A stretch of DNA of 64,000 nt. Source: Candidatus Omnitrophota bacterium (GTDB taxonomy: Bacteria > Omnitrophota > Gorgyraeia > Zapsychrales > Zapsychraceae). Positions within the stretch are counted from its first letter, which is position 1. Each line of letters begins with the position of its first letter. The notes under the pieces are model-generated. The model did no database searches and was not told the DNA's origin. It saw only the letters and a program-made list of their open reading frames with translations. Positions 1-64,000 of this stretch are shown one piece after another. Made by a program: the position numbers and the translations under genes. Where the stretch lies: contig JADFYJ010000010.1 in the NCBI GenBank assembly GCA_015233115.1, forward strand, positions 5,083-69,082, written 5' to 3'.

Positions 1-593
1 ACCAACTCTACCAGAGTCACCATCATAATACTATAAAAAACCATCCATCCTTGTCCATGAGGGGTTTTCCACGAATTCAATTTAAAATACGCGGTACTTA
101 ATAAAGCTAAAATTCCCGCGACAACCACAAATAATTCCGGGCGGAGTCCAATAAAAGCAATCTGTAAAGGAATGAGCAGCAAAATCGCGTCAAAATCATC
201 AAACACCGCCAACACTTGAGCTTTTTGAAACACCCAGGTTTTTTTCAAGCCCGCGGCCGCCAGCATCGCGAACAAAACTCCAGCAGACGTGGGCGCGGCA
301 AACACGCCGATCAACAGCGCGTGATTCCAATTCGTCTTAAAAACCATAGCAAAATATACCGCGCACAAAATCCACGGTAAAGCGGCAGCCAAAAAAGCGA
401 ATAAAAAATCAAACCCGTAATTCTTAAGCCGTTTTTTATCAATAATAAATTCCAGGCCGACGCCAATCATGATATAGGCCAGACAAATCTTGGTTATCAA
501 ATCTAGCCCGGGTTTAATGGAAGACAAATTCACGGCCTGAGAACAAACCATACCGGAGATAAGGAGGATGCTATATAAAATGACTAAAAACAT
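1..593 (-). CDS. Partial (N-terminal part only; continues past window start) polytopic membrane protein resembling a cation:proton antiporter (CPA family). Translation begins MFLVILYSILLISG...GVGLEFI...
   Basis: Reverse-strand ORF open to coordinate 1 with ATG at 593-591. Hydrophobic helices and a GxGLEF-like motif are typical of Na+/H+ exchanger N-termini. Not in the ORF track because it is truncated. Confidence 0.4.
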   Translation of the reverse strand, partial: MFLVILYSILLISGMVCSQAVNLSSIKPGLDLITKICLAYIMIGVGLEFIIDKKRLKNYGFDFLFAFLAAALPWILCAVYFAMVFKTNWNHALLIGVFAAPTSAGVLFAMLAAAGLKKTWVFQKAQVLAVFDDFDAILLLIPLQIAFIGLRPELFVVVAGILALLSTAYFKLNSWKTPHGQGWMVFYSIMMVTLVEL

Positions 594-2149
594 TTTTTGT
601 CCGAATTTTGATGCGGGAGACCTAATTTTTTTCTCAATAAATCCATATCAAAATGCGTTTCATCGGGCATATTTTCGCCCATCTTCTCCATTCTGTTAAT
701 CAGCGCCTCTAACCTTAGCCGCCCTTCTTCAGTTTTAACAGTCTGCAAGGGGGTTTTATTATTCAAGGCCGGTATTTTAGTAACAATCCATTCTTTCAAA
801 TAATAATCTTCCAAATGTTGCCGGATAAATTTATTCAAAACAGGATCATCGTCAATTTTTTTCTGCTCTTCAGCAAATTTTTTTTCGTCTTCAGCGCTTA
901 ACGGCGGCAAGGAAGCCAAATCTTTTCCTTCCACCTTCTCATATTCAACACGTGACCCCAACCCTTTGCTGAGTTTGCTCTTTAGCCGCAGTGCCCTTTC
1001 TAACGAATTGGCTTGACCCACCAGATATTCCCCTTTAATCTCGATGGATCCCAAAATGGTATTCCCCGATAAAGTTTTATTTCCTTTTTTAAACCAAATC
1101 CACGTCTTATTTTGGGCGTCATAGTCAACGCATGGCAAATTATCTATTTTTTCTCTCAGGCCTTCTTTCTCACTAATTTTAAAATAAACTGAGCAGAAAA
1201 TAATTTTTTCTTTGTCTGTGGTGACCATATGTGGTTGACGAACTGATTCTTCTTTAAATCGTGCTTCATGTTCTCTATTTGGATTATTGCTGCGATATAG
1301 ATATTCCGCCCAGAACATACTCGCCGCTTTACTACCGTCCCGGATAGGATCAAAAGATAGTGACCTTGTTTTCATATACTCTTTGAAGCCATCTATATTC
1401 ATTTTAAGAATTTCTAAAAAATCTTTCTTAGCTTCTTTTGAAAATATATAAGGATCGCCAAAACACCATGCCTCATCCATAGTACCGACTAAACGGCAAA
1501 ACCATATGTCCGACTCATGCGCGTCTTTTTGATATGGTTCACCAGTTATTATCATTTTCCAAGTCTTCTTAGTAACCAATTCTTTAAAAATAATAAATTC
1601 TCGCTGAACTTCTTTAACTTCAAAACAGGTGGCATAACTATTGGTTAACCGCGATAACAAATAACGTTCATCAGAATTAAGACTTTTATAATGAATCGAT
1701 TCAGTAAACCGTTCCGCGATAGTTTTTTGATAAGTGCCAAAACGAAAATCCAGAAAAAACCAATTCATGCAAAAACTTTCATGCAGGCCGCCGGGTTGGC
1801 CGGGCCTAAAATCGCGTTCAATTTCCTCATAACAACCGGTCAAAACATCATGAAATTCTTCTTCCCGCATTATAAATGCTCCATACTTGGCAATCATGGC
1901 AAACAAATCAAGAAAGTCACCCAATTTTGTATCTGCCAATTCTTCGGGCACTAGCGTTTTTTCAATACAACATTTTTTGTATTTCTTCCCGCTGCCGCAA
2001 GGGCAAGCGTCGTTACGGCCAACTTTTTCATATAACATAAAAATGCCTTTCAAATTTTTTGCATTCATTGGGCATCCTCTTTTTTTTATCGTCAACAAAA
2101 TGATCACTTCTCGATGCAAGGAGCCAGAAATGACCAATAAAATACGCAT
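584..2149 (-). CDS. SEC-C metal-binding motif protein (CPCGSGKKYKKCC near the N-terminus). Otherwise uncharacterised. The true start is probably the internal MNAKNLKG, around 2071.
   Basis: The CPCGSGKKYKKCC SEC-C zinc-binding motif is visible in the translation. The rest has no motif I recognise. Confidence 0.5.
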   Translation of the reverse strand: MRILLVISGSLHREVIILLTIKKRGCPMNAKNLKGIFMLYEKVGRNDACPCGSGKKYKKCCIEKTLVPEELADTKLGDFLDLFAMIAKYGAFIMREEEFHDVLTGCYEEIERDFRPGQPGGLHESFCMNWFFLDFRFGTYQKTIAERFTESIHYKSLNSDERYLLSRLTNSYATCFEVKEVQREFIIFKELVTKKTWKMIITGEPYQKDAHESDIWFCRLVGTMDEAWCFGDPYIFSKEAKKDFLEILKMNIDGFKEYMKTRSLSFDPIRDGSKAASMFWAEYLYRSNNPNREHEARFKEESVRQPHMVTTDKEKIIFCSVYFKISEKEGLREKIDNLPCVDYDAQNKTWIWFKKGNKTLSGNTILGSIEIKGEYLVGQANSLERALRLKSKLSKGLGSRVEYEKVEGKDLASLPPLSAEDEKKFAEEQKKIDDDPVLNKFIRQHLEDYYLKEWIVTKIPALNNKTPLQTVKTEEGRLRLEALINRMEKMGENMPDETHFDMDLLRKKLGLPHQNSDKKCF

Positions 2150-2245
2150 TAAATTTTAAAAATAAAATTTCAAAGTTGACATTTAGTGACATATATGACA
2201 TATTCAAACTGCGGGACTGGGGCTTTCCTGGGCCCGTTTTTTATT

Positions 2246-2971
2246 TTACGGAAAAGTCTTCAAACCATAACCTAAGCACTTTCCCTCTTTTGCATGAATC
2301 TTGGTTCGCAATACTTCAAACGCGGCATTCTCTCTCTTTTGATCCATAGCCCATTTGCCAATAGGATACGCAACAAGATCAGCAATTTGCATTCCGGCTA
2401 TATTTTGAGATTTTTGATTGAAAGAAAGGTCCGCTAATTTAGCATGAACTTCTTCTTTACTAAACCGTTCGCTTCCCTCCCGAAACGATTCATACTCTTG
2501 TGCCAATTTACGGTCATTATGAGTTTCCCGAGACTCAATCCGTAGCATCATCTGTTCTTTCTGCCGCCCTAAATACATAATCGATCTTTCGAGAATAAAC
2601 CGAAAACACAAGTGATATGGATTATCCGGCTCTGCGTACTGATTCTTAAGGACAGTTTTATTAATTGCTGCAGCAATTATTGTAAAATCCAAATTCAATA
2701 ACATCTCATTTAAGTCGAGATAAAAAGCCTCTCTTTTTCTTTTATCAACCAACGAGGCAAAAGCATTCTTTTGTTTTCGAATGTCATACGACCTTAAAAT
2801 TATAGAATCCTTTGAGAAATGTTTTTGTTTCAGTTCTTGGACAGCAGGCTCAACTATTGCAGTATAATAATCAAAATTAAAAATACATCCCGCCAAAACA
2901 AACACAGGATAAGTAGCATCAATTTTTTCAAGACTATGATCACCTGATTCATCCAAAAACATTATTTTCAT
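2246..2971 (-). CDS. DUF3800-family protein (N-terminus MKIMFLDESGDHS... followed by a hydrophobic VFVLAGCIF stretch).
   Basis: The N-terminal 'xxFLDESGD' motif followed by a hydrophobic strand is the signature of DUF3800 (RNase-H-like fold proteins). Confidence 0.5.
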   Translation of the reverse strand: MKIMFLDESGDHSLEKIDATYPVFVLAGCIFNFDYYTAIVEPAVQELKQKHFSKDSIILRSYDIRKQKNAFASLVDKRKREAFYLDLNEMLLNLDFTIIAAAINKTVLKNQYAEPDNPYHLCFRFILERSIMYLGRQKEQMMLRIESRETHNDRKLAQEYESFREGSERFSKEEVHAKLADLSFNQKSQNIAGMQIADLVAYPIGKWAMDQKRENAAFEVLRTKIHAKEGKCLGYGLKTFP

Positions 2972-3220
2972 TTTCTAATATCCTTATTTAACCTTAAAAC
3001 CAATTCTTTTGCTGATACTTTAAACCATTTTTTCTAAACCTATTGCAAATTCCGAGTTTAATGAAAATCAAATTGGTTTGTATTTTATACTTCTTCATAC
3101 AGGGAGTCAACGGGAATAACGGTTACAAACGGTTCTAAAAAAACTCACAAACCACATGACAGCACCCTAAAATTAATTATATAATTTAAATAATATAAAC
3201 GCGGTTAAAAGGTTGACCCC

Positions 3221-4777
3221 ATGAAAAATCTATCCCAACAACTTTTCAAAATTAAAGACCTTAACCTTATTTTAGCGGAAAGCCATGAGCCGCATAAAAA
3301 ACTTAAACGGGCTTTAACCGCGTTTGATTTAATTGTTTTCGGAGTCGGAGTGACTGTAGGCGCGGGAATTTTCGCGACTGTGGGTACTGCGGCGGCTGGT
3401 GATGCTCTCCGTTTGGGCGCTGGCCCGGCTCTTATCCTCTCGTTCGCGTTAACTGCCATTGCTTGCGCGTTTGCCGCTTTATGTTACGCGGAATTGGCGT
3501 CTTTGGTACCGATATCCGGCAGCGCGTATACTTATTCTTATGCCACATTCGGCGAACTGATTGCCTGGATTATTGGCTGGGACTTGATGCTGGAATACGG
3601 CGTCGGCAGTATCGCCGTTTCCTTAAGCTGGTCAGGATATTTCCAGGGATTCCTGCGAGGGATAGGGATCAATTTGCCGGCCTGGGCCACGATTGATTTT
3701 CGTTCCGCGATTTCCGGATTTGAAAAAGCGTCCAGTCAAATTTGCGCTACGACACCCTTGGAACAATTGAGCCCAGGTTTACAGCACGCCTGGAATGCTG
3801 TGCACAGCGCGCCGCATATTTTCGGCATACCTTTTGTTTGTAATTTACCTGCCAGCTTAGTCGTGCTTTTATTAACCATTGTTTTAGTTATAGGGATCAA
3901 AGAAAGCTCCCGGTTCAATGTCATCATTGTCGCAGTCAAACTCGCGGTCCTCGGATTTTTTATTTTTATTGGCGCGAAACACGTGAATCCGCAAAATTGG
4001 GTGCCGTTTGCTCCTAACGGATTCGCCGGGATTAAAGCAGCGGCGGCTATTGCTTTTTTTGCTTACATCGGCTTTGACGTGGTTTCAACGGCCGCAGAAG
4101 AAACGATTAATCCTAAACGAGATGTTCCTATCGGGATTTTGGGATCGCTTTTGATTTGTACTTTAATTTACATGAGCGTCGCGGCCGTGTTCACCGGACT
4201 TATTCCTTTTCCGGCATTAAAAGCCGCTTTAACCGCGGAAAAAGCTGAACCTTTGGCTTACGCCATGCGTTACGCTCATCTGGGATGGGCCGCCGGCATT
4301 ATAGGCTTTGGTTCCATTGCCGCTCAGCTGGCTGTACTTCTAGTTTTACAGATGGGACAATCCCGGATCTTTTTTTCCATGGCCCGCGACGGACTTCTTC
4401 CCCAAAGTTTCGCGAAAGTCCATCCCCGTTTTAAAACACCATATGTCACGACGATCTTGACCGGAATCATTATTGCGTTGTTTGCCGCGTTTACTAACAT
4501 TGAAGAAATGGTTGACCTCACCAATATCGGAACATTGTTTGCCTTTGCGCTGGTGTGTTTTGGCGTGATTATTTTAAGAGTAAAAGAACCGCATCGTCAC
4601 CGCACCTTTAAAGTGCCGCTCAATCCGGTCATCCCTTTGTTAGGCGTAGCTTCCTGCGTTTTTTTAATGACCGCGCTTCCCGCGATTACCTGGATTAGAT
4701 TTATCGTGTGGCTGTTAATCGGGCTGGTAGTTTATTTTATGTATGGGATTAAACACAGTTTGTTGCATAAAAATTAA
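3221..4777 (+). CDS. APC-superfamily amino-acid permease (about 12 TM).
   Basis: FGVGVTVGAGIFAT motif near the N-terminus and alternating hydrophobic segments over 518 aa. Only substantial plus-strand gene in the window. Its 3' end overlaps the convergent ABC-F gene by 4 nt. Confidence 0.85.
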   Translation: MKNLSQQLFKIKDLNLILAESHEPHKKLKRALTAFDLIVFGVGVTVGAGIFATVGTAAAGDALRLGAGPALILSFALTAIACAFAALCYAELASLVPISGSAYTYSYATFGELIAWIIGWDLMLEYGVGSIAVSLSWSGYFQGFLRGIGINLPAWATIDFRSAISGFEKASSQICATTPLEQLSPGLQHAWNAVHSAPHIFGIPFVCNLPASLVVLLLTIVLVIGIKESSRFNVIIVAVKLAVLGFFIFIGAKHVNPQNWVPFAPNGFAGIKAAAAIAFFAYIGFDVVSTAAEETINPKRDVPIGILGSLLICTLIYMSVAAVFTGLIPFPALKAALTAEKAEPLAYAMRYAHLGWAAGIIGFGSIAAQLAVLLVLQMGQSRIFFSMARDGLLPQSFAKVHPRFKTPYVTTILTGIIIALFAAFTNIEEMVDLTNIGTLFAFALVCFGVIILRVKEPHRHRTFKVPLNPVIPLLGVASCVFLMTALPAITWIRFIVWLLIGLVVYFMYGIKHSLLHKN

Positions 4778-6681
4778 TTATTTTCTTCCAACAGCTCCCA
4801 CCTCTGAAACGCGGCGAGCAGGTCGTCTTCGACTTGTTCTAACTCAGCTTTGATCTTCGCGATCTCAGCTGGTTCTTTTTTAAAAAAGGCTGGATCCGCC
4901 ATCAGCTCATAAAATTGTTCCCGCTTGGCTTCAAGCTCTTCAATTTTCGCTGGAAGGCTTTTCAATTCTTGTTCTTCTTTAAAAGACAATTTTTTTATAA
5001 TCTTAGGTTTTTCACAAAGAGACGGCTCATTCTTCTTTGGCGCAGGGGTTTCTTCTTCCTCGTTCTTCTTCGCTTGTTTCGCGCCTGCTTCACGCTGACT
5101 TAGCCAATCATCATATCCGCCGATGTATTCATTAATCACGCCGTTGCCTTCCATCACAATTGTGGAGGTTACCACATTATTCAAAAACGCACGGTCATGG
5201 CTGACCAATAAAAGCGTACCCGTATAATCAACCAATAATTCTTCCAAAAGTTCCAGCGTTTCAATATCCAAATCATTAGTCGGCTCATCCATGACCAGCA
5301 AATTCGAAGGTTGGGTAAATAAACGAGCCAGTAACAAACGATTGCGTTCTCCGCCAGATAAAACTTTGACCGGTGTTCGCGCGCGGTCTGGTGTGAATAA
5401 AAAATCCTGTAAATAGCCGATGATATGACGAGGCCGGCCATTGATAATGACCGTATCTCCATGACCACACACATTTTCAGCCACAGTTTTTTCGTCATCC
5501 AGCTCTTCCCGCAGTTGATCGTAATAAACGATTTCCAGATTCGTTCCCAACCGGACTGTCCCGCTTTGCGACGGAAGTTTGCCCAGCAATATCCGCAACA
5601 AGGTGGTCTTGCCGCAGCCGTTCGGGCCAATCACGCCGATTTTATCCCCACGCATAATCTGCGTTGAAAAATCCTTAATCAAAACTTTATCCCCAAAACT
5701 ATGATTAAGCCGGGTCGCCTTAAGAACCAAATGCCCTGACTTATCTGTTTCCTGCACCCGAAATCGTACTTGGCCGATCAATTGCCGCTGGGCTCTTCTT
5801 TCTTCGCGCATCACTTGCAATCTTTTTATACGGCCTTCATCGCGGCAACGGCGGGCCTTAACCCCTTGTCTTATCCAAATCTCTTCCTGCGCCAATTTTT
5901 TACCAAACTCTTCCCGCTGAGTCGATTCCACTTCTAACGCCATTTTTTTCCGTTCCAAAAACGTTTTATAATCGCAAGCCCAGGTAAACAATTTTCCACG
6001 GTCCAATTCAATAATCTTCGTCGTTAAATTCTGCATAAAATTCCGGTCATGCGTGACAAAAAAGATTGTACCCGGATACGTTTTTAAAAATCCTTCGAGC
6101 CAGTTAATCGAATCAATATCCAAATGATTGGTCGGCTCATCCAGAAGGAGAACATCGGGTTTAATAACCAAAGCCCTTGCCAAAAGCACCCGGCGTTTCT
6201 GTCCTCCTGACAAAAGTTCAAACTCGGCATCCGGATCCAGTTTCATTTTAGAAATAATGAAATCAACCTGATTACTAATTTCCCACCCGTCGGTATGATC
6301 CAGCGCGGATTGCAAACGGTCCAGCTCATCCATTAATTCCTGAGTATGTTCTGTTTGCAAACGATGACTGACATGATGATATTCGCTCAAATTTTTAGCC
6401 ACATGGCCCAAACCTGACAAAACAATATCAAATACCGTTCCTTTGATATCCGTCGGGACCTCCTGTGGAAGATGCGTGACCTGTATCCCTTTTTGAAAAA
6501 TAACCTGCCCTTCATCCACGCCCAGCTGGCCCGCCATAACTTTCATCAAAGTGGTTTTGCCTGTGCCATTGCGCCCCAAAAGCGCGATCCGCTCTCCTTG
6601 TTCCACCTGCAAACTAATACCGTCGAACAAACGGGGCCCGCCGAATGCTAAATTAATGTCCTGTAAACTAATTAAAGCCAT
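4774..6681 (-). CDS. ABC-F family ATPase (Uup/YheS-like). Two ABC cassettes and a C-terminal coiled-coil/charged domain, no TM domain.
   Basis: Two Walker A motifs (GRNGTGKTT and GPNGCGKTT), two ABC signatures (LSGGQKRRVLLARAL and LSGGERNRLLLARL), and a lysine/glutamate-rich C-terminal coiled coil as in Uup. Confidence 0.85.
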   Translation of the reverse strand: MALISLQDINLAFGGPRLFDGISLQVEQGERIALLGRNGTGKTTLMKVMAGQLGVDEGQVIFQKGIQVTHLPQEVPTDIKGTVFDIVLSGLGHVAKNLSEYHHVSHRLQTEHTQELMDELDRLQSALDHTDGWEISNQVDFIISKMKLDPDAEFELLSGGQKRRVLLARALVIKPDVLLLDEPTNHLDIDSINWLEGFLKTYPGTIFFVTHDRNFMQNLTTKIIELDRGKLFTWACDYKTFLERKKMALEVESTQREEFGKKLAQEEIWIRQGVKARRCRDEGRIKRLQVMREERRAQRQLIGQVRFRVQETDKSGHLVLKATRLNHSFGDKVLIKDFSTQIMRGDKIGVIGPNGCGKTTLLRILLGKLPSQSGTVRLGTNLEIVYYDQLREELDDEKTVAENVCGHGDTVIINGRPRHIIGYLQDFLFTPDRARTPVKVLSGGERNRLLLARLFTQPSNLLVMDEPTNDLDIETLELLEELLVDYTGTLLLVSHDRAFLNNVVTSTIVMEGNGVINEYIGGYDDWLSQREAGAKQAKKNEEEETPAPKKNEPSLCEKPKIIKKLSFKEEQELKSLPAKIEELEAKREQFYELMADPAFFKKEPAEIAKIKAELEQVEDDLLAAFQRWELLEENN

Positions 6682-6771
6682 AGTTTAAAATTCTTTCTGG
6701 TAATTATTTATAAATAATGAGGGAAAGTGTATCATGGAGAGAAACGGCTGTCTATAGATATGACTTTGACG

Positions 6772-7575
6772 TTATCCAATTTGAAAACTTCTCATGGATA
6801 TTGATCCATTTTGTATGCCTTCATACATAAACTTTAACGACTCGCCTTTTTCCTGTAAACCTAATGCGTAGATCATGGGTAAATAATGATCCAGGGTCGG
6901 AATCGCTAAAGCGGCATTTTTTTCGTGGTTTAAAATATCTATCAAATACGCATGATCTTCATGGGACAATTTTTCCTTCATTTTTTCATCTAATTTTAAT
7001 GCCCAATCATAAACTGGGGTTTCGATGTCATATTCGATCTGACTCAGATTATGCACCATATTCCCGCTAGCCATAATCAAGACCCCTTGGGTTCTTAAAT
7101 CAACAAATCTCTGCGCCAACCCATAATGATAACGCAAGGGTTTAGGTTCCCACTGATTAAACAAATAATCCAGGCTTACTTCGAATACGGGAATATCCGC
7201 GGCAGGGAACATATATTTTAATACCGCGTAAGCCGCGTGATCCAAGCCGCGGACATGATCACACTCGATGAGATCGGCAGATGAGGCTTGAATCTGTCGC
7301 GCGAATTCTGAAGCTCCGGGGCAGGCATATTTAAAATTATATAGCTCTTTTGGAAAACCGGAAAAATCATAAATCATTTCCGGCTTATCTCCGCTCGCCA
7401 CGCGCGTCCCCTTGCTCAGCCAATGCGCGGAAATCACCATAATCGCTTTCGGCCGAGGCAATGCTTTGCCCCAGCGGATCAAACTCCTGGTGAAATCATT
7501 ATCCAAAATCATATTCATGGGCGAGCCATGACCGACAAATAAAACCGGCATCTTTTTTTTATCAGCTTTATTCAT
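6772..7575 (-). CDS. ygiD: DODA-type extradiol ring-cleavage dioxygenase (4,5-DOPA dioxygenase, YgiD-like). The track ORF extends to 7665, but the likely start is MNKADKKKMPVLFVGHGSPMN at 7575.
   Basis: PVLFVGHGSPMN N-terminal motif and overall length match the YgiD/LigB class III extradiol dioxygenase family. The upstream ORF extension is produced by an in-frame 8-mer tandem repeat and is probably not coding. Confidence 0.75.
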   Translation of the reverse strand: MNKADKKKMPVLFVGHGSPMNMILDNDFTRSLIRWGKALPRPKAIMVISAHWLSKGTRVASGDKPEMIYDFSGFPKELYNFKYACPGASEFARQIQASSADLIECDHVRGLDHAAYAVLKYMFPAADIPVFEVSLDYLFNQWEPKPLRYHYGLAQRFVDLRTQGVLIMASGNMVHNLSQIEYDIETPVYDWALKLDEKMKEKLSHEDHAYLIDILNHEKNAALAIPTLDHYLPMIYALGLQEKGESLKFMYEGIQNGSISMRSFQIG

Positions 7576-7591
7576 ATACCCATCCATTAAG

Positions 7592-7640
7592 TAACAAAGT
7601 AACAGAGTGACAGAGTAACAGAGTGACAGAGTGACAGAGT
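7592..7640. repeat. Tandem 8-nt repeat ((A/G)ACAGAGT, about 6 copies) immediately upstream of the ygiD-like start.
   Basis: Direct reading: gtaacaaagtaacagagtgacagagtaacagagtgacagagtgacagagtg. Confidence 0.8.
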
Positions 7641-7843
7641 GTCTGTAGGACGGCAGGTTAATCAATAGAACAAATCCGCATGTGCCATCCGCGCTCTAGT
7701 CTTTCGGCAACAGTTCATGCCATATCCAGGCGGCTTGAAAGCATGTTGTCGCTAAGCAAAGAAATACAATATTTGTTAAAGAAATTTTTTCGTTAAAATC
7801 CATATACATCTCCTAACATATATAACCCTGAATCCCTCGTGGT

Positions 7844-9034
7844 TTAGGGTTCAACCACAATTTTTCCCCGCATATCTTCATGCCCTTCGCCGCAAAATAT
7901 ATCGCAAAAAAACTCAAAAGTGCCAATTTTTTGAGGTGTTATATGCACAGCAGCAGCCTTCCCAGGCCTAATTTCCGCGTGAATACCCAACTCAGGGCAA
8001 TTAAAACCATGAACCACATCTTTGGTCGTTAATTCCAAAGATACAGGAACACCTTTTTTTAACACGATTTTATTGGGATTATATTCAAATTTCTTGGCTG
8101 TAATTTGAATCACCTTCTCTGGCGAATCCACATCAGCCATTGCCATTTTCATGACTCCTTCCACAGAATATTCCATAATGACAAATTCCCCGGAAGCTTT
8201 AACCGTTATACTACGAAAACCTAAACCGTTATATGGTGATGCCGGATCCCACGACACTGGCGCTTTTTTCTCCACAGAACCGGGCGCGGGCAAAGGATAC
8301 ATTAATCCCTTGGCCGCATGAAACGTGATATCCCCTTCTGTATGTTCATTAAGCTGATGAATATGGCCATAAAATACTTGCACATTTTTAAACGGCTTAA
8401 GCATCTCTAAAGCCTTTGCCCCGTCTTTGGTCCACCAGTCCCATTGAGGATACAAATCAAAAAGAGGCCGGTGCGTTAAAACCACAATCCTGGCATCTGG
8501 AGGAAGTTTAGCCACTTCCATCTTCATCCACTGTAACTGCTCATCTCCTAAAGTAGACTTTGGGTCTGAAACATTATCGAGCGCGATAAAATATATTCCT
8601 TTATGCTCAAACACATAATGAGTTTCCCCAAAAACCTCTTTATACGCCTGTCCGTTATCCAATGCTGCGTCATGCTCTCCGGGTAAAAATTTTAAATCTT
8701 TAATTTGCAGGCCGCTCACGATATCCCGGAATCCCATAAGCCGCTTACGCCGTTCTTTGGCATCGCTGGTGGTGTGAGTCAAATCTCCGGTAAAAACAAT
8801 AAAATCCGGCTGCGGATTCATGGCATTGACAGCGGTAATCGCTTTTTTCAAAGTGAGGGAAGCATCCGGGTTAATTTTTGGATCATTAAATCCCCAATGA
8901 GTGTCGGAAAGCTGAACAAATGTGAAATCTTCCATTTTTGTCACGGTGTCTGCCGCATGAACAAAATGGCAAAAAAATAATCCATATGCTAAAACTAAAA
9001 AACCTAAAATTTTTCTAAAACGAATCCCTATCAT
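7844..9034 (-). CDS. Secreted calcineurin-like metallophosphoesterase fused to a C-terminal CuA-type cupredoxin domain.
   Basis: N-terminal signal peptide (MIGIRFRKILGFLVLAYGLFFCHFVHA). The phosphoesterase motifs GDLTH and GHIH are present. The C-terminus carries H...CDIFCGEGHEDM, i.e. H-x(n)-C-x3-C-x3-H-x2-M, the binuclear CuA ligand pattern of COX subunit II and NosZ. Strong RBS (AGGAGG) before the ATG at 9034. Confidence 0.7.
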   Translation of the reverse strand: MIGIRFRKILGFLVLAYGLFFCHFVHAADTVTKMEDFTFVQLSDTHWGFNDPKINPDASLTLKKAITAVNAMNPQPDFIVFTGDLTHTTSDAKERRKRLMGFRDIVSGLQIKDLKFLPGEHDAALDNGQAYKEVFGETHYVFEHKGIYFIALDNVSDPKSTLGDEQLQWMKMEVAKLPPDARIVVLTHRPLFDLYPQWDWWTKDGAKALEMLKPFKNVQVFYGHIHQLNEHTEGDITFHAAKGLMYPLPAPGSVEKKAPVSWDPASPYNGLGFRSITVKASGEFVIMEYSVEGVMKMAMADVDSPEKVIQITAKKFEYNPNKIVLKKGVPVSLELTTKDVVHGFNCPELGIHAEIRPGKAAAVHITPQKIGTFEFFCDIFCGEGHEDMRGKIVVEP

Positions 9035-9103
9035 TTTTTCCTCCTTTTTCTTTCTTGCTATAGTCTAAAAGAAAGAACGATTTTGTAAATTCTCAGAATC
9101 CGC

Positions 9104-9124
9104 TTTTTATTGACTTTTTTCTAC
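9104..9124 (+). promoter_or_regulatory. 21-nt motif TTTTTATTGACTTTTTTCTAC. It recurs identically at 17216-17236 and nearly identically at 27646-27661. Candidate shared transcription-factor site or promoter element.
   Basis: Exact string match found by eye at three intergenic positions. Each lies upstream of a minus-strand gene start: the phosphoesterase-cupredoxin gene, the SDR gene, and the small-ORF/MCO operon. Confidence 0.45.
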
Positions 9125-9131
9125 TAAATAT

Positions 9132-9152
9132 GGACCACCGACGCGGTGGTCC
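9132..9152. terminator. Perfect 9-bp inverted repeat (GGACCACCG-acg-CGGTGGTCC) directly 3' of the yihY stop. Possible terminator or attenuator hairpin.
   Basis: Palindrome read from the sequence. No clear U-tract follows, so intrinsic-terminator status is uncertain. Confidence 0.35.
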
Positions 9153-9157
9153 AAAGG

Positions 9158-10486
9158 TTAAATATCTTTTAGCAGATGATTGGCAGGAGATTTTTTGAGC
9201 AGATCTTCAAAATGCTTCAATGACTGTTCAAGCTTAGTTAATTCTTCGTTGTGTGTGACAGGGACAGATCCTGTACCCTTTTTCTCTAAAACATCCGTCA
9301 CAAACTGAATAGTAAGATGATTAACATCTTGAGCTGGCTGATACAATGGCAGACGATACGCGCTGTTCTGCATTTCAGAAATAATTCCCGCTTCCGTCAA
9401 TTCAAATAAAATATCGCGCACTAACCGGATCGGGATATCCACTTCATCGGAAATTTGGGTGGCAGTCAATGGTTTTTCCCCCTTAACAAAACGTTTGACT
9501 AATATACTGGTGATCTGTAAAGAAACTAATCTTTTAAAAGCATGACTTACGCTCAAACAATCCTGTTCGAATTCATAGGTATCGACATTCTGATGGGCAA
9601 ACGTGACTTCTGTACCGAACAACACAACCCGCCAACTCACTTGGAGCCAGACGAGAAATAAGGGCAGAGCAGCGAAACTTCCGTAAATAGCATTGGCTTT
9701 AGCCGCAGCAACCTGAAACTGAATATATGTGACCTGCACGACCTGATAAATCGTCCCTGCCACAATGCCGCCAATAATCCCAGCGGATAATTTCACTTTG
9801 GTGTTAGGCATAAAAATATAAATAAACGCGAATAAAATCCAGATCATCACATATGGCAACAGCGCCAGTAAAAAAAAGATCGCCGGACTCAACGGGCCAA
9901 GAAAAGACAATTTTTGTAAAATCATTTCGACTTGTGTCGCAGCAAATACCGTGACGCCGCTGGAGGCAATGACAAAAAACGGACACACCAGCATGATGGA
10001 TAAATAATCGGTAATCTTACGGCCCAGACTCCGTCCAGTTTTTATTCCCCAAATATCGTTAAAAGATGTTTCAATACTATTTAAAACTTGGATAACAGTC
10101 CAAAACAACACCATGACTCCCACTCCAGCGACCAGCCCGCCCTGAGTATTATCCAGAAGATTATTAGCAAAAGTGATAATCTGCGTGATCGTTACTTCCT
10201 GCCCAGGAAATTTTTCTAAAACTTGTTTTTCCAGCAGGCGGTCAAACCCGAATCCTTTGGCAATCCCAAAGGCCATAGCCGCAACTGGAACAACTGACAA
10301 TAAAGAATAAAACGTCAATGCCGAAGCGTTTAGCTGACATTTATTACTACGGAATTCCCGAACTGCCAGCACAATAATCCGCAATTGCTTGATCAAAAAA
10401 GACCGTTGACGGGGGAGCTTTTTAGTGTGAATCCGCCAAATATCTTTATCGATAAAATCAAATAATTTAGTAATAATTCGCCGCAT
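9158..10486 (-). CDS. yihY: YihY/BrkB (virulence factor BrkB / former 'RNase BN') family inner-membrane protein with a C-terminal cytoplasmic extension. The likely start is MRRIITK at 10486, preceded by AGGAG.
   Basis: ALTFYSLLSVVPVAAMAFG motif and a six-TM core are typical of YihY. Confidence 0.8.
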   Translation of the reverse strand: MRRIITKLFDFIDKDIWRIHTKKLPRQRSFLIKQLRIIVLAVREFRSNKCQLNASALTFYSLLSVVPVAAMAFGIAKGFGFDRLLEKQVLEKFPGQEVTITQIITFANNLLDNTQGGLVAGVGVMVLFWTVIQVLNSIETSFNDIWGIKTGRSLGRKITDYLSIMLVCPFFVIASSGVTVFAATQVEMILQKLSFLGPLSPAIFFLLALLPYVMIWILFAFIYIFMPNTKVKLSAGIIGGIVAGTIYQVVQVTYIQFQVAAAKANAIYGSFAALPLFLVWLQVSWRVVLFGTEVTFAHQNVDTYEFEQDCLSVSHAFKRLVSLQITSILVKRFVKGEKPLTATQISDEVDIPIRLVRDILFELTEAGIISEMQNSAYRLPLYQPAQDVNHLTIQFVTDVLEKKGTGSVPVTHNEELTKLEQSLKHFEDLLKKSPANHLLKDI

Positions 10487-10569
10487 ATAATCTCCTAATG
10501 ATACGCGCCACGTTTGACCCACCCAGCGCTTTTACAACAATCGCTTTTCACTACATGCTACATGCACTT

Positions 10570-11439
10570 TTAAATATTTACGTTAAACACATTCCGGATC
10601 ACCACGCCGATTACAAAAGTGATAGCCGCGATACTCAGGCTCAAGACCGCCATTTCGGTAAATCTTTTTTTGAAATTTAATTTTTGCGCGACCGAGATGT
10701 AAAAAGTAAAAGACCCAATTTCCAGTAAAGCAACGCTCAACGCGATCGCCAAACAAACAAAAACATTTTTTAATAAAAAATACGGTAAGACCAGAACAAT
10801 AACTGTTCCCAAATAAGAAACACCCGTATACCAACAAGCTTTAATAGGATCCTTATCCGTTTCCTCACCTTTCGTCGACAAATATTCTGACGCCGCCATG
10901 GACATGGCCGCAGCGATCCCCGTGATCAAGCCCACGATCCCAATCAATTTGGTATTATTCAAGGCCAGAGTAAAACCCGCCAAGGTCGCGGTCAATTCTA
11001 CTAAAGCATCATTTAAACCTAAAATCATGGAGCTGACATACTTAAACCGATCCTCATCGATCAGATCGAGCAAAGCACTTTCATGCGCTTTTTCGTCACC
11101 TATAATCATTTTAACCTCTGGGGTCTCATCTTTAAGCGGGGAATAGAAATCTTGAGCCGATAATTCCCCCCGCTCCATAAGCCGCAAACTAAAATTCAAT
11201 CCGCATATTCTCGCCATCAGCACATAATAAAATATTTTCCATTGATCAGGCTGAACATCTTCACCGGATATTTTTTTAAAAATTTCGTAATGCTTGAATT
11301 CCTCATTGGATATTCTTTGTAAAATACCTGATTGTCCTTCCTTCTTTACAATTTCTGAAAGTTTTTGATAAACATGATATTCTGTCAGCTCATTTTTTTG
11401 AGCTATTAAAATTTTTTTTCTTGATTCAGAATTTAGCAT
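10570..11439 (-). CDS. Ferritin-like (rubrerythrin/erythrin) domain fused to a VIT1/CCC1-family iron/manganese transporter.
   Basis: The N-terminal roughly 140 aa carry EExxH-type ferritin-like pairs (ELTEYHVYQ, EEFKHYEIF). The C-terminal half has the VIT1 TM helices and conserved acidic residues. Confidence 0.7.
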   Translation of the reverse strand: MLNSESRKKILIAQKNELTEYHVYQKLSEIVKKEGQSGILQRISNEEFKHYEIFKKISGEDVQPDQWKIFYYVLMARICGLNFSLRLMERGELSAQDFYSPLKDETPEVKMIIGDEKAHESALLDLIDEDRFKYVSSMILGLNDALVELTATLAGFTLALNNTKLIGIVGLITGIAAAMSMAASEYLSTKGEETDKDPIKACWYTGVSYLGTVIVLVLPYFLLKNVFVCLAIALSVALLEIGSFTFYISVAQKLNFKKRFTEMAVLSLSIAAITFVIGVVIRNVFNVNI

Positions 11440-11451
11440 TTAACTCCTTAT

Positions 11452-11820
11452 CTAGACTGCAGCCATATTAATTTTTTCTAAGAAAAACTCATGATTAAAC
11501 GGTTTCGATATGACACCGGAAACAAGATGAGCCACCTTTTCCTCTTTTAACATTTTTTCAATAAATGGTTTCCCGGTTACAATAAATACTTTGGTCATAG
11601 GATTTTTCTGGTTCATGCTCTTAAGCAGATCAATCCCGCTGACCCGGGGCATTTTAAAATCAAATATGGCGATTTCAAAATCATGTTGTTGGATCCACCT
11701 CATGCCTTCGTCGGGGTCAGAAGTATTCTTAACTTCATAACCCTCATCCATAAGGAAATCCGCCATACCTTCGCATAAATCAACATCATCATCAATAATT
11801 AAAATTCGTTTTTTATCCAT
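11452..11820 (-). CDS. Stand-alone response-regulator receiver (REC) protein. The likely start is MDKKRILIIDDD at 11820.
   Basis: ILIIDDD...D...K pattern of the CheY-like fold. It overlaps the upstream hybrid kinase stop by about 8 nt. Confidence 0.7.
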   Translation of the reverse strand: MDKKRILIIDDDVDLCEGMADFLMDEGYEVKNTSDPDEGMRWIQQHDFEIAIFDFKMPRVSGIDLLKSMNQKNPMTKVFIVTGKPFIEKMLKEEKVAHLVSGVISKPFNHEFFLEKINMAAV

Positions 11821-13318
11821 TGGTTTTTTGGGGCAAGTTAACAACCACGGTGGTTCCTTTGCCAGGTTCACTGGTAAAACCGATCGAACCGCCGTGCATG
11901 CTTAAAATACGATAGCACACGGTTAAGCCCAGCCCTGTCCCTTTCGCTTTAGTTGTAAAAAAAGGATCGAAAATTTTGTCCAAATTTTCCTTCGAAATTC
12001 CTTCTCCATTGTCCCTTATAAAAATTTTTATAAATTCTTGTTCACGGATCATCTCGATCTCAACGTTCCCTCCCATATTAGGGATCGCATCAAACGCGTT
12101 ATTGATCAAATTTGAAAACACTTCCCTCATTTGAAGCGGATCCGCATTAATTAAAACTTTTTTTATAGGATCATGTTTCATATCAACCACGACAGCCTTA
12201 TTCGACTGTTTTTTCGCTAAATCAATGCACTCTTGCAAAATTTCCGCGATACTGATTTCCTCGTTATGCGGCGGTCGCAGCCGGGAATAAAACAATAAAT
12301 TATTAATGATCTGGTCACTCTCCATAACCTTCTTATCAATAGCCTTCAAATGCTTCTCTATCGACGCTGTATCTTTTGCTTTGCGCTTGATCAGCGCCGC
12401 GGCCATACCAATGGCCGCCAAAGGATTACGTAATTCATGCGCCACAGTAGCGGCGAGCGTTCCGATATCAGAAAGACGCTTAGCTCTTTCCAGTTCAACT
12501 TGAATGCCCATCAACTCTTGAGATCGTTTTTTAACCATCCCTTCTAACATTTCCTTGTCTCGTTTCAGAACTTCTCCGGCTTGTTTTCGAACCGTGATAT
12601 CACGAACCAAAACCTGAACCGAGCGAACTCCTTTTTCAAAAAAAGGTGAAGCGACAACTTCCACGTTCACCGTAGTCCCGTCACAACGTAAAATTTTAGC
12701 TTCAATCAAAGGAGCAGACAGCCCTTCTAATACCCTCTGGATTTCTTCACATATTTGGTGTTGCGGATCAGGACAAAATAAATCAAACAAGGATTTTCCG
12801 GCGATTTGTTCCATGGTAGAAGCCCCCAACAATTGTAACGCTGCCTGATTAACAAACGCGATCTTATTCTCCCGGTTAACAAAAATCGCTTCCGGAGACA
12901 TTTCAATCAAACTACGATACCGGCTTTCACCTTCCCTACGCTCGACTGAATACAAAATACTGCGAACCAATAAATTGCGATTAATCTCTCCCTTAATCAA
13001 ATAATCGCTGGCCTGTCTCTGTATGGCCTGTAAACCCACATCTTGATCATTAAGCCCGGTGAGCACAATAATCGGAATTCCCTGCTCTTGTAACGTAATC
13101 TTTTCCAAACCCTCCAGCCCGCGGCTGTCAGGCAAGTTGATATCTAATAAAATAATATCAAACTTATCCTTACGCAAAATCTTTATTGCCTCGTCCACCA
13201 AATTCGCATGAAATATAGTAAAAAAAGGAGACACACTTTCTGTCAACATTTCAGAAACCAGTCTAAAATCTGCCGGGTTGTCTTCAACAACTAAAACTTT
13301 TATTTCATTTCTGCTCAT
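11813..13318 (-). CDS. Hybrid sensor: N-terminal REC domain, PAS domain, HisKA and HATPase_c histidine kinase core.
   Basis: VLVVEDNPADF (REC), AHELRNPLAAI (H-box), N/G1/G2 boxes (NNAFDA, DNGEGI, GTGLGL). Confidence 0.8.
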   Translation of the reverse strand: MSRNEIKVLVVEDNPADFRLVSEMLTESVSPFFTIFHANLVDEAIKILRKDKFDIILLDINLPDSRGLEGLEKITLQEQGIPIIVLTGLNDQDVGLQAIQRQASDYLIKGEINRNLLVRSILYSVERREGESRYRSLIEMSPEAIFVNRENKIAFVNQAALQLLGASTMEQIAGKSLFDLFCPDPQHQICEEIQRVLEGLSAPLIEAKILRCDGTTVNVEVVASPFFEKGVRSVQVLVRDITVRKQAGEVLKRDKEMLEGMVKKRSQELMGIQVELERAKRLSDIGTLAATVAHELRNPLAAIGMAAALIKRKAKDTASIEKHLKAIDKKVMESDQIINNLLFYSRLRPPHNEEISIAEILQECIDLAKKQSNKAVVVDMKHDPIKKVLINADPLQMREVFSNLINNAFDAIPNMGGNVEIEMIREQEFIKIFIRDNGEGISKENLDKIFDPFFTTKAKGTGLGLTVCYRILSMHGGSIGFTSEPGKGTTVVVNLPQKTNG

Positions 13319-13336
13319 ACATTTTGCTTTGCTTTT

Positions 13337-13786
13337 TTAATTCTTAGGCGGCAATTTCACTATTGTAAACCAAAATTCTTGTATTGTCTTAGCCACTTTA
13401 ACAAACTGTTCAAGATCAACCGGTTTAGTAATATAACAATTCGCATGCAAATTATATGTCTTAATTATATCTTCTTCAGCCTTAGATACGGTCAACACCA
13501 CCACAGGTATGGCTTTTAATTTTTCATCATTTTTAATTTCCTTTAAAACCTCCCGGCCATCTTTTTTAGGAAGATTTAGATCTAGTAGTATAAGATCCGG
13601 GCGGACTGCCTGAGCATATCGGCCTTCTTTCTTCAAATACGCGACAGCTTCAACTCCGTCAGTCACCACATTTAGATTATTGAAAATCTTTTCTTCTTTC
13701 AAAGCTTCGGTAGTCAATCTGACATCGGCCGGGTTGTCCTCCACTAATAAGATTTCAATCGGTTGAATATTATTATCACGAAACAT
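13337..13786 (-). CDS. Single-domain CheY-like response regulator.
   Basis: [13 protein letters not shown]...[11 protein letters not shown]...K receiver signature. Confidence 0.8.
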
Positions 13787-13800
13787 GACATCCTCTCTTT

Positions 13801-15678
13801 CTAAACCTTTTTAGGAATTGTAAAATAAAATATAGAGCCTTTTCCATTCTCTGACTCAACCCATATCCGACCCCCACGCGTTTCCACAATTTTTTTGCAT
13901 ATCGACAATCCTATTCCAGTTCCGGAGTATTCTTCCCGGCCATGCAAACGCTGGAAAATAAGAAATATCCGGTCTTTATATTGTGCTTCTATTCCGATCC
14001 CATTATCCTTGACAGAAAATAACCACTCGTGTTCTTGCTCGGTCGCGCTAACGTGAACCCGGGGCGCTTCCCGGCTATGAAATTTAACCGCATTTCCCAA
14101 CAAATTTTGAAACAATTGAATAAAATTCGTTTCTAACCCATTTACTACCGGCAAATGATCGCGGGTTATCACCGCTTTTTGGCTATCGATCACAAACTTC
14201 ATGCTGTTGAAAATCCGATCAAATATCAAGTTACAATCAACAGCCACCATCGGCTTTTCAGCCCGGCCAACCCGGGAATAAGCGAGAAGGTCATTAATCA
14301 AATTCTGCATACGCCTCGCGCCATCGATTATAAAACTGATAAACTCATCCGCGTCAGAATCTAATTTTCCTTTATAACGCCTTTCCAAAAGACCGGCATA
14401 GCTCCCCATCACCCTTAAGGGTTCCTGTAGATCGTGTGATGCCACGTACGCAAATTGCTCCAGATTCTCATTGGAGCTTCTCAGTTCCTTCTCCACATGC
14501 ATCCGTTCATTCACTTCTTTGTTTAAATCATCTCTCGACGCGGTAATTAATTTCAAATCCCGGGTCATCTTATCAAAAGACCGGGAAAGATCGCCGATCT
14601 CATTCTTAATCGGCAAGGATACTTGATGTTCCAAATTTCCGGCCCCGATGATTTCCGCCCCTTTTATTAGATCTTTGATCGGCTTAGAAATCGTCCACCC
14701 CATCACAAAAGCCATGGCCCCAGTCACAATAATAATGACCAAAATAATCCGTACAATGAGTCGCTTTAAATGCTCCACATCTTCAAATGCTTCCTGAGTA
14801 TCAATTTTAGCCACCATCCCCCACTGCAAATATGGAATATAGTGCCACGCCGCTATCACTTCCTTGCCCCGATAATCAGTAAGTATCCCTGAACCTTCCT
14901 GACCTTGCACGGCCCGTTGAATAGGTTCGCCGTTTTTATCGCCCATTTTAATGCTTCTTTGAAGCGTTGCTTGAGAGTCATGCCGCAAAGGATTTAAAAA
15001 TATGACCTGATCCCCAATTTTTTTCCCGATCAAGGTTTCTCCCGTCTTCCCCAATCCGGTTGCTTCCCCAATAAGCTGGAAAATGGGTTTCGCGTCAACT
15101 TCAAAAACAACCAGCCCTGCCTCCACATCTTTTGAATCATAAGCTGGGCCTGCCACCATAATCTCAAAATTTTTCCCCATGGATTTGTTCAAAAAAATAT
15201 TGGAAAAATAAATTCGTTTTTTCCCTTCTTCAAAAACGGTTTGATCTGGGTCGGACAAAAGTTTCTCGAATTCCCAAAGGTAATGTTGAGGATTAGTGGT
15301 ATATACGACCTTTCCCTCAAGATCAACCAGCATAATATCCGATAAACCCAAAACCTTTTGCATTTTGGGTAATTGTTCATCCAGCATCTTTTTAGCGTTA
15401 ATGAATTTTAAATTATTGGGATCTCTCGCAAATTGAACTAATATCGGAAGGTTTTGTCTTATATTATAAAGACTTTGCGCGATTTCCAAATTCGCCTTTA
15501 ATCCGGTAAAATAAACTTCGATTTTGTCGGCTTTATATTTAGCCAAGTCTTTCAACTGAGAAAGCCGGTTTTTTTCCAAAGAATATCTATAATTATTAAA
15601 TGTAATCGCGCTGGCCATGATGAGCGGAATCGTGGCCACAATCAAAAACATGATAATTAATTTTACACGAATTGACAT
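13801..15678 (-). CDS. Membrane sensor histidine kinase with an N-terminal TM helix, an extracytoplasmic Cache-like domain, a second TM helix, HAMP, then a HisKA (phytochrome-type HDLQEPLR H-box) and HATPase core.
   Basis: [11 protein letters not shown]-box and GTGIGL G2 box. Two TM helices flank a periplasmic domain of about 270 aa. Confidence 0.8.
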
Positions 15679-16046
15679 TAGGTTAGCATATCCTTCATAG
15701 TGTTTCCCAGCTTCGCCAAATCAAAAGGTTTTAAAATAATTCGAGCTGACGAAATCTTTTGAATACGGTCGAGTGTTGGTGTATCCGCGTATCCGGAAAT
15801 AAACAAGATTGGAATATCCGCGAAAAATCGAATATTTTTTGCGATAGCCACCCCATCCATATCTCCGGATAATTTCAAATCCATCAAAATTAAATCCGGT
15901 TGATGGTCTTTGACCCATTGGATCGCATCAGGCCCTGACGAGGAAATATACGGAACCTCAAAACCAATGCTCGGTAAAAATTCCTGCAATCCATGAGCAA
16001 TAGCGAGGTCATCTTCAACAATAAAAATTTGGGGAATTTTAGGCAT
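15678..16046 (-). CDS. Single-domain response-regulator receiver protein.
   Basis: IFIVEDDLAIA...LILMDLKL...K motifs. The stop overlaps the downstream kinase start by 1 nt. Confidence 0.8.
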   Translation of the reverse strand: MPKIPQIFIVEDDLAIAHGLQEFLPSIGFEVPYISSSGPDAIQWVKDHQPDLILMDLKLSGDMDGVAIAKNIRFFADIPILFISGYADTPTLDRIQKISSARIILKPFDLAKLGNTMKDMLT

Positions 16047-16223
16047 AGTGTGTATATAATTTATCAGAATAATACATTTTACACAATTTTTAATTCCGCA
16101 GGTAATTTATTAATTTGAACCGCCTCTCCCCAATTCCGAATTATAATTCTTAATTGGGAGGGCATAGTATGTCGCATGTAACATCGATATTTTTTAAAAA
16201 TCATTTTTAAAATAAAATTATCT

Positions 16224-16244
16224 TTTCACCCAACGGGTGAAAAT
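16224..16244. promoter_or_regulatory. Perfect 9-bp inverted repeat (TTTTCACCC-aac-GGGTGAAAA) in the 276-bp intergenic region upstream of the TCS cluster.
   Basis: Read directly. It sits between a second hairpin (16285-16317) and the start of the REC gene at 16046. Candidate operator or terminator. Confidence 0.4.
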
Positions 16245-16284
16245 TTTCAACAACCACATACCACATACTACGCACAACACACTG

Positions 16285-16317
16285 CCCTAATTCTCAATTT
16301 CTAATTCAGAATTAGGG
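16285..16317. terminator. 10-bp inverted repeat (CCCTAATTCT-n13-AGAATTAGGG) immediately 3' of the SDR gene stop. Candidate terminator hairpin.
   Basis: Read directly. No strong U-tract follows. Confidence 0.4.
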
Positions 16318-16322
16318 GCTTC

Positions 16323-17165
16323 TCAGTCCCGATTATGAGGTTGATCACGACTGCCTGTTTCTCGCGCCGTTCTTCTTCTCTCACGCCCAGAATACAACGC
16401 ACGATCAGATCCTTGATCAAAATTTTGTCCATTTTCTTCCTCCAACAAATGGCGGCCGCCATCTAAAAAAAGAACTTGGCCAGTCATAAAATCATTTTTT
16501 AACAAATATAACACCGCCGCTGTAATATCCTCCAATTCACCGTGACGATTTAACGGAAGATTCTGGGCTAAATGATCTAAATAACTCTCATCTTTCCCGA
16601 TAGGCGGAAGGATCAGACCCGGCGCAACCGCATTAACAGATACGGCCGGAGCAAATTTTTGAGCAGACATTTTGATTAAATCAAACAGCAGATGTTTACT
16701 TAGAATATATGATACATGCTTCCAATCATACCCTTTGATCCGGGTATCCAAAATATTGACCACACTCCCCTGGGTCAGATGAGCAAACTCCCTCATCAAC
16801 AAAAAAGGCACCCACGCATTAATTCCAACATGCCGGGATAATGTTGTAAAATCTATATCATCAATTGTATCAGTAGAAAATATCGACGCATTATTAATTA
16901 ATATATCCAAATGGCCGGTTAAGGCCATGGCTCTTTTAATCAGAGTTTCATATTCATACGGATTTTCAAAATCCGCGTTAATCGTCCATGCCTTTAACCC
17001 ACGGCCGGCGATTTGTGCACAAATGTCTGCCGCTTCAACGGATGACAAAGAATAATGAACAATAACATTAACCCCCTCTTCAGCTAAGGCCAATGATATC
17101 GCTTTCCCTATCCGTTTCGCTCCACCTGTAACTAACGCTATTTTACCTTTTAAACTTTTAATCAT
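16323..17165 (-). CDS. SDR-family NAD(P)-dependent oxidoreductase (pteridine reductase/FolM-like glycine motif). The probable start is MIKSLKGKIALVTGG at 17165.
   Basis: IALVTGGAKRIGKAI Rossmann motif, NNAS, and a YxxxK catalytic-dyad region. Confidence 0.75.
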   Translation of the reverse strand: MIKSLKGKIALVTGGAKRIGKAISLALAEEGVNVIVHYSLSSVEAADICAQIAGRGLKAWTINADFENPYEYETLIKRAMALTGHLDILINNASIFSTDTIDDIDFTTLSRHVGINAWVPFLLMREFAHLTQGSVVNILDTRIKGYDWKHVSYILSKHLLFDLIKMSAQKFAPAVSVNAVAPGLILPPIGKDESYLDHLAQNLPLNRHGELEDITAAVLYLLKNDFMTGQVLFLDGGRHLLEEENGQNFDQGSDRALYSGRERRRTARETGSRDQPHNRD

Positions 17166-17258
17166 TAGACTTATATTAATAAAAAATATCAATACACAGA
17201 ATAGCCTTTTTCTCCTTTTTATTGACTTTTTTCTACAGGATAGGAAGAATTTATAAAA

Positions 17259-18788
17259 CTACCAGTCTATCGGAAAATAATCTTTGAGAAATTTTCCGCA
17301 CCAGTGCGTACCAGCGATGATACCGTGAAAAAACGGATCGCAGACGCGGGCTGCTCCATCAACAATGTCTAACGGCGGCTGAAAATCATGCTGCTCTTGT
17401 TTAAAGGTTGCCAATGCAGCCGGATCCTCATCTGTGACCCATCCGGTATCAACGGCGTTCATAAAAATACCGTATTTCGCTAAATCACTTGCCGAAGTAT
17501 GCGTGAGCATATTCAAGGCCGCCTTGGCCATGTTCGTATGCGGATGCCGGTCCGCTTTCTTAAACCGTAAAAATTTTCCTTCCATAGCTGTCACATTCAC
17601 AATATGTTTTTTGCCGGTATTATCCCGTTTCATCATGGGAGCCAGTTTATTGCAGAGAACAAACGGCGCGATCGCGTTAACCAGTTGAATTTCAATCATC
17701 TCAGCCGTCGGAACTTCACCTAAACGGAGACGCCAGCTGTTAGTCGCGCGTAAATCCACCTGCTGAAGGTCCGCGTCTAATTTTCCGGCAGGAAAAATGT
17801 GTTCCCCGGCTAAAGTGTCATCGTGGGTATAAGGAATTTGGGACAATTGCGCGGAACCCCGCAAACCTACACCAGGCATTTTTCCGTCCCATTTGACCGG
17901 TAAATTAATTTCCGGGACTGCTTCTGACGAAGCATAAGTTAATAACTGGTTTTTACATTCTTCGAACGACCGCAACAATTGCCGCGCGGATTCTGGTTGG
18001 TGTTCAAATAGTTTATTTTCATTCGGCATGAGATGGGCATAAAACCCGACCGGACGGCGAACAGTTTGAGCGGCGTTATTAATCAGAATATCCAGACGGT
18101 CATATTTTTGCTGAATATAATTGCAAAAGATTTCCACGCTCGGCGTATGACGCAAATCCAATCCGTACACATGCAACCGATCCGCCCACTGTTTAAAATC
18201 TTCTTCACGTGAAAACCGTAACGCGGAATCAACAGGGAAACGAGTCGTAGCGATAACACGACAGCCAGCTCTCAGCATCATCAAAGTGGCTTGATAACCA
18301 ATTTTTAGACGAGACCCCGTAATCAAGGCCACTTGCCCGGTCAAATCCGCGGTCTGAAAACGTTTTTGATAATTAAAATCCGCGCAAGCCGGGCACATAG
18401 AGTCATAAAAAAAATGCAGGGTGGTAAATTCCGTCTTGCACACATAACAATTCCGGGGCGAATTTAATTCGCCCTTACTTTCTTGTGCCGCGGCGCCTTG
18501 ATGAGCAACTTGTTTCGGAGCGATAAATATCGCGGATTCTCTCGCCGAACGGATGCCCGTGGCTTTGCGCGCAATCCGCTCTTCCCTGACAATTTTTTGC
18601 CGGGTCAAATCTTTGATTTTCTTTTTGCGTTTGATGATCTCGTGTTTATCCGGACGGGAAAGCTGGCCCGCGGCAGTTAAAAGCGCGATCCGTTCTTCGT
18701 CCGACAACAAAGCAAGCTGGTCGCTATCGCTCACCATACTTTCAAGAAATTTTATGCTTTTATGGATTTCTTCCGGAGAATGTTTCAT
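17259..18788 (-). CDS. SDR-family oxidoreductase with an N-terminal extension of about 170 aa containing a CxxC-x(n)-CxxC zinc-ribbon-like motif.
   Basis: CYVCK...CPACADF precedes [14 protein letters not shown] (Rossmann) and INNAA. The start is ambiguous (18809 or the internal ATG at 18788). It overlaps the upstream methyltransferase gene. Confidence 0.6.
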
Positions 18789-19735
18789 AACGCGGTCATT
18801 TTCCAGCACCGGTGAACCTGCCGGTTGCGGTAATCTTCAGGAATAGATTTTGGGGTCAGCTCTACCAAATCCTTGATAGATAAGCCTTCCAATTTTGGTT
18901 CGAACCGTTGATGATTGGTGGAAAAAAATACTAATGAGCCGGGCGCCATAATTTTTAAAACCTGACGTATCAACTCCGGATGATCTCGGTTAATATCAAA
19001 CGATACTCCCGCATCATGATTCTTATAAAACGAAGGCGGATCGATCAATGCCAAAGTAAAACGACGTCCATACCGGACCGCTTGTCTTAAATACATCGTA
19101 ACATCGGATTGTACCATTTCATGCTGAGGCGTCAAAAGTCCGTTTAATTGTAAATTATCCTCAGCCCATTTCAGATACGTGGCTGACCTATCAACTGTCA
19201 CGGAACTTTTAACTCCACCGAGTGCGGCAGCACAAGTAAAAGTGCCGGTATACCCGTAAAGATTTAAAAAATCTTTCTCTTTGGCCAATTTTCCGATGAG
19301 CACCCGCGTATCCCGGTGGTCTGAAAATAATCCGGTATCCAAAAAATCATCCAGATTAACCCAAAATTGCAGATCCCGTTCACGCACTTTCATCCGCTCT
19401 CCGGTTGATGCCAATTTACTATAGCGAGGGCCTTCTTCAGTTTTTGTTTGACGTCGTTTAACGTGCGTACGGTAAGATGGCACGCCCAAAGCCTCAGCAA
19501 CGGCTTCAGCCATTTGCGGTAGCCACTCCGGGCCGGTCTGTAAATGCACATATTCACCGACCACTAAATGTCCGGCATACCAATCCACGACAGCCCTGAC
19601 TTCCGGAATATCCCAGTCAAACAACCGGAAACAATCAATATTCTGCTTGGCATACCGCTTGGCCAAATGCGCAAAATTCTTCCGCACGCGGTTCGCTAAA
19701 ATTTCTGATTGATATTTAATTTGCTCTGGGGTCAT
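18785..19735 (-). CDS. Class I SAM-dependent methyltransferase of the rRNA large-subunit (RlmI/RlmK, Methyltrans_SAM) type.
   Basis: [18 protein letters not shown]... and DPPSF motifs are typical of the RlmK/RlmI catalytic domain. Confidence 0.6.
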
Positions 19736-20042
19736 AATATTAAAATGTTTGATTGTTTAAAAAACGTAACCGCGTGCCAATACACAAGGTTGGCGTTGAA
19801 ACCGAATCCCCGAGCGAGTTTCCTTGGCGCTTCGCCAAGGTTGTTTGAGCGAAGGATTTGGTTTAAATGCAAACCGCCCAACCGCGCGCTTTATTATCAA
19901 TGTAACAATGAAAAAACGATTCTCTTTGGTGAAACATCATGATATGAGAGATTAGGGCAGGATGCAATATTTATTAATAAACGCAAAACATAACCCTTAA
20001 TTTAAACTATTAACCCGAATTAAGTTTTATGTCCTAAGTACT

Positions 20043-20402
20043 TTATTTCGATAAAATCATATTTAAAGAAACTAACAAAAGAAACATTCCAAATAAACGT
20101 TTTAAATGCAGGTCAGAAAGATTTTGTGCTAAATTGGCGCCCCATAAGCCGCCAAAAAGAAAACCAATACAGATAAAAGTGACCACTGTTAAATTAACGT
20201 GTCCGCTCTGATAATAACGCCATGCAGCCAGCAAGCCAATTGGAGGAACCAAAATGGCCAGCGTAGTCCCTTGCGCCTGATGTTGAGTGAAACCGAACAT
20301 ATAAGTCAAAGCAGGAATAATAATCAAACCGCCGCCGATTCCCAAAATACCGGCCATGGTCCCCGCGACTAAACCAATAATCATGTACAAAAGAATTTTC
20401 AT
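20043..20402 (-). CDS. Small TSUP (TauE/SafE) family membrane protein, half-size 4-TM form.
   Basis: GILGIGGGLIIIPAL motif characteristic of TSUP transporters. Confidence 0.65.
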   Translation of the reverse strand: MKILLYMIIGLVAGTMAGILGIGGGLIIIPALTYMFGFTQHQAQGTTLAILVPPIGLLAAWRYYQSGHVNLTVVTFICIGFLFGGLWGANLAQNLSDLHLKRLFGMFLLLVSLNMILSK

Positions 20403-20780
20403 TTACTTTTTTTTATTTTTTAAAAGTTCTACTATTTTAGCGCTTAAAACATCCAAATCAAAGGGCTTTGTCATATAAAAATCCGCACCAATAACCCGGC
20501 CGATCACCCGGTCCGCATCTGAATCTTTTGAGGTCAGCATGATAATCGGGGTTTTTGCTATTTTCGCGTCACTTCGGATCTCTTTGCAAACAGCTTCACC
20601 GGGCAATTGCGGCAGTTTCAAATCCAAAATAATTAAATCAGGGTTACGGAGCCTTGCCTTCTCCAGCCCTTCTTTACCATTAGCCGCGATCGCGACATCA
20701 TAACCCGCATCTTCCAATACAAACCTAACCGTCTTTGTAATATCCACTTCATCATCGATCATGAGTATCATTTCGTGCAT
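20403..20780 (-). CDS. Single-domain response regulator (REC).
   Basis: ILMIDDEVDI...LIILDLKLP...K motifs. Directly abuts the TSUP gene. Confidence 0.8.
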   Translation of the reverse strand: MHEMILMIDDEVDITKTVRFVLEDAGYDVAIAANGKEGLEKARLRNPDLIILDLKLPQLPGEAVCKEIRSDAKIAKTPIIMLTSKDSDADRVIGRVIGADFYMTKPFDLDVLSAKIVELLKNKKK

Positions 20781-20810
20781 AATTAACTCCTGCTTGATAT
20801 ATGTTCATGA

Positions 20811-22916
20811 TTACACTGGTACAGGGTCCCGCTTTTCTTGTTCCACCGAAAAAGAAAAATAAAAAGAACTGCCTTTATTTAACTCTGACTCTACCCAAAT
20901 TTTACCACCTTGCGCCTCAATCAGACCCTTAGTGATCGCCAACCCCAAACCACTGCCCCCTTCATGACGAACCCGGACATCAGATGATCTATAAAACTTA
21001 TTAAATATTTGCTGTGAATCCTCCCGCGACATTCCAAAGCCTGTATCCGTCACACTAGCTTGAACTTCCCATCCTTTATCTTCTATTATAACAGTTACCT
21101 CCCCATTTTCTGGAGTAAATTTTATAGCATTGTGAATTAGATTTGTAAAAACTCTTCGCGTCTTTTCCGGATCAATCAAAATGACCACTAATTCTTTTTC
21201 TGCCGAAATCCGCAAACTAATCTTTTTTTCATCCGCGTAAGATTGCAAAGCGGCCATCACTTCCCTGGCCAAAACAAAAAGGTTAGTAGGCACTTTGTAT
21301 ACCGTCAAAACACCCGCTTCAATTTTTGAAATATCTAAAAGATCACTGACAATACGCGCCAACCGGTCCGTATTATTTAAAATCATTTCCAAAAATTCTT
21401 TCCGGTCATCAGTATCCATTTTCCCAGAAGCCCCATCTTTTAATAATATCGTAGCCGCATTTTTTACCGAAGTTAAAGGCGTCCTTAACTCATGAGAAAC
21501 GATCGCGACAAAATCATTCTTCATCTTATCCACTGAATTTAATTTTTCATTCATTTCATTAACCAATGCAATCATAGTCTCTCTTCGTTTTAACGCGATA
21601 AAAAAAACGACCGTCAGAATACAAACGAACATAGTAAAAAAAATGCTTAACAAACGATATTGAATTATCGGCGAAGCGGAAATATTTTTCTTCAAAACTA
21701 CGACGCCCAAAATTTTATCTTTCTCATCTTTAATAGGAAAACTCACATAATAAACTCTTTGGGCATAAATAGCCCCTAAAGTAAAATAATATCCAGTCTT
21801 GCCATTCATGGCTTGTTTAAAGTACGAGGCAGAAACAAACGATTGATCCGTGGCTGTCCCCAAAGCATTCCCTCCAATGCTCAACACAGTTTTGCCGCCA
21901 ACATCCAGCATAAAAAACTCCACACTACTAAATTTTCCCATATAATCCTGAATCATCAAAACCGCCCGAGTCAAATCTTTGTCTTGGCGAGTCAAAAGCG
22001 CGGTCTTGACCGGACGAGAATGGCTAATAACTTTTCCGATTTTTTCTAATTGAGCCAATTCTTTGATAAGACGATTAAATGGTGAATATTCACTCTCCCG
22101 GCTTTTTTTAATGAGTTGAATTCCCGCGTAATAATCCAAGTAGTTCGTAAAAACCCAACCTGCCCCGATAAAAATGATCAAGGTTATCAAAATGATCCAT
22201 TTGGAAGGCTTTAAATAGACAAAAGGTTTTTTAGATAAAAGTTCGTTTCTTTGCGGAGTATAGGGGTAAAACCATAACGCCATAGCAGAAACTAATGCCA
22301 ACATTCCTCGCACCAACTGAACCGGAACTCCTATTTGCTGATAAAAAAATTCATCATTCAGCCATGATGCCCACAAATAATCAGCTTTAGGGACGATCAA
22401 TCCAGATAAAATAGCATAAACAAATAACCCAATACTTAAAACCCGCAAAGAATTTCTTTTAGACGGATTTGCTTGTGAAGCAGAGAAAATAATCCACGCC
22501 GATAATACACCAGCAGGGAATCCCACAAAATATCTGAACGTGATATTTAAACCGAGCAATCCTCCCTGAATACCCGAAAACGCCAAAGGCAGTATAAACG
22601 CGTATACCCACAAACTTCCTAATTTTTTCCCTTGCAACCGAAAGCCTATTCTCGCGAACTCCCAAAAACATATATACGAAAAAAATAAAACAGCTAAATG
22701 AGCAGCAGAAAAAGTAAAACTTAAATCATGGTTAATCTCCAGAATTTCCATCCACTCATTCAATCCATGAACCAAACCAAATAAACCTAACCAAAACCAA
22801 GGCAATAATTGTTCCCGATCATGGCGGAGACTGAAGCACAAAATCGACAATAAGAAGAAGGCGAGTCCATAAAAAAAATACACATAATCGTATTGAACAT
22901 TGAAAAAATTTTGCAT
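20811..22916 (-). CDS. Sensor histidine kinase: N-terminal multi-TM (7TMR-like) region, internal extracytoplasmic Cache-like domain, HisKA and HATPase_c.
   Basis: SHELRTPLTSV H-box, N box (HNAIKFT), DTGFGM, GGSGLGL. Confidence 0.8.
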   Translation of the reverse strand: MQNFFNVQYDYVYFFYGLAFFLLSILCFSLRHDREQLLPWFWLGLFGLVHGLNEWMEILEINHDLSFTFSAAHLAVLFFSYICFWEFARIGFRLQGKKLGSLWVYAFILPLAFSGIQGGLLGLNITFRYFVGFPAGVLSAWIIFSASQANPSKRNSLRVLSIGLFVYAILSGLIVPKADYLWASWLNDEFFYQQIGVPVQLVRGMLALVSAMALWFYPYTPQRNELLSKKPFVYLKPSKWIILITLIIFIGAGWVFTNYLDYYAGIQLIKKSRESEYSPFNRLIKELAQLEKIGKVISHSRPVKTALLTRQDKDLTRAVLMIQDYMGKFSSVEFFMLDVGGKTVLSIGGNALGTATDQSFVSASYFKQAMNGKTGYYFTLGAIYAQRVYYVSFPIKDEKDKILGVVVLKKNISASPIIQYRLLSIFFTMFVCILTVVFFIALKRRETMIALVNEMNEKLNSVDKMKNDFVAIVSHELRTPLTSVKNAATILLKDGASGKMDTDDRKEFLEMILNNTDRLARIVSDLLDISKIEAGVLTVYKVPTNLFVLAREVMAALQSYADEKKISLRISAEKELVVILIDPEKTRRVFTNLIHNAIKFTPENGEVTVIIEDKGWEVQASVTDTGFGMSREDSQQIFNKFYRSSDVRVRHEGGSGLGLAITKGLIEAQGGKIWVESELNKGSSFYFSFSVEQEKRDPVPV

Positions 22917-22983
22917 ACATCTCTTTCGTTAAAATATCAAACGCATGTTTACATTATAAATCAATTTTCCAAATAAATAACAT

Positions 22984-23014
22984 AAAAAAACGGGGAGGGT
23001 TTAAACCCTCCCCG
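22984..23014 (-). terminator. Rho-independent terminator downstream of the multicopper-oxidase gene: CGGGGAGGGTTTAAACCCTCCCCG hairpin with a U7 tail on the minus strand (and an A-tract on the other side).
   Basis: Perfect 10-bp GC-rich stem with a 4-nt loop, followed by TTTTTTT on the minus-strand transcript. Confidence 0.75.
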
Positions 23015-23037
23015 TCTCATATTATCGATTTACTTTT

Positions 23038-26000
23038 TTACGGGGTTGTAACATTTAATGTTACCCACGCTGATGTACTCACTGTATTAGTTGCTTGTAT
23101 CCGATAATAATAGGTAGTGCCTCGGCTCAAACCTAAATTCAAATAGGATCTAGCTGTAGAAGCAACCACATACTTAGTCACATTTTGAGTAAAGGCAGAA
23201 TCTGTCGCCCTTTGGATCGAGAATCCTGTCAAAGGTGTTCCGGTTTCCTGCCAAGAAAGCAAAACTTGCGCCATAATCGTTCCGAACAGTGACGCAGATC
23301 CCGCAAAACTCGTCGGGGCTGCTAAAATGGCAGCCGACGGCGTGACGCTATTCGTTGCTGCTGATGCCGCGCTGGTTCCGATGGCGTTCGTTGCGGTTAC
23401 GGTAAACGTATACGCTGTGCCATTCGTTAATCCTGTCACCACTATCGGCGCCGCATTCGTTGTTCCAACTCCGACTATACCTCCGGGGTTAGACGTCGCG
23501 GTATATCCTGTGATCACACTCCCGCCATTCGATGCTGGAGCTGTGAAACTTACAGTTGCTTGCGCGTTTCCTGCCACTGCACTTGCTGCGGTCGGTGCGC
23601 CTGGGACTGTTGCTGGAGCCAATGGTGTTACACTATTCGTCGGTGCTGATGCCGCGCTGGTTCCAATGGCGTTCGTTGCGGTTACGGTAAACGTATACGC
23701 TGTGCCATTCGTTAATCCTGTCACCACTATCGGCGCCGCATTCGTTGTTCCAACTCCGACTATACCTCCGGGGTTAGACGTCGCGGTATATCCTGTGATC
23801 ACACTCCCGCCATTCGATGCTGGAGCTGTGAAACTTACAGTTGCTTGCGCGTTTCCTGCCACTGCACTTGCCGCAGTTGGTGCGCCTGGGACTGTAACAA
23901 CAACTGGAACAAACGTAAACCTAAAAGCATCCGCGACAACAATTCCATTGGTGGTTCCTGTTGTCCGGATCCGTACAAAACCAGTTTGCCCTGCGGCAAA
24001 CGTATATGTCCCAATGGGGAACCACTGACTGCCATTCAGTCGCTCATTCACATTGACTGTGCTGATCCCGGTTGTTGAAGAAACATCAACAGGAACAGCG
24101 GTGGCCTGATTAGCTCGGGCAGGATACCACATTTCTACTTTATATTGTCCTGCCGTCGGAAGATTAGGCTTAAACGTGAACGTCTTGGTCCCTTTCCCTG
24201 TATTATTATCCGTCCGGTAATTGGTTGCCCAATATCCGGCATTCGTGGTTGCCGTGGTCCATGTTCCAACAATAGCTATTGCTGGTACAGGGTCAGCATT
24301 GTCCACAATAATCGGCGGCTGTGTCGGAATCACAGTATTTGACGGGATTGAAGGCAACCCTGTCCCCACAGCGTTAGTCGCTGTGACTGTAAACGTATAC
24401 GCCGTACCATTCGTTAAACCTGAAACGACAATCGGACTTGATGCTCCAAGAGCTATTATGCTTCCAGGATTAGACGTCACGGTATATCCTGTAATCGGAC
24501 TGCCGCCAGTTCCTATCGGCGGATTAAAGCTTACTGTGGCCTGAGCATTGCCAGCTACTGCTGTCACTGCCATTGGTTCAGGCGGAACAGTTTGGAATAT
24601 GACCGGACGCATCATATCCATCTCTTCATGACCGAGCAAGTGACAATGCCAGACGTATTCATTTCCGAAATTGGTCATCTGATTAACCACCGTAATCGGT
24701 CCGCCAGTGAGAGGATCAAAACTACTAAATGTCGTTCCTAACGGCATCGTCGGATCCAAAGGCCGGATACTGTCTGGCACAGCGAATGGAACATTCTTTT
24801 GCGAAATCGGTCTTAACGCCACAATCGCATCTTCCAATGGATTCATCCTCACTGTATCCTTCCATCCCAGCTCATTAGGTTCTGGCGGCTTAACAACTCC
24901 AGCCCAGTCAACCCGGTTAATCAGCTGAACATTGAATAAGTGAAAATGAATCGCATGTGTATCTACCCCATTATGGGTGACTTTCCAAATTTGGGTTTCA
25001 CCATCTTTAATAATTTCCGTCGCCGGAGCGATATACCCTAGAGGAACAGTCGTTTGAGTATTGGAATTTGTAAACGGCAATTCAACACCCAAAATAGAAT
25101 TCATCCGACCATAATCAAGTTCAAAAAGCTCTTGTATGGCCTTGGGCTTCATCGGCATGGTGATCGGTGCTGTCGCCCCAATAGGAGTGTAAGTTAATGA
25201 CGTGTCTTGTATCTTTGAATATACATTTGGTAGAGTCTTTCCATACGCTGGACCATAAGCAGCTTGCGGCACTAAAGGCGCAGGCTGAGACGCCACAAAT
25301 GCGGCCGGTAATGCTGACTGCAAAGCGGCTAAATTAAATGCCGGATCTGCTGTCGGACTAGATACCTGGAATTGCATAATGGTACGGGTATTAGGACCAT
25401 AACCAGGCAACGTCGTTGGCGCACCGCCGATAGCCGTTTGATCCAGATCGCCGGTATAATAATCTAAGCGGGGATCGCCTGCCGGAACCGGCGCAGGAGA
25501 ATCATTATAGAGAATAATTTTTGAACCGTCCGGAACTTGCGAAAAGTCAATGATGACATCAGCCCGTTCAGCCGGCCCTAAAAACAAATTATGTTCTTTA
25601 ACATTCAAAACCGTAATACTTCTTTTATCCAAATCGTAACCAATGGGGATATTAGGAAGTACAACCGGCGCTGGCAAAAATCCGCCTTCTGTACCGATCT
25701 GAATCATGGATGGACCAACCATCGTCGGGTCTGGCCATCCGCCATTTCTGCCATCTGGTGTCGGCCATCCTGTCGGCCAAACGCCAGGGATAGCTGGAAC
25801 TGTTTTAATTTCCGTCGGATTTGCCGGATCAACATAATACAATTGCAAATTAAGGAAGCGGTCATTACAAGCATTTAAAATACGAAACCGGTATGCTTTG
25901 CGAGCAACCTTTACATAAGGATAAGCTGTCCCATTCACCAACGGCGTATCCATAAATGCTTCCATAACCATGGATGTATCCGGTGTACCAGGCTTTTGAA

Positions 26001-27228
26001 ATCCAGTTACAGGGTCTACAACCGGACCATGAACCAGACCAGCTGCTGTCGTGACTGGCGGCCAAAACCAGGGGCCATAATCCCAACGGCCAAACGCATT
26101 AACACCTAATGGGTCATTAGGATTCTGATTCGGCATATACACATGAGGAAACCATAAATCGCCCGTCATAGGCATCCCTGGCATAGATCCGGAATTCCAA
26201 GTAGGATCTGTGGCCGCGATCTTAGTTGCATCCACAAAAGTTTTATCCTGAATAATCAAAGGAATACCATAATGATAAACACCGCCTAAATCCGGAAGAA
26301 CTTTTTGTGTGCTGATCAAATTCTCTTCAGTCGGATCTGATAACACATAACCTGCGGCCTCACCTGCATAAACATTCAAGCGCGTAATACCAAAGGCGTG
26401 ATCATGATAAAACATGAGGCGTGCGCTTTGTTGATTCGTATAAAAAAACGTTTGCGAACCATCGCCTGGATCAGGCATGTCCGGGACATTGGTCACACTG
26501 ACACCTTTAGGGTAGGAAGTAATTTCTCCAGCTGGAGTGATCCATTGGTGCGGAGTGCCGTCGCTAATCCAAGGAGTGTTGCCCCCATGAAGATGCAAGG
26601 TAGCCCGGTTTTGAGTATAACTTTCTTTCATGCCCGGCATGCCTGGCATATCCGTCGGCCCCATCCCTGCTCCCATCACAGTTGTATCAACCGGGATAAA
26701 TAAATTACCGCCTGCGCCGGTCGGAAGTAAATTTGTAAACTTCACGCGCGTCGGACGGTTCATCTGGGCAATAATAACCGGCCCCAAATAATGCGGTTGC
26801 GGCCACGCTGTGATCTTCCCAGTAAGCGGATCACGAGTCGCCGGGTTAGCCGGATCATTCAATTGGACATAACCTCGCATCTTGGTTCCAGATTTGGGCA
26901 AATCAGAATGCATCTGTTCATTATATTCGACCAACCCAATTTCATAATAATCAGATCCGGGATAAGTTACCGTATCTGCTACAGCGACAGGAATAAACTG
27001 TCCCAGATTATTCGCGTTAGACGCTCCTAACCCAGGCAAAGAATCCACAAACTTTCTTAATAGCGGACTATTCGTCCAATTGGGAACATTAAAATAATCC
27101 GGAGCTGCTCCAGGAGTAGCCATAGGCATAGTTTGCGCTGAAACGTTAGGTGCAGTATATCCTCCCAAAACCATCATAAGCGTCAAAGCCAAGCTGGTTA
27201 ATTTTCGGGTCAAAGTATTCTTATTCAT
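23038..27228 (-). CDS. Giant secreted multicopper oxidase (three-cupredoxin laccase/CotA type) with several C-terminal fibronectin type III repeats and a beta-sandwich (carbohydrate-binding-like) domain. The likely start is MNKNTL at 27228, with an AAGGAGG RBS.
   Basis: All four MCO copper-ligand motifs are present: HLHGG, HDH, HAIHFH and WHCHLLGHEEMDMM. Sec signal peptide. Three FN3-like units share the motif AVAGNAQATVSF...SNGGS.ITGYT...VTGLTNGTAYTFTVTATN. The track ORF extends to 27318, but the in-frame ATG with an RBS is at 27228. Confidence 0.8.
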   Translation of the reverse strand: MNKNTLTRKLTSLALTLMMVLGGYTAPNVSAQTMPMATPGAAPDYFNVPNWTNSPLLRKFVDSLPGLGASNANNLGQFIPVAVADTVTYPGSDYYEIGLVEYNEQMHSDLPKSGTKMRGYVQLNDPANPATRDPLTGKITAWPQPHYLGPVIIAQMNRPTRVKFTNLLPTGAGGNLFIPVDTTVMGAGMGPTDMPGMPGMKESYTQNRATLHLHGGNTPWISDGTPHQWITPAGEITSYPKGVSVTNVPDMPDPGDGSQTFFYTNQQSARLMFYHDHAFGITRLNVYAGEAAGYVLSDPTEENLISTQKVLPDLGGVYHYGIPLIIQDKTFVDATKIAATDPTWNSGSMPGMPMTGDLWFPHVYMPNQNPNDPLGVNAFGRWDYGPWFWPPVTTAAGLVHGPVVDPVTGFQKPGTPDTSMVMEAFMDTPLVNGTAYPYVKVARKAYRFRILNACNDRFLNLQLYYVDPANPTEIKTVPAIPGVWPTGWPTPDGRNGGWPDPTMVGPSMIQIGTEGGFLPAPVVLPNIPIGYDLDKRSITVLNVKEHNLFLGPAERADVIIDFSQVPDGSKIILYNDSPAPVPAGDPRLDYYTGDLDQTAIGGAPTTLPGYGPNTRTIMQFQVSSPTADPAFNLAALQSALPAAFVASQPAPLVPQAAYGPAYGKTLPNVYSKIQDTSLTYTPIGATAPITMPMKPKAIQELFELDYGRMNSILGVELPFTNSNTQTTVPLGYIAPATEIIKDGETQIWKVTHNGVDTHAIHFHLFNVQLINRVDWAGVVKPPEPNELGWKDTVRMNPLEDAIVALRPISQKNVPFAVPDSIRPLDPTMPLGTTFSSFDPLTGGPITVVNQMTNFGNEYVWHCHLLGHEEMDMMRPVIFQTVPPEPMAVTAVAGNAQATVSFNPPIGTGGSPITGYTVTSNPGSIIALGASSPIVVSGLTNGTAYTFTVTATNAVGTGLPSIPSNTVIPTQPPIIVDNADPVPAIAIVGTWTTATTNAGYWATNYRTDNNTGKGTKTFTFKPNLPTAGQYKVEMWYPARANQATAVPVDVSSTTGISTVNVNERLNGSQWFPIGTYTFAAGQTGFVRIRTTGTTNGIVVADAFRFTFVPVVVTVPGAPTAASAVAGNAQATVSFTAPASNGGSVITGYTATSNPGGIVGVGTTNAAPIVVTGLTNGTAYTFTVTATNAIGTSAASAPTNSVTPLAPATVPGAPTAASAVAGNAQATVSFTAPASNGGSVITGYTATSNPGGIVGVGTTNAAPIVVTGLTNGTAYTFTVTATNAIGTSAASAATNSVTPSAAILAAPTSFAGSASLFGTIMAQVLLSWQETGTPLTGFSIQRATDSAFTQNVTKYVVASTARSYLNLGLSRGTTYYYRIQATNTVSTSAWVTLNVTTP
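23331..23880. repeat. Near-identical tandem duplication of about 288 bp (two copies) inside the MCO gene, each encoding one FN3 repeat. A third, diverged copy lies at about 24330-24600.
   Basis: The two DNA copies, starting about 23331 and about 23620, are identical over more than 250 nt apart from a few substitutions. Confidence 0.85.
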
Positions 27229-27526
27229 TTTTACCTCCTTCACCCATTCCGCAGGCAGCACCAGAAACTGTGGTTGTTTCAACCGGCCCGTCGTTGGTTG
27301 TGCTAAGAGTTGCCGCATTTTGTTGCTCAGATCGACGAGCTGCCGCTGCTTCTCTTTGCTCTGTGGTCACGCGTTTCATTCGGCGTTGCATGATGGCTTG
27401 TGCATCATGACTTTTCAACGGCGGCTGAGGCGTTTGTTCCTGCGCCCGAACCTGAGCAACGCCTGCCCAAAGAGCAGTAGCACTCAGAAGCACACTTCCC
27501 ATGATAATAAGTTTATTCTTGTTCAT
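27221..27526 (-). CDS. Small (101 aa) secreted protein of unknown function encoded immediately upstream of the MCO gene, overlapping its start by 8 nt.
   Basis: AAGGAGG RBS 5 nt before the ATG at 27526. Signal peptide MNKNKLIIMGSVLLSATALWAGVAQVRA, a Q/R/A-rich middle and a C-terminal ...SGAACGMGEGG. Confidence 0.45.
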   Translation of the reverse strand: MNKNKLIIMGSVLLSATALWAGVAQVRAQEQTPQPPLKSHDAQAIMQRRMKRVTTEQREAAAARRSEQQNAATLSTTNDGPVETTTVSGAACGMGEGGKNE

Positions 27527-27667
27527 GATTCCTCCTTAATACTTACGTTTTTATTATTTTTCTGTCATAGATTAATTCGAATTGATGTTCTTTAAAAAAT
27601 TATAAAACATTTTAAACTTTTAAAAATCGGCATTTTCCACCAGCTATTGACTTTTTTCCACCTGATT

Positions 27668-27697
27668 CCATAATTACAAAAAAACCCTGTACCATGC
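27668..27697 (-). terminator. Rho-independent terminator after the yqjE-like gene: CCCTGTATCGCATGGTACAGGG hairpin with a U7 tail on the minus strand.
   Basis: 7-bp stem with an 8-nt loop, followed by TTTTTTT on the minus-strand transcript. Confidence 0.65.
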
Positions 27698-27727
27698 GAT
27701 ACAGGGCTACCATTGTTCGATCATCGT

Positions 27728-28144
27728 TTATTTATTGGCATTCTCGCCTTGATTAGATTTATTTTTTATTGCATAATTTACAACGTGGTGAATTTCTGAG
27801 AAATGCGCCCAGGTTTTTTCGCTGAACAAATAAGTTAGAACACCAACCGCGGCAATAAGCTCGACGACACCCAATAAAAGTGCCGCAGAAAATTTCATTT
27901 CAACGGTCCAGCCGGAATAAGCGAAAAGAGCGATGTGTAACAAAAGTAAACCGGAGACAAACATAATAAAAGCAAACAACCATAATAATGCGCCTATATG
28001 GAAAGTTCGAATTTTCTTTATTCCTAAGACATACGCTCTCGCGGCTTTAATCTTGAATATAGATACTCGGCCTTCAACCTTTTTGCCCATAACCATCAAA
28101 GACAAAAAAAACATAATTTTACGCATCATATTTACAATTGTCAT
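27728..28144 (-). CDS. YqjE-like / 'phage holin family' (DUF1469) small membrane protein, partner of the adjacent DUF883 gene.
   Basis: Two to three TM helices. Position directly downstream of a YqjD/ElaB-like gene, as in the E. coli yqjD-yqjE-yqjK module. Confidence 0.45.
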   Translation of the reverse strand: MTIVNMMRKIMFFLSLMVMGKKVEGRVSIFKIKAARAYVLGIKKIRTFHIGALLWLFAFIMFVSGLLLLHIALFAYSGWTVEMKFSAALLLGVVELIAAVGVLTYLFSEKTWAHFSEIHHVVNYAIKNKSNQGENANK

Positions 28145-28157
28145 ATTCTTTCCAATT

Positions 28158-28463
28158 CTATCGTCGTTTTGATCCCATAAAATAGCCTAGGACAATGGAA
28201 AACAATGCCACACCACCGATATATGGCCACGGATTTTCCCTCACTTGAGCATCCACGACCTTAACCGTTTCCAGGGCTTTCTTTTTGCCTTCTTCGATAA
28301 TCTGTTTTCCGTGATTAGCCCCTTCCATAACAGCCTGCTTCATGCTTAAATATTTTTCAGACATTAAATCCTTTAACTCGTTTTTCTTCTCTTTAGCTGC
28401 TTCATTCAACAGTTCCAGAGCTTCCGTGATCTTGGCATTAGTAGTTTTCGTAATATTTTCCAT
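28158..28463 (-). CDS. DUF883 (YqjD/ElaB/YgaM family) membrane-anchored protein.
   Basis: N-terminal coiled-coil. The C-terminal ENPWPYIGGVALFSIVLGYFMG tail-anchor is a hallmark of ElaB/YqjD. Confidence 0.7.
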   Translation of the reverse strand: MENITKTTNAKITEALELLNEAAKEKKNELKDLMSEKYLSMKQAVMEGANHGKQIIEEGKKKALETVKVVDAQVRENPWPYIGGVALFSIVLGYFMGSKRR

Positions 28464-28508
28464 GTTTTTTTCTCCTATTATGAGTGCTAGCCTTGGGGCA
28501 TTAATAAA

Positions 28509-28676
28509 TTAAGTTTTTTTTCCCATTAAAAAATAAAGGGCCATACCTACTATTGGCAAAACCAGTATTAAAATAATCCATAAAGCTTTACTCCCCGTCG
28601 ACATTGTGCTTTTTAAGACATCAATAATGGCAATAATGTCTAATACAAAAATAATGAGCCCTAATAATCCATACAT
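28509..28676 (-). CDS. Unlisted small ORF (55 aa) encoding a PLDc_N-type two-TM membrane protein: MYGLLGLIIFVLDIIAIIDVLKSTMSTGSKALWIILILVLPIVGMALYFLMGKKT.
   Basis: Not in the ORF track (under 60 aa). AGGAGG RBS upstream of the ATG at 28676. The 'DIIAIIDVLKS...KALWIILILVLPIVGxxLYFLMG' pattern matches the PLD nuclease N-terminal small-protein family. Confidence 0.55.
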   Translation of the reverse strand: MYGLLGLIIFVLDIIAIIDVLKSTMSTGSKALWIILILVLPIVGMALYFLMGKKT

Positions 28677-28684
28677 AAGACCTC

Positions 28685-29146
28685 CTATTCATTCAACAAA
28701 GACACGCGGTTATTTTGAATTTGCGGTAAAACCCTTGCGAAAGAAACCATCATTTCGTCGATGGATTTGAGCCTGGACACCTTCACATTATTTTGATTCA
28801 GCTTCACCTCATATCCAGTTTGCTCTTTAATAATTTTTTCAATGCTGGCTGTTGTGCAATGTTTAGAATCAAATTTAACCTGTTTCATATTTTTTAAATC
28901 CAGAGAACTTCTAAACGTTCCCGGAAGATAAATCGTTCCATTATTAAAATCAACCGCGTATGCAATAACTCCAGGAATAAGGAAAAATAACAATCCAATT
29001 CCATCTAGCACGGCCACTCCCACATCAATTCTTCCACTTCTTTGACCTTTTCGTTCCGGATATAAAATGGTTCCACAACCAGTTAATTGAACAATCAATA
29101 ACGCGCTGATTAATACATTTAAAAATTTTTTTAATTTGTCCGCCAT
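28685..29146 (-). CDS. Predicted lipoprotein of unknown function.
   Basis: Signal peptide with a lipobox-like LTGC. Confidence 0.4.
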   Translation of the reverse strand: MADKLKKFLNVLISALLIVQLTGCGTILYPERKGQRSGRIDVGVAVLDGIGLLFFLIPGVIAYAVDFNNGTIYLPGTFRSSLDLKNMKQVKFDSKHCTTASIEKIIKEQTGYEVKLNQNNVKVSRLKSIDEMMVSFARVLPQIQNNRVSLLNE

Positions 29147-29249
29147 ATATTCTCCTTTACCTTTTTTAACGTGGATATGACTAATTTAGTTTGACATTAT
29201 TCTGAAAAATGAATATTGGATGAATCCTCTATCTTTTGACTTTATTCCA

Positions 29250-30623
29250 CTATTCTTTAAAACTCACTTTTCCAGACCGGATAATATCTGAATATTTTTG
29301 TGCTGATGGCCGGATTGTCCGCTCCTGCGTCGCATAATTTACTTCGATCAATCCAAAACGAGGACTAAATCCTTCTGCCCATTCATAATTATCCATTAAT
29401 GACCAATAAAGATAACCGAAGACTGAAACTCCCTCTTTCATCGCCTGGGCTGTAGCTCGAAGGTGTGCTGTAATAAACTCTGCCCGCTGAGTATCATCAT
29501 TTGTACAAATACCATTTTCCGAAATTAAAAGCGGCAGTTTATATCGGGAAAATTCTTTCAAAAACGTATAAAGTCCCTGCGGATAAATTTCCCAACCTAA
29601 ACCATTTCTCTGACCTTGAAGATTTTTTATTAAGCATTCATTTCCTAAAATATCCGGAAGCAAAAACCCCCGGCTACGAACATATTCCCGGGTATAATAA
29701 TTCAAACCAATAAAATCCAAAGTTCTGGCTCGGGGAAGACGCACCTTGAAAAGCCCCAGTACTTTGACTTTTCCCTTGATTAACGCTTCAACAAATAAAT
29801 GATTAATCACCTGACTTCTTACCCGCGCGGAAAGCCGATCCCACATTGAAAAACCTGAACACGGCTCGAATAAAACCACTTGTTGGGCTATTCCCACCAT
29901 GGGATGCTTCCATCCCTTTAGAACATAAATTTTTTTGATCTTTTCATAGGCCATAACATGGGCTTTAGCTAAATTTCGAACCACTTGAAATGCCTTTTGG
30001 TTTGATTTCTCCCCCGGTGGCCACTGTCCGGTCATATACCCTTTATAGGCATACACAGCGGGTTCATTTAACGTAATCCAATACTTTACATCGCCGCCTA
30101 AAGCTTCAATCGCGATTTGAGTATATCGGGCAAAAAGTTCTGGACTATTATCCGCAAGCCAGCCTCCCTGATTCGCCAACCATAAAGGAATCGTAAAATG
30201 ATTGAGCGTGATGATGGGCTCCATTCCCTTAGTTTTTAAAGAAAGGATCATTTGGCGGTAATGATCAAGTGCAGCTTGGTCGAACTGACCGGGAAAAGGT
30301 TCAATCCGGCTCCATTCCAAAGAAAAACGATACGCTGTTAATCCTAACTTTTGTGCCAATAGGAAATCGCTCTCAAAACGGTTCCATTCATCACACGCCA
30401 CGCCGGAACGCATCGCCGCCGGTATATGCTGTTCCCATTGCCACCAATCATTATGAGTATTATTACCTTCAACCTGGTGAGATGATGTGCCCGCTCCCCA
30501 CAAAAAATTTTGAGGGAAAGTAAATTCCTGCGGTACTTTTTCTCTTATTGTTTTTTGAGTGCCTGCACAACCTTGTCCCAAAACAACAAAAAAAACTAAA
30601 ACAAGGGCAGTTATCCTTCTCAT
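29250..30623 (-). CDS. Secreted glycoside hydrolase family 1 (beta-glucosidase or beta-galactosidase type). The likely start is MRRITALV at 30623, overlapping the upstream gene stop (TAATG).
   Basis: GH1 signatures are present: YRFSLEWSRIEP, WITLNEP (acid/base Glu) and LISENG (nucleophile Glu). N-terminal signal peptide. Confidence 0.85.
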   Translation of the reverse strand: MRRITALVLVFFVVLGQGCAGTQKTIREKVPQEFTFPQNFLWGAGTSSHQVEGNNTHNDWWQWEQHIPAAMRSGVACDEWNRFESDFLLAQKLGLTAYRFSLEWSRIEPFPGQFDQAALDHYRQMILSLKTKGMEPIITLNHFTIPLWLANQGGWLADNSPELFARYTQIAIEALGGDVKYWITLNEPAVYAYKGYMTGQWPPGEKSNQKAFQVVRNLAKAHVMAYEKIKKIYVLKGWKHPMVGIAQQVVLFEPCSGFSMWDRLSARVRSQVINHLFVEALIKGKVKVLGLFKVRLPRARTLDFIGLNYYTREYVRSRGFLLPDILGNECLIKNLQGQRNGLGWEIYPQGLYTFLKEFSRYKLPLLISENGICTNDDTQRAEFITAHLRATAQAMKEGVSVFGYLYWSLMDNYEWAEGFSPRFGLIEVNYATQERTIRPSAQKYSDIIRSGKVSFKE

Positions 30624-31282
30624 TATTGTGAGGTAGTTACCGTCGTAGTTGTGGTTGTGGTACTCGTCCCTTTCGGTAAATACATTGTAATGGAACGGGC
30701 CCATTGTTTTCCATCTTTAACCACAAATTCAATCTTGACGACATTACCCGGCTTCAGGTTTAATTGAACAGGCTGGCTGCTAGGACTTTGCATGACGATA
30801 ATATCTTTAGGTTCAAAAGCGAATGAAGACAGACTATTTTCGCCCTCTTCACCTGCGCCTGGTCTCTCTGTCAACGTCAATGTTCCAGCCGCAAGATCTA
30901 TGGACTGAATTGCGCCATAGGCTATTTGAAATTCAGATGTGGTTCTGGGTTCCGTCGTAATTTTTTGGACAATCTTCTCTTCTTTCCCATAAATCACATC
31001 AACTGTCACATGTTGTCCCGGCTGTAAGTCCTTAATTGAAAGAAACTTCTTATCCGACGGATCTGTAACGCGCGTTTCATTCTCGGTAATTCGGTACTCG
31101 CTTATTTCACCCTTGTTAGGAGGCGCGTCTTTAAGCTGCAGTTTGCCGAGCTTAGTATCTATCCAGGTGATTTCTCCTGACACGTGATGCACAGACTCAT
31201 TCGCTGCCGCGCATATAGAAACTCCAGTCAATAACACCCCAGCCGTAACCGCAAAAAACATTTTAAAATAATTTATGTTCAT
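30623..31282 (-). CDS. Secreted protein of unknown function with a poly-Thr C-terminus (TSTTTTTTTVTTSQ).
   Basis: Signal peptide. No recognisable catalytic motif. Confidence 0.4.
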   Translation of the reverse strand: MNINYFKMFFAVTAGVLLTGVSICAAANESVHHVSGEITWIDTKLGKLQLKDAPPNKGEISEYRITENETRVTDPSDKKFLSIKDLQPGQHVTVDVIYGKEEKIVQKITTEPRTTSEFQIAYGAIQSIDLAAGTLTLTERPGAGEEGENSLSSFAFEPKDIIVMQSPSSQPVQLNLKPGNVVKIEFVVKDGKQWARSITMYLPKGTSTTTTTTTVTTSQ

Positions 31283-31302
31283 AGTCTTTTCCTTTCTTTT
31301 TA

Positions 31303-31563
31303 TTAGAACTTTAATTTAACTTGGCCTTCCCCTTTATCCTGAGCTTTATCCGCGTTCTTTTTTGTTTCTATCTCATTTTTAGCTCTAGTCTCTTTGTTCT
31401 CTTGATTGTTGATCACATCCCCATCGGTGTTTATTTTTCCATTGTCGCCTGTCTGCTCATTCACTGATCCCTTAGGATCTAGCACCCTCATCTCATCAGC
31501 AAAAACTAACACCGAAGTAGAAAACAATAAAACTGCTGTAATAATCATGAATGGCTTGTTCAT
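31303..31563 (-). CDS. Small secreted acidic/lysine-rich protein (86 aa).
   Basis: Signal peptide MNKPFMIITAVLLFSTSVLVFA. Low-complexity body. Confidence 0.35.
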   Translation of the reverse strand: MNKPFMIITAVLLFSTSVLVFADEMRVLDPKGSVNEQTGDNGKINTDGDVINNQENKETRAKNEIETKKNADKAQDKGEGQVKLKF

Positions 31564-31584
31564 TTCTTTCCCCTTTCTTACCCC

Positions 31585-32205
31585 TTACCGCCCATACAAA
31601 GCCCGTAATTGCTCGACGGATGGCATGTTAGGATAATATTCGCCCTGCGGGCCGATAAAACCACTTCCCGACCTTTTTATATTGACTGCCGTATACCCGC
31701 CTCGTGAGTTAGGAATATTTATCGTCAAATAATCCGCAGATTGTTGCATGTGTGGTGAGCCCTGAACAGGCGGTTGAACAACAATATACGAGCCATCAGG
31801 TAATTGCTGATAGTACACATTTTTGTCATAGTAGTAAGAATCATTATCAACAACAACAGTTGTGTGCCGAGGCGGCAAAGACTCTACTAAAGCTCCAATG
31901 ACGAGACCAGAAACCGCAAATTCCCATCCAAACCAACCCCTTTTGTACCACCGGCCCTCACGGTAGTGATACCGCTCTCCATGATTATATTGCCGGTTGT
32001 TTTCCCGGCTGATTCCCCGGTTATCCCGATTATCCGCCCGCTTAACGCCCCACTGGTCTTGTCGGTTATTATCTTTTTGGTCTTCTCGATCATTTTCCTT
32101 TTGGTTTCCGCGGTTGTCATGACTCTGCGCCAAAACACCCGAACATGACAAGGTCGTTGCCAAAACAAAAATTAAAAACACTCTACCCTTTATATTATAT
32201 TTCAT
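31585..32205 (-). CDS. Secreted/membrane protein with a low-complexity DNR/Q-rich region (DNRGNQKENDREDQKDNNRQDQW...), one TM helix and a C-terminal Y-rich domain. The likely start is MKYNIKG at 32205.
   Basis: Signal peptide followed by a D/N/R/Q repeat region. The track ORF extends to 32253, but the start chosen here avoids the SOD gene. Confidence 0.35.
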   Translation of the reverse strand: MKYNIKGRVFLIFVLATTLSCSGVLAQSHDNRGNQKENDREDQKDNNRQDQWGVKRADNRDNRGISRENNRQYNHGERYHYREGRWYKRGWFGWEFAVSGLVIGALVESLPPRHTTVVVDNDSYYYDKNVYYQQLPDGSYIVVQPPVQGSPHMQQSADYLTINIPNSRGGYTAVNIKRSGSGFIGPQGEYYPNMPSVEQLRALYGR

Positions 32206-32216
32206 TTTTTTCTCTC

Positions 32217-32843
32217 CTATTGTTTCCCCAGGTTGTCCGAAGCAAAATTCCAATTGATTAATTTATCCAAAACAGCCGTCACATAATCTCCCCGTAAATT
32301 TTGATAGTCCAGGTAATACGCGTGTTCCCACACATCAATGGTTAATAGCGGCTTCATGCCCTTGACCAGCGGCAAATCCGCATTACTGGTTTTAACCACC
32401 TTAATTTTTCCTCCATCCACGACCAGCCATGCCCAACCGCTGCCGAACTGAGTTGTTGCCGCAGTCGCCAACTCTTTTTTGCAAGCTTCTAATGTACCGA
32501 AAGATTCTTCGATTTTTTGATGTAATGCGGAAGATGGTTTTCCTCCGCCCTTTGGGCTCAAACTCTTCCAATAAAACGCATGATTCCAGGCCTGCGCGGC
32601 ATTATTAAAAATCGGAGCCTTATCAATTTTACCGGCAGTTTCAGTTATAATTTTTTCTAGCGGCATATCTGAAAATTCTGCTCCCGCCACAAGTTTATTT
32701 AAATTATCGACGTAGGCTTTATGATGTTTACCATAGTGAAAACTCATTGTTTTTGCTGAAATAATCGGCTCTAACGCATTTTCCGGGTAAGGCAAAGCCG
32801 GCAAAACATGCAAATATTTATTTTCTGCGTTTTTATCATTCAT
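32217..32843 (-). CDS. Fe/Mn-family superoxide dismutase.
   Basis: Metal-ligand motifs [24 protein letters not shown] and [13 protein letters not shown]. Confidence 0.9.
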
Positions 32844-32945
32844 GGTCTTCTCCTTATGCTACTGGCTCACCACGGCGTTGATCCAGGGGTTCTTGTATGT
32901 ATTTTAACGATAAATTTAATTTTAAAAATTGGCTACATCAGCTAT

Positions 32946-35900
32946 TCATTGACTATTTTCCGCTATCATTCGAACCTCTACTCGGTGATCTTGATGATCA
33001 TCAATAAGTTCGATCATTTTATTCTCTTGTAGATGGCCATCTACTAAGACCCCAGCCAGACCGCTTCCCAGCAGGATCTGTGAAACTTCAATGTGATACA
33101 ACGTATCTCGATAACGGTAATGTATTTTGAATGTTTTCCATTCCGGAGGAAGACAGGGTTCTATTGATAATTGATTCACATTTAATCTTAAGCCCAAAAG
33201 AAACTCCAGGAGTAATCGGTACATCCAGCCCGCTGACCCGGTATACCAGGTCCAACCGCCGCGGCCCACATGAGGAGCAACCGCGTAAACATCTGCCGCA
33301 ACCACGTAAGGCTCCACTTTATATATATTAATTTCTTCCAAAGATTTTCCGTGATTGACGGGATTGATCATATCCAGAAGTTCCCAAGCCATACGGCTAT
33401 CCCCAAGCCGGGCAAAAGCCATAGCCGCCCAAATGGCCGCATGAGTATATTGCCCGCCATTTTCCCTCACACCTGGAACATAGCCCTTGATATAGCCCGG
33501 GTTCATTCCAGATTTATCGAATGGCGGATCAAGCAGTTGAATAATCTGTGTATCCCGGTGGACCAAACGCTGATTAAGAGACGTCATGGCCTTCCGGCCG
33601 CGGTCAGGATCAGCTGCCCCAGAAAGAACAGACCAGCTTTGCGCGATAGAATCAATCTGGCATTCAGAATTACCTGCTGACCCCAGAAGGGCCCCATCAT
33701 CAAAATACGCGCGTCTGTACCATTCTCCGTCCCACCCGTTTTTCTCAATATTTTGCTTTAGTTGAATCAATTGAGCGCGGCAAATTTCCACAAAAGCACT
33801 ATCATCGCGCAGCTGGGCCATTTTAATAAATTGCGTCAACACATCATAAAGAAAAAATCCTAACCAAACACTTTCCCCCTTACCCTGCTGTCCGACACAA
33901 TTCATTCCGTCATTCCAGTCACAGGAACCCATGAGGGGTAATCCATGTTGCCCGATACTCAAACTTTTAATAATAGCCCGCTGGCAATGCTCATACAAAC
34001 TCACTTTTTCAGATGACTGTTTGGGCAAATCGTAATACGAATCTTCCTCTACGGTAACCATCCGACCGCGCAAAAAAGGAACCAACTCATCTAAGACACC
34101 CGTATCCCCTATGCTCAGGACATAATGGCACGTAGCGTATACTAACCAAAGATAATCATCTGAACAATGGGTGCGAACGCCTCTTCCCGAGGGAGGATGC
34201 CACCAGTGTTGGACATCACCTTCGAGGAATTGATGGGACGCGCACAAAAGTAAATGTTCGCGCATGAGGCGCGGTTCGCAATGGTTCAAAGCCATTACAT
34301 CCTGTAACTGATCTCGGAAACCAAACGCCCCGCCGGATTGATAATAACCGCTGCGCCCCCAGAGACGGCAGGCCAAAGTTTGATAAATCAACCAGCCGTT
34401 GGCCAGGACATTGAGCGATGAATCAGGTGTCTCTACCTGCACAGCACCAATCGTATGTGTCCAGTACTTATTCACAGCGTCTAAAGCTTCCTGCGCCCCC
34501 GATGACCCGCAAAAATTCCGCACCAGATTTTTGACCTGCTCAACATTGTGACCCGCTCCCAGAGTAAAAACAATTTCACGTTCTTCTCCATCCGCTAACT
34601 CAAACGGAACCTGAATCGCGGCGCAGGGATCTAAGGCCGAACCCGTTCGTCCAGAAAGATGAGCCCGTAATAACGCGTCCGGCTTATGAATTGATCCATT
34701 GCGCCCTAAAAATTCCGCTCGATCCGCGCATATGGTCCGGCCCATATCATTGGTCGAAAAAAACGCGATGATGTCAGAAAACTCCGAATTGTAAAAATTT
34801 CGGGCATAAATCGCTCCGTTTATAGGATCCACTTCCGTATGGACATGCATGACGGTCTTGGATCTCAAATCTCCCAGCACCCATTCCACATAACCTGTGG
34901 CAGAAAGCCGGCGAGGCCGTCCAGAAATATTCCGTATTTTAAGAACCGAAAATTTGACCGGTGACTCTAGCGCCACATAAACCCATAACTCTGAATGAAG
35001 CCCTCCTTCATCATGCTCAAAAACACTATAACCAAATCCGTGACGAATCAGATACGGGTGCCGGGAATGCACTGGTTGAGGCGCCGGAGACCAAACCTGC
35101 CCAGTTTCTTCATCCCGTAAATAAAAAGCCTCTCCCGTTAAATCGTTCACCGGATCATTATTCCAGGGACTCAAACGAAATTCATGAGCATTCTCGCTCC
35201 ACGTATAGGCCAATCCATTCTCGGAAATAATGGTGCCGAAATGCGCGTTCGCTAACACATTGACCCATGGGGCTGGAGTCACTTGATCTGATGAAAGACA
35301 AATGACATACTCTCGTCCATCCGGAGTAAACCCTCCTAATCCATTGAACAAAATTAAATCATGCCGCGTTTCACCCAAAGATGGGGCGATTGCCGGACGG
35401 AACGTTTTAACAGGAATAAACTGCTCAACAGGAAATTCACTAAAATTATGGCGATAAATTTGATTGGCCAATGTTCCCCTGCGGTCTGAAATAATGGCCC
35501 GAGCAACAGACTGAAACAAAATACGTTCTTCGTCGGATATTTGTTCAGCGGGCCGCACGAATATCTCGCCGGAATTATGCGCAATTTGAGACTGAACAGT
35601 CGCGCTAATCAATCCCATAATTTGTTCCTGTAATAACTGCCGATAACCCGAAAGAGCTTCATTCCAGATCACCAAATCAACAGCGAGCCCTTTTAACCGC
35701 CAATACGCGTGAGCCTGCACCATCTGCCTGACTATTTCAACATTGGCCAAATCTCCAATTTGCAAAATCACCATGGGCAGGTCACCAGAAATGGCCGATC
35801 CCCACAACCCGCTTTGACCACGGCGATTTTGAATAAGCACAGCAGGGTCCGCCCGGAGTGATGCATGGGCATAAATAATAAAACCCGCCAGATGCCCAAA

Positions 35901-38900
35901 AAGCTGGGCATCGGTTTCTGTCGCGTTGATCTGCCGCAAAACCACCTGACTGTGAGTCCAGGACAATTCAAAAACGCGGTCCGCGATACGCCAATCATGA
36001 TATTTTTCAATCAAACTTAAAGCTTTATCGCGCGTTTCACCCATGCCGTAAACCATATTAATAATAACGGTCTGTTCCGGTTCAAGGGACATCTGACCAC
36101 GGATCACTGTCACTGGATCCAGCACGGAGCCCTGGCTCCCGGAAAGATCATGAGACTGAGTCATTGCGTAAGGTTCAGCCAGATTATAACCGCGTCCGAT
36201 AAACTGCATACGGTCAGTTTCATAGGATACCTTTTGAATTTCAGCGTCATGCACGGACATTAAATGAAACATCCATGGCTCCTGTTCAGTAACAGACCTG
36301 GGACGACGAGAACACAAGATAGCCTGCTTTGATTTGATAATTTCAGTCTGCACAAAAAGATTACTAAACATTGGATGTAAGGCATCGGCCATATCCGGAG
36401 CCAGCACCACTTCTGAATAACTGGTCACCTCAATCACCCTCCTGCCCCGGGAACGATTGGTGATCCGCACTCGCCGCAGTTCTATATCATCTTCCGGTGA
36501 AACCACAATTTCCACATGAGTCTCCAATCCATAATCCCGCCGACGGAATTCGGCGCGTCCTTGTGAAAAAATAACTTCATAATTTTCCGGCTGTTTATGC
36601 GTGGGTTGATAGGCCGTCGACCAGAATTTTCCGCTTGCTATGTCGCGAATATAACAAAACACGCCCCAATTATCGCAAGTGGTGTCTTCCCGCCAACGGG
36701 TTACAGCCATATCCTTCCAGCGGCTGTAGCCTCCGCCCGCATTTGTTACCATGACATGATACCGGCCATTAGACAATAACTGTACTTCCGGAACCTGTGT
36801 ATGGGGACTTTTAAGTATGCGAACTGGCGACTGGGTTTCAGCGGCCAGCGCGCGAATATTGGAAAGTTCATTGACGTGAATATAAAATGGGATACTCTTA
36901 GGAATTCTCTCTTGAAGCAATAACATGTTAGCCTGAAAAAGCGGATCAGCTCTGAATCGTTTTTGCATAGGATGATCTAATAATACATATGCTAGAGCAA
37001 GTAAGCTCATCCCTTGATGGTGAGCCAAAAATGACCGGAGTATCGTACTCGACCTACCCCTCACCCGGCGTGATGGTGTATAATCAACCGCTTCATATAG
37101 ACCATACTGGCCCATCATCCCTTCACACGCTAGACGCTGTAAATTGAGACAAGCCGGTTCAGGCGTCACCATCAACGCCAGCAATGAAGCATAAGGCGCT
37201 ATAACCAAGTCTTCTGTTAATCCGCGCTTAAATCCTAATCCAGGAACACCAAACGCGCGATACTGGTAATTGAGATTCGCATCAATGGCATTATACCCAG
37301 ATTCCGAAATACCCCAAGCGACCCCAAACTGTTTTCCGTATTCAATTTGTCTTCCTACCGCGGCTTGATAAGTCTGTCCCAGCAGAGTATTTTCATACGT
37401 TGGCATGACCACCAACGGCATCAAGTATTCAAACATCGAACCGCTCCACGACAAAAGAGTTGGTTTTCCGCCGGAGGTAGTTAACAAACGTCCCAGGGCA
37501 AACCAGCTTTCCGAAGGCACTTGTCCCTGAGCGATCGCGGTAAAATAACATAATCTCGCTTCTGACGCCAAAAGATCATAAAATCCTGAATCTAATTTAC
37601 GTTCTTCCGAATAGTATCCTATAGATAACAATTTCCGTTTTACATCATAAAGAAAATCGTACTCCATCTGAGCAAAATCACCGGCTTGCCTAACTAAACG
37701 TTCAATATCGCTGATTCGTTTCAAAGCACGAGTACTTATCTCGCCTTCAACTTTTGTCAGCTCCCTAAGTGTTGGTATGCCCGTAATACCCGAATAATTT
37801 TTCGGAACCAAAAAGATTAAATCATCGAGTATATGCCGACATTGCTGAACCAGCTTTTGGGTCCACTCGATTGCTTCGGCCTCTGCGGATAGAGAAATTT
37901 TTGTATGAAATTCTTCGGCGTGCTGACCGAACGCTTCAAGCCACAATCGTACCTGCTCGAGTGTAGCCGGTTTAAATTCGTCAGCCGACTCTAAATCTTT
38001 TTCCAATTGATGAGTTGAAAACAAATTCATATCACCTATTGAATCCACCAAAACCAAAAACGTATCTTTCAAACTTTCCAGCCATCGCTCTCCTAAAATT
38101 TTGTCATCGCATAGAGCCAATAGTCCGGGCCGTAATGTCAAAAGAAAACCCGCCAGGTTGCCGCTGTCAACTGTTGAGATGTAGTTAGGAAGAAGCGGCT
38201 GCAAAGATTGTGTATCATACCAATTAAAAAAATGTCCGCGAAAACGTTTTAGCCCTGCCATGGAACGAAACGTATTTTCAGTTCGTTCCAGTAGCCTCTG
38301 CGCTGTCATGATACCAAAATCATACGCTGACAAATTAGCTAAAAGAGCCAGGCCGATATTGGTGGGTGAGGTGCGGTGTGAAATTTTAATCATCCGGGTT
38401 TCCTGGTAGTTATCAGGAGGAAGCCAGTGGTCTTCCTGCCCGACAAAGGTCTCAAAAAAATCCCAAATTTTCCGGGAAAGTTTTCGCAGAAAAAATAGTT
38501 GATTAGCGCTTAGTTTTACTTCCCTGCGGGGCATAAGCCGGCTGAGCCACCAGACACAAGCCGGTGATACCGCCCACAACAATAAAACAGGTCCGGCGAA
38601 CATCAAAGTGTGTGGCGCTGATCCGGCCAAATAAATAAACACCGAAACTGCTGTCACAGGAGCAATCCACATTAAAAGGAACGACCGAATCAAATCATTG
38701 CTGTCCCCATCCGTATCCGCATACAAATTCCATTCCAGAAACCGTTTATGAGTAATCAGCATCCGCACGACCGTACGCACGATCGCATCCAAAGTAAAAA
38801 AAGCTTCATAAGGAAGACATGCAACAGTAAAAGCCCTTTGAGCCAAACGCCCAGCCGCGGCCCGGAAGACTGTTTTTAAATGCTGTTTCCAGAAAACATC

Positions 38901-41543
38901 TTTCGACTTGTGTAATGCGTCTAAAAAGGAAATAAGCAGAGGAGGAAAAAATATCATTTCAAATACGACACACGTCCAATGCCAAGGCGAAGGAATAATC
39001 GTCCAACTCATCAGCAAAAGGGCTATTAACGCAAATGGCACTAGACTACGCCTTAAATTATCAAAAATTTTCCATTGCGACAAAAATGATAAAGTATTTT
39101 TCTGCTTGTGCCCGTCAGATGACGGAACTTTGGACCACAACCAGCCTAATAATTGCCAATCTCCGCGGATCCAACGGTGCCGACGCCTAACATCTGTACT
39201 GTAACGGAAAAGATTTTCCTCGTACAATTCGACGTTACTCAACAGTCCGGAACGGGCATAACATCCTTCCCAAAGGTCATGGCTCAAAATCTTACCTTCA
39301 GGAAACCGTCCTTTGCACGCCCTTTCAAAAATATCCAAATCATAAATCCCTTTGCCGATAAATGAACCTTCCCCAAACAGATCCTGGTAAACATCCGAAA
39401 CCGTACGGGTATAAGGATCTATCCCCGGCTCACCTGCGTATAACCTCGCGTAAAAGGACCGATTCGCTCCTGCCAGGCTGGTACTCACCCGCGGCTGAAG
39501 TATTCCGTAGCCTTCGCAGACACATTGTTTCTGCTCGTCATAACGGGCGCGGTTTAAAGGGTGCGCCATGGTTTCTACCAGCTGACGAGCACAATCACGG
39601 GGTAATTGCGTATCTGTATCCAAGGTAATGATATATTTAACATTTTTCAATACCGCCAAATCACCTACGATGAGTAAAAATTTTTCCTGGGAGCCTCCGC
39701 GCAGCAGGCCATTTAAATCCGCTAATTTCCCGCGTTTACGTTCATATCCCATCCAAATGCCTTCACAAGGATTCCAGCTCCGTGGCCGGTGGAACAGAAA
39801 AAAAATATCAGGCCTGCCTTTTTTATATTTACTGTTAAGCTCTACAATTTTTTCCTGGGTTAATCGTAGAAGCGCATCGTCATCAGGCATAGTTTCTTGA
39901 GGCGCGTCCTGAAAGTCAGTTAATAATCCAAAATGTAATTGTTCATCCTGATTAGCCAAAAACCTCACTTCCAAGGCTTCGATAAGCCGCTCTATGTTCT
40001 GTGAACTTGTGAGCATGGTGGGCACAACTATTAAGGTAAGAAATTCCGACGGAATTCCTTTCGAAAAATCCATACGCGGCAATACCTGCGGCTTGACCAT
40101 TGACATGGCCATGTAGTTGACTAGCTCTAAGGCCAATTGACTCATGGCGACAATTAAAAAAACGCCAAAAGCCGCAGCTTTCCATGCCATAACATTCATG
40201 CCATAGAGATGGATCCAAAGGACACCCATCCCCCAAAATGTTAACACGGCAACAGCCCCGAGATACAGCAACAAGGCAAATCGTTGCGCTAATTTATATG
40301 CTTTTTCTATGATTGAAAACTGGTTCCGTACAGCTTGTTCAAGTTGTGACAATCCTTTATCGATTAAATAAAAACCGACGTGAGCGGTCCGGTCACTGAC
40401 TCCGTTTTTCCCAGCCGCTTCACTTGCTAATTGAACCGCTTTTTGCGCCACCTCACTTTCAAAAATTCCGCTCCTTTTCGCTATGTTCTCAACCACATGA
40501 CGGTAGCGGTCACGAGTAGCAAAATCCATCTGAGCATAAAATCCGGCAGGATCTTTGAGTAAAAACTTTTCGACAATACTCATTGTCTCCACAAATTCAC
40601 GCCAATCCATCGCCGACAACAAACGAAGACTTCCGATGCTATTACTGATAGACACCTGATTAGCCGCTTGTTGTTGATTTTCTAAATTAACCAAATGCTC
40701 AATGGTTAATCCCGACTCTGCCAGCCACTGATTAATCCAGGTCAACGGTAAGGCCAAGGATGGACTATGCCCCTGTAAACGGCGGGTCAGCTCAGCCACA
40801 AAAGAGCTCGACATGGGGGGGGTTGACCGTGCCATGTCCGCGACGATTAAAACTAAAGTTTTAGGTTCTCTCGCGGCAACTTCCGCCATTTGATCCGCCC
40901 AAAAATCAGCCAAATTTTGATCCATTCTTCCCACCGTGATACGAGCAGCCACCCGCCGTAGATTTTCAATCAAGGCCAGCCGCAGCATAATAGGAATGGC
41001 CCACAACTCGCCCAAATTTAACAGGGTGACTTGCTGATAAGCCTTTATAAAATTATTCAAAATTTCCAGATCTATCCGTCCATCACCATGAGCAACCATT
41101 TCTAAAGCAATGTCATACACCCTCGGCAGGCCCTGCGAAGGACCATTCATTAATAGAGGCAATTCCCGATGATAACTTTTGGGTAAATGCCGCTTAGCCG
41201 TACGAACCTGCTCTTCGATCAAATAAAAATTATCCAGCAGCCATTCACCTGCCGGCGTACCTAAACGCTTGGCCTTAACCGCCTCAGTCAGCAAGGCATG
41301 AGTTTCCCCCAGTACCATTTCGTTTTCTGTCAGCCTGGTCAAAAGCAATAGTGAAGAACGTTCCGTCGTTAATTTATGCAACCTGGCCAGCGTTTTGCCA
41401 TATTGTTTCATCTGTTCACTGCTGAACAATTCTGAGCGCAGGGGAGGCTCTTCGCGCATATGTTTGGGGAGCAAAATTTTACCGCGCAAACGCCTTAATA
41501 AATGAGAAAAAAATATTTTGATATCTGTTAATCTTATTTTCAT
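32946..41543 (-). CDS. cgs: Cyclic beta-1,2-glucan synthase (Cgs/NdvB/ChvB-like), 2865 aa: N-terminal polytopic membrane region, GT84-type glycosyltransferase domain, second TM region, and a C-terminal GH94-like (alpha/alpha)6 glucan-phosphorylase domain.
   Basis: The length is almost identical to Brucella/Agrobacterium Cgs/ChvB (about 2830-2870 aa). Domain order is TM, then GT with DxD, then TM, then a six-hairpin glycosidase/phosphorylase. This very large single ORF has no repeats. Its start is 4 nt past the stop of the downstream radical SAM gene. Confidence 0.8.
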   Translation of the reverse strand: MKIRLTDIKIFFSHLLRRLRGKILLPKHMREEPPLRSELFSSEQMKQYGKTLARLHKLTTERSSLLLLTRLTENEMVLGETHALLTEAVKAKRLGTPAGEWLLDNFYLIEEQVRTAKRHLPKSYHRELPLLMNGPSQGLPRVYDIALEMVAHGDGRIDLEILNNFIKAYQQVTLLNLGELWAIPIMLRLALIENLRRVAARITVGRMDQNLADFWADQMAEVAAREPKTLVLIVADMARSTPPMSSSFVAELTRRLQGHSPSLALPLTWINQWLAESGLTIEHLVNLENQQQAANQVSISNSIGSLRLLSAMDWREFVETMSIVEKFLLKDPAGFYAQMDFATRDRYRHVVENIAKRSGIFESEVAQKAVQLASEAAGKNGVSDRTAHVGFYLIDKGLSQLEQAVRNQFSIIEKAYKLAQRFALLLYLGAVAVLTFWGMGVLWIHLYGMNVMAWKAAAFGVFLIVAMSQLALELVNYMAMSMVKPQVLPRMDFSKGIPSEFLTLIVVPTMLTSSQNIERLIEALEVRFLANQDEQLHFGLLTDFQDAPQETMPDDDALLRLTQEKIVELNSKYKKGRPDIFFLFHRPRSWNPCEGIWMGYERKRGKLADLNGLLRGGSQEKFLLIVGDLAVLKNVKYIITLDTDTQLPRDCARQLVETMAHPLNRARYDEQKQCVCEGYGILQPRVSTSLAGANRSFYARLYAGEPGIDPYTRTVSDVYQDLFGEGSFIGKGIYDLDIFERACKGRFPEGKILSHDLWEGCYARSGLLSNVELYEENLFRYSTDVRRRHRWIRGDWQLLGWLWSKVPSSDGHKQKNTLSFLSQWKIFDNLRRSLVPFALIALLLMSWTIIPSPWHWTCVVFEMIFFPPLLISFLDALHKSKDVFWKQHLKTVFRAAAGRLAQRAFTVACLPYEAFFTLDAIVRTVVRMLITHKRFLEWNLYADTDGDSNDLIRSFLLMWIAPVTAVSVFIYLAGSAPHTLMFAGPVLLLWAVSPACVWWLSRLMPRREVKLSANQLFFLRKLSRKIWDFFETFVGQEDHWLPPDNYQETRMIKISHRTSPTNIGLALLANLSAYDFGIMTAQRLLERTENTFRSMAGLKRFRGHFFNWYDTQSLQPLLPNYISTVDSGNLAGFLLTLRPGLLALCDDKILGERWLESLKDTFLVLVDSIGDMNLFSTHQLEKDLESADEFKPATLEQVRLWLEAFGQHAEEFHTKISLSAEAEAIEWTQKLVQQCRHILDDLIFLVPKNYSGITGIPTLRELTKVEGEISTRALKRISDIERLVRQAGDFAQMEYDFLYDVKRKLLSIGYYSEERKLDSGFYDLLASEARLCYFTAIAQGQVPSESWFALGRLLTTSGGKPTLLSWSGSMFEYLMPLVVMPTYENTLLGQTYQAAVGRQIEYGKQFGVAWGISESGYNAIDANLNYQYRAFGVPGLGFKRGLTEDLVIAPYASLLALMVTPEPACLNLQRLACEGMMGQYGLYEAVDYTPSRRVRGRSSTILRSFLAHHQGMSLLALAYVLLDHPMQKRFRADPLFQANMLLLQERIPKSIPFYIHVNELSNIRALAAETQSPVRILKSPHTQVPEVQLLSNGRYHVMVTNAGGGYSRWKDMAVTRWREDTTCDNWGVFCYIRDIASGKFWSTAYQPTHKQPENYEVIFSQGRAEFRRRDYGLETHVEIVVSPEDDIELRRVRITNRSRGRRVIEVTSYSEVVLAPDMADALHPMFSNLFVQTEIIKSKQAILCSRRPRSVTEQEPWMFHLMSVHDAEIQKVSYETDRMQFIGRGYNLAEPYAMTQSHDLSGSQGSVLDPVTVIRGQMSLEPEQTVIINMVYGMGETRDKALSLIEKYHDWRIADRVFELSWTHSQVVLRQINATETDAQLFGHLAGFIIYAHASLRADPAVLIQNRRGQSGLWGSAISGDLPMVILQIGDLANVEIVRQMVQAHAYWRLKGLAVDLVIWNEALSGYRQLLQEQIMGLISATVQSQIAHNSGEIFVRPAEQISDEERILFQSVARAIISDRRGTLANQIYRHNFSEFPVEQFIPVKTFRPAIAPSLGETRHDLILFNGLGGFTPDGREYVICLSSDQVTPAPWVNVLANAHFGTIISENGLAYTWSENAHEFRLSPWNNDPVNDLTGEAFYLRDEETGQVWSPAPQPVHSRHPYLIRHGFGYSVFEHDEGGLHSELWVYVALESPVKFSVLKIRNISGRPRRLSATGYVEWVLGDLRSKTVMHVHTEVDPINGAIYARNFYNSEFSDIIAFFSTNDMGRTICADRAEFLGRNGSIHKPDALLRAHLSGRTGSALDPCAAIQVPFELADGEEREIVFTLGAGHNVEQVKNLVRNFCGSSGAQEALDAVNKYWTHTIGAVQVETPDSSLNVLANGWLIYQTLACRLWGRSGYYQSGGAFGFRDQLQDVMALNHCEPRLMREHLLLCASHQFLEGDVQHWWHPPSGRGVRTHCSDDYLWLVYATCHYVLSIGDTGVLDELVPFLRGRMVTVEEDSYYDLPKQSSEKVSLYEHCQRAIIKSLSIGQHGLPLMGSCDWNDGMNCVGQQGKGESVWLGFFLYDVLTQFIKMAQLRDDSAFVEICRAQLIQLKQNIEKNGWDGEWYRRAYFDDGALLGSAGNSECQIDSIAQSWSVLSGAADPDRGRKAMTSLNQRLVHRDTQIIQLLDPPFDKSGMNPGYIKGYVPGVRENGGQYTHAAIWAAMAFARLGDSRMAWELLDMINPVNHGKSLEEINIYKVEPYVVAADVYAVAPHVGRGGWTWYTGSAGWMYRLLLEFLLGLRLNVNQLSIEPCLPPEWKTFKIHYRYRDTLYHIEVSQILLGSGLAGVLVDGHLQENKMIELIDDHQDHRVEVRMIAENSQ

Positions 41544-43198
41544 GGATGGGACGCAAAAGGATAACCGTCCTGCCGGATATGACCTTTCGCAATCTGCAGT
41601 TTTTCAACAAATCGGTTTTTCTTAAAATTCAAATTCCATTCCTTGACAATACCCCAGCCTAAAACACGAAGCAGATCATTTCGCCAATAGCGATACCAAT
41701 TGATCCATCCCCGCTGAATATCATGAAAGAATATAATCACCGCGGGTAGCATCAAAATATCCAAACCAATTTTTAAAAAATATTTGAACTGATAAAACGA
41801 CGTCATGATTTGCTTCTGGGAGGCCTGCATTTCTTCCGCGGTCAACGGAGCATCCGGTTCAAAAATTGGAAAATTACCGTCATAAAATTCCCAACCAATA
41901 TAACGGATATCATAAATTCTTTTTTGCCGTTTAAGCCGCTCAGTCATTAACGTTCCCGGTAAAGGTACCGGAAGCAAAACTTGCACAGTATCAAGCTTGG
42001 CTTTTCGGATAAATGTTAAATAACGCTCAACCCGCTCTTTCGCTGTCATGGTAAAATGCGTACCTTCATCCAGAGGATATCCAAAAATAAACATGCCATG
42101 CACCAAAAACCCGAAATCATGAAAAATTTTAGTCAGCGCCAGCATATCTTCTGGTTGAATATGTTTATTCATGGCCTTTAATTCTTCAGCAATAGGCGAC
42201 TCATAACCAATACAAACCTTATTAATCCCCGCCTGATACATGGCTGAAAGAAGCTCCGGATCTTTGGCTTTATCCAGCCTAATCTGCGCCGTAAAATCAA
42301 GTTTTTTACCAATACGTTTTTGATAATCTTTAAGGATATAACAAAAACGGATCGTCTCATCCCGGTACTGTCCGAACAGATCATCCACAATAAAAAAATG
42401 CCGGGCATCCCGGGTCTCTACCAAAATACTGATCTGCGCCAAAAGACGTTCCGGTCTCGCCGGCCGCGGCTGACCCTTCACAGTACAAAATTCGCAATCC
42501 ATGCCACAGCCCCGAATTCTTTCTACAGGATAAATTTTTATCCGGGCATACCGTACTAAAGAAAAATCCGGTAAAGGCAATTGATCAAAATCAGCTAACT
42601 TTTCTCTTTCGCCGGTAAAAAATAATTTTCCATTTTTAAAATACGCGAGACCTTTGACTTGATCAATCTCTCCCTGGCCCATAATCGCGGCTAATAATTC
42701 TTTAATGACCAGTTCTCCTTCTCCGATAACGACATAATCGATTCCATGTGACAAAGCATCTAAAATATTATCCCCGGAAAAATGCTGACCTCCCGCGACT
42801 GTAATGACCCCTCTGCTTTTATAAAAACCAGCGACTTCATAAAGCCTGGGAACCGTGCTCGTTAATCCACCATAAAAACCGACCACATCCGCGGGTCTTT
42901 GCCTTTGCATGCGTCCATGATCCGGCTGGTCAAACTCGTCTTTGGGGGCATGCAAGGAAAAATTATTTTCATCAATAACTTCAGCATCCCAATTGGACAT
43001 TTTGTGGACGTTGGTGGCCACATAAACCGGCCCCAAACACGTTGTCATCCTGGCAATGTTCGAATAAACATTAAATGCCGGATAAGCAGGAATAACCATC
43101 CTAAATCTATATTTATTCATAGGTATATTATCTGCAAATTCAGATATAGATAAATGGGCGGAATCGTTTTTATATAGACTTTTTTCGCACATCCACAA
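41540..43198 (-). CDS. B12-binding-domain radical SAM enzyme (class B radical SAM; methyltransferase-like).
   Basis: The N-terminal region is cobalamin-binding-like. The radical SAM motif is CGMDCEFC (CxxxCxxC). Its start overlaps the cgs stop (ATGA). The start is uncertain (43198, or the internal ATG at 43120). Confidence 0.75.
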   Translation of the reverse strand: MWMCEKSLYKNDSAHLSISEFADNIPMNKYRFRMVIPAYPAFNVYSNIARMTTCLGPVYVATNVHKMSNWDAEVIDENNFSLHAPKDEFDQPDHGRMQRQRPADVVGFYGGLTSTVPRLYEVAGFYKSRGVITVAGGQHFSGDNILDALSHGIDYVVIGEGELVIKELLAAIMGQGEIDQVKGLAYFKNGKLFFTGEREKLADFDQLPLPDFSLVRYARIKIYPVERIRGCGMDCEFCTVKGQPRPARPERLLAQISILVETRDARHFFIVDDLFGQYRDETIRFCYILKDYQKRIGKKLDFTAQIRLDKAKDPELLSAMYQAGINKVCIGYESPIAEELKAMNKHIQPEDMLALTKIFHDFGFLVHGMFIFGYPLDEGTHFTMTAKERVERYLTFIRKAKLDTVQVLLPVPLPGTLMTERLKRQKRIYDIRYIGWEFYDGNFPIFEPDAPLTAEEMQASQKQIMTSFYQFKYFLKIGLDILMLPAVIIFFHDIQRGWINWYRYWRNDLLRVLGWGIVKEWNLNFKKNRFVEKLQIAKGHIRQDGYPFASHP

Positions 43199-46100
43199 TT
43201 AAAGGAAGGTGATCTGAGGCTAATTTTCCGAGGTCAGTCCGGGCGACAGCCACATGCGTTACTTCCAAATCTTCGCTCACGAAAACATGATCGATCCGGC
43301 CGATCGGATAATGACTAAACCACGTCGAGCGGGGACGGTGATGTTCCAGTTCGGTCTGGGCATCATTAAGAACTACCTTTATATCGCGGCAAAAAGCGGA
43401 ATTGGGAAGGGAATTTAGGTCACCGCATAAAACTACCGGGCCCGTACACGCGGGATGGCCTAACCACTCTGACCCCAATATTGCTTCAACTTGATGCGTA
43501 CGTTCCCAAGGTAAAACACTTAAATGAGTATTAAGAAATTGCAACCGCATATCTCCGATGTTGATGGCGGTCCACAACGCGCCGCGCGGCTCTGCCCAGG
43601 AATATTTCCCTGTGCCAGGCAAAGCTCCAGCACGAACCAGTTCCATGGGATAACGGCTTAAAATGGCATTGCCATACCGCTCTTCTTCAATCTGAAAAGA
43701 CGGATGAAAATGAACCATCATTTCTAATTGTTGCGCGATAATATGAGGTTGATCAACTCCCCCAGTGCGCGCCCGCTTCATATCTAATTCCTGAAGCGCG
43801 ACAATGTCAGGCTTAAGCCGGGCAATAACCCTGGCGATCCGTTCTGGCGAAATCTTGCCGTCGGTTCCAATACACCCATGGACATTAAAAGTCATAATTC
43901 GAATGGACTTATTAATGCCTTCATTCTGTTTGTAGGGAATAACATTGCCTATGAGCGTTTTGGCACAATCGCTTTCCCGTTCCAAAAATTGCAGGGCCGC
44001 TGTCCGCAAGTCCATAGTCACCACATATGGCTGGTTCTCCGACAAATGGACGACATCGGAAGGCAACAAAGCAAAAGCATTAGTTTCTTCCCAACCAGGT
44101 CCGGCATGAGACCCACTTTCAGAGGGAAAGGTCAGGTTTTTTTGACCCGGCCGGAATCCCATAAACGTAAAATTACCGGCATTAGGATGCTGGCATAGTT
44201 GAATAAGATCAGCGGTGACCGCCGCTAAATAAGGATGATCCTCTCCAAATATTTTTTTAGCATCCTGAGGTAATATAAACTCGCCATCCTCTCTCCACAC
44301 TCTAACCTGTCCATCTTCTTCCGGACGCATAACGACCGGGATTTTCGCCTGCTCAACTAATTTCCGTGCCAGTCTAACCTCATCATCCCTGCTCATTTGA
44401 GCCGGTAAATAGATATTACCCGTCGGGCCGATTGCCGTCACCACCAGTTTCGCCGCCTGTTCTGTGTCGTATGGAAGACTTGTATCCAATTTGGGAGTAT
44501 TTGTCTTGCCCAAAAACCTTACCCGTGTTAACTGGGAGCCAGTCGCCGCCGAAGGATGAACCACAAATTCAGATGAATAAAACTCCTTGAGTATTTCTAC
44601 CACAGCAGTTTCAACACTCCGGCCATATTTTATATGATATGAATCCGCCTCTTCTTGACCATGATCCGAATAAATCCAGACATCATAACGGCGCAGAGAA
44701 GAATGCATGGCTGTATTATAAATATTCTGGATAGCCCGGTCGATCCCTGGTAAAGTCCAACGAGCGGATCTTGATGACGGACCGCGATTATGAGAATGCT
44801 CGTCATAACCCAATAAATTAAAATGGATAATCGGCATACCGCGGGCCAGGTCCATCTTGACTCCCAAAATCACCAGTTCCCGTAACATCACACTTATTAA
44901 AGCGCGCAGATAAATAAATTTTATTTCATTTTTAAAATTTTTTTCCGCGAATAACCGCCAGCCATAATCTATGGTGCCTAAAATAATTTCCCAGCCCATT
45001 AACACAATCATCCGACCAAAAGCGAATAAATGCGTCGTAATTAAAACGGCTAAACTCCAAAGATTAAAATCTTTCCAAATTTTATTCCACCCTAAAAGAG
45101 CCGCACAAAAATGAGCTTCTTTTGCTCCTCCGGTAAAAATGTTTGAATACGAACTTCCGCCATCTAAAAGTCCCGGCCCCGTTAGAGCGAGACGACGTTC
45201 GATTTCGCTGGCCGCATCCCCATCATACATGGTGAATACTTTTTGAGTGTCCTGATCCCTAAATGAAAACGCGGGCACGCTTTGTTTTTTTCCATAAAAT
45301 AATTCTCCCTGAACCGCGGCGGTATTAGAAGGAAGGCCGGTATAAAGGGGATATAGTTCATACTGCTGCCGCGCTAATAGATTTTTCAAAAAAGGCATTT
45401 TATTGTCGGTTAGCGCAATTTTGAGCTGTGTTTGTGAAAATCCGTCGATTTGGATCATGACCAAACCCGGACAACTAGCCGTGTTCCCGCTTTTTAATAC
45501 CGGCTTTTGGGCGACAGTGGTCGCGTCCGACATAGCCATTCCCGTAGCTTTCATCATATTTTTAAACATTTCCCATTCGACTTTTAACCGATTGGCCAAA
45601 GCATGCCACGCCGTATCTTTCTCCTCAGATAAAATAATTTCTTTTTTTAAGACTTCTTCATACACCCTAAGCATTTTGGGGGCACACACCTCAATCGAAA
45701 ATTCTTGAACACTGATCCGTGCCTGTTGTTTCATCCGAAGATATTCTTCGTAGGGCTGATTCACACATCCCTGCAATGCCTCGACAAAATCGCCCTGATC
45801 CTGATGAAAAATTAACCGGCCATTATCCTGGTCTTTCACCACTTCCCTGACTCCTGTGGCGTCCAGAGCGACCACCGGCACGCTGGCAGCCATTGCCTCC
45901 AGAAGTACAATACCCTGTGTTTCACTCAGTGATGCGAAAGCAAAAACATCCATGGCATGATACGCGTCAACCAAATCCTGACCTTGCAAAGGACCAAGTA
46001 ACCGCATTCGTTCTCCTACGCCTGCTTCATGAAAAATTTTTTTGATGTCTTCTTCCAACGGCCCATTCCCGACCAACATCACATAAGCAGATGGATTTTT

Positions 46101-46784
46101 TTTCAAATATTCTGTTGTACACTGACTCAAAAATTCCAAATTTTTTTCTATAGCTAACCTTCCGACAAAACCAACCACCTTGGAGTTAAGGGGTATTCCC
46201 CAACGTTTGCGGATCACGCTTCCTTGTCCGTTGGCAAATTTTTTTAAGTCAATCCCTGTTGGCACAACCGTAATCGGCGACAGCACACCGCGCTCCACCA
46301 AGAGATCCTGGACGCTTTGGCTGGGAGCAATCACCTGGTCAGCCAGATTAGCATAACCGGCAGTCAATTCTATGACAAAACGCCTCATGCCTTCGTTTTG
46401 AACCGGAAGATAATGCATGTGATGTTCAAACATGGTGTGATAGGTAAACACTAAAGGGATATGATTTTGCCGGCATAAACGCAACGCAATGTCACCCATC
46501 CAAAACGGATGGTGGCTATGAACAATATCCGGCTGATACTGTTTCATCAATTCCGGTAAAAGACCCGACATGGGCAGAGCCATGGAAAAATTCGAATGAT
46601 TAAAATTTTGAATAGCTCTTATGCGCACCACACCTTCTTCATCAGGAGGCGCTCCTTCTGCTTCCGGTGCGACAATAATAACCTGATGCCCTAATTTTTC
46701 AAACCTATCCGTGAAGGATTGTATCGACTGCTCAATCCCTCCCACCATAGGAGTAAATGAATTGGTCATCATCAAAATTTTCAT
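43170..46784 (-). CDS. Three-domain enzyme: N-terminal GT4 glycosyltransferase, central alkaline-phosphatase-superfamily (type I phosphodiesterase / phosphotransferase, OpgB/LtaS-like) domain with internal TM helices, and C-terminal endonuclease/exonuclease/phosphatase (EEP) domain.
   Basis: GT4 N-terminus (GGIEQSI...HSHHP). VMIQIDGFSQ and GYDEHSH metal-site-like motifs in the middle. The C-terminus has MTFNVHGC...DIVALQEL...DHVFVS, typical of EEP. Confidence 0.65.
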   Translation of the reverse strand: MKILMMTNSFTPMVGGIEQSIQSFTDRFEKLGHQVIIVAPEAEGAPPDEEGVVRIRAIQNFNHSNFSMALPMSGLLPELMKQYQPDIVHSHHPFWMGDIALRLCRQNHIPLVFTYHTMFEHHMHYLPVQNEGMRRFVIELTAGYANLADQVIAPSQSVQDLLVERGVLSPITVVPTGIDLKKFANGQGSVIRKRWGIPLNSKVVGFVGRLAIEKNLEFLSQCTTEYLKKNPSAYVMLVGNGPLEEDIKKIFHEAGVGERMRLLGPLQGQDLVDAYHAMDVFAFASLSETQGIVLLEAMAASVPVVALDATGVREVVKDQDNGRLIFHQDQGDFVEALQGCVNQPYEEYLRMKQQARISVQEFSIEVCAPKMLRVYEEVLKKEIILSEEKDTAWHALANRLKVEWEMFKNMMKATGMAMSDATTVAQKPVLKSGNTASCPGLVMIQIDGFSQTQLKIALTDNKMPFLKNLLARQQYELYPLYTGLPSNTAAVQGELFYGKKQSVPAFSFRDQDTQKVFTMYDGDAASEIERRLALTGPGLLDGGSSYSNIFTGGAKEAHFCAALLGWNKIWKDFNLWSLAVLITTHLFAFGRMIVLMGWEIILGTIDYGWRLFAEKNFKNEIKFIYLRALISVMLRELVILGVKMDLARGMPIIHFNLLGYDEHSHNRGPSSRSARWTLPGIDRAIQNIYNTAMHSSLRRYDVWIYSDHGQEEADSYHIKYGRSVETAVVEILKEFYSSEFVVHPSAATGSQLTRVRFLGKTNTPKLDTSLPYDTEQAAKLVVTAIGPTGNIYLPAQMSRDDEVRLARKLVEQAKIPVVMRPEEDGQVRVWREDGEFILPQDAKKIFGEDHPYLAAVTADLIQLCQHPNAGNFTFMGFRPGQKNLTFPSESGSHAGPGWEETNAFALLPSDVVHLSENQPYVVTMDLRTAALQFLERESDCAKTLIGNVIPYKQNEGINKSIRIMTFNVHGCIGTDGKISPERIARVIARLKPDIVALQELDMKRARTGGVDQPHIIAQQLEMMVHFHPSFQIEEERYGNAILSRYPMELVRAGALPGTGKYSWAEPRGALWTAINIGDMRLQFLNTHLSVLPWERTHQVEAILGSEWLGHPACTGPVVLCGDLNSLPNSAFCRDIKVVLNDAQTELEHHRPRSTWFSHYPIGRIDHVFVSEDLEVTHVAVARTDLGKLASDHLPLIVDVRKKSI

Positions 46785-46805
46785 ATCATGGGGATAATAA
46801 AGACC

Positions 46806-49064
46806 CTATTTATCAAACTCATAAAAACTTGTTTTTGCTGGTACAGTAATTTTTGGAAAACCAGTCAAATAAATTTCCATCTCTGGTTCTTTGGTAAACC
46901 ATGTCCCCTGCCATTCAACCATAATTTTTTGCCCTACCGGCTTTATCAAAATTTTAATATCTCCAAAACTTGTTGGCGCGGGGCCAAAAATCATATCCGT
47001 TTTGGTGTCGAGCCAGGTTTGCGGGATTCCTGAACATAAAATCAACCGGCCTTGTTCTTCACGGACAAAACAATTTCGAATCATGAGCGCCCATTCAGCG
47101 GCTGCCCAAACGTGCTGTCCATCACCCATACATCCGCCCAAGGTGCGGGGATGAATCGCTTCAGGCCACTGTCCAGTCGAGGTTGCGCCATCCGCAACCG
47201 CTGTCATAAGTTCAAAATACCGAGGATCGCCCGCGCGTAAAAAAGTTTGGGCTAAATGTAAAGTCAAGTAAGGATTAATGCCTGAATGAGTCATATCATG
47301 AAAAAACCCGCCTTTTACTAAACAATTCTCCATTAAAAAATTTGCCGTTCCCAAAACTCGCTGATCATGGGGCTTTAAAAGCCGAAGCGGATAGCTGGCA
47401 GCCAAAGAACCAATGGCCCCTGAATCTAAACGGCGGTATGGCGACGCTGGTATAGACTCATTTTTTATACGGTCTGCTGCTTTTAATAAACTTTTATCAA
47501 TACTGTCCGACAGAGCGTAAGCTTCATTTTCAAAATCCACAGCCTGATTGTGATCATGATACCCTTCACATAAGTATGCCGCAGCCTGCAAACCTGATAC
47601 GGACCAAAAATCATCCCAAAAATAAAAATCGTTCGGTCCTAAATGTTCAGCGCTAAAGCCTGACGGCATTAATCCAGCATGGACAAATTTTAAATCTTTA
47701 GACAACCTTTTTTTGACAATCCACCTTCCTCCTTTATAAATGGACTCTTTCCATTTTGGCGATGGCGCTTCGCCGGTCATTTCGCAATATTGACGCATAA
47801 TCCATAACGCTTCCCCATTCGAATCCCACTCTCCTTCTTGGGAAAGAAAATAGCCTGGGGGCGTTTGTCTAGACCGAAAAGTCTCTAACGCCCTGGCTAC
47901 CCGTCTTTTAAACCCTGTGCACAACAAAGCATATAAAATAAAAGCCGCGTCCCTAAACCAAAATCGTTTATAAATATACGGGCCAGGATAAACCTCATGA
48001 GGGGAATGTAAAATCATGGTTCTAACGGCAGTGTCATAAAGAAATTGAAAATGCTGATCAGGAATTTGCAAAGCACACATTCCACTCAAACTTTGATCCC
48101 AGGCTTCCTCAGCATTTTCCTGGTATTCTGCCACTTTCTCTTTTACAAAAACATTTTTCGTTAAAGGAATTGAAACCGTAACCTCCCGATTCAATTCTGG
48201 TTCAAGTTTAAATAACGCGGCGGCAGTGGCCATACCGACTTTGCAAAATACTCCCGGCTCATCGTCTTGAATTGACAACCGCGTATAAACATCCCCTTGG
48301 TGATAATAAGAAAAAATATTGCGGTCAGGAGGTTGATCAAAATCTATCTGGTCTTTTTCATTGACTTGCCAGCTTGAACGATCAGCCATCACTTTGATAT
48401 TATGGACAAAACTGACACCTTCCGGATTATACGGACGCAAAGAAATGACCAGCCATCCCGCCGACGGCATGGTTCCTGAAATGCGAATTTGACATACCGG
48501 GCATAAAGCCGTTCCCACCATTTGCACTTTATTCTGAAGTTTTAATTGGTCCTGCTGGCATATGGTTATAATACTTAAATTTTTGTCACTCATGAAGTGT
48601 TGCGACACCTCAAGCAAGCGGGAAGGGAGTAAAGGCGTTCCTTTTTCCGGAATGAGCCACGCATCAATCGACCAGCCATCGTATAACGGCGTCACTAGTC
48701 CCCGTCCGTCAACAATGGAATATTCATTGCTGTCCGGAATACCTACTGCTGTCCAGTTGCGATGCGTCAAATTGATTTGGGTTAAAGAAAAAGCCCGGGG
48801 AATGAATGCGTCATTACGCGGATCATACTGACACTCAATCCAATATGGCCAAATCCAATCTAAATTATGTTGAATAGCCAAGCTATTGATCAAGCCCCGG
48901 CTGTGCAACACAACTCCTGAGCGCAACAATTCTGTAGGCGCGGTTACTTCTGATGGTTGCGCAAAATTTTGTAACTGAGCTAAAATTTTAATTGGATCTA
49001 AAAACCCGTGTTTGCGCGCCGCACTGCGAATCAGATATCTCCAAGGAAGCCATTTGAGCCACAT
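46806..49064 (-). CDS. Large (alpha/alpha)6-barrel glycoside-hydrolase-like protein (GDE_C/GH15/GH63-type fold). Assignment is tentative.
   Basis: The C-terminal half shows the periodic W/G/D-rich helix pairs of six-hairpin glycosidases. No unambiguous catalytic signature was identified. Confidence 0.4.
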   Translation of the reverse strand: MWLKWLPWRYLIRSAARKHGFLDPIKILAQLQNFAQPSEVTAPTELLRSGVVLHSRGLINSLAIQHNLDWIWPYWIECQYDPRNDAFIPRAFSLTQINLTHRNWTAVGIPDSNEYSIVDGRGLVTPLYDGWSIDAWLIPEKGTPLLPSRLLEVSQHFMSDKNLSIITICQQDQLKLQNKVQMVGTALCPVCQIRISGTMPSAGWLVISLRPYNPEGVSFVHNIKVMADRSSWQVNEKDQIDFDQPPDRNIFSYYHQGDVYTRLSIQDDEPGVFCKVGMATAAALFKLEPELNREVTVSIPLTKNVFVKEKVAEYQENAEEAWDQSLSGMCALQIPDQHFQFLYDTAVRTMILHSPHEVYPGPYIYKRFWFRDAAFILYALLCTGFKRRVARALETFRSRQTPPGYFLSQEGEWDSNGEALWIMRQYCEMTGEAPSPKWKESIYKGGRWIVKKRLSKDLKFVHAGLMPSGFSAEHLGPNDFYFWDDFWSVSGLQAAAYLCEGYHDHNQAVDFENEAYALSDSIDKSLLKAADRIKNESIPASPYRRLDSGAIGSLAASYPLRLLKPHDQRVLGTANFLMENCLVKGGFFHDMTHSGINPYLTLHLAQTFLRAGDPRYFELMTAVADGATSTGQWPEAIHPRTLGGCMGDGQHVWAAAEWALMIRNCFVREEQGRLILCSGIPQTWLDTKTDMIFGPAPTSFGDIKILIKPVGQKIMVEWQGTWFTKEPEMEIYLTGFPKITVPAKTSFYEFDK

Positions 49065-49083
49065 TTTTTTATCCTTTGAAAGG

Positions 49084-49229
49084 CATGTAGCATGTCGTAT
49101 GTAGTATGTAGTAAAAACGTAAAGTAAAAAAACATAAATATTTCTTTAAAATTTGGTTATCAAGTTTTTGCATTTATTTTACACCAATCGCTTGTTCGCC
49201 ACATGCTACATGCTACATACGACATACTA
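49084..49229. repeat. About 146-bp element bounded by roughly 30-bp imperfect inverted repeats built from CATGTAG/TCGTATG/TAGTATG heptamer units, enclosing an AT-rich core. Candidate miniature inverted-repeat element or structured regulatory region.
   Basis: The left arm is CATGTAGCATGTCGTATGTAGTATGTAGTA (49084-49113). The right arm is ACATGCTACATGCTACATACGACATACTA (49201-49229), which is its approximate reverse complement. Confidence 0.55.
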
Positions 49230-49265
49230 TTTTTTAAACACCAACCATTTAAACCTATTCATCGA

Positions 49266-49991
49266 TTATTCGTAAAGATCAACTTTTATTTTAGTCTTCA
49301 TTTTTTCTTCATCGCCCTTTCTACTTTTCATAGTCAAAAGGTAGTTATGTCCAGCGCCACCCAATAATTTCAAAGGAACCCTTGCCTGATCTTGGCTGAT
49401 CCAAACTTCAAATTTCCTCGGATCACTAACAAAATGATACGCTTTATAAATACCAGCTGGAATTTTGATCTCCTCAATTGACGCAAGCGTAATTTTATAA
49501 GCATCCGGCAAATACGTGTAATACGTCCACCCCAATCCAGGCGCAGAAACAGTCCGCAAATAAAACGGCAAAAGTACGGCACTTTGAATCGCGCCTTTAG
49601 CCTTGAAGTGATACTCCTTGATCACTCTCTCTCCCTTATATTTTTTTATGACTACCGAGCAAGCATCCGCAGAATACTCCTCAATAATATGCTCTTTTAC
49701 AAAAAGAAATTTTATTTGCCGTTCTACTTTGACCGGTAAAAATTTGACAGGATCAGCATAAATTTTTTCGAGATCATCAAACCCAAAAACATGCGTTCTA
49801 AAAGTGATCAATCTCACTGTTTTTCCGTCGAGCTCAGTCAATCCCCAATCGTTATATTCTGCTATTCCCAAACCTGCTATTTTGTAAATAATTTTTTCCA
49901 CCGAATGATCGACGGCGAAACTTTGCTTTGTCCACAAAAAACCAACGGCAAAGATTATAAAAACCACGAAAGTAATAAATAGTTTTCTCAT
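49266..49991 (-). CDS. Secreted hypothetical protein (signal peptide; possible DUF3108-like beta-rich protein).
   Basis: N-terminal signal peptide MRKLFITFVVFIIFAVGFLWTKQSFA. No catalytic motifs. Confidence 0.35.
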   Translation of the reverse strand: MRKLFITFVVFIIFAVGFLWTKQSFAVDHSVEKIIYKIAGLGIAEYNDWGLTELDGKTVRLITFRTHVFGFDDLEKIYADPVKFLPVKVERQIKFLFVKEHIIEEYSADACSVVIKKYKGERVIKEYHFKAKGAIQSAVLLPFYLRTVSAPGLGWTYYTYLPDAYKITLASIEEIKIPAGIYKAYHFVSDPRKFEVWISQDQARVPLKLLGGAGHNYLLTMKSRKGDEEKMKTKIKVDLYE

Positions 49992-49993
49992 GT

Positions 49994-50464
49994 TTATTTT
50001 TTTCGCCCCTCATATTTACTTATCACCCACAATATTAAAAAATAAAACAAAACCCCCGCTAGAATAGCGATAAGCATACTGCCGACGAATAACGGATAAT
50101 ACAAATGAAAAAAAACCTTATAGGAAAAATGCCTGAAAATTTCCCAATTCAAAACGGGATATTGACTTCCCAGGATACCTCTCCCAACGCTATATCCTGC
50201 CCACGTTATAAAAGGAAAAGTCAGAATCGAAGAAAAATTAGTCCCTATTAAAATCGCGATTTTATTCACCGGTTTTATTAAAATGGCCACAATAATAACT
50301 AAAATTGTGTGGAAACCATACAAAGGAAGAATGGAAATAAATACTCCAAGAGCAACACCCAACGCAATTTCTTGGGATGAATTATTTAACTGCAATATCC
50401 ATCGCCATCTCTCTCTTATGGTCTGACCTTTTGTGGTCATAATTCTTTCCCCAAAACATAACAT
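49994..50464 (-). CDS. DUF2062-family membrane protein.
   Basis: ALGVALGVFISILPLYGFHTILVIIVAILIKPVNK matches the DUF2062 conserved core. Confidence 0.55.
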   Translation of the reverse strand: MLCFGERIMTTKGQTIRERWRWILQLNNSSQEIALGVALGVFISILPLYGFHTILVIIVAILIKPVNKIAILIGTNFSSILTFPFITWAGYSVGRGILGSQYPVLNWEIFRHFSYKVFFHLYYPLFVGSMLIAILAGVLFYFLILWVISKYEGRKK

Positions 50465-51153
50465 GTCACTTCCTTCCCCAAATAAACTTTCAAATAGGTC
50501 CGCGGACTTTGATAAATAACCCGAAAACCCATAGACACAAAAAAATCTTTAGCAATCTCGGAAATCGTTCCCATATGCACCGCTTTGACCTGAGCATTTT
50601 TCAAATAGTCCAGATAGGCGACCAGTAATTTTTTCCCCACCCCTTCCCTGCGGTATCCATGCTTCACATTAATATGCAATGTGGCTGGAAATTCTTTCGT
50701 AAAATTCGGCATTACAAACTCACCCTTTAATGCGCCCTGCAAAGACTGAATAAAAAATTTTAAGTTGGCTTTTCTCAAAAAAACACCGCGTTGTAACGCT
50801 TTCATAAAAAGCGGCAGCATAGTTTTACTGCTGATTTGGTTATGGTTATGGAGATCTAGCGAACCAATAATGTAACCGACAACTTTTCCTTTCATATCCG
50901 CCACATAACAGGATTCTGGCTCAAAATCCACATAAGATGACACTAAGGCATCCGCTAAAACTTCATCATCGGTAAAAATATTTCCCCGGGGCAATTCCAA
51001 AAACGCGGTTTCACAGCTAATCCGGCGCACATGCGGACGGTCTTCAATACGATATTTCCGTATCGTAACATGCCGCTTAGCAGACCGGATACTTCGGTCT
51101 TTATGTAAATTTAGTTCTTTTTGAGGGAAAATATCTTGGGGCTGATTAATCAT
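50437..51153 (-). CDS. GNAT-family N-acetyltransferase.
   Basis: Acetyl-CoA binding motif RREGVGKKLL at the expected position. Confidence 0.7.
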   Translation of the reverse strand: MINQPQDIFPQKELNLHKDRSIRSAKRHVTIRKYRIEDRPHVRRISCETAFLELPRGNIFTDDEVLADALVSSYVDFEPESCYVADMKGKVVGYIIGSLDLHNHNQISSKTMLPLFMKALQRGVFLRKANLKFFIQSLQGALKGEFVMPNFTKEFPATLHINVKHGYRREGVGKKLLVAYLDYLKNAQVKAVHMGTISEIAKDFFVSMGFRVIYQSPRTYLKVYLGKEVTCYVLGKEL

Positions 51154-51217
51154 TCTTCTCTCCTTTAGTATTTATACTTTAAATATAAAGGCCGGAAAGA
51201 ACAATGGCACTAAGGTA

Positions 51218-52597
51218 CTATTTTTTCTTTTTTGGCAGATTAACGATTACAGTGGTACCTGCTCCGGGTTCGCTTTGAAATCTGATTGATCCCCCGTGCA
51301 TTTTGATGATCTGGTGACAGACAGTAAGACCCAGACCCGTTCCTTTGACTTTGGTCGTAAAAAAAGGATCGTATATCTTTTCTAAATTCGCTTTGGCTAT
51401 TCCCACCCCGTTATCTTTAATATAAACATTAATAAAATTTTTATCATGCGTCGCCAAAATTTCAACACTGCCTCTCGCATCCGGAACAGCGTCGCAGGCA
51501 TTATTCATGATATTCATAAACATTTCTTTCATCTGCAAAGGGTCCCCATCAATGGAAACATTTTTTACATCTTCTATTTTTTTTTCAACCCATAATGTCT
51601 TTGGGGACATTTCCCGTGCCGTATCAACGCATTCATTCAAAACATTATAAATATATAAATTTTCATGCTGAGGCGGTCTTAGGCGCGAATAAAACAATAA
51701 ATTGTTAATAATCTGATCGCTTTCAATAATTTTTTTTTCGATTGTTTGTAAATGCCGTTCAATTGGAGCATCAACCACTTTCCTTTTAATATTACCCGCC
51801 GCAATACTAATGGCCGCTAAAGGGTTACGCAATTCATGGGCAATCGTTGCTGCCAAAGTTCCTATATCCGAAAGTCGTTTCGACTGTTCCAATTCTACAT
51901 GAATATCCAACAACTCCTGTGACCGCACTTTAATGATCTTTTCCAGGGTTTCGTTATCCCGCTTCAAAACTTCTTCCGCCAGTTTGCGATCAGTAATATC
52001 CCTGCCCACCCCCACTAAACCGACCGGTTTTCCATCTTGATTCATTAACACAACCTTACTGGTTGAAAGAATCCGCATCCGGTTATATTCATCAATGACC
52101 GATTCTTCCATGTCAATTTTTGATTTCCCTAAACGCAATATCTCCTGTTCATCCTTAAAAAATTTCTCCGCCAACTCTTTCGCATAAAAATCAAAATCTG
52201 TTTTTCCTAAAATATCCTCTTGGCTTTTGCAACGCATAATACGGATCGTAGCTAAGTTAGCCATGATAAACTTACTGTTAATATCTTTAAAATAAATATA
52301 ATCCGGAATACTATCAATAAGATCCCGTAACTGCTTGCGTTCATTCCCAAGAATCTCTTCCAGTTTTTTTCGATCAATTATTTCTTGTTCCAGTTTTGCC
52401 GTGCGCTCCTGAACTAAATCTTCCAAATGATTCTGGGTTACCAACAAGGCTTTATGCTCGCGTTTGAATAGGTAGGATAATATAACTAGAGAGAAAAAAA
52501 TAATAATAAAACCTAAGCCTAATATTTCCGGATGGGTGTGGAAAAGGGCATTCATGATATCAAGTTTACACTTTTTGCATTGGCTGTCAAGTAACAC
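51218..52597 (-). CDS. PAS-domain sensor histidine kinase (one TM helix, PAS, HisKA, HATPase_c). A close paralog of the kinase core of the gene at 11813..13318.
   Basis: SDIGTLAATIAHELRNPLAAI...IINNLLFYSRLRPP...GTGLGLTVC is near-identical to the corresponding segments of the 11813..13318 protein. The start is uncertain. Confidence 0.8.
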   Translation of the reverse strand: MLLDSQCKKCKLDIMNALFHTHPEILGLGFIIIFFSLVILSYLFKREHKALLVTQNHLEDLVQERTAKLEQEIIDRKKLEEILGNERKQLRDLIDSIPDYIYFKDINSKFIMANLATIRIMRCKSQEDILGKTDFDFYAKELAEKFFKDEQEILRLGKSKIDMEESVIDEYNRMRILSTSKVVLMNQDGKPVGLVGVGRDITDRKLAEEVLKRDNETLEKIIKVRSQELLDIHVELEQSKRLSDIGTLAATIAHELRNPLAAISIAAGNIKRKVVDAPIERHLQTIEKKIIESDQIINNLLFYSRLRPPQHENLYIYNVLNECVDTAREMSPKTLWVEKKIEDVKNVSIDGDPLQMKEMFMNIMNNACDAVPDARGSVEILATHDKNFINVYIKDNGVGIAKANLEKIYDPFFTTKVKGTGLGLTVCHQIIKMHGGSIRFQSEPGAGTTVIVNLPKKKK

Positions 52598-52634
52598 AAA
52601 AGTAACAGTAACGCGAGCCTAAAACAAATCAAAT

Positions 52635-52688
52635 AAATAGTGACAGGCACCAATTTTTTAATAACAAAATTGGTGCCTGTCACTATTT
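52635..52688 (-). terminator. Long-stem (about 23 bp) perfect hairpin immediately after the hypB stop, followed by a U-rich tract on the minus strand. Probable operon terminator.
   Basis: AAATAGTGACAGGCACCAATTTT-loop-AAAATTGGTGCCTGTCACTATTT, then ATTTATTTGATTTGTTTT on the minus-strand transcript. Confidence 0.6.
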
Positions 52689-53361
52689 ATTTAAAACATT
52701 CCGCAATCTTATGAACTAAAACACAATCTTGGACAAAATCAATCCATGAAGCAAAGCCCTCTCCCGAACAACTATCAACAGTAATGACTTCTCCTTTTTT
52801 ATTCAATTGTTTAAACGCGGCAAGAGCTATCGCTAAATTAAAATTTGTATGCTCAATCAGTTTTAATTTGGTGATAACTAATATCTCTGCTTCTGAAAAA
52901 AGCAAAGGATATTTCTCAACCTTGTCATCTCCTTCTGTGACGCTTAACACCGCGATCTTTCCATCCTCACCAATATCAAATTCTGCGGGACAGACCAGAT
53001 TGCCGATGTTTTCCACAAAAATCAATTCCGGGTTAACATCATTGATCAATTCTTTTAAAGCGGTATTAACCAAATGCGCGTCTAAATGACAGGCGTTACC
53101 CGTATTGATCTGATATGCCGCCACTCCCATTTTTTCAATCCGCGCCGCGTCTTTCGTAGTCGCGATATCTCCTTCGATGACCGCCATTTTAATTGTTTTA
53201 CCTAAAAGCGCGATCGTCTGTTCCAGCAATGTCGTCTTACCTGCGCCGGGAGAACCAATAATATTGAGCATGGTGATGCCGTGTTTTCTTAGCAATAACC
53301 GGTTTTCTTCTGCCCAGGCGTCGTTCGCGCTTAATAATTTATCCATCACATTAATTTTCAT
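52687..53361 (-). CDS. hypB: Hydrogenase nickel-incorporation GTPase HypB.
   Basis: GSPGAGKTT P-loop and the CxxC...C metal site of HypB. Context next to hypA. Confidence 0.9.
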   Translation of the reverse strand: MKINVMDKLLSANDAWAEENRLLLRKHGITMLNIIGSPGAGKTTLLEQTIALLGKTIKMAVIEGDIATTKDAARIEKMGVAAYQINTGNACHLDAHLVNTALKELINDVNPELIFVENIGNLVCPAEFDIGEDGKIAVLSVTEGDDKVEKYPLLFSEAEILVITKLKLIEHTNFNLAIALAAFKQLNKKGEVITVDSCSGEGFASWIDFVQDCVLVHKIAECFK

Positions 53362-53701
53362 CTTCTACCTCCAGTTTATGAATGTAGGGAGCACGCCGAG
53401 CTTCGACCACTGACCGGCACGAATGGCAAATCGGACATAAGCCCTCGATGGAGTCGTGATCGTCGAACTCAAGCGCGCATTGAGAACAAAAATATTTACT
53501 GATAACCCGCCGCACAGAGACTTTCGCCTGATTCAAGCACTGATCCGAAAGATGACTAAGAACAAACTCTAAATTGTCCGCGCTTACTGAATTGTACGGA
53601 CCACAGATGATCTCGATCTCCCTGACCCGGTTAAATCGATGAAAAAGTTTTAATTCCTTAACCTGCTGAACGATTCCTTCTACAAAAGCCAACTCGTGCA
53701 T
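53351..53701 (-). CDS. hypA: Hydrogenase nickel-insertion protein HypA.
   Basis: MHELAFVEGIV N-terminus (Ni site MHE) and the CSQC...CPICHS zinc motif. Confidence 0.85.
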   Translation of the reverse strand: MHELAFVEGIVQQVKELKLFHRFNRVREIEIICGPYNSVSADNLEFVLSHLSDQCLNQAKVSVRRVISKYFCSQCALEFDDHDSIEGLCPICHSCRSVVEARRAPYIHKLEVEDEN

Positions 53702-53711
53702 GATTCCTCCT

Positions 53712-54473
53712 TTACAAATTGAAAACTTTAATTATAATCCCACAAAAAAAGATAACTAACCCCGCGGTCGCATGTGAAAAGACGGCAATACCCTTAGCGT
53801 GTTTCTCAACCTTAAAGGAAACCGCTTTCAATCCAGACAAAGACAAAAAAACCATAACCTGCATAGTGATGACGGTTACCACGCTAAACGCAGCAGCCAC
53901 CATAAACACCGCTTGCCAATTCGATTTTAAAGCAGGATACATAATGAGAGGAATCAACGGTTCACAAGGGCCAAAGAAAAAAATTATAAAGAGGATCCAC
54001 GGAGTCAAACTAGCTTGCCCTGCTTCTGCCTCGTGCATATGCAAATGATCATGATGATGATTGTGAACGTGAAAATGTTCTTTCCCCTGATCATGGACAT
54101 GCTCATGCCCATGCTCTTGGCTCCGGATCCTTTTGATGGCGAACCAAACAAAATAGGTCAAACCGAAAGCAATCAAAAACCACGTTGTGATTTCCCCGCG
54201 GACTGATTCAATGAATTTCAGTCTAACCATGGTTATGCCTGCCGTTATGCCGATAAATCCCAGCATAACGGATGACGCGACATGCCCGATCCCGCAGATC
54301 AGCGTGATGACAAATGTTTTTCTTTTATTCCAATGCCGGGCCTGAGCTAAGGCGGCAAAAGGAATATAATGATCCGGCCCCAAAAGAGTATGCATAAAGC
54401 CTACGGTTAAAGCTGTCAATGTCAAAATTCCCATACCAGGATCCATAGTCTTTTCTCCTATTTTTTTATTCAA
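53712..54473 (-). CDS. Polytopic nickel/cobalt transporter (NicO/HupE-UreJ-like) with a His-rich cytoplasmic loop.
   Basis: GFMHTLLGPDHY motif (HPxxGxDH-like). Central loop HGHEHVHDQGKEHFHVHNHHHDHLHMH. Embedded between tatC and hypA. Confidence 0.6.
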   Translation of the reverse strand: MNKKIGEKTMDPGMGILTLTALTVGFMHTLLGPDHYIPFAALAQARHWNKRKTFVITLICGIGHVASSVMLGFIGITAGITMVRLKFIESVRGEITTWFLIAFGLTYFVWFAIKRIRSQEHGHEHVHDQGKEHFHVHNHHHDHLHMHEAEAGQASLTPWILFIIFFFGPCEPLIPLIMYPALKSNWQAVFMVAAAFSVVTVITMQVMVFLSLSGLKAVSFKVEKHAKGIAVFSHATAGLVIFFCGIIIKVFNL

Positions 54474-55215
54474 CTAACGGTTCTTGCCCGATCATTCTTT
54501 GGGCCCGTTGATAAATCACCTGAGAAACAATGATCGATACAACATATAAAAACAAAAGAGGCACCGCCATACAAAATTGACTAAAAATATCTGGACTGGG
54601 AGTCAATACACCCGCGGCAATAAAAATAAGCACCACGGCATACCGCCATTTATTCACCAAGACTGCTGGGGTGATCAGCCCGATCTGTGTCAAAAAAGCC
54701 ATAACAATAGGGAGTTGAAACACCGCCCCAAACGCGAGACACATTGACGCCACAAAAGAAACATACGAACTGATCGTAAGGGTTGGCGTCATAAAATCAT
54801 GACCAAATGAAAGCAGAAATTTAATCCCTGCCGTGATCACAAAAGTAAAACCAAAATATACGCCGGTAACAAACAACAGGAAAGATGCCGGCATGATGAT
54901 ATAAACATACTTGCGCTCACGCGGCGCCAACCCCGCCGCGATGAACTGCCATATCTCAAAGATGACATAAGGGGAAGACAAAAATAATCCAGCCCAAAAT
55001 GCCACTTTTAAGTAAGTCATAAAAGCTTCTGATGGATCAATGAATATCAAATGACCGACTGGCTTAGCAATGACCCGCAAAATATTATCCGTGTACATAT
55101 ACGCGCCTACAGTCATGACCAAAACCACCAAGCTGGCCCGAATCACCCTTTGTCTGAGTTCATCGATATGTTCCAGAATCGAAAGGTGCCGGTTGTTTAT
55201 TTTCATATATTTCAC
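54466..55215 (-). CDS. tatC: Twin-arginine translocase subunit TatC.
   Basis: Six TM helices with conserved TatC motifs (HLxELRxR-like N-terminus, PSPDIFSQ). Confidence 0.9.
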   Translation of the reverse strand: MKYMKINNRHLSILEHIDELRQRVIRASLVVLVMTVGAYMYTDNILRVIAKPVGHLIFIDPSEAFMTYLKVAFWAGLFLSSPYVIFEIWQFIAAGLAPRERKYVYIIMPASFLLFVTGVYFGFTFVITAGIKFLLSFGHDFMTPTLTISSYVSFVASMCLAFGAVFQLPIVMAFLTQIGLITPAVLVNKWRYAVVLIFIAAGVLTPSPDIFSQFCMAVPLLFLYVVSIIVSQVIYQRAQRMIGQEPLVE

Positions 55216-55225
55216 CCTGCCGTTC

Positions 55226-55456
55226 TTATGAACTTTTTTTAGAATTCAATTCCAACGTTTTACCATTTGTATCGACGGGTTTAGTATCCATAGTCATTTC
55301 CGCGTCAATGGTTTCCTTGATTTCACTAGTCGCTTTTTTAAATTCCCGCATGGACTTCCCCAGTGTGCGCGCCAATTCCGGTAAATTTTTTGAACCAAAC
55401 AACAGTAAAATAATAAACAAAATTACCATTAATTCACCCATGCCTAATCCAAACAT
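55226..55456 (-). CDS. tatA: Twin-arginine translocase TatA/E-family protein (copy 1).
   Basis: MFGLGMGELMVILFIILLLFG...F-K amphipathic helix. GGAGG RBS. Confidence 0.85.
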   Translation of the reverse strand: MFGLGMGELMVILFIILLLFGSKNLPELARTLGKSMREFKKATSEIKETIDAEMTMDTKPVDTNGKTLELNSKKSS

Positions 55457-55526
55457 ACAGCCTCCTTTTTAAAGTAAAAAGTTAAAATTAAAAAGTGAAA
55501 GTAAAGCAAAACCAAAAACGTAAAAA

Positions 55527-55694
55527 TTATTTTTTTGATTCGGCCAGATTCTTTTCTTCTGTATCCCGGCCTGCTTTTTTGAATTCTCTGATGGACTCTC
55601 CTAACGACCGGGCTAAATCCGGAAGCCGGCGCGCGCCAAACAACACCAAAATAATCATCAAAATCACTAGTAATTCGCCCATACCTAAATTCAT
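55527..55694 (-). CDS. tatA: Twin-arginine translocase TatA/B-family protein (copy 2). The start is MNLGMGELL at 55694, with a GGAGG RBS.
   Basis: [37 protein letters not shown]. The track ORF begins upstream at 55730, but the RBS supports 55694. Confidence 0.8.
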
Positions 55695-55744
55695 AAAACC
55701 TCCATTTTTTAAAAACCACCCAGGGTCCACCGCGTCAGTGGACT

Positions 55745-56194
55745 TTAAGCCGCCGACGCGGTGATTAACTCTATTACTATTTCAACAACCTTTGGAACCA
55801 TCACCGCGACTTCGGGGGTTAGGTCCAATGACCACTCAATTCGATAAGGTTCAATTCCGATTACTGTAACCGGCAACTCTGTCGTTCGACCGGTCAAAGC
55901 TAATACGTGTTGCAAATTAAACCCATGCAAAGAACCCATAAACTCTTTCTCTGCACACTCATCGAGAGAAAAAGAATATATAGTGCCAGGCTTAGCTCCC
56001 CCTTTACAAGCATCTATGACAATCATTTGGTCTGCCTCTTCAATCTGCGGCAACACATCAAGGACCGCCGTGCCTGCATCCACAATGCAGACATTTTCGT
56101 CCTGGAGGAGTTCTGCGAGGACATGCGCCGCATGAACACCAACCCCTTCATCAGCTAATAAAAGATTACCTAAGCCCAGCACTAAAGTTTTCAC
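55745..56194 (-). CDS. [NiFe] hydrogenase maturation endopeptidase (HyaD/HybD/HoxM family).
   Basis: [18 protein letters not shown] motif and size. Confidence 0.85.
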
Positions 56195-56226
56195 TCTTTT
56201 CGCCTTTCAAAACTATTGCTTCAGGT

Positions 56227-57660
56227 TTAACAAGTTACTGCGGGCACTTCCAATACCATAGGTTCCTCTTTGGGCCGCATCACATGAACCGCGCATGATA
56301 GGCAAGGATCAAAAGAATGAATCACCCTCAGCACTTCAATCGGCTGTGTCGGATCCATAACTGGCGTGCCAACCAAAGCTTGTTCAATTGGACCACGAAC
56401 ATTTTTGTCATCCTGCGGTGAAGCATTCCAACAAGTGGGAGTAATCACCTGATAATGGGCAATTGTCCCACCGGCAATTTTCACCCAATGGCCCAAAGCG
56501 CCCCGCGGAGCCTCAGTCAAGCCAATACCTTCTCCATCAGAAAGCAGATTATTCTGCTCATACGATGGCGCACCCATGGTCAGCTGATCCAGCCACGTTA
56601 ACATCGCTTCTGCCACTTTTAACGTTTCCTGCGCCCGAGCTAAATGCCGATCCATAACAGAAACGCCATTTTGATAGTCTCCGGTCACCCACATCCGAGC
56701 CAGAGCTCCGGTTTCAAAAGGTTTACCCTGATGACGCGGCGCTTTCAACCAGGAATATCCGTTTGTTTTTGGATATACCGGTTGGGTATCTCCGCTACGC
56801 GGCGTCAAATTATTAGTCGCATCCGCATACCACGAGTGAGTGACTGACTCCGTAATCTGATTTAAAAACACATTATTAGGATTCCCTTTTGTCGCGTTTT
56901 CAACACACCCGCGATGGAACAATTTATCCGTCCCGGAAGCATTCAAATCAAATACGCCATATGCCAATAAATTTTTCCATCCGCCTCCAATGTTGAAATA
57001 ATCGGAATAGATCTGGCTCAAGGCAATAGAATCCGGGATATAAATATTTCTGATAAAATCCAAGAGTAAATTCAACTGAGTTCTGAATTTGGTAATCATC
57101 GCCGCATTGGGCACCACAGTATGCCCGCCAGAAATAATCGCCGCAGTAATCGGCATGCGACCGCTCAATAACGCCCCCATCTCATGCGCTCTGCGTCGGG
57201 CTGCAACAGCTTGCACAAAATGATCCATGATCGGGTAAGTTGGATTTGATGCGGGAAAACGCATATCCACATTATAAGCCGGGGTCCATGGGCTGGTTTG
57301 CGGGCCAGCGACATAATCCAGTAAAGACAGCAAATAAAAATGCAAAATATGCGATTGGACATAATTTGAGCCCAAGGTTAAGTTGCGTAAAATACGGCCA
57401 TTATCCGGCACGCTCCGTCCTGACGCGTTATCCAGAGCCATGGACGCGGCGAGCCCATGAGAAATCGGACACACTCCGCATATGCGCTGAGTAAGAATAG
57501 GCGCGTCCCACGGATGGCGGCCGGCGAGTATCTTTTCAAAACCGCGAAACAGCGTTCCAGTACATTTCGCGTCGGTAACCCGGTTTTGATCAATCGTTAC
57601 TTCCACTTTCAAGTGACCTTCAATCCGGGTCACCGGATCCATAATTGTAATAGTTGCCAT
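56227..57660 (-). CDS. [NiFe] hydrogenase large (catalytic) subunit.
   Basis: N-terminal L1 motif RIEGH...RICGVCPISH. C-terminal DPCLSCAVH followed by an 18-aa extension for proteolytic maturation. Confidence 0.9.
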   Translation of the reverse strand: MATITIMDPVTRIEGHLKVEVTIDQNRVTDAKCTGTLFRGFEKILAGRHPWDAPILTQRICGVCPISHGLAASMALDNASGRSVPDNGRILRNLTLGSNYVQSHILHFYLLSLLDYVAGPQTSPWTPAYNVDMRFPASNPTYPIMDHFVQAVAARRRAHEMGALLSGRMPITAAIISGGHTVVPNAAMITKFRTQLNLLLDFIRNIYIPDSIALSQIYSDYFNIGGGWKNLLAYGVFDLNASGTDKLFHRGCVENATKGNPNNVFLNQITESVTHSWYADATNNLTPRSGDTQPVYPKTNGYSWLKAPRHQGKPFETGALARMWVTGDYQNGVSVMDRHLARAQETLKVAEAMLTWLDQLTMGAPSYEQNNLLSDGEGIGLTEAPRGALGHWVKIAGGTIAHYQVITPTCWNASPQDDKNVRGPIEQALVGTPVMDPTQPIEVLRVIHSFDPCLSCAVHVMRPKEEPMVLEVPAVTC

Positions 57661-57688
57661 TGTTTATCCTTTCCTATTAACATGACTG

Positions 57689-59671
57689 TTAATTATCTGA
57701 CGTGTTCGACATATTTATTCTCACCACACTTTTTTCGACTATTTCCAGTCCGGATACAGCTCTCACTCTTCCCGGCTGAGAACTAACACCAGCCGCTCTG
57801 ACTGACCAAGAACCGTCAGAAGAAATCGTCGTTGTGGTGTATATTTTTCCGCTTGTCGCATTACTGACAGTCACTCTCGCTCTAGCCTTACCCTGACCGG
57901 ACACTGTTAAAGTTCTGTTATGATAATCCCATACCGCTCTGGTTATCGTCAGAACCGTAGATGGCGGCGGTGGAGGTGGCGGCAGCGGCACATTACTGAC
58001 AGACACCGTCAGGCTTTGTCCTTGCGACGAAGCTATTATTGTCGACGGTATCGATGCTGGATTTGTCAGCGTGAACATCCATTGGCCATTCGCCGTAACG
58101 GGGGTTTGACCTAGCGTTATGCCGCTGGAATTTTTGATGACAACAACTGCCGCTGCCACACCTGTCCCTTGAACATTTAATTGATTAGACCCCGCAATCC
58201 ATTGCGCGTTGCTAATGGCAAACACGACCGGAGGCGGCGGGGGTGGAGGCACATTGCTAACCTGGACCGTCAGACTTTGCCCTTGGGACGTTGCCGTCAC
58301 TGTCGCCGGTATCGTAGCCGGATTTGTCAGCGTGTACGTCCACTGACCATTCGCCGCAATCGTGGTTTGCCCTAACGTGGTGCCGCCAGCATTTTGGATG
58401 ACCACAACTGCCGCTGCCGCACCTGTCCCTTGTACATATAATTGATTAGAAGCCGCTATCCATTGCGCGTTGCTGATGGTAAACACCAGTGGCGGCGGCA
58501 TTGCCGGAACATTACTGACGGGTGCAAATAAAACATCCGCATTTAATTTAGCCACAATCGAAACGGGCACAGCCGCCGGGTTATTCACCGTCAACGTCCA
58601 GGCTCCGGATGAATTCGGAACAGACTGCCCGATCAGCGCACCTAAATATTCTTCAACAATGACGGTTGAAGCAGGTGTCCCTTTCCCTGAAACAGTTAAC
58701 TGTTTTGATGTATTATTCCAGGCGGCAGATACGACCTCAAATAGAGCCGGACCAGTCCCTGTCACGGCAGTCAGACTATACATAGGAGAAAATCCGTCAG
58801 GAAATCGGCTGTCCGTACATCCCATACACTGCGAATTAGCGCCAATGCACCAATTCGTCCCATTGTTCCATAAACGTTTAGGACAATCTGCTTGAGTCGA
58901 AGGGCCTTTACAACCAAGATTTCTCATACACAAAGAATCTACCCCGAAGGTCGTGGCTTTACTGCGATCTTGCCGCGGACAATTTTCATGGACATTATTG
59001 TTCTCCCCGCCATACAGGGCAGATGGTCTTCCTGAACTATCCAATGCCGGTATAATACCAGCAATCAGTTGCGCAATGGTCCAGATAATCCAATCCGGAT
59101 GGGCAGGACAGCCAGCGATATTGATGGTTGGTTTGCCGATGGCAGCACTTAAGCTTTGAATTTGTGTCGGATTCGGTGCAGCGGCAGATATACCACCAAA
59201 ACTAGCGCAAGTCCCAATCGCTAAATTAGCGATGGAATTGGCTGACAACTGACGTACAGCGTCTAACGCGGTTATTTCCTGCCCGTTTTCTGTCCACAAA
59301 AGACAGGTATTACCATTAAATGCCGTCGGGATTCCGCCTTCGACAGCCAAAACGTAAGGATTTTTGGTCGCATTACGGAGATTGGCCACCGCTAAATCAC
59401 CAGCCGCGCCCATAAGATTGGGATGAAATGCCAGATCAATATGATTGATCAAAAGATCTGCGACATCTAAAGGTTCAGTAGCGGATATACGATTCGCCAA
59501 TGATACGGTACAACCGGTGCAGGTCGCTGTGCTCAGCCAAATGACTGTGGGTATCCCCGGCCCGCTGGCGGCAAACGCCTTTTGCAGCTGGCCGATCGCC
59601 GAGGCGTCCAACCCCAATAATGCTGCTGAAGAAACACAATACTTTAAAAATTCTCTCCGACTTATTCGCAT
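57689..59671 (-). CDS. [NiFe] hydrogenase small subunit with a Tat signal peptide and an unusual C-terminal extension of about 300 aa made of tandem Ig-like repeats separated by polyproline linkers.
   Basis: MRISRREFLKYCVSSAALLGL (twin-Arg). Fe-S cluster cysteine motifs (ATCTGCTVS, GTCASFGG, GCPAHPD, CxxC-rich distal region). Three repeats with VSNVPPPPPPP linkers. No hydrophobic C-terminal anchor. Confidence 0.85.
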   Translation of the reverse strand: MRISRREFLKYCVSSAALLGLDASAIGQLQKAFAASGPGIPTVIWLSTATCTGCTVSLANRISATEPLDVADLLINHIDLAFHPNLMGAAGDLAVANLRNATKNPYVLAVEGGIPTAFNGNTCLLWTENGQEITALDAVRQLSANSIANLAIGTCASFGGISAAAPNPTQIQSLSAAIGKPTINIAGCPAHPDWIIWTIAQLIAGIIPALDSSGRPSALYGGENNNVHENCPRQDRSKATTFGVDSLCMRNLGCKGPSTQADCPKRLWNNGTNWCIGANSQCMGCTDSRFPDGFSPMYSLTAVTGTGPALFEVVSAAWNNTSKQLTVSGKGTPASTVIVEEYLGALIGQSVPNSSGAWTLTVNNPAAVPVSIVAKLNADVLFAPVSNVPAMPPPLVFTISNAQWIAASNQLYVQGTGAAAAVVVIQNAGGTTLGQTTIAANGQWTYTLTNPATIPATVTATSQGQSLTVQVSNVPPPPPPPVVFAISNAQWIAGSNQLNVQGTGVAAAVVVIKNSSGITLGQTPVTANGQWMFTLTNPASIPSTIIASSQGQSLTVSVSNVPLPPPPPPPSTVLTITRAVWDYHNRTLTVSGQGKARARVTVSNATSGKIYTTTTISSDGSWSVRAAGVSSQPGRVRAVSGLEIVEKSVVRINMSNTSDN

Positions 59672-59691
59672 GTCTTCTCCTTTTTTAATGT

Positions 59692-61179
59692 TTAAAAATA
59701 CAAATCCCTTTCTCCCCGGGAAATTCGTTCATAATATCGCATAAAATGCGGATACGAATTCGGCGCCGTATTCCGAATCTCATTAATCTCTTTTTCTAAA
59801 AGTCCTTTAGCCAGCTCTTGAGTTTTAGCACTGCCAAAATCATCAACCCATTCGCGAAAGGTCAGCACAGCATTGAGTTTACAAAATTTCCCTTCTTTGC
59901 CAGAACGCAAAAGATCCATGATACATTTTCCCGTTCTGTTGCAACGGTAGCCAGCTGTACAAAAAGACGTGATATGTCCGAGACGGGTAAATTCCTGGAT
60001 CACTTCATCCAGACTACGGGTATCCCCCAACATAAATTGCTGACGGCGGCCTTCCTGGGTCATACTGCCGTCGCTGTAAGCGCCAAGGCCAATCTTGGTG
60101 GACGCATCCGTCTGCGTAATACCTAATTCAATTGATGCGCGTTTGAGTTCAGGGGTTTCGCGGCTAGTAATGATCATGCCGGCATGAGGCACCGCCAGTC
60201 TTAATACCATCATTATTTTTTTAAATTCTTCGTCGGAAACTTTGTGTTTTGACTGATGGGTAAACGGAACATTTTCCGCCGGTTCAAGCCGCGGAAAAGA
60301 AATAGTATGCGCGCCAATGCCGAATTTTTTTTCCAATTCGATATTATGCGCAACCAAACCTAATACTTCGTATCTCCAGTCATACAGCCCAAAAAGTGCG
60401 CCAATACCCACATCATCAATTCCAGCTTCGAGTGCCCGGTGCATAGCATAAAGCCGCCACAGATAATTCGCTTTAATGGTGTTTTTCGGGTGGAGGGATT
60501 GGTACGTCGGATGGTGATATGTTTCTTGAAACACTTGATAGGTCCCAATACCAGCATGGCCTAAAATTTTCAAGTCATCCACACAAAGGGGCGCGGCATT
60601 GACATTAACCCGCCGGATCTGTCCATACCCTACTCTGGCTTTAACGCGCACATCGTATATTGTACGGATAGTATCGGCCATATAATGCACATCATTGTCC
60701 GGATGTTCGCCGTAAACCACGATCAGCCGTTTATGCCCTATCTGACCCGCCAGTACTTTGGTTTCCTCCGTTACCTCATCCAGCGTTAAGGTTTTACGCT
60801 GAGTTTTAATATTCGAACAGCGAAAACCGCAATAGACACAATCATTAACGCAGGCATTACTCAAATAAAGCGGCGCGAACGTGACAATACGGTTATCGTA
60901 AACTTTCTTTTTTACCGCCAGAGCGGTTTCTTTCATTTTTTCAAGCAAGTACGAATCTGTCACCCGCATCAGCAGAGCTGTTTCTTCCAACGTAAGAGTC
61001 TCAACATCCAAAGATTTTTGTAGGATGTCTAGTATTATTCTTTTATCAGGAATTTTTGTGAAGCAAAGAGCGGCATCCATCCGTTCCTCATCAATAAAAG
61101 ATTTTCCGCGAGTCAGATACTTTTCAATTTCATCTTCATTAATCCGGGTTTGAGCCCAAGATTTTGTCATGATATCCAT
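59692..61179 (-). CDS. HydG-like radical SAM enzyme (tyrosine-lyase/ThiH-HydG family) with a divergent C-terminal Cys-rich auxiliary-cluster domain.
   Basis: APLYLSNACVNDCVYCGF (CxxxCxxC, HydG/ThiH type). The 495-aa length includes a C-terminal HydG-like domain, FCTAGYRCNRTGKC...FCKLNAVLTF. For comparison, the canonical HydG motif is CTACYR...CHPNA. Confidence 0.7.
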   Translation of the reverse strand: MDIMTKSWAQTRINEDEIEKYLTRGKSFIDEERMDAALCFTKIPDKRIILDILQKSLDVETLTLEETALLMRVTDSYLLEKMKETALAVKKKVYDNRIVTFAPLYLSNACVNDCVYCGFRCSNIKTQRKTLTLDEVTEETKVLAGQIGHKRLIVVYGEHPDNDVHYMADTIRTIYDVRVKARVGYGQIRRVNVNAAPLCVDDLKILGHAGIGTYQVFQETYHHPTYQSLHPKNTIKANYLWRLYAMHRALEAGIDDVGIGALFGLYDWRYEVLGLVAHNIELEKKFGIGAHTISFPRLEPAENVPFTHQSKHKVSDEEFKKIMMVLRLAVPHAGMIITSRETPELKRASIELGITQTDASTKIGLGAYSDGSMTQEGRRQQFMLGDTRSLDEVIQEFTRLGHITSFCTAGYRCNRTGKCIMDLLRSGKEGKFCKLNAVLTFREWVDDFGSAKTQELAKGLLEKEINEIRNTAPNSYPHFMRYYERISRGERDLYF

Positions 61180-62525
61180 TAAAGTGCTCCTTCCGTTATA
61201 GACTGTTCCATCAGAAAAATTTTTTCACTCACTCCCAAATCGGTAGGCGCTCGTCCCAAAGAGCGGAGTAAGGCGAGAATATCCTGAATTTGACTGTTGA
61301 TCGATTCAGAGACATGAGCCCGGTTTGGATAAAGCGAATATAAAGCGCGATATTTAGCCGGCGTCACATTCAACATGACCGAATTAGCTCCGCAAAGCAG
61401 GCCTTCTTTGCGGGCATCAGGATGGAGAGTTTCAAATGCGGTCGTAACTAAAATTTTAGCATTTTCCGGATCAAGGATCCTTGCGATTGCCAAAACCTTA
61501 AATATTTTATCCTTATCCCACGGTAGATACCCGGCAATCGGCGTATTAGGGTGAGGCAAAAATGGTCCAAACGAAAACATCTCAGCGTTTAACTCTTTTG
61601 CCAGAAAAATATCATTGAAAACATCATCGGGTGTTTGACCTGGGATTCCAACTAAGGCTCCGGTCATAATCAAATACCCTAGTTCCCCTGCCCTCTTCAG
61701 GTGGGCGATCCGGGTGTCCAAATTACGGCCGGGATGAAGACGGCTATATACCAATGGATTCGAGGTTTCAAAACGCATCAACATAGCCCGGGCGCCCGCA
61801 TCGTATACGGTTTTCAATCCATCAAAACCAATTTCCCCAAAACTAATCGCGATCAGCACTCCAGCTTGTTTTTTTATTTCTCTTATAATTTTGGCTATTT
61901 TATCCGGGGAGAAGAAAGAGTCTTCTCCGCTCTGCAAAACCAAAGCTTTAAATCCGTAATCTTTGATGGCGGAAAGGGCAGTATCAACAATTTCCTGCTC
62001 ACTCATCCGATAGCGCTTGATTTGTTGATTATGGGAAGAAATACCGCAATAAAAACAATTTTGGGAACAAATATTGGAGATTTCAATAATACCGTGAACA
62101 CAACATGAATTTTTTAAATATTTTTGCCGCAAAAAATTTGCGCATTTATAGATGAAAGCATTAGCCGCTTTTTCTTCAACAGAAAAAAGATAATGCAGGT
62201 CTGAACGCGATAAAGAACTTCGCTCTAAAGCTCGGTCTAAAATACGGGAAAGTTTAGTATCATGATATCCTTCCTCAAAATAAAGTTTGGAAAGGCGCAC
62301 ATCCACTTCCTGCAATTCAAAAAAGGTTTCTTTCCATAAAGCCAGTACTTCCAAAGCCTGGGCAGGAGCAACCTTTTCAATAACATAGCCGCCTTGCGCG
62401 TAAATATAATCCCCGATGTTCAAATTAATCAAATCATTAATGGCCCTCTTTTCTTCTCCAAAGTAATCGACAACAACTGTCTTATCATTGATCGCCTTTA
62501 CCTGACCAGGAATCGCATAACACAT
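61179..62525 (-). CDS. Fusion protein: an N-terminal HypC/HupF-like hydrogenase-maturation scaffold domain (MCYAIPGQV...IGDYIYAQGGYVIEKV) joined to a HydE/BioB/PylB-type radical SAM domain.
   Basis: Residues 1-80 align by eye with HypC/HybG (MC-x-x-[IV]P at the N-terminus, GDYVLVHVGFAI-like core). Residues from about 140 onward carry CSQNCFYC (CxxxCxxC) and the biotin-synthase-like TIM-barrel pattern. The stop overlaps the HydG-like start by 1 nt. Confidence 0.65.
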   Translation of the reverse strand: MCYAIPGQVKAINDKTVVVDYFGEEKRAINDLINLNIGDYIYAQGGYVIEKVAPAQALEVLALWKETFFELQEVDVRLSKLYFEEGYHDTKLSRILDRALERSSLSRSDLHYLFSVEEKAANAFIYKCANFLRQKYLKNSCCVHGIIEISNICSQNCFYCGISSHNQQIKRYRMSEQEIVDTALSAIKDYGFKALVLQSGEDSFFSPDKIAKIIREIKKQAGVLIAISFGEIGFDGLKTVYDAGARAMLMRFETSNPLVYSRLHPGRNLDTRIAHLKRAGELGYLIMTGALVGIPGQTPDDVFNDIFLAKELNAEMFSFGPFLPHPNTPIAGYLPWDKDKIFKVLAIARILDPENAKILVTTAFETLHPDARKEGLLCGANSVMLNVTPAKYRALYSLYPNRAHVSESINSQIQDILALLRSLGRAPTDLGVSEKIFLMEQSITEGAL

Positions 62526-62674
62526 ATGCCCCCCCTTTAAACAGGATCTCGAAAAATTATGTCTGAATTTATCACAATGAAAATTAATTGAAGATTAAAT
62601 TAAAATTAAAATCCTTTAATCTTATGGAAATGGTAGAGATTGTTGCGACGGAAACAAATTAAATTAACGCAGAT

Positions 62675-64000
62675 TTATGCTAAGGGGAGAGTGACGGTAA
62701 AAATTGATCCTTTATCCGGTTCGCTCGCCACAGTGATGCTTCCATGATGAGCTTGAACAATTGACTGAGCAATATAAAGACCCAGCCCATAACCTGAAGA
62801 ACGAGAAGGATTTTTTCCTCGATAAAACCGATTAAATATTTTGTCCAGATCTTCTTTTTTAATTCCGACGCCTGAGTCCGTGATGGATACCGCAACTGTG
62901 CTTTTTTCTAAATGAACACCAATCAGTACACGGCCGTTTTCCGGTGAGAATTTTAACGCATTATCAATCAAATTAAAAAATACCCTTCTTAAATGAACCG
63001 CATCGCCTAAAACCAATATTTCCTGCGCAAGAACATCATAAGTCATATCAATATTTTTTTCTTTGGCGAAAAGCCGCATTTGTTCATAAATATCATTCAG
63101 AAAATTCGTTAAATCAATTTCCTGAAAAACTTTGCGGTCAGTGCGGTATTCAATTTTGGCCATCAAAAGAAGATCATCAATAATTTTATTAATCCGGTCC
63201 ACCTCTTCAATGGTTAACTGGATTACCCGTTTATATTCTTCGATATCCCGTTCTTTTCGTAACGTCAGCCCAGCTTCGCCTTTTATAATGGACAAAGGGG
63301 TCTTTAATTCATGCGCCACATGCGAACTGAATTCCGAAATATAAGTAAATGATTCTTCCAGACGCGTGATCATATCATTAAACGCGTCAGCCAGATATTT
63401 CATTTCCGCATCCATCTTATCCGTAGCCACACGCGCTTTAAGATTTTCTTGCGAAATACTACTCGCGGTCACCGCGATCTGCACTACTGGTTTTAAAACC
63501 AGAGCAATAAAAAATCTTCCTACGATGCCTGCGCCGACAAGTATGACAATAATACCGATAGCAAGATATTTCAGCTGATGTTGTAAAATATGCAATACTG
63601 GCCGCCGCGGGCTGACTACCTGCAAAATATAATACTGTCCTCCGGGAACATGAGCGAAAGGGACATTAATAATCCTTACATTGATATTGTCACTTTCAAT
63701 CGTAGCGCTTTCATAAAAAGGACCGTCTAACGCTTTTTTAATGCCTCGGCTTAATAGCGGCCGTAAATTAGGCGGAAGCGGCCGAGACGAAACAATAAGC
63801 TTTTCATTCGCATTATAAAAATTCACATAATCATCATTCAAACTGAATTTATTGGGGCTCTGCAGCCATTTGCTTTCAACTTCCGCGATTTTCGCTTCAG
63901 CCGAATGCCGCGGGCCTAACAGCATAGCCCTGCGCACGGCAAAAACCAAAGTCCCGGAATCACCGCCGAGAATCTGAACATAAGAACTAATCGTCGCTGA
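62675..64000 (-). CDS. Sensor histidine kinase (periplasmic sensor domain, TM helix, HAMP, HisKA, HATPase_c). The N-terminus runs off the window end.
   Basis: SHVAHELKTPLSII H-box and GYGLGL G2 box. The reading frame is open to coordinate 64000 (the track's 'M' at 63949 is a TTG). Confidence 0.75.
   Translation of the reverse strand, partial: SATISSYVQILGGDSGTLVFAVRRAMLLGPRHSAEAKIAEVESKWLQSPNKFSLNDDYVNFYNANEKLIVSSRPLPPNLRPLLSRGIKKALDGPFYESATIESDNINVRIINVPFAHVPGGQYYILQVVSPRRPVLHILQHQLKYLAIGIIVILVGAGIVGRFFIALVLKPVVQIAVTASSISQENLKARVATDKMDAEMKYLADAFNDMITRLEESFTYISEFSSHVAHELKTPLSIIKGEAGLTLRKERDIEEYKRVIQLTIEEVDRINKIIDDLLLMAKIEYRTDRKVFQEIDLTNFLNDIYEQMRLFAKEKNIDMTYDVLAQEILVLGDAVHLRRVFFNLIDNALKFSPENGRVLIGVHLEKSTVAVSITDSGVGIKKEDLDKIFNRFYRGKNPSRSSGYGLGLYIAQSIVQAHHGSITVASEPDKGSIFTVTLPLA

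Follow-up and report, generated by a model that had tools for sequence, protein, structure and literature searches.

The window analysed is a 64,000-nucleotide stretch of DNA from a Candidatus Omnitrophota bacterium, and all positions are counted from its first letter. The open reading frame at 43170..46784 (-) starts with ATG and encodes 1204 amino acids plus a stop codon, with zero internal stops and an even composition. The predicted product is 100% identical to a protein of a Candidatus Omnitrophica MAG at NCBI, which is annotated there from the second ATG (1200 aa); the first ATG is favoured by the consensus of the homologues, MKILMxTN. The protein is a fusion of a GT4 glycosyltransferase, an NPP-type phosphodiesterase and an EEP (endonuclease/exonuclease/phosphatase) phosphodiesterase. 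A gene encoding a 752-aa protein (46806..49064 (-)) lies 21 nt upstream on the same strand, and a B12-binding radical SAM gene (41540..43198 (-)), whose real start is probably the ATG near 43119, lies directly downstream. It is followed by a gene similar to cyclic beta-1,2-glucan synthases (Cgs; 32946..41543 (-), 2865 aa), which overlaps the stop of the radical SAM gene by 4 nt. The four genes are co-oriented, with successive gaps of 21 nt and ~50 nt and then the 4-nt overlap, and no terminator signal exceeding chance was found among them.

The GT4 domain (aa 1-385, 45630..46784 (-)) was recognised in Pfam by PF13439 and PF00534, with a Glyco_transf_4 match at aa 14-181 (132 bits, cut-off 28.5) and a Glycos_transf_1 match at aa 191-356 (113 bits, cut-off 26.4). 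The conservation of catalytic residues was assessed in an alignment of 21 sequences sharing 43-62% identity, in which R209, K214 and the EX7E pair E288/E296, eight residues apart, are invariant. The basic residues of GT4 enzymes bind the phosphates of the nucleotide sugar. Both Rossmann halves, the EX7E motif and the basic residues are present, as in the retaining GT-B enzymes of CAZy family GT4. The best NCBIfam match, over the full length, was the alpha-monoglucosyl-diacylglycerol synthase Mgs (NF049988); its score of 155.3 bits, with the equivalog cut-off at 400, marks a resemblance to this family and not membership. The NCBIfam model of the GlcNAc-PG synthase also covers the domain at full length (113 bits, cut-off 480), and further matches were obtained to IagA/BgsA. 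Among solved structures the best sequence matches were MshA (1.3e-22), PimA and BshA; PimB' and SPS-like proteins were also matched. The acceptor of MshA is a soluble inositol phosphate.

The linker (aa 386-437, 45474..45629 (-)) contains an amphipathic helix, is non-hydrophobic and is the counterpart of the C-terminal tail of GT4 proteins that stand alone, joined to a shortened N-terminus of stand-alone NPP-EEP proteins. The domain that follows (aa 438-938, 43971..45473 (-)) belongs to the alkaline-phosphatase superfamily and matched Phosphodiest (PF01663) at aa 441-714 with 33 bits against a cut-off of 23, under partial coverage of the profile. It combines the superfamily fold with a two-metal site (D447, D661, H665, D707, H708 and H893) and a Thr488 nucleophile, all invariant in the 21 sequences, and its D-x-x-x-H ... 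S-D-H-G block aligns to the Xanthomonas NPP. The domain is of the NPP/phosphodiesterase type and not of the sulfatase type. Its identity to NPP7 alkaline sphingomyelinase, NPP6 choline glycerophosphodiesterase and the Xanthomonas NPP is 13-17%, and it differs from these enzymes in its EEP fusion, its predicted cytoplasmic rather than secreted or ecto location, and its insertions: a helical hairpin of ~75 residues and a second, disordered insertion.

The hairpin (aa 575-648, 44841..45062 (-)) corresponds to the segment that the preliminary description had taken for internal TM helices. The structure model, whose numbering is offset by +400, places two hydrophobic or amphipathic helices at 186-214 and 217-248, and the predicted hairpin brings the chain back to the same side of the membrane. 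Their Kyte-Doolittle values are 1.9 and 1.78, the second being equal to that of a buried GT4 segment. The Hessa-type insertion energy is marginal for helix 1 (+1.8 kcal/mol; homologues -2.1 to +5.5) and unfavourable for helix 2 (+4.6 kcal/mol; homologues 3.9 to 9.6), while bona fide TM controls, VTT and GtrA, ranged from -3.7 to +3.7 on the same scale. Moreover, four charged residues of the hairpin (E599, E620, R627 and R635) do not vary in the alignment. The hydrophobic segment is real and is predicted to form two helices, but whether it spans the membrane is uncertain. No signal peptide or TM segment was found ahead of the NPP domain in the fusion, and in place of a signal peptide the stand-alone NPP-EEP proteins have an Arg-rich amphipathic segment at their start. 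Since the hairpin lies within the NPP domain and no signal peptide precedes that domain, the cytoplasmic side is the expected location of all three domains, unlike the secreted or extracytoplasmic location typical of characterised NPPs.

The EEP domain (aa 959-1204, 43173..43910 (-)) matched Exo_endo_phos (PF03372) at aa 964-1192 with 81 bits, above the curated cut-off of Pfam. The catalytic set of the superfamily (Asn, Glu, Asp-x-Asn, Asp, Asp-His) is represented by N967, E999, D1122, N1124, D1165, D1191 and H1192, which are invariant in the 21 sequences, as is every catalytic signature of the other two domains. The domain shares about 20-28% identity with neutral sphingomyelinase or bacterial sphingomyelinase C and with bacterial EEP proteins (4ruw; YbhP-like NF003842). 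The substrate class of the domain cannot be read from the fold, because TDP2, nocturnin and CNOT6L score almost as high.

The reading frame is a genuine gene whose three domains look catalytically intact, and the triple architecture proposed for it in the preliminary description is real. All three domains belong to well-known superfamilies, and the fusion itself is not categorically new. The PADLOC models gave 0 matches for the fusion, the 752-aa partner and the VTT protein of related operons, so an assignment to anti-phage defence was rejected; a Pfam GT4-conflict match in the fusion is weak (22 bits) and below its cut-off.

The search for the same architecture in other genomes recovered fused forms in quantity. 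Among the 120 best database clusters, 113 contain proteins of at least 1150 aa that align co-linearly with ~100% of the query; these homologues originate from independent assemblies (NCBI, JGI, ENA and Logan), are ~1200-1280 aa long and are 42-61% identical. The GT4 and NPP-EEP parts are separate in most genomes and the source is a metagenome-assembled genome, but the chance that a frameshift or misassembly joined separate ORFs is practically negligible given more than 100 independent full-length homologues with the same co-linear architecture, a linker that is alignable among the fused forms, and an open frame of even composition. The architecture had also been called uncommon, which is correct for the fusion but not for its parts. 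In species-representative genomes, separate adjacent genes for GT4 (~430 aa) and NPP-EEP (~810 aa) occur in 61 loci, many with 4-nt overlaps, and the triple fusion accounts for 7 of the 68 classifiable loci. Likewise, 14 of the best 150 representatives at 50% identity are triple fusions (at least 1200 aa). The NPP-EEP family is large, with 727 representatives (50%-identity clusters) at E <= 1e-30 from many phyla, and the fused forms fall into at least three clades of a rough NJ tree. The triple fusion is therefore a minority form, about 10%, of a widespread family, and the gene was formed by fusing two adjacent genes of a widespread operon.

The operon runs from a membrane protein (DedA/VTT or GtrA) through the GH15-like (alpha/alpha)6 enzyme and GT4 to NPP-EEP, and these parts are neighbouring genes in hundreds of other bacteria. 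Its hosts are Omnitrophota, Planctomycetota, Verrucomicrobiota, Nitrospirota, Desulfobacterota and Alpha- and Gammaproteobacteria, including the cultured genera Microbulbifer (VTT, GH15-like, GT4 and NPP-EEP in L009/L010), Rheinheimera and Bowmanella. The GH15-like enzyme is the 752-aa protein, the gene for which is present in 65 of the 80 related loci. Its predicted fold consists of a beta-sandwich, an (alpha/alpha)6 barrel and a second beta-sandwich, but no Pfam, NCBIfam or PDB sequence match was obtained for it, even with a profile, and it is a new family at the sequence level. The likeness to GH15 is one of fold only: Pfam Glyco_hydro_15 is not matched, and identity to bacterial glucoamylase or glucodextranase is 13%. 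Unlike these enzymes, the family has a conserved helical N-terminus of ~100 residues, and many of its members carry a fused GtrA membrane domain. Its conserved acidic residues include E412, D414, E418 and E657.

The 752-aa family usually has a membrane component beside it. A VTT/DedA gene is present in 32 loci, and in Omnitrophota 89 of 120 matches to the 752-aa family carry a fused GtrA/DPMS_TM domain, which can also be encoded by a separate gene; the present window contains neither a VTT nor a GtrA gene. A gene for an ACP and PlsC-type acyltransferase sits within the operon in L001, L003 and L070, and an AMP-binding + ACP + PlsC acyltransferase abuts it in L023. In L024 the operon is followed by an MGH1/GDE-like hydrolase. 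Two Omnitrophota loci, L067 and L070, carry the GH15-like gene and GT4 without any NPP-EEP. A role in phosphate starvation is without support, because the 400 nt ahead of 20 operons, most of them from proteobacteria, contained no Pho-box-like direct repeat in a crude test with a consensus based on E. coli. A literature search found no paper describing the operon.

The ACP/PlsC-type acyltransferases in or beside the operon, together with the likeness of the GT4 domain to Mgs, the GlcNAc-PG synthase, IagA/BgsA and PimA, point to a lipid context. We tentatively read the fusion and its operon as a module for membrane-glycolipid synthesis and head-group exchange at the cytoplasmic face, a reading to which we give slightly less than an even chance; the lipid substrate, the reaction order and the product are those we infer. 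The whole protein would sit at the cytoplasmic face of the inner membrane, anchored by the amphipathic or hydrophobic hairpin of the NPP domain. The NPP domain, with its Thr nucleophile, and the neutral-sphingomyelinase-like EEP domain would cleave or transfer the phospho-head-groups of membrane phospholipids or lyso-phospholipids, giving a phospho-alcohol and, as the acceptor, a diacylglycerol-type lipid or another lipid alcohol. The retaining GT4 domain would then use a nucleotide sugar to glycosylate the lipid, yielding an alpha-glycosyl lipid or a phosphoglycolipid. The upstream GH15-like enzyme may trim or turn over the alpha-glycoside, and in other lineages the DedA or GtrA protein may move the lipid across the membrane.

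Two known systems invite comparison with this glycolipid module. In the PlcP-Agt lipid renovation of SAR11, Roseobacter, Sinorhizobium and Pseudomonas, a phospholipase C acts with a GT4 glycolipid glycosyltransferase (PMC4796936, PMC8231724, PMC8528852), and adjacent genes likewise couple the cleavage of phospholipid head-groups to GT4 glycosylation of the released diacylglycerol at the cytoplasmic face. However, PlcP is a metallophosphoesterase, a domain that Pfam did not detect in the fusion, whereas the phosphodiesterases found here have NPP and EEP folds. The PlcP-Agt system has no GH15-like partner, DedA/GtrA protein or fusion, and it is Pho-regulated, whereas the crude scan ahead of 20 operons gave no Pho-box-like repeat. 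The comparison was made on described features, and it yields a functional analogy, not membership. The gpgSDF operon of P. aeruginosa, for glucosaminyl-phosphatidylglycerol, and hexSDF of C. difficile combine a GT4 lipid synthase, a cytoplasmic modifying enzyme and a putative flippase (PMC12713373). They share their operon logic with the operon described here, and it is their GlcNAc-PG synthase model that matches the GT4 domain over its full length; but there a deacetylase is the modifying enzyme and a UPF0104/YbhN-type protein the flippase, in place of NPP-EEP, the GH15-like enzyme and DedA/GtrA.

Other features of the system fit the proposed module less well. The distance of the GT4 domain from the Mgs cut-off (155 against 400) and the soluble acceptor of its top solved relative count against it, as do the two loci that have the GH15-like gene and GT4 but lack NPP-EEP. 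The need for two phosphodiesterases and a glycosidase has no explanation in the proposed scheme. In the window itself there is no VTT or GtrA gene, and the fusion is packed with the radical SAM and cyclic glucan synthase genes. Moreover, the characterised GtrA and the best-characterised DedA substrates are, as far as is known, polyprenyl-phosphate lipids and not diacylglycerol lipids.

In an unlikely alternative, the module would act on polyprenyl-phosphate-linked sugars. The GT4 domain would extend a polyprenyl-(P)P-sugar, NPP and EEP would free or recycle the carrier by cutting the (pyro)phosphodiester, and GtrA/DedA would flip the carrier. The GtrA/DPMS_TM fusion and VTT/DedA genes of the operon agree with this, both families having been implicated in the translocation of polyprenyl-phosphate(-sugar), and NPP enzymes cleave pyrophosphate bonds. 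Several GT4 matches are undecaprenyl-PP-glycan transferases (PglJ, WbnH), but these are much weaker than the matches to Mgs, MshA and PimA; the 80 loci show no conserved gene for a priming phosphoglycosyl transferase, a polymerase or a Wzx-type protein, and the embedded ACP/PlsC-type acyltransferases suit acyl-glycerolipids better.

We also consider it distinctly unlikely that the operon encodes a soluble-glycoside pathway of the compatible-solute type. There, GT4 would act like MshA and sucrose-phosphate synthase, using a phospho-acceptor to make a phosphorylated alpha-glycoside; one or both of the fused phosphoesterase domains would strip the phosphate, and the GH15-like protein would be the catabolic hydrolase. 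The rank of MshA and the SPS-like matches favour this proposal, and pathways of this kind typically include synthase-phosphatase fusions and a dedicated (alpha/alpha)6 hydrolase. The predicted cytoplasmic location of all parts and the MGH1/GDE-like hydrolase of L024 agree with it as well. However, it leaves unexplained the hairpin, the Arg-rich amphipathic N-terminus, the GtrA fusion, the DedA gene and the embedded PlsC-type acyltransferases, and both phospho-domains have diesterase-type folds instead of the usual HAD-type phosphatase folds.

The preliminary description had tied the protein to a glucan. The enzyme would decorate the cyclic beta-1,2-glucan of the downstream synthase by adding a sugar and adding or trimming a phospho-substituent (phosphoglycerol or phosphoethanolamine) derived from phospholipids. 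Cgs builds its glucan in the cytoplasm, and cyclic glucans that carry phospho-substituents are known. The tight packing of the four genes on one strand speaks for this link, as does a GH1 gene that adjoins the operon in L070 and also lies nearby in the window. However, a Cgs homologue was found within 10 kb of only 1 of 80 related loci, where it is convergent, a radical SAM homologue occurs near 1 of 80, and no Cgs lies close to the operon in L001 and L003, the nearest fused relatives; both genes are local neighbours and not conserved partners. The conserved partners DedA, GtrA and the acyltransferase point instead to lipids. The implied analogy was with OpgB/MdoB and CgmB, which belong to the alkaline-phosphatase superfamily and move a phospho-alcohol from phospholipid onto glucan. 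These enzymes are of the sulfatase type (PF00884), are anchored by several N-terminal TM segments and have their catalytic domain in the periplasm, whereas the fusion has PF01663, no N-terminal signal or multi-TM anchor and a predicted cytoplasmic topology, and is joined to a cytoplasmic GT4. An assignment to the phospho-alcohol transferases of the OpgB/CgmB/LtaS type was rejected on these grounds and on the rarity of the glucan-synthase linkage, and glucan decoration is improbable. The more general idea of coupling glycosyl transfer to phosphodiester chemistry in one polypeptide is reasonable; the glucan as its target is the unsupported part.

It is still less probable that the product is an inositol-phospholipid glycolipid resembling PIM or GPI, with GT4 glycosylating phosphatidylinositol or a lipid akin to it in the manner of PimA and PIG-A, the NPP-type domain transferring a phospho-alcohol like the ethanolamine-phosphate transferases PIG-N/O/G, and EEP remodelling the lipid like the C-terminal domain of CWH43/PGAP2IP. 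PimA and PimB' are among the solved relatives, a PlsC-type acyltransferase beside GT4 recalls patA-pimA, and PF01663 is the family to which the GPI ethanolamine-phosphate transferases belong. The EEP domain passes the cut-off of PF23226 (PGAP2IP C-terminal nuclease-like; 34 bits, cut-off 27), but over its first 90 residues only and far below its generic EEP score. The loci show no conserved gene for PI synthase or inositol-phosphate synthase, most of the host phyla are not known for PI synthesis, and the GPI ethanolamine-phosphate transferases work on the luminal side, a different topology.

Returning to the glycolipid module, its most novel form is that the operon encodes an unrecognised, widespread pathway by which membrane phospholipids would become alpha-glycosyl lipids or phosphoglycolipids of a new class, through two non-PlcP phosphodiesterases and a new glycoside-hydrolase-like family; the triple fusion of Omnitrophota and Planctomycetota would then serve as evidence of channelling. 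We regard this as possible, though on the doubtful side.

The fusion draws attention to a large cross-phylum operon without an assigned function, the most conserved partner of which has no sequence match in Pfam, NCBIfam or PDB, and the hosts of which include environmentally dominant, poorly cultured phyla. Should the lipid reading be wrong, the tempting link to the neighbouring cyclic-glucan synthase would still be corrected. The split version carried by cultured Gammaproteobacteria makes the question directly testable. If the lipid reading is true, the operon would represent a second, independent way of exchanging phospholipid for glycolipid head-groups, or a pathway leading to a new phosphoglycolipid, and it would give a function to the new GH15-like family and further physiological context to DedA and GtrA.

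The minus-strand ORF 43170..46784 comprises 1204 open codons from its ATG, and the three-domain architecture proposed for it in the preliminary description was borne out by Pfam matches and invariant catalytic residues. The two lobes of the GT4 glycosyltransferase (aa 14-356) and the EEP domain (aa 964-1192) scored over the curated cut-offs, as did a partial match of the middle domain to PF01663 (type I phosphodiesterase/nucleotide pyrophosphatase, aa 441-714). In an alignment of the fusion protein with 20 homologues (43-62% identity), every residue expected for catalysis was invariant in all three domains: R209, K214 and the EX7E pair E288/E296 of the GT4; D447, T488 (the nucleophile), D661, H665, D707, H708 and H893 of the NPP domain; and N967, E999, D1122, N1124, D1165, D1191 and H1192 of the EEP domain. 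The phmmer comparison aligned the Xanthomonas NPP metal site DEAGH...SDHG with the YDEHSH...YSDHG block of the fusion, while the PDB search with the middle domain as a single sequence returned only marginal NPP matches (E 0.5) and served for the motif alignment. Based on the PF01663 match, the invariant NPP residues and the metal-site alignment, the alkaline-phosphatase-fold domain is of the NPP type and not of the sulfatase type.

The fusion protein is 100% identical to a protein of a Candidatus Omnitrophica MAG at NCBI, where the annotation starts at the second ATG (1200 aa); the first ATG is favoured by the homologue consensus MKILMxTN. Among the 120 best database clusters, 113 had a length of 1150 aa or more and shared the three sets of domains, aligning co-linearly with ~100% of the fusion, and the full-length homologues came from independent assemblies deposited at NCBI, JGI, ENA and Logan. 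The origin of the fusion by a frameshift or an assembly error, the risk raised in the preliminary description, is thus scarcely credible and was ruled out by these more than 100 co-linear full-length homologues.

The scan of one genome per species yielded 80 related loci belonging to Planctomycetota, Omnitrophota, Verrucomicrobiota, Nitrospirota, Nitrospinota, Desulfobacterota, Sumerlaeota, Lentisphaeria, Alphaproteobacteria and Gammaproteobacteria, the last including the cultured genera Microbulbifer, Rheinheimera and Bowmanella. Separate adjacent genes for the GT4 (~430 aa) and the NPP-EEP part (~810 aa), often with 4-nt overlaps, were present in 61 loci; 12 were not classifiable. The architecture had been called uncommon, and the fused form is indeed in the minority (7 of the 80 loci), but it is not isolated. 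An exhaustive HMMER search for the NPP-EEP part (E <= 1e-30) gave 727 representatives at 50% identity, and 14 of the best 150 were at least 1200 aa long. Fused forms occurred in at least three clades of a rough NJ tree (the window group, a Pirellulales pair and a Desulfobacterota pair). As split adjacent genes prevail and fused forms appear in several clades, the triple fusion is of the Rosetta-stone kind, with two neighbouring genes joined repeatedly, and not an isolated invention. Variants comprise a 993-aa homologue without the EEP domain (P0054), an 879-aa homologue without the GT4 (P0114) and two Omnitrophota loci (L067 and L070) carrying the GT4 alone, without NPP-EEP.

The internal transmembrane helices claimed for the protein correspond to aa 575-648, a hydrophobic segment that the structural model shows as two helices forming a long hairpin, an insertion within the NPP domain. 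The hairpin itself stands, but it is no clear transmembrane pair. Its Kyte-Doolittle values were 1.9 and 1.78, the second being identical to that of a segment buried in the GT4, and the Hessa-type insertion energies were +1.8 kcal/mol for helix 1 (from -2.1 to +5.5 in homologues) and +4.6 kcal/mol for helix 2, compared with -3.7 to +3.7 for the real transmembrane helices of VTT and GtrA used as controls. Moreover, the charged residues E599, E620, R627 and R635 were invariant in the fusion and the 20 homologues. Possible roles of the segment are that of a membrane anchor, monotopic or re-entrant, and that of a cap. In either case a hairpin brings the chain back to the side of the membrane from which it came. 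Since, in addition, the linker between the GT4 and NPP domains is non-hydrophobic and the N-terminus of stand-alone NPP-EEP proteins is an Arg-rich amphipathic stretch instead of a signal peptide, all three domains are predicted to be cytoplasmic.

When all 36 window proteins were compared with the 80 loci by tblastn, a homologue of the 752-aa partner (46806..49064, minus strand) was found in 65 of them, almost always 6-60 nt upstream and on the same strand; in at least five of the other 15 loci the upstream flank was shorter than 700 nt. The partner had no match in Pfam, NCBIfam or a profile search of PDB sequences, and the fold search, the sole informative route of identification, indicated a GH15-like fold; at the sequence level the family is unrecognised. 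It is very abundant in Omnitrophota (4688 matches), and 89 of the best 120 matches there carry an N-terminal GtrA/DPMS_TM membrane domain, while GtrA is a separate adjacent gene in loci L001, L003 and L070. The de novo clustering of all ORFs showed a VTT/DedA membrane protein of ~240 aa heading the operon in 32 of the 80 loci; no fifth conserved partner emerged, all remaining clusters being limited to at most nine loci. In Microbulbifer yueqingensis (L010), for instance, the four genes are VTT (7039-7761), GH15-like (7761-10004), GT4 (10001-11275) and NPP-EEP (11294-13759). Neither DedA nor GtrA is present in the window. Genes encoding an ACP (PP-binding) domain with a PlsC-type acyltransferase lie within the operon, stop and start codons overlapping, at L003 8538..10004, L001 3851..5314 and L070 8530..9990; in the alphaproteobacterial locus L023 such a gene with an additional N-terminal, fatty-acid-activating AMP-binding domain (5009..7738) stops 4 nt ahead of the 752-aa homologue. 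The window contains no ACP and PlsC-type acyltransferase gene. In the Eisenbacteria MAG locus L024, a second (alpha/alpha)6 enzyme with GDE_N_bis and MGH1-like/GDE_C domains (glycogen-debranching/mannosylglycerate-hydrolase type; 11252..13552) directly follows the NPP-EEP gene.

The intergenic region 49065..49265 upstream of the 752-aa gene contains an inverted repeat (49088-49111/49206-49229; 24 nt, 92% complementary, arms 94 nt apart) built of GTATGTA/GCATGTA-like heptads; the presumed operon promoter lies between its arms. Its motif does not recur in the 64-kb window (0 expected by chance) and had no Rfam match; it may represent an operator or a different remnant, of regulatory or mobile-element origin. 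The Rfam and promoter/terminator scans of 41000-50000 gave nothing above chance. A Pho-box-like repeat was not found upstream of 20 operons, which, as the search was crude, is only an absence of support for phosphate-starvation regulation. A defence-system reading, prompted by a weak Pfam GT4-conflict match, found no support, with no PADLOC matches.

The best-supported model, to which we assign somewhat less than an even chance, is a membrane-lipid head-group module at the cytoplasmic face. In it, one or both phosphodiesterases would cleave or transfer a phospho-head-group, the GT4 would add an alpha-linked sugar to the lipid, the GH15-like enzyme would trim or recycle the glycoside and DedA or GtrA would translocate the product or carrier. 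The model is based on the predicted cytoplasmic topology, the anchoring elements of amphipathic or hydrophobic character, the partnership with DedA and GtrA, the PlsC-type acyltransferases embedded in some operons, the GT4 matches to lipid glycosyltransferases and the presence of lipid phosphodiesterases among the characterised structural neighbours of both phosphodiesterase folds. The best curated GT4 match was alpha-monoglucosyl-diacylglycerol synthase, over the full length; at 155 bits against an equivalog cut-off of 400, the domain is not a member of that family. It also matched GlcNAc-phosphatidylglycerol synthase and the LTA-anchor glycosyltransferases IagA/BgsA, and its solved relatives are MshA, PimA and BshA. 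The model does not account for the two diesterases, the hydrolase-like partner or the absence of DedA/GtrA from the window. Its logic is similar to that of PlcP-Agt lipid renovation (PMC4796936) and the gpgSDF/hexSDF glycolipid operons (PMC12713373); however, the enzyme folds differ, so the likeness is a functional analogy and not membership.

A polyprenyl-phosphate-linked pathway would also agree with the GtrA and DedA partners, but the GT4 affinities and the acyltransferases speak against it, as does the absence of genes for priming or a polymerase, and it is unlikely. A soluble-glycoside pathway of synthase, phosphatase and hydrolase, suggested by the GT4 similarity to MshA, would leave the membrane features without explanation and is quite unlikely.

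The preliminary description had tied the fusion to a glucan, which it would decorate. In the window, the genes from the 752-aa partner to the cyclic beta-1,2-glucan synthase-like gene Cgs (32946..41543) share one orientation and are closely spaced, but homologues of Cgs (convergent there) and of the B12-binding radical SAM gene (41540..43198) each lay near only one of the 80 loci by tblastn. A conserved link to either gene was therefore rejected. The fusion also differs in enzyme type and topology from the OpgB/CgmB type, and glucan decoration is very unlikely. A PIM/GPI-like inositol-lipid pathway, suggested by a striking parallel with PIG-A-, PIG-N- and PGAP2IP-type folds and by PF23226 over its cut-off, has weak support and is highly improbable.

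Cgs (minus strand, 2865 aa) combines GT2, glucoamylase-like, and GH94 supersandwich and catalytic domains and overlaps the radical SAM stop by 4 nt. With the TTG listed as its start, the radical SAM gene (minus strand) would run 29 nt into the fusion gene; an ATG near 43119 (MNKYRFRMVIPAY...), leaving a ~50-nt intergenic gap, is more plausible. Its best NCBIfam matches (BchE, HpnJ, ladderane-type lipid radical SAM and HpnR) were all far under the cut-offs. The window GH1 beta-glucosidase (29250..30704), the 153-aa ORF (28685..29146) and two further small ORFs have homologues in the Omnitrophota locus L070 (60% identity for the first, 64% for the second; L070 4414..14169, window 28685..32253), where they surround a GtrA - GH15-like - acyltransferase - GT4 operon. 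With these shared homologues the two neighbourhoods show synteny in a rearranged order; the NPP-EEP part, the radical SAM gene and Cgs are absent from L070. The minus-strand gene 23038..27318 encodes a 1426-aa protein that contains four fibronectin type III repeats and a Golvesin C-terminal domain and weakly matches multicopper-oxidase and purple-acid-phosphatase-N; it resembles a large protein of the cell surface or a secreted one. A DUF2062 membrane protein (weak BspA/TIGR03546 match) and a GNAT acetyltransferase are encoded by overlapping genes (49994..50464 and 50437..51153, minus strand) located two genes upstream of the operon, and between this pair and the operon is the gene of a 241-aa protein with a signal peptide and a weak match to DUF3108. 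Homologues of these three genes were not found beside related operons.

The domains of the fusion are all of known kinds, and what is new is their combination and the conserved four-gene operon. No paper describing the GT4-NPP-EEP combination or its operon was found, and the database names of the family proteins are generic only. The result corrects the tempting link to the neighbouring cyclic-glucan synthase, and the fusion is a pointer to a widespread, experimentally tractable and uncharacterised envelope or lipid pathway.

Follow-up and report, generated by a model that had tools for sequence, protein, structure and literature searches.

The 64-kb stretch of Omnitrophota DNA that we analysed (the window) carries at 49084-49229 an element of 146 bp, here called El1, which is non-coding, intergenic and composed of two heptamer arms and a core. 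All genes around it are on the minus strand, and El1 fills most of the 201-nt spacer from a 241-aa gene (49266-49991) to a 752-aa gene (46806-49064). It lies 3' of the former, whose stop codon at 49266 is 36 nt from the nearer arm, and 5' of the latter, whose ATG at 49064 is 19 nt from the other arm. Neither gene product has a Pfam family. The 241-aa gene is the last of a PAS-kinase/GNAT/DUF2062 string, and the 752-aa gene, directly downstream of El1, is the first of a glycan/cyclic-glucan cluster that also encodes a GT4/phosphodiesterase/EEP protein (1204 aa), a B12-radical SAM protein (552 aa) and a GH94 cyclic beta-1,2-glucan synthase-like protein (2865 aa). El1 separates these two co-oriented gene strings, one signalling/DUF2062 and the other glycan/cyclic-glucan. 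The first-pass annotation had placed it between the glucan locus and the next gene; it is indeed intergenic and beside that locus, but the 752-aa gene opens the glycan cluster and does not end it. No DNA-binding regulator gene adjoins El1, and a Pfam scan of the ~55 ORFs in the window revealed no transposase, Y1/RAYT-type gene, recombinase or invertase; nor did we find, within the 64 kb, a parent insertion sequence with the same terminal repeats. Other short tandem repeats are located directly 5' of start codons in the window, at 7590-7641 and 52600-52625.

The arm proximal to the 752-aa gene (49084-49113) reads, on the plus strand, CATGTAG, CATGTCG, TATGTAG and TATGTAG followed by TA, that is, four YATGTNG units. 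The arm proximal to the 241-aa gene (49199-49229) reads CCACATG, CTACATG, CTACATA and CGACATA followed by CTA; these four CNACATR units are the reverse complement of a YATGTNG array. Tandem Repeats Finder reported both arms as period-7 arrays of 4.1 copies each. The heptamer consensus, with its variable positions, is YATGTNG, and 23 of 26 positions pair between the arms, in agreement with the mutually reverse-complementary heptamer arms described at first pass. A repeat search delimited the inverted repeat as 24-nt arms, 92% complementary and 94 nt apart. Several registers of pairing are available at offsets 7 nt apart, with 23/26, 21/28, 17/21 and 16/19 positions paired in a register scan, and the shifted registers include a perfect 13/13. 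No inverted repeat is present inside a single arm, each of which is a direct heptamer array. The tetramer GTAG occurs inside 5 of the 8 heptamers, where it is base-paired in the predicted stem, and the other units have GTCG or GTGG; no unit contains a run of three or more G.

Between the arms lies an 85-nt non-coding core (49114-49198; 87 nt by the boundaries of the first-pass annotation), which is as A+T-rich as had been claimed (76.5% vs 57.1% for the whole window) and is internally complementary in part (GTAAAGTAAA / TTTATTTTAC). The statement that no ORF is present was essentially right: two short ORFs of 40 and 54 aa overlap El1, both on the plus strand, opposite every real gene here. No target-site duplication is evident on either side of El1, and the ragged ends of the arrays could hide short ones. 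The repetition itself is far from random. An El1 arm with at most 3 mismatches occurs twice in the window vs 0.00 times in 100 shuffles, the two-arm pattern occurs twice vs 0.00 by chance, and the double heptamer YATGTNGYATGTNG occurs eight times vs 0.02 expected, with all eight occurrences intergenic.

The search for additional copies, suggested at first pass, was productive and yielded two further sites in the window. El2 (16162-16273) is a second two-armed copy, with arms GCATAGTATGTCGCATGT / ACATACCACATACTACGC that are 83% complementary and have 76 nt between them, and with a core of 72 nt (78% A+T). It is flanked by an SDR gene and a response-regulator gene, immediately ahead of a response-regulator/kinase operon, and is nested between two related palindromes (16129-16158 and 16285-16317). 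El3 (10530-10566, minus strand) is a half copy made of GCATGTAGCATGTAG and 23 nt homologous to the edge of the El1 core; it starts 4 nt past the stop codon of a VIT1-family gene, in a spacer of 47-88 nt, and has no inverted partner. Its counterpart in El1 (49177-49213, minus strand) comprises two heptamers and the 23 nt of adjoining core, and the two stretches are 89% identical over 37 nt, including the 23 non-repeat bases (blastn E = 4e-6). All three elements are located between co-oriented genes, at 36 nt (El1), 50 nt (El2) and 4 nt (El3) from the upstream stop codon. No significant homology was found among the cores of El1, El2 and elements from other genomes. Since the El1 and El2 cores are unrelated, only the arms and the 23-nt flank are demonstrably repeated in the 64-kb window, and the three sites are a count for this window rather than for the complete genome. 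A subterminal motif that the copies seemed to share, TTGKTGWAAAA, was dropped, with 3 occurrences vs 0.67 expected and no exact match in El2.

Folding predictions gave -44 kcal/mol (z = -3.3) for the minus (sense) strand of El1 and -46 kcal/mol (z = -6.1) for the plus strand, and a z of -7.9 for the El2 region. The long stem-loop proposed at first pass is therefore predicted on the sense strand, but the operon that it was supposed to terminate or stabilise is a different one: because the genes run on the minus strand, the operon upstream of El1 is that of DUF2062 and the 241-aa gene, not the glucan locus. Nor is El1 a canonical terminator, since the stem is not followed by a U-tract but continues CUUUCAAAGG, and no rho-independent terminator was found there. 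No consensus promoter was detected in 48900-49400, and promoter and terminator signals over 20 kb were not enriched relative to shuffles; a TTGATA-17 nt-TATTTA sequence can be read on the sense strand of the core, with a -10 candidate that matches 3 of 6 positions. No Rfam family was matched at the gathering threshold, and relaxed thresholds returned only sub-threshold, miRNA-precursor-like generic hairpins. The UAG triplets at a 7-nt period brought to mind HutP- or TRAP-like RNA-binding sites, which we rejected by hand reasoning because the part of the unit that is conserved across families is AUGU.G and not UAG.

We then considered whether relatives carry the element. The double heptamer was absent from 75 loci (~0.9 Mb) with homologues of the 752-aa gene, other Omnitrophota included. 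The element was likewise missing upstream of those homologues, most of which have a GtrA gene or domain in that place instead. The next-best homologue of the 752-aa protein in the collections searched is 69% identical. The heptamer unit is thus specific to this genome among its relatives in these 75 loci. Plasmid and phage collections and viral contigs likewise gave no match to the element.

The same two-armed architecture was found, however, in 11 metagenome loci with G+C contents from 31% to 61%, at least 2 of which come from other phyla (a Gammaproteobacteria MAG and a Patescibacteria/Moranbacteria-like lineage), although the sharing of the same heptamer across phyla may be an ascertainment effect of the search pattern. 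One of the 11 matches, L080, was set aside: it is a repeat-dense contig with CGACATG/CAACATG arrays along its whole length, which looks like satellite DNA, possibly from a non-bacterial organism. The sites include the ribBA-ribH gap, positions after dnaN and after an acyl-CoA dehydrogenase gene, a position among flagellar genes (flgI) and one between convergent ORFs. Because they span housekeeping genes, gene clusters and convergent ORFs, this distribution is that of REP-like repeats and not of a regulon. Other heptamers build the same architecture (L081, 631-695; L087, 7150-7340 and 8990-9100), and arm length stays near four units across genomes. Among copies from a single metagenome, six share their arms and also, in diverged form, their core; every one of the six folds into a rod-like hairpin. 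In a MAFFT alignment of these six, covariation did not rise above that of shuffles, with pairs mostly invariant, and an impression by eye of compensatory changes in the apical hairpin found no statistical support. The asymmetry of G-U and A-C pairs varies between copies and favours no strand consistently, so that an RNA-level role is not demonstrated by it. No target-site duplications were seen at the metagenome copies.

Closely related Patescibacteria provide a view of turnover. Over the 2,079 nt that lead to the dnaN stop codon, L077 and L087 share 98.99% identity. After dnaN, L077 carries an element that matches best (80.5% over 118 nt, E = 1e-18) a copy elsewhere in L087, with homology in the core as well as in the arms; the dnaN site of L087 itself holds a different inverted array. 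The copy at the other L087 locus is kept at the orthologous site of L089 (79.6%, continuous alignment) and has decayed in L092, and one orthologous copy thus persists across ~20% nucleotide divergence. GTAG is present in all heptamers of the Patescibacteria copies. Elements of this class are gained or replaced between near-identical strains, and this mobility is seen for the class in another phylum only, not in Omnitrophota.

Several known families resemble El1 in part. In Xanthomonas, repeats of the heptamer GGGAATC have mostly four units, are 89-93% intergenic and lie near the stop codon of the upstream ORF (PMC4692102), and each genome has 70-75 cases in which two heptamer arrays face each other as a convergent inverted pair (Rehm et al. 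2015, PMC4692102); the heptamer repeat pairs of Nostoc are GGGGAYT (PMC4692102). The Xanthomonas repeats are dispersed, show no association with insertion sequences or with any functional class of genes, and have been proposed to matter through G-quadruplex formation (PMC4692102). Like the Xanthomonas and Nostoc pairs, the elements described here have 7-nt tandem units with variable positions, about four units per array and convergent inverted arrays that could form stem-loops, and El1-El3 are intergenic, dispersed and near the upstream stop codon, again with no link to one class of gene function or to insertion sequences. Unlike the Xanthomonas unit, YATGTNG is not G-rich and no G-quadruplex is possible; the host phylum, Omnitrophota, also differs from those of both genera, and abundance is known here from three sites. 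In REP dimers, the spacer measures 20-100 bp and the whole unit may fold into a single large stem-loop (PMC3733652; PMC3116915). REPs and REPINs are GTAG-tagged and thought to be mobilised by RAYT tyrosine transposases, and REPs are found mostly between co-oriented or convergent genes, downstream of coding regions, with spacers that are conserved or variable depending on the family (PMC3116915, PMC3733652). El1 and El2 are likewise inverted doublets, with spacers of 85 nt and 72-76 nt, and El3 is a singlet, a form that REPs also take. GTAG is found in 5/8 El1 heptamers. In contrast to REPs and REPINs, the arm is a tandem heptamer array and not a 20-40-nt imperfect palindrome with an unpaired terminal tag (GTAG or CGTC), other units and other families have GTCG, GTGG or GTTG where GTAG would stand, and the window has no RAYT gene.

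Heptanucleotide repeats of the STRR type are known from heterocystous cyanobacteria (cited in PMC4692102), and TAACTGA direct repeats from Beggiatoaceae, Cyanobacteria and Bacteroidetes, with 1 indirect case among 169 sets (PMC4679880). These too are short arrays of a genome-specific heptamer, intergenic, often beside start or stop codons and patchy in phylogeny; El1, however, is defined by the inverted pairing of two arrays, whereas TAACTGA repeats are almost always direct. A cyanobacterial STRR/HIP1 context was rejected: the window, which belongs to a Candidatus Omnitrophica MAG, has 4 HIP1 sites, which is no enrichment, and the metagenome loci have none. Among bacterial MITEs, the Correia elements of Neisseria (NEMIS/CREE) and the ERIC elements of enterobacteria are non-coding, intergenic sequences of ~100-160 bp with terminal inverted repeats of ~26-30 bp. 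They are co-transcribed with their neighbours, and their hairpins are cut by RNase III or alter mRNA stability. The terminal repeats of such elements are defined, their cores are homogeneous, and they come with target-site duplications. El1 resembles them in being small, with terminal inverted repeats and no coding capacity, but simple repeats make up its arms, it shows no target duplication, and its core differs from that of El2. The MITE-like repeated element suggested at first pass fits the additional copies in the window and the strain-level gain or replacement of the class elsewhere; as a MITE in the strict sense, El1 falls short for want of target-site duplications and of a parent insertion sequence in the window.

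A real, multi-copy, intergenic repeat that is predicted to be hairpin-capable, that is absent from relatives and whose class turns over between strains is, in our somewhat favoured interpretation, one member of a family of dispersed, non-coding extragenic palindromes, REP-dimer- or REPIN-like and of the same kind as the Xanthomonas pairs. The plan of the family is about four YATGTNG units per arm (28-30 nt) in facing arrays, a spacer of ~75-90 nt and no coding capacity. We infer both the copying route and any effect on RNA. The arrays, sometimes with adjoining sequence, would be copied to new intergenic sites by a DNA-level process, with template switching and recombination as one candidate and a transposing enzyme encoded elsewhere as another, after which the tandem structure would allow unit number and pairing register to drift. 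If El1 acts at all, it probably does so as an RNA stem-loop. Since it sits between two co-oriented gene strings, read-through transcripts across the 201-nt spacer would hold both arms, which may pair into a stem of ~28 bp (-44 kcal/mol, predicted) with an A+U-rich loop, placed 8 nt ahead of the ribosome-binding site from which the 752-aa gene is translated. Such a stem could block 3' exonucleases, be cut by a double-strand-specific RNase, or both, and blocking or cleavage would leave the upstream message and the glycan-cluster message uncoupled in their stability.

Alternatively, El1 may be a neutral by-product, in which arrays expand by slippage and the inverted partner stems from template switching (a quasi-palindrome), with neither mobility nor function. 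The arms are indeed simple tandem repeats that can pair in several registers, El1 and El2 have unrelated cores, the orthologous L092 copy is decaying, transposase and target-site duplication are absent (window; metagenome copies), and the six-copy alignment is devoid of a covariation signal. We nevertheless hold this account to be unlikely, given the 23 non-repeat bases beside the array that are common to El1 and El3, the homology, in arms as well as core, between Patescibacteria copies from two loci (80.5%, 118 nt), the core common to the six copies of one metagenome, an arm length held near four units across genomes, as in Xanthomonas, and the persistence of one orthologous copy across ~20% nucleotide divergence. 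Chance alone, with a fortuitous palindrome that has neither family nor function, deserves next to no credence: the repeat statistics refute it, chance expectation being essentially zero, and it leaves the extra copies in the window and the same architecture in 11 metagenome loci unaccounted for.

Three further explanations assign El1 a local function in gene control. The arrays could be operators that bind a multimeric regulator, which would loop or occlude a promoter of the glycan/cyclic-glucan cluster lying in the A+T-rich core. El1 and El2 each immediately precede the gene that opens a gene string, their cores are 76-78% A+T, the arrays are symmetric about the core, and TTGATA-17 nt-TATTTA is readable there on the sense strand; yet the consensus scan of 48900-49400 yielded no promoter, the -10 candidate has 3/6 positions, the half copy El3 occupies a 47-88-nt spacer, and no DNA-binding regulator gene is beside El1. 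Elsewhere, the architecture is found between convergent ORFs, within clusters (ribBA-ribH, flagellar) and directly after stop codons. A 7-bp period, moreover, places successive sites on different helix faces, and on balance we find operator arrays quite improbable. A structured regulatory RNA, either an sRNA gene, put forward at first pass but left without support here, or a 5'-leader of the 752-aa gene whose stem encloses a functional loop or binds an RNA-binding protein, appears more doubtful still, with no Rfam family at the gathering threshold, no promoter or terminator bracketing El1, a core that is not conserved between El1 and El2, no covariation and no consistent strand bias. This stands against the strong predicted folding, the closeness of El1 to a ribosome-binding site and the other tandem repeats 5' of start codons (7590-7641 and 52600-52625). 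Inverted repeats around an A+T-rich segment upstream of a polysaccharide locus are also the classic setting of phase variation, and El1 fits this picture, its short, A+T-rich core being framed by inverted repeats and immediately preceding a locus of the polysaccharide type. Flipping of the core, by a recombinase or through homologous recombination of the 29-nt inverted arms, might then switch the surface-glycan cluster on and off. We judge this highly improbable, and the recombination site of the first-pass annotation is likewise without support: there is no recombinase or invertase in the 64 kb, 85-94 bp leaves very little length for synapsis, the promoter scan gave no match, simple, variable repeats take the place of a defined core site in the arms, a single orientation is seen in the one assembly of this organism that the collections contain, and the same architecture occurs beside the housekeeping genes and others elsewhere (dnaN, ribH, flgI) and between convergent ORFs.

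The interpretation of El1 as one copy of a dispersed palindrome family can be taken further, to a proposal that we advance as a long shot. Heptamer-array palindromes (two inverted arrays of about four NNNGTNG-type units with a 50-100-nt spacer) might constitute a distinct class of non-autonomous mobile DNA in several phyla (Omnitrophota, Patescibacteria, Gammaproteobacteria and others), copied between intergenic sites by a heptamer-recognising enzyme, which the recurrence of GTAG suggests is perhaps a RAYT-like single-strand transposase. Heptanucleotide repeats are known to be over-represented between bacterial genes, and such a class, if real, would explain this over-representation in many bacterial genomes. 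In this barely studied phylum, the two-armed, four-unit architecture is built from a unit unable to form G-quadruplexes. Together with the differences between Patescibacteria strains, this argues that the hairpin or palindrome, rather than the G-quadruplex, is the common denominator of such elements, and that they turn over rapidly. Caution is called for in annotation, where their long stems may pass for invertible promoters, small RNA genes or terminators. For the Omnitrophota genome described here, the location of El1 at the junction of two gene strings means that it could set the strength of coupling between the signalling/DUF2062 string and the glycan cluster.

The element at 49084-49229 (El1) consists of two inverted arrays of YATGTNG heptamers around an A+T-rich core, much as the first-pass annotation had described it. 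Read directly on the plus strand, the left arm (49084-49113) is CATGTAG CATGTCG TATGTAG TATGTAG TA and the right arm (49199-49229) is CCACATG CTACATG CTACATA CGACATA CTA, each a period-7 array of 4.1 copies according to Tandem Repeats Finder. An inverted-repeat search paired 24 nt per arm at 92% complementarity and a separation of 94 nt, with further shifted registers, and a register scan found four registers spaced 7 nt apart (23/26, 21/28, 17/21 and 16/19 matches). The core of 85 nt is 76.5% A+T, compared to 57.1% for the window. RNA folding, which had been suggested as a check, predicted a strong hairpin (-46.4 kcal/mol, z = -6.1 for the plus strand; -44.0 kcal/mol, z = -3.3 for the minus strand), and the minus strand folded as single-stranded DNA gave z = -2.9.

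We searched for further copies, and the window proved to contain the same type of heptamer in two other intergenic spacers. El2 (16162-16273), flanked by genes for a short-chain dehydrogenase and a response regulator, has two arms, GCATAGTATGTCGCATGT and ACATACCACATACTACGC, that are 83% complementary with 76 nt in between; its A+T-rich core is not significantly similar to that of El1, and the region as a whole has an RNA folding z of -7.9. Two related palindromes, at 16129-16158 (CCCAATTCCGAATTA...) and 16285-16317 (CCCTAATTCTGAATTAGAAATTGAGAATTAGGG), bracket El2 in a nested, symmetric structured spacer of 190 bp. El3 (10530-10566) is a half copy whose inverted partner is absent: it begins 4 nt past the stop codon of a VIT1-family gene and consists of GCATGTAGCATGTAG followed by 23 nt matching the edge of the El1 core (89% identity to El1 over 37 nt, E = 4e-6). 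Followed in the direction of transcription from the upstream gene, each of the three sites presents its array in the YATGTNG reading first. The El1 arm occurs twice in the window with up to 3 mismatches (0.00 in shuffles), as does the two-arm pattern (0.00 expected), and the double heptamer YATGTNGYATGTNG occurs 8 times (0.02 expected). Neither these figures nor those for folding are expected by chance. El1 is thus more than the fortuitous single-copy palindrome that had been allowed for, being a repeat far beyond chance with further copies in the window.

Almost every gene of the window lies on the minus strand, and El1 fills most of a 201-nt spacer between two of them. A 241-aa gene (49266-49991) without a Pfam family, which closes the string PAS histidine kinase, GNAT, DUF2062, 241-aa gene, has its stop codon (49266) 36 nt from the right arm. 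On the other side, 19 nt separate the left arm from the ATG (49064) of a 752-aa gene (46806-49064), also without a Pfam family, and 8 nt separate it from the AAAGGA ribosome-binding site of this gene. The 752-aa gene is the first of a cluster, with stretches at 43170-46784 and 32946-41543, that continues with a 1204-aa fusion of GT4, type I phosphodiesterase and endonuclease/exonuclease/phosphatase domains, a B12-binding radical SAM protein and a 2865-aa GH94 protein of the cyclic beta-1,2-glucan synthase type; this combination suggests a modified cyclic glucan pathway. El1 therefore does adjoin the glucan locus, as first annotated, but it lies 5' rather than 3' of it, since the 752-aa gene opens the cluster.

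The 752-aa protein is identical (100%) to the HQL26_06680 product of a Candidatus Omnitrophica MAG, and its next-best homologue is 69% identical. We compared 75 loci with homologues of its gene (about 0.9 Mb), some ten of which are from Omnitrophota (51-68% identity). None of these loci contained the double heptamer, and the regions upstream of the homologues carry a GtrA gene or domain in place of El1. El1 is therefore a lineage-specific addition and does not belong to a conserved regulatory region. Most homologues (about 880-930 aa) have an N-terminal GtrA domain that is missing from the window protein, and the position of El1 is that of the GtrA coding sequence in these relatives.

Metagenome contigs were then scanned for three heptamers, 70-100 nt and three inverted heptamers, yielding 12 elements in 11 loci with G+C contents from 31% to 61%. 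Their units are CATGTTG, TATGTAG, TATGTCG, TATGTGG, CATGTCG or TATGTTG, in arrays of mostly 3 to 6 units (eight in contig L080), with most spacers in the range of about 45-90 nt. They are flanked by ordinary genes: one element lies between ribBA and ribH, and others adjoin dnaN, flgI and flgK, or genes for acyl-CoA dehydrogenase, 3-hydroxyacyl-CoA dehydrogenase and a ThiF/MoeB-type protein, while that of L085 is flanked by a pair of convergent ORFs. One locus belongs to a Gammaproteobacteria MAG and another to a Patescibacteria lineage, with a DnaN most similar to proteins of Candidatus Moranbacteria. L080 was set aside, being repeat-dense with many arrays of this heptamer type over its whole length, which suggests satellite DNA of a possibly non-bacterial organism. 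Six copies from a single metagenome share their arms and have diverged but alignable cores (mean column identity 73%), each folding into a long, imperfect hairpin whichever strand is taken. In these contigs the architecture is also built from other heptamers (GAGTAGA/GAGCGGA in L081; ACGAACA/TGTTCGT, and AGCCAGT opposite TTACTAC, in L087), so the inverted-array architecture is more general than our search unit, and the presence of YATGTNG in different phyla may partly reflect the search design. A GGAAG motif immediately internal to one arm, with CTTCC immediately internal to the other, recurs among elements of unrelated genomes (L076, L078, L082, L084, L086, L087 and L089), forming a second short helix that is absent from both window copies.

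Comparisons among the Patescibacteria loci show that elements of this class can be copied between loci, differ between near-identical strains, persist and decay. L077 and L087 are 98.99% identical over 2,079 nt, through the dnaN stop codon, past which L077 carries a (GTAGCAT)x4 - core - (TACATAC)x5 element. The sequence that matches this element best lies not at the corresponding dnaN site, which holds an unrelated inverted array in L087 and L088, but at another L087 locus (2660-2773; 80.5% over 118 nt, E = 1e-18), between a polysaccharide-flippase-type and a jag/KhpB-type gene. L089 retains this second copy at the orthologous site, within a continuous 79.6% alignment, with a TGTGTAG unit in one arm and a matching CTACACA in the other; in L092 (DnaN 77% identical) it is visibly decayed. 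Such turnover is demonstrated for another phylum, and in the window genome only the similarity of El1 and El3 points that way. The dnaN downstream site itself appears to be a hot spot of repeat replacement: in L087 (7150-7340) the inverted ACGAACA/TGTTCGT array is followed by three tandem copies of an approximately 50-nt unit, where the 99%-identical L077 has its YATGTAG-armed element. Tandem heptamers also lie within called family-2 glycosyltransferase genes, ten in L087 (499-568; TTTGTAG/CTTGTAG/TCAGTAG) and six in L092 (631-673; TAACTTG/CAACTTG), where one unit more or less would put the gene out of frame, a possible phase-variation switch.

MITEs such as Correia or ERIC have target duplications, homogeneous cores and RNA hairpins. 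El1 resembles them in size and hairpin formation, but the cores of El1 and El2 are dissimilar, and the target-site duplications looked for in view of the MITE-like origin first proposed are evident at neither El1 nor the metagenome copies. REP dimers, or REPINs, likewise combine an inverted doublet with a spacer, occur as singlets and lie downstream of genes, with a loose likeness in the GTAG motif (PMC3116915, PMC3733652). However, each REP is itself a palindrome, whereas the El1 arms are not, and that system is defined by a RAYT gene. Among about 55 window ORFs scanned against Pfam, none encodes a transposase, recombinase or Y1-type protein. The TAACTGA arrays of Beggiatoaceae adjoin start codons but are direct repeats, unlike the inverted arrays of El1 (PMC4679880). 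The closest described system is the GGGAATC repeats of Xanthomonas, with about 185 arrays per genome, most commonly of four units, 89-93% of them intergenic and on average 28 nt from the upstream ORF, with no tie to particular gene classes or insertion sequences; two arrays are in convergent orientation in 70-75 cases per genome (PMC4692102). Their possible function was ascribed to G-quadruplex formation (PMC4692102), of which the El1 unit is incapable. El1 is thus a member of a described kind of repeat, intergenic heptamer arrays paired in inverted orientation.

Judging by analogy and folding energy, the most likely local effect of El1 would be a long stem-loop in the transcript across the junction of the two gene strings. 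We consider it improbable that El1 is an invertible promoter, for all its inverted arms, or a set of operator arrays, for all its repeated units: promoter and terminator scans returned nothing at El1, and across 20 kb of the window genome neither signal was enriched over shuffles. A small RNA gene, as the strong predicted fold might suggest, is similarly unlikely; no Rfam family matches El1, and covariation in the six-copy alignment was not above shuffles. Paired positions in that alignment are 91.8% complementary, compared to 29-46% when slid, and mostly invariant. Since the better-folding strand varies from copy to copy, selection on RNA and maintenance of a DNA palindrome are not told apart. 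Plasmids, phages and viral contigs gave no match to the element.

Short tandem repeats in 5' leaders seem habitual in the window genome. Three GTTACT units (52600-52625) come shortly before the start of the histidine kinase gene, and 6.5 tandem 8-mer copies (ACTCTGTC/ACTCTGTT; 7590-7641, minus strand) immediately precede the probable ATG of a LigB-family gene. The CTGTCACT unit repeated there is the complement of TAGTGACAG, found in the arms of a perfect 27-bp inverted repeat (52631-52692) that encloses an 8-nt loop, has a T-rich tail on either strand and looks like a strong bidirectional terminator between a HypB-like gene and the PAS histidine kinase gene. Two small tandem TatA-like genes upstream of tatC (55230-55700), below the 100-aa cut-off of our ORF listing, have between them a T-rich run (55471-55505) that shows 7-nt periodicity. 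In the 660-aa NiFe hydrogenase small subunit (57689-59671), a 261-nt tandem duplication (58005-58486) encodes a bacterial Ig-like (Big_6) region, an unusual extension for this subunit, and upstream of the hydrogenase genes a HypC/HupF domain is fused to a radical SAM domain in one ORF (61179-62525), adjoining a second radical SAM/BATS protein.

The non-G-rich unit of El1, the occurrence in several phyla and the strain-level turnover of the class are relevant to the question of why bacteria so commonly have heptamer repeats between their genes.

Follow-up and report, generated by a model that had tools for sequence, protein, structure and literature searches.

Tat genes and a putative nickel transporter gene within a [NiFe] hydrogenase operon of an Omnitrophota bacterium

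What does it mean when an uncultured bacterium of the phylum Omnitrophota carries genes of the Tat export system inside the operon of a [NiFe] hydrogenase? The question arises from a 64-kb stretch of DNA (64,000 nucleotides, hereafter the window), for which an earlier note had described a self-contained Tat export and nickel supply set at 52687-59671 and had proposed that this Tat system is dedicated to the hydrogenase. Profile searches found every gene that the note had named, at the positions it had given and on the minus strand, and confirmed that the Tat, transporter, hypA and hypB genes lie within the hydrogenase operon, with the protease gene upstream of the tat genes and the transporter gene, hypA and hypB downstream of them. 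The interval 52687-59671 is, however, only the downstream two-thirds of the operon: a further two genes in the same orientation (59692-61179 and 61179-62525) precede it, giving a tightly packed unit of 11 genes on the minus strand that runs from 62525 to 52687, roughly 9.8 kb. We think it reasonably probable that this one operon provides for the synthesis, nickel loading and export of a periplasmic [NiFe] hydrogenase, and that its tat genes are an ordinary, vertically inherited tatC and tatA2 joined by an extra short tatA1. In operon order, and with bit scores followed by cut-offs where applicable, the features are:

62556..62583, minus strand: promoter-like site (TTTTCA, 16 nt, CATAAT; 9/12 consensus matches)
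61179..62525, minus strand: first gene, HypC-HydE fusion, 448 aa, NCBI MBF0479167.1 (PF01455, 51 bits; PF04055)
59692..61179, minus strand: HydG-like radical SAM tyrosine-lyase homolog, 495 aa (TIGR03955, 427.7 bits vs 312)
57689..59671, minus strand: [NiFe] hydrogenase small subunit, 660 aa (TIGR00391, 210 bits vs cut-off 179.5)
56227..57660, minus strand: [NiFe] hydrogenase large subunit, 477 aa (PF00374, 388 bits)
55745..56194, minus strand: HyaD/HybD-type large-subunit maturation endopeptidase (PF01750, 86 bits; TIGR00072, 133 bits vs 47)
55527..55694, minus strand: tatA1, short TatA paralog, 55 aa from Met13 (PF02416, 71.7 bits; TIGR01411, 66.4 vs 53.9)
55226..55456, minus strand: tatA2, longer TatA paralog, 76 aa (PF02416, 71.5 bits; TIGR01411, 66.0)
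54466..55206, minus strand: tatC, 246 aa per NCBI (PF00902, 225 bits, profile 1-208 of 208; TIGR00945, 188.2 vs 132.7)
53712..54446, minus strand: His-rich polytopic membrane protein, 244 aa, putative Ni(II) permease, DsbD_2/UreH-like (MBF0479159.1)
53351..53701, minus strand: hypA, nickel metallochaperone (PF01155, 56.1 bits vs 28.9)
52687..53361, minus strand: hypB, nickel-insertion GTPase (TIGR00073, 259.7 bits vs 121.2)
52638..52685, bidirectional: intrinsic terminator (perfect 20-bp stem with 8 G-C pairs, loop of 8 nt, a T-run on either strand)

The gene identities pass curated cut-offs, the exceptions being the transporter and the equivalog model for HypA. The tatA1 frame can be read from a GTG at 55730, ATG 55694 with its upstream GGAGG being the likelier start; tatC can also be read from a GTG at 55215, NCBI placing its start at 55206; and the frame of the His-rich protein spans 53712-54473, with the likelier start at 54446 yielding the 244 residues of MBF0479159.1.

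The hydrogenase itself appears to be of the periplasmic group-1 [NiFe] type, like the Desulfovibrio [NiFeSe] and [NiFe] enzymes. Its large subunit, which scores 584.4 bits on the NiFeSe-type model NF033181, just below the cut-off of 600, has an all-cysteine active site (RICGVC ... DPCLSCAVH) matching the group 1 ligand motifs RxCGxC and DPCxxCxxH, and continues past DPCLSCAVH with an 18-aa C-terminal extension whose cleavage is predicted by homology. The small subunit begins with a Tat signal peptide of about aa 1-34 (59570-59671) that combines a twin-arginine motif, a hydrophobic stretch and an AxA cleavage site (MRIS-RREFLK-YCVSSAALLGL...KAFA|AS). Its FeS core runs to about aa 300, the nearest solved structure being the periplasmic [NiFeSe] small subunit 2wpn (218 bits), and is followed by a tail of 360 residues composed of four Big_6 Ig-like repeats with poly-proline linkers (57692-58771; PF17936, four stretches, E=2e-22). 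As in the group 1a/1b [NiFeSe]/[NiFe] enzymes of Desulfovibrio and Desulfomicrobium (2wpn, 1cc1, 1h2a), the predicted product is a soluble periplasmic heterodimer without cytochrome b; unlike them, it is all-cysteine with no selenocysteine, carries the Ig tail, has no c-type cytochrome gene nearby and shares its operon with tat, nickel and maturase genes. No cytochrome partner gene lies near the hydrogenase, nor does the 64-kb window encode an electron acceptor: none of its ORFs has a CxxCH motif.

More surprising than the Tat linkage is the pair of genes that opens the operon. Residues 1-67 of the first product, with a conserved MCYAIPG N-terminus, match the HypC chain 2z1c, and the remainder is a full-length HydE-like radical SAM enzyme (aa 95-437 match T. 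maritima HydE with 266 bits; TIGR03956, 246.7 bits vs a cut-off of 254.6). The second product matches the HydG structure 4wcx over its full length (409 bits) and has the radical SAM motif CVNDCVYC, whereas its C-terminal motif reads CTAGYRC..GKC..C instead of the canonical CTACYR..C, the second cysteine being replaced by glycine, and its C-terminal cysteines are spaced CX5CX5CX13C instead of the CX2CX22C of the HydG auxiliary cluster. The altered motif is invariant in four Omnitrophota sequences. The pair occupies the position where an orthologous locus has hypCDEF, and elsewhere it also follows group-4 [NiFe] operons.

The small subunit is, as the earlier note had observed, the only ORF with a canonical twin-arginine signal in 64 kb. 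Across approximately 172 kb of other Omnitrophota loci, the Tat-signal scan flagged a single protein, the small subunit of the locus L006 described below; the TRREFLK signal on the small subunit of L008 was noticed by eye and had not been flagged by the scan. The hydrogenases Hyd-1 and Hyd-2 of E. coli and the MBH of Cupriavidus (Ralstonia) necator are exported by a hitch-hiker mechanism through an unlinked TatABC. The operon resembles these systems in that an RRxFxK signal is found on the small subunit only, in that an operon-encoded protease of the HyaD/HybD/HoxM type would process the large subunit before export, and in that HypA and HypB would insert nickel. It differs in that its tat genes lie inside the operon, whereas tatABC of E. 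coli and C. necator is constitutively expressed from a locus of its own and exports dozens of substrates. The hydrogenase operons of these two species also encode HyaE/HybE or HoxO/HoxQ chaperones together with a cytochrome b or HybA/B, none of which is present in the Omnitrophota operon; it lacks any Tat proofreading chaperone of the HyaE/HybE/HoxO type.

The downstream end of the operon is concerned with nickel. HypB has the P-loop GSPGAGKT and is devoid of an N-terminal His or CxxCGC stretch, while HypA has an MHE N-terminus and two CxxC pairs (CSQC...CPIC) and scores 46.4 on TIGR00100, below the equivalog cut-off of 88.1. The earlier note had called the His-rich membrane protein a Ni transporter, and this designation holds in a weaker form: we regard the protein as a putative nickel transporter on the basis of a motif, a weak family membership and its gene context. 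The motif is HX5DH (HTLLGPDH) in the first helix, which we take to mark nickel permeases of the HupE/UreJ and UreH types. With these and with HoxN/NiCoT it would share both an HX5DH-type motif in the first helix and the position of a small polytopic secondary transporter gene next to nickel-enzyme genes; it differs from them in a long loop, with 15 His in 31 residues, that recalls RcnA-type exporters. The family membership is weak, as the protein scores 19.3 bits on PF13386, below the gathering threshold of 24.9 and thus short of the Pfam assignment given to its UreH-like relatives; 4883 homologs of about 236 aa are mostly assigned to PF13386, and the majority of the close homologs (48-62% identity) have a precomputed match to it. 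The homologs are named inconsistently, as importers as well as exporters.

It is possible, if doubtful, that the protein exports or buffers Ni/Co or another metal (RcnA/NicO type), or exports anions in the manner of TauE/SafE, instead of importing nickel. Names given to close homologs include "nickel/cobalt exporter", "RcnA" and "sulfite exporter TauE/SafE", PF03824 (NicO) is additionally matched by one homolog, and a homolog gene adjoins a divergent gene for a Fur-family regulator instead of a nickel enzyme; the sub-threshold PF13386 score points the same way. The helix-1 motif argues for the permease, as does the placement of the gene, which follows tatC after 19 nt and precedes hypA by 10 nt. 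The adjacency to tatC appears to be kept in the closest relative, since the homologs P0002 and P0122 both come from an ENA contig of 2125 bp, which is presumably a single contig. Nickel permease genes (HupE/UreJ, UreH, HoxN/NiCoT) are known within hydrogenase or urease clusters, and UreH-family genes have been reported beside nickel-enzyme genes including those of [NiFe] hydrogenase (PMC2667541).

Tight packing speaks for a single operon. The spacing of neighbouring genes lies between -11 nt, the overlap of hypA and hypB, and +70 nt; the two upstream genes overlap by 1 nt, and a 20-nt gap separates the second of them from the small-subunit gene. The His-rich gene shares 8 nt with tatC only if it starts at a TTG, and otherwise lies 19 nt from it. 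Shine-Dalgarno-like GGAG/AGGA precedes almost all preferred starts, tatC having only a weak ggcagg. A 149-nt AT-rich gap lies upstream of the first gene and contains the promoter-like site listed above, a weak match of a kind not commoner than in shuffled sequence. The intrinsic terminator, which is bidirectional, directly follows the hypB stop.

An unlikely alternative is that the tat genes, perhaps with the transporter gene and hypAB, use their own constitutive promoter inside the cluster, so that Tat would serve all substrates regardless of hydrogenase induction. On either side of tatA1 are the longest gaps within the operon (50 and 70 nt, both AT-rich), which could hide a promoter that a simple scan misses, and lineages with unlinked Tat still keep it, which implies a wider role. 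Against this, the scan found no consensus sigma-70-like promoter on the coding strand from 56200 to 54400, the tat segment, no terminator-like hairpin is present between hybD and tatA1, and the equivalent gaps in L006 and L008 measure at most 35 nt or are replaced by gene overlaps.

Related loci show how the arrangement is distributed. In L006, from another Omnitrophota MAG, the order is response regulator, kinase, carbamoyltransferase, small subunit, large subunit, protease, tatA, tatA, tatC, hypF_C, hypC, hypD, hypE and hypA; its small subunit has 713 aa with an Ig tail, and its large subunit and TatC are 66% and 55% identical to those of the window. A third lineage (L008/L009) has a variant order, namely small subunit, large subunit (50% identity), protease, hypA, tatA, tatC, tatA and cytochrome. 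In each of the three lineages the hydrogenase cluster encloses the tat genes, which, apart from the gaps flanking tatA1 of the window, are spaced by at most 35 nt. The three GTDB loci whose large subunits come closest in sequence have no tat genes. In four other Omnitrophota lineages, tatC lies among housekeeping genes, away from any hydrogenase gene, with an adjacent tatA in three of the four. Among 80 more distant metagenomic tatC loci, 27 of which cover at least 10 kb, none has hydrogenase genes near tatC. The linkage, which the earlier note had called unusual, is thus rare in general, yet it is a recurrent trait within Omnitrophota, and it also has a published counterpart in corrosive methanogens.

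The description of the Tat system as dedicated fared less well. The window TatC is identical to MBF0479160.1 from a Candidatus Omnitrophica MAG, all its named near matches belong to Omnitrophota, and it is best seen as the phylum-typical ortholog, not as a member of a distinct hydrogenase-dedicated clade. In a neighbour-joining tree computed without support values on about 240 columns, hydrogenase-linked TatCs are intermingled with unlinked ones. Among relatives on long contigs the nearest is P0003 (60% identity), which has a single tatA and housekeeping genes around it; identities to the window TatC are 58-60% for the unlinked P0003 versus 52-57% and 43% for the linked P0007 and P0102. Both TatA paralogs of the window have a visible LFG hinge. 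Neither could be assigned to TatB, as TIGR01410 gave 42.7 and 33.7 bits vs 56.5 and the hinge is F-G, not G-P; the long TatA paralog of L008 does have a G-P hinge. The operon layout does not establish the hydrogenase as the dominant or sole cargo of Tat, as the earlier note had suggested, and, because four Omnitrophota lineages keep tatC apart from hydrogenase genes, we argue that Tat is kept in the phylum for more than this hydrogenase.

We also consider it quite unlikely that the operon holds a second Tat system dedicated to the hydrogenase, with a housekeeping tatAC elsewhere in the genome and with the operon copy, TatA1 especially, specialised for a large substrate of about 120 kDa (the large subunit plus the Ig-tailed small subunit). 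What speaks for it is the doubling of tatA: each of the three hydrogenase-linked loci has both a short tatA-family gene (53-56 aa), whose product in L006 and L008 has GESI[RK]EFK as in TatA1, and a long one (76-88 aa), whereas unlinked Omnitrophota loci have at most one tatA adjoining tatC and a second tatA was suggested in none of the 80 metagenomic loci, counting only the best match per query. Yet the window TatC groups with the unlinked P0003 and not with the linked P0007 and P0102, TatA2 resembles the single TatA adjoining unlinked tatC genes, and no further tatA or tatC is found outside the operon in the 64-kb window.

The published precedent for placing Tat genes in a hydrogenase unit is archaeal. 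In corrosive methanogens (Methanococcus maripaludis OS7 and Mic1c10, Methanobacterium IM1), the MIC core consists of the [NiFe] hydrogenase FohAB, the protease FohD, TatA, TatC and FohE (PMC6181927; PMC12667266). Both systems cluster a small subunit with a Tat signal, a large subunit, a maturation protease, tatA and tatC (for MIC, PMC12667266), and in both the small subunit carries a non-standard hydrophilic C-terminal extension without a membrane helix, proposed to place the enzyme outside the membrane; they share the rationale that cargo and exporter are supplied together. The MIC core, however, is archaeal and mobile (island or transposon), occurs in hosts where Tat is otherwise uncommon, and has a single tatA and a gamma-carbonic-anhydrase-like FohE, its core being without nickel transporter or hyp genes, whereas the Omnitrophota locus is bacterial, shows no signs of mobility, lacks a carbonic-anhydrase-like (FohE) gene in the operon, and has two tatA paralogs, a TatC native to the phylum, the transporter gene, hypA, hypB and the HypC-HydE/HydG pair. 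The small-subunit tails differ as well, with four Ig (Big_6) domains in the Omnitrophota locus and N-glycosylation sequons in the MIC core. The two are set side by side by gene content and description; the Omnitrophota locus works like the MIC core and is not filed as a member.

That hydrogenase and exporter were gained together as a mobile cassette, as in the methanogens, where FohAB, FohD and TatAC co-travel on islands or transposons (PMC6181927, PMC12667266), is very improbable: the 59-62% identity of structural-gene relatives in Acidobacteriota and Desulfobacterota, against 66% for the Omnitrophota ortholog, hints at inter-phylum exchange of structural genes, but these non-Omnitrophota relatives are without tat genes, TatC is phylum-typical, no flanking repeats, integrase or transposase were found among the ORFs scanned, GC3 is unremarkable (0.385-0.487 in the operon vs 0.362-0.474 in the other genes of the window, at or within about 0.01 of that range, and therefore no island signature), and the upstream histidine kinase is syntenic with that of L006 (41% identity), which argues that the whole locus was vertically inherited.

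The reading that we favour is therefore that of a vertically inherited, ordinary Tat system lodged in a hydrogenase operon. In part of the Omnitrophota, the tat genes would have settled downstream of the protease gene and upstream of the nickel and hyp genes, so that exporter, nickel supply and a bulky substrate would be produced from one transcript. Judging from motif and gene context, the His-rich HX5DH permease would import Ni(II) into the cytoplasm, this direction being putative; HypA and HypB would, by homology, load the large subunit with nickel; and the HybD-type protease would then cut off the 18-residue extension. Large and small subunits would then cross the membrane as a folded dimer, hitch-hiking by means of the SRREFLK signal of the small subunit through TatA1/TatA2/TatC, and a stalk of four Ig domains would finally hold the enzyme in the periplasm. 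Such an arrangement would have its benefit in coupling, since induction of the hydrogenase would raise Tat capacity and nickel supply together.

Eleven co-oriented genes, delimited from the window's open reading frames and profile matches, run on the minus strand from 62525 to 52687, in the following order of transcription.

62525-61179, minus strand, gene 1: HypC domain fused to a HydE-like radical SAM enzyme
61179-59692, minus strand, gene 2: HydG-like radical SAM enzyme
59671-57689, minus strand, gene 3: [NiFe] hydrogenase small subunit, 660 aa
57660-56227, minus strand, gene 4: large subunit
56194-55745, minus strand, gene 5: HyaD/HybD-type endopeptidase
55694-55527, minus strand, gene 6: TatA-family gene (tatA1)
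55456-55226, minus strand, gene 7: TatA-family gene (tatA2)
55206-54466, minus strand, gene 8: tatC
54446-53712, minus strand, gene 9: His-rich polytopic membrane protein
53701-53351, minus strand, gene 10: hypA
53361-52687, minus strand, gene 11: hypB

The coordinates of the earlier note (52687-59671) take in the last nine of these genes. Each gene that it names was confirmed by a match above a curated threshold, apart from the transporter and the equivalog model of hypA; hypA has a clear Pfam match, and its sequence shows the MHE and double-CxxC motifs. When the best-supported starts are used, intergenic gaps range from -11 to +70 nt, including overlaps of 11 nt between hypA and hypB and of 1 nt between the HypC-HydE and HydG genes. 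A ribosome-binding site of the GGAG/AGGA type precedes nearly every ATG, tatC being a weak exception, and the preferred starts are Met13 for TatA1 (the short paralog), Met4 for TatC and Met10 for the transporter, the last two in agreement with the NCBI models MBF0479160.1 and MBF0479159.1, respectively. The operon is preceded by 149 nt of AT-rich intergenic sequence, in which a weak promoter-like site lies at 62583-62556. Its terminator, directly after hypB, is a palindromic hairpin (52685-52638) with a perfect 20-bp stem and flanking T-runs on either strand. This hairpin could also stop any convergent transcription, and it separates the operon from a PAS histidine kinase gene starting 89 nt downstream of hypB. 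Within the tat segment, the coding strand showed no sigma-70-like site, which is weak evidence because the promoter scan was not significant against shuffled sequences. The Rfam search of the window returned no hit, hence no Ni/Co riboswitch or other RNA element. From this context, all eleven genes would be co-transcribed.

Horizontal acquisition of the operon as an island was weighed and dismissed: its genes have GC and GC3 values inside the range of the remaining genes of the window or marginally above it (by about 0.01 for GC3), and the kinase beside it is in synteny with L006, a locus from a relative. This HAMP histidine kinase (62675-63949) lies just upstream of the operon and occupies the same position in L006 (1384-3539, 41% identity), where an OmpR-type response regulator precedes it; the window counterpart of the regulator would fall past the window's end. 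The kinase is a candidate for a dedicated regulator of the hydrogenase operon.

The small subunit starts with a textbook hydrogenase Tat signal (MRISRREFLKYCVSSAALLGL...KAFA/AS). A scripted scan of all ORFs of 70 aa or more, on either strand, bore out the proposal that it is the sole twin-arginine protein of the window: no further N-terminal RR signal followed by a hydrophobic stretch was found among these ORFs, the other RR matches being stretches inside long ORFs, a 76-aa ORF that is spurious and a lipoprotein-type Sec signal. The 64 kb likewise contain no second tatA or tatC locus, no hypD, hypE or hypF and no c-type cytochrome, so that the factual statements of the earlier note hold. Two other exported proteins of the window carry Sec-type rather than Tat-type signals, namely a secreted metallophosphoesterase with a fused cupredoxin/COX2-like domain (7844-9034) and a 1426-aa protein that combines fn3 repeats with a Golvesin C-terminal domain and weakly matches multicopper oxidases (23038-27318). 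Both are unusual ORFs, as is a third one of 2865 aa at 32946-41543.

The large subunit has an 18-residue extension after DPCLSCAVH. The tail of the small subunit (aa 301-660, 57692-58771) consists of four repeats of the Ig-like Big_6 type, each about 85-90 aa long (PF17936, four stretches, E=2e-22), joined by poly-proline linkers of up to PPPPPPP and devoid of any membrane helix. Such an Ig tail is common to the small subunits of L006 (713 aa) and of an Acidobacteriota locus, L001. Whereas model hydrogenase systems possess Tat proofreading chaperones, a membrane anchor and a redox partner, the window has none of these and features the Ig-repeat tail instead; no redox partner, cytochrome or other, is encoded in it.

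To place the embedded exporter, we inspected the neighbourhoods of six TatC relatives.

Gene neighbourhoods of the six TatC relatives, by locus and TatC
L006 (P0007): response regulator, kinase, carbamoyltransferase, small subunit (713 aa, Ig tail), large subunit, protease, tatA, tatA, tatC, hypF_C, hypC, hypD, hypE, hypA
L008/L009 (P0102): small subunit, large subunit, protease, hypA, tatA (TatB-like G-P hinge), tatC, tatA, multihaem cytochrome; hypFCDE divergent
L004/L005 (P0003): tatC and one tatA in housekeeping surroundings
L007 (P0013): tatC in housekeeping surroundings
L093 (P0018): tatC and one tatA in housekeeping surroundings
L094 (P0037): tatC and one tatA in housekeeping surroundings

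The window TatC is identical to a protein of a Candidatus Omnitrophica MAG (90.7-kb contig), and all its close matches with a source name are from Omnitrophota (44-60% identity), P0003 being the nearest relative on a long contig (60%). L006 is orthologous to the window locus, with 66% identity for the large subunit, 55% for TatC and 41% for the upstream kinase. In a neighbour-joining tree of 40 TatCs, hydrogenase-linked and unlinked proteins interleave. Judged from these sequences, the embedded tatC is the ordinary ortholog of the lineage and not a member of a separate "dedicated" clade. Since Tat is also kept where it is unlinked, it probably serves more than the hydrogenase, although the earlier note had proposed the latter as its dominant or only substrate.

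Linkage of tat to hydrogenase genes is rare overall. A metagenome scan with the TatC alignment recovered distant TatCs only (32-47% identity), which we used as a background rate, and hydrogenase genes were found near tatC in none of the 80 loci (612 kb in total, 27 loci of at least 10 kb). A GTDB scan with the large subunit yielded just three loci (59-62%; Acidobacteriota and Desulfobacterota), the closest by that subunit, which encode small subunit, large subunit and protease; none has tat genes, none is from Omnitrophota and none has hyp or hydEG genes. Among annotated hydrogenase clusters of the plasmid collection, the best match, C. acetobutylicum pSOL1, has small-subunit, large-subunit and protease genes without tat neighbours. 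Within Omnitrophota, linkage is found across TatC lineages down to 43% identity; it is a recurrent trait of the phylum and probably an old one.

Hydrogenase linkage is tracked by one feature, the presence of two tatA-family genes. All three linked loci have a short one (53-56 aa) sharing GESI[RK]EFK and a long one (76-88 aa), and unlinked loci have at most one. A TatB identity was rejected for either window paralog on the basis of TatB profile scores; the context would fit a functional split between TatA1 and the longer TatA2. In the more distant operon of L008 (7790-8895), tatC is flanked by a TatB-like paralog with a G-P hinge (77 aa) and by a TatA of the short kind (56 aa). These tat genes are followed (9025-9471) by the gene for a small multihaem cytochrome of the Cytochrome_C554 family with a Sec-type signal, a likely redox partner of a kind that the window lacks.

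A precedent exists in the MIC island of corrosive methanogens, whose core combines FohAB, a [NiFe] hydrogenase with a Tat signal, and the associated protease FohD with TatA, TatC and the carbonic-anhydrase-like FohE, and which moves between methanogens, where Tat is otherwise uncommon (PMC6181927; PMC12667266). The C-terminus of its small subunit is hydrophilic and has been proposed to position the enzyme (PMC6181927; PMC12667266). The window operon embodies the same idea in a bacterial version without being a member: it lacks FohE and any sign of mobility, its TatC is native to the phylum, and it has two tatA genes as well as extra nickel and maturase genes. No description of this arrangement was found in the literature on Omnitrophota, Tat and hydrogenase, and no bacterial counterpart of the MIC core in the literature searched. 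The window unit is a bacterial, apparently vertically inherited counterpart of the archaeal one, and the embedding of Tat is a lineage trait made from native Tat genes. The suggestion that this embedding is unusual thus stands in part: it is real and uncommon against the background loci, but it recurs in the lineage and has a published analogue.

The His-rich membrane protein (244 aa, about six predicted helices) has the motif HTLLGPDH (HX5DH) in its first helix and one loop in which His makes up 15 of 31 residues. Against PF13386 it scores 19.3 bits, below the threshold of 24.9. Its family counts 4883 matches of about 236 aa, most of them assigned to PF13386 (DsbD_2, UreH-like), and bears inconsistent source names ("TauE/SafE", "nickel/cobalt exporter", "NicO", "UreH-like"). 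Genes of the UreH family have been reported beside nickel-enzyme genes, including those of [NiFe] hydrogenase (PMC2667541). One homolog adjoins a divergent Fur-family regulator, which fits a metal transporter and does not indicate the metal. The closest relative (62%) and a 63%-identical TatC are each encoded on a 2125-bp contig, and the adjacency of tatC and transporter appears conserved because the two presumably share the same contig. As the gene sits between tatC and hypA, a nickel importer is the best reading, with direction and metal inferred from this context.

The most unusual part of the locus is the gene pair that opens the operon (59692-62525, minus strand), encoding a HypC-HydE fusion of 448 aa and a HydG-like protein of 495 aa. 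The fusion begins with a genuine HypC (MCYAIPG; match to PDB 2z1c) and its HydE is full length (266 bits against T. maritima HydE). The HydG-like protein scores above the HydG equivalog cut-off and keeps the radical SAM motif, together with a conserved histidine at what we take, from our own count of residues, to be the position of the dangler-iron ligand. At aa 374-410 (~59950-60060), CTAGYRCxRTGKC...C (CX5CX5CX13C) replaces the canonical CTACYR...C (CX2CX22C). This variant is invariant in four Omnitrophota sequences (the window and loci L010, L011 and L012) and in the cluster representative P0361, while the relatives P0364 and P0368 have still other variants.

Both domains remain fused in 120 of the 120 best homolog clusters, every named source being Omnitrophota, and HypC-HydE-HydG triple fusions exist (P0366, 881 aa; P0367, 906 aa). 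Two further HydG representatives are a HydE-HydG fusion (P0363, 803 aa) and a HydG with an N-terminal GTPase domain that is HydF-like by eye (P0369, 861 aa); in these two, as in the triple fusions, the CTACYR motif is canonical. In 3 of 3 other contexts inspected (L010, L011 and L012), the HypC-HydE/HydG pair closes a group-4 Mbh/Mrp-type [NiFe] operon, immediately after HycI-HypA, and at the equivalent flanks of L006 a carbamoyltransferase, hypF_C, hypC, hypD and hypE stand in its place. HypF appears split in L006, into a 576-aa NodU/CmcH-type carbamoyltransferase upstream of the structural genes (3641-5371) and a 387-aa protein with the C-terminal domains only after tatC (10768-11931).

Sequence and context suggest that [FeFe]-type maturases may feed a [NiFe] site; we know of no settled account of the anaerobic origin of the carbonyl ligand of Fe(CN)2(CO), and the literature search on HypC-HydE/HydG in [NiFe] maturation yielded nothing relevant. 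Alternatively, the pair may mature [FeFe] hydrogenases encoded elsewhere, with hypDEF and hydF also located elsewhere. The main counter-argument to a [NiFe] role is that group A3 [FeFe] hydrogenases are also present in many Omnitrophota (PMC10066038).

Gene identities, the Tat signal, the large-subunit extension, the tight packing and the terminator are read directly from the sequence. The roles of HypA/HypB and of the protease and the hitch-hiker mode of export are established for the hydrogenases of E. coli and Cupriavidus. By analogy with these, HypA and HypB would put nickel into the hydrogenase, the protease would trim the large subunit, and the folded heterodimer would hitch-hike via TatA/TatC on the signal of the small subunit; the His-rich protein, from its context, would import the nickel. 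The embedding plausibly couples exporter and nickel supply to their substrate. In its fullest form, which we put forward tentatively and consider rather unlikely, the [NiFe] reading would make the operon a self-sufficient production line for a periplasmic hydrogenase, in which HypC-HydE and the variant HydG replace HypD/HypE/HypF as the source of Fe(CN)2(CO), or at least of CO, the diatomic ligands pass from tyrosine via [FeFe]-type radical SAM chemistry directly to the fused HypC carrier, and the short TatA1 is specialised for the hydrogenase.

Because linkage recurs across divergent TatC lineages, Omnitrophota lend themselves naturally to studying how transcription of a general exporter comes to be tied to that of a single bulky substrate, and whether the pore is adapted to this substrate by a second TatA paralog. 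The compact 11-gene cassette, comprising structural genes, protease, exporter, metal supply and maturases, could be moved to a heterologous host for the production of a periplasmic [NiFe] hydrogenase. Most of the upside of the locus lies in the HypC-HydE/HydG pair: if it does feed the [NiFe] site, the anaerobic origin of the CO ligand would become directly testable with a defined gene set.
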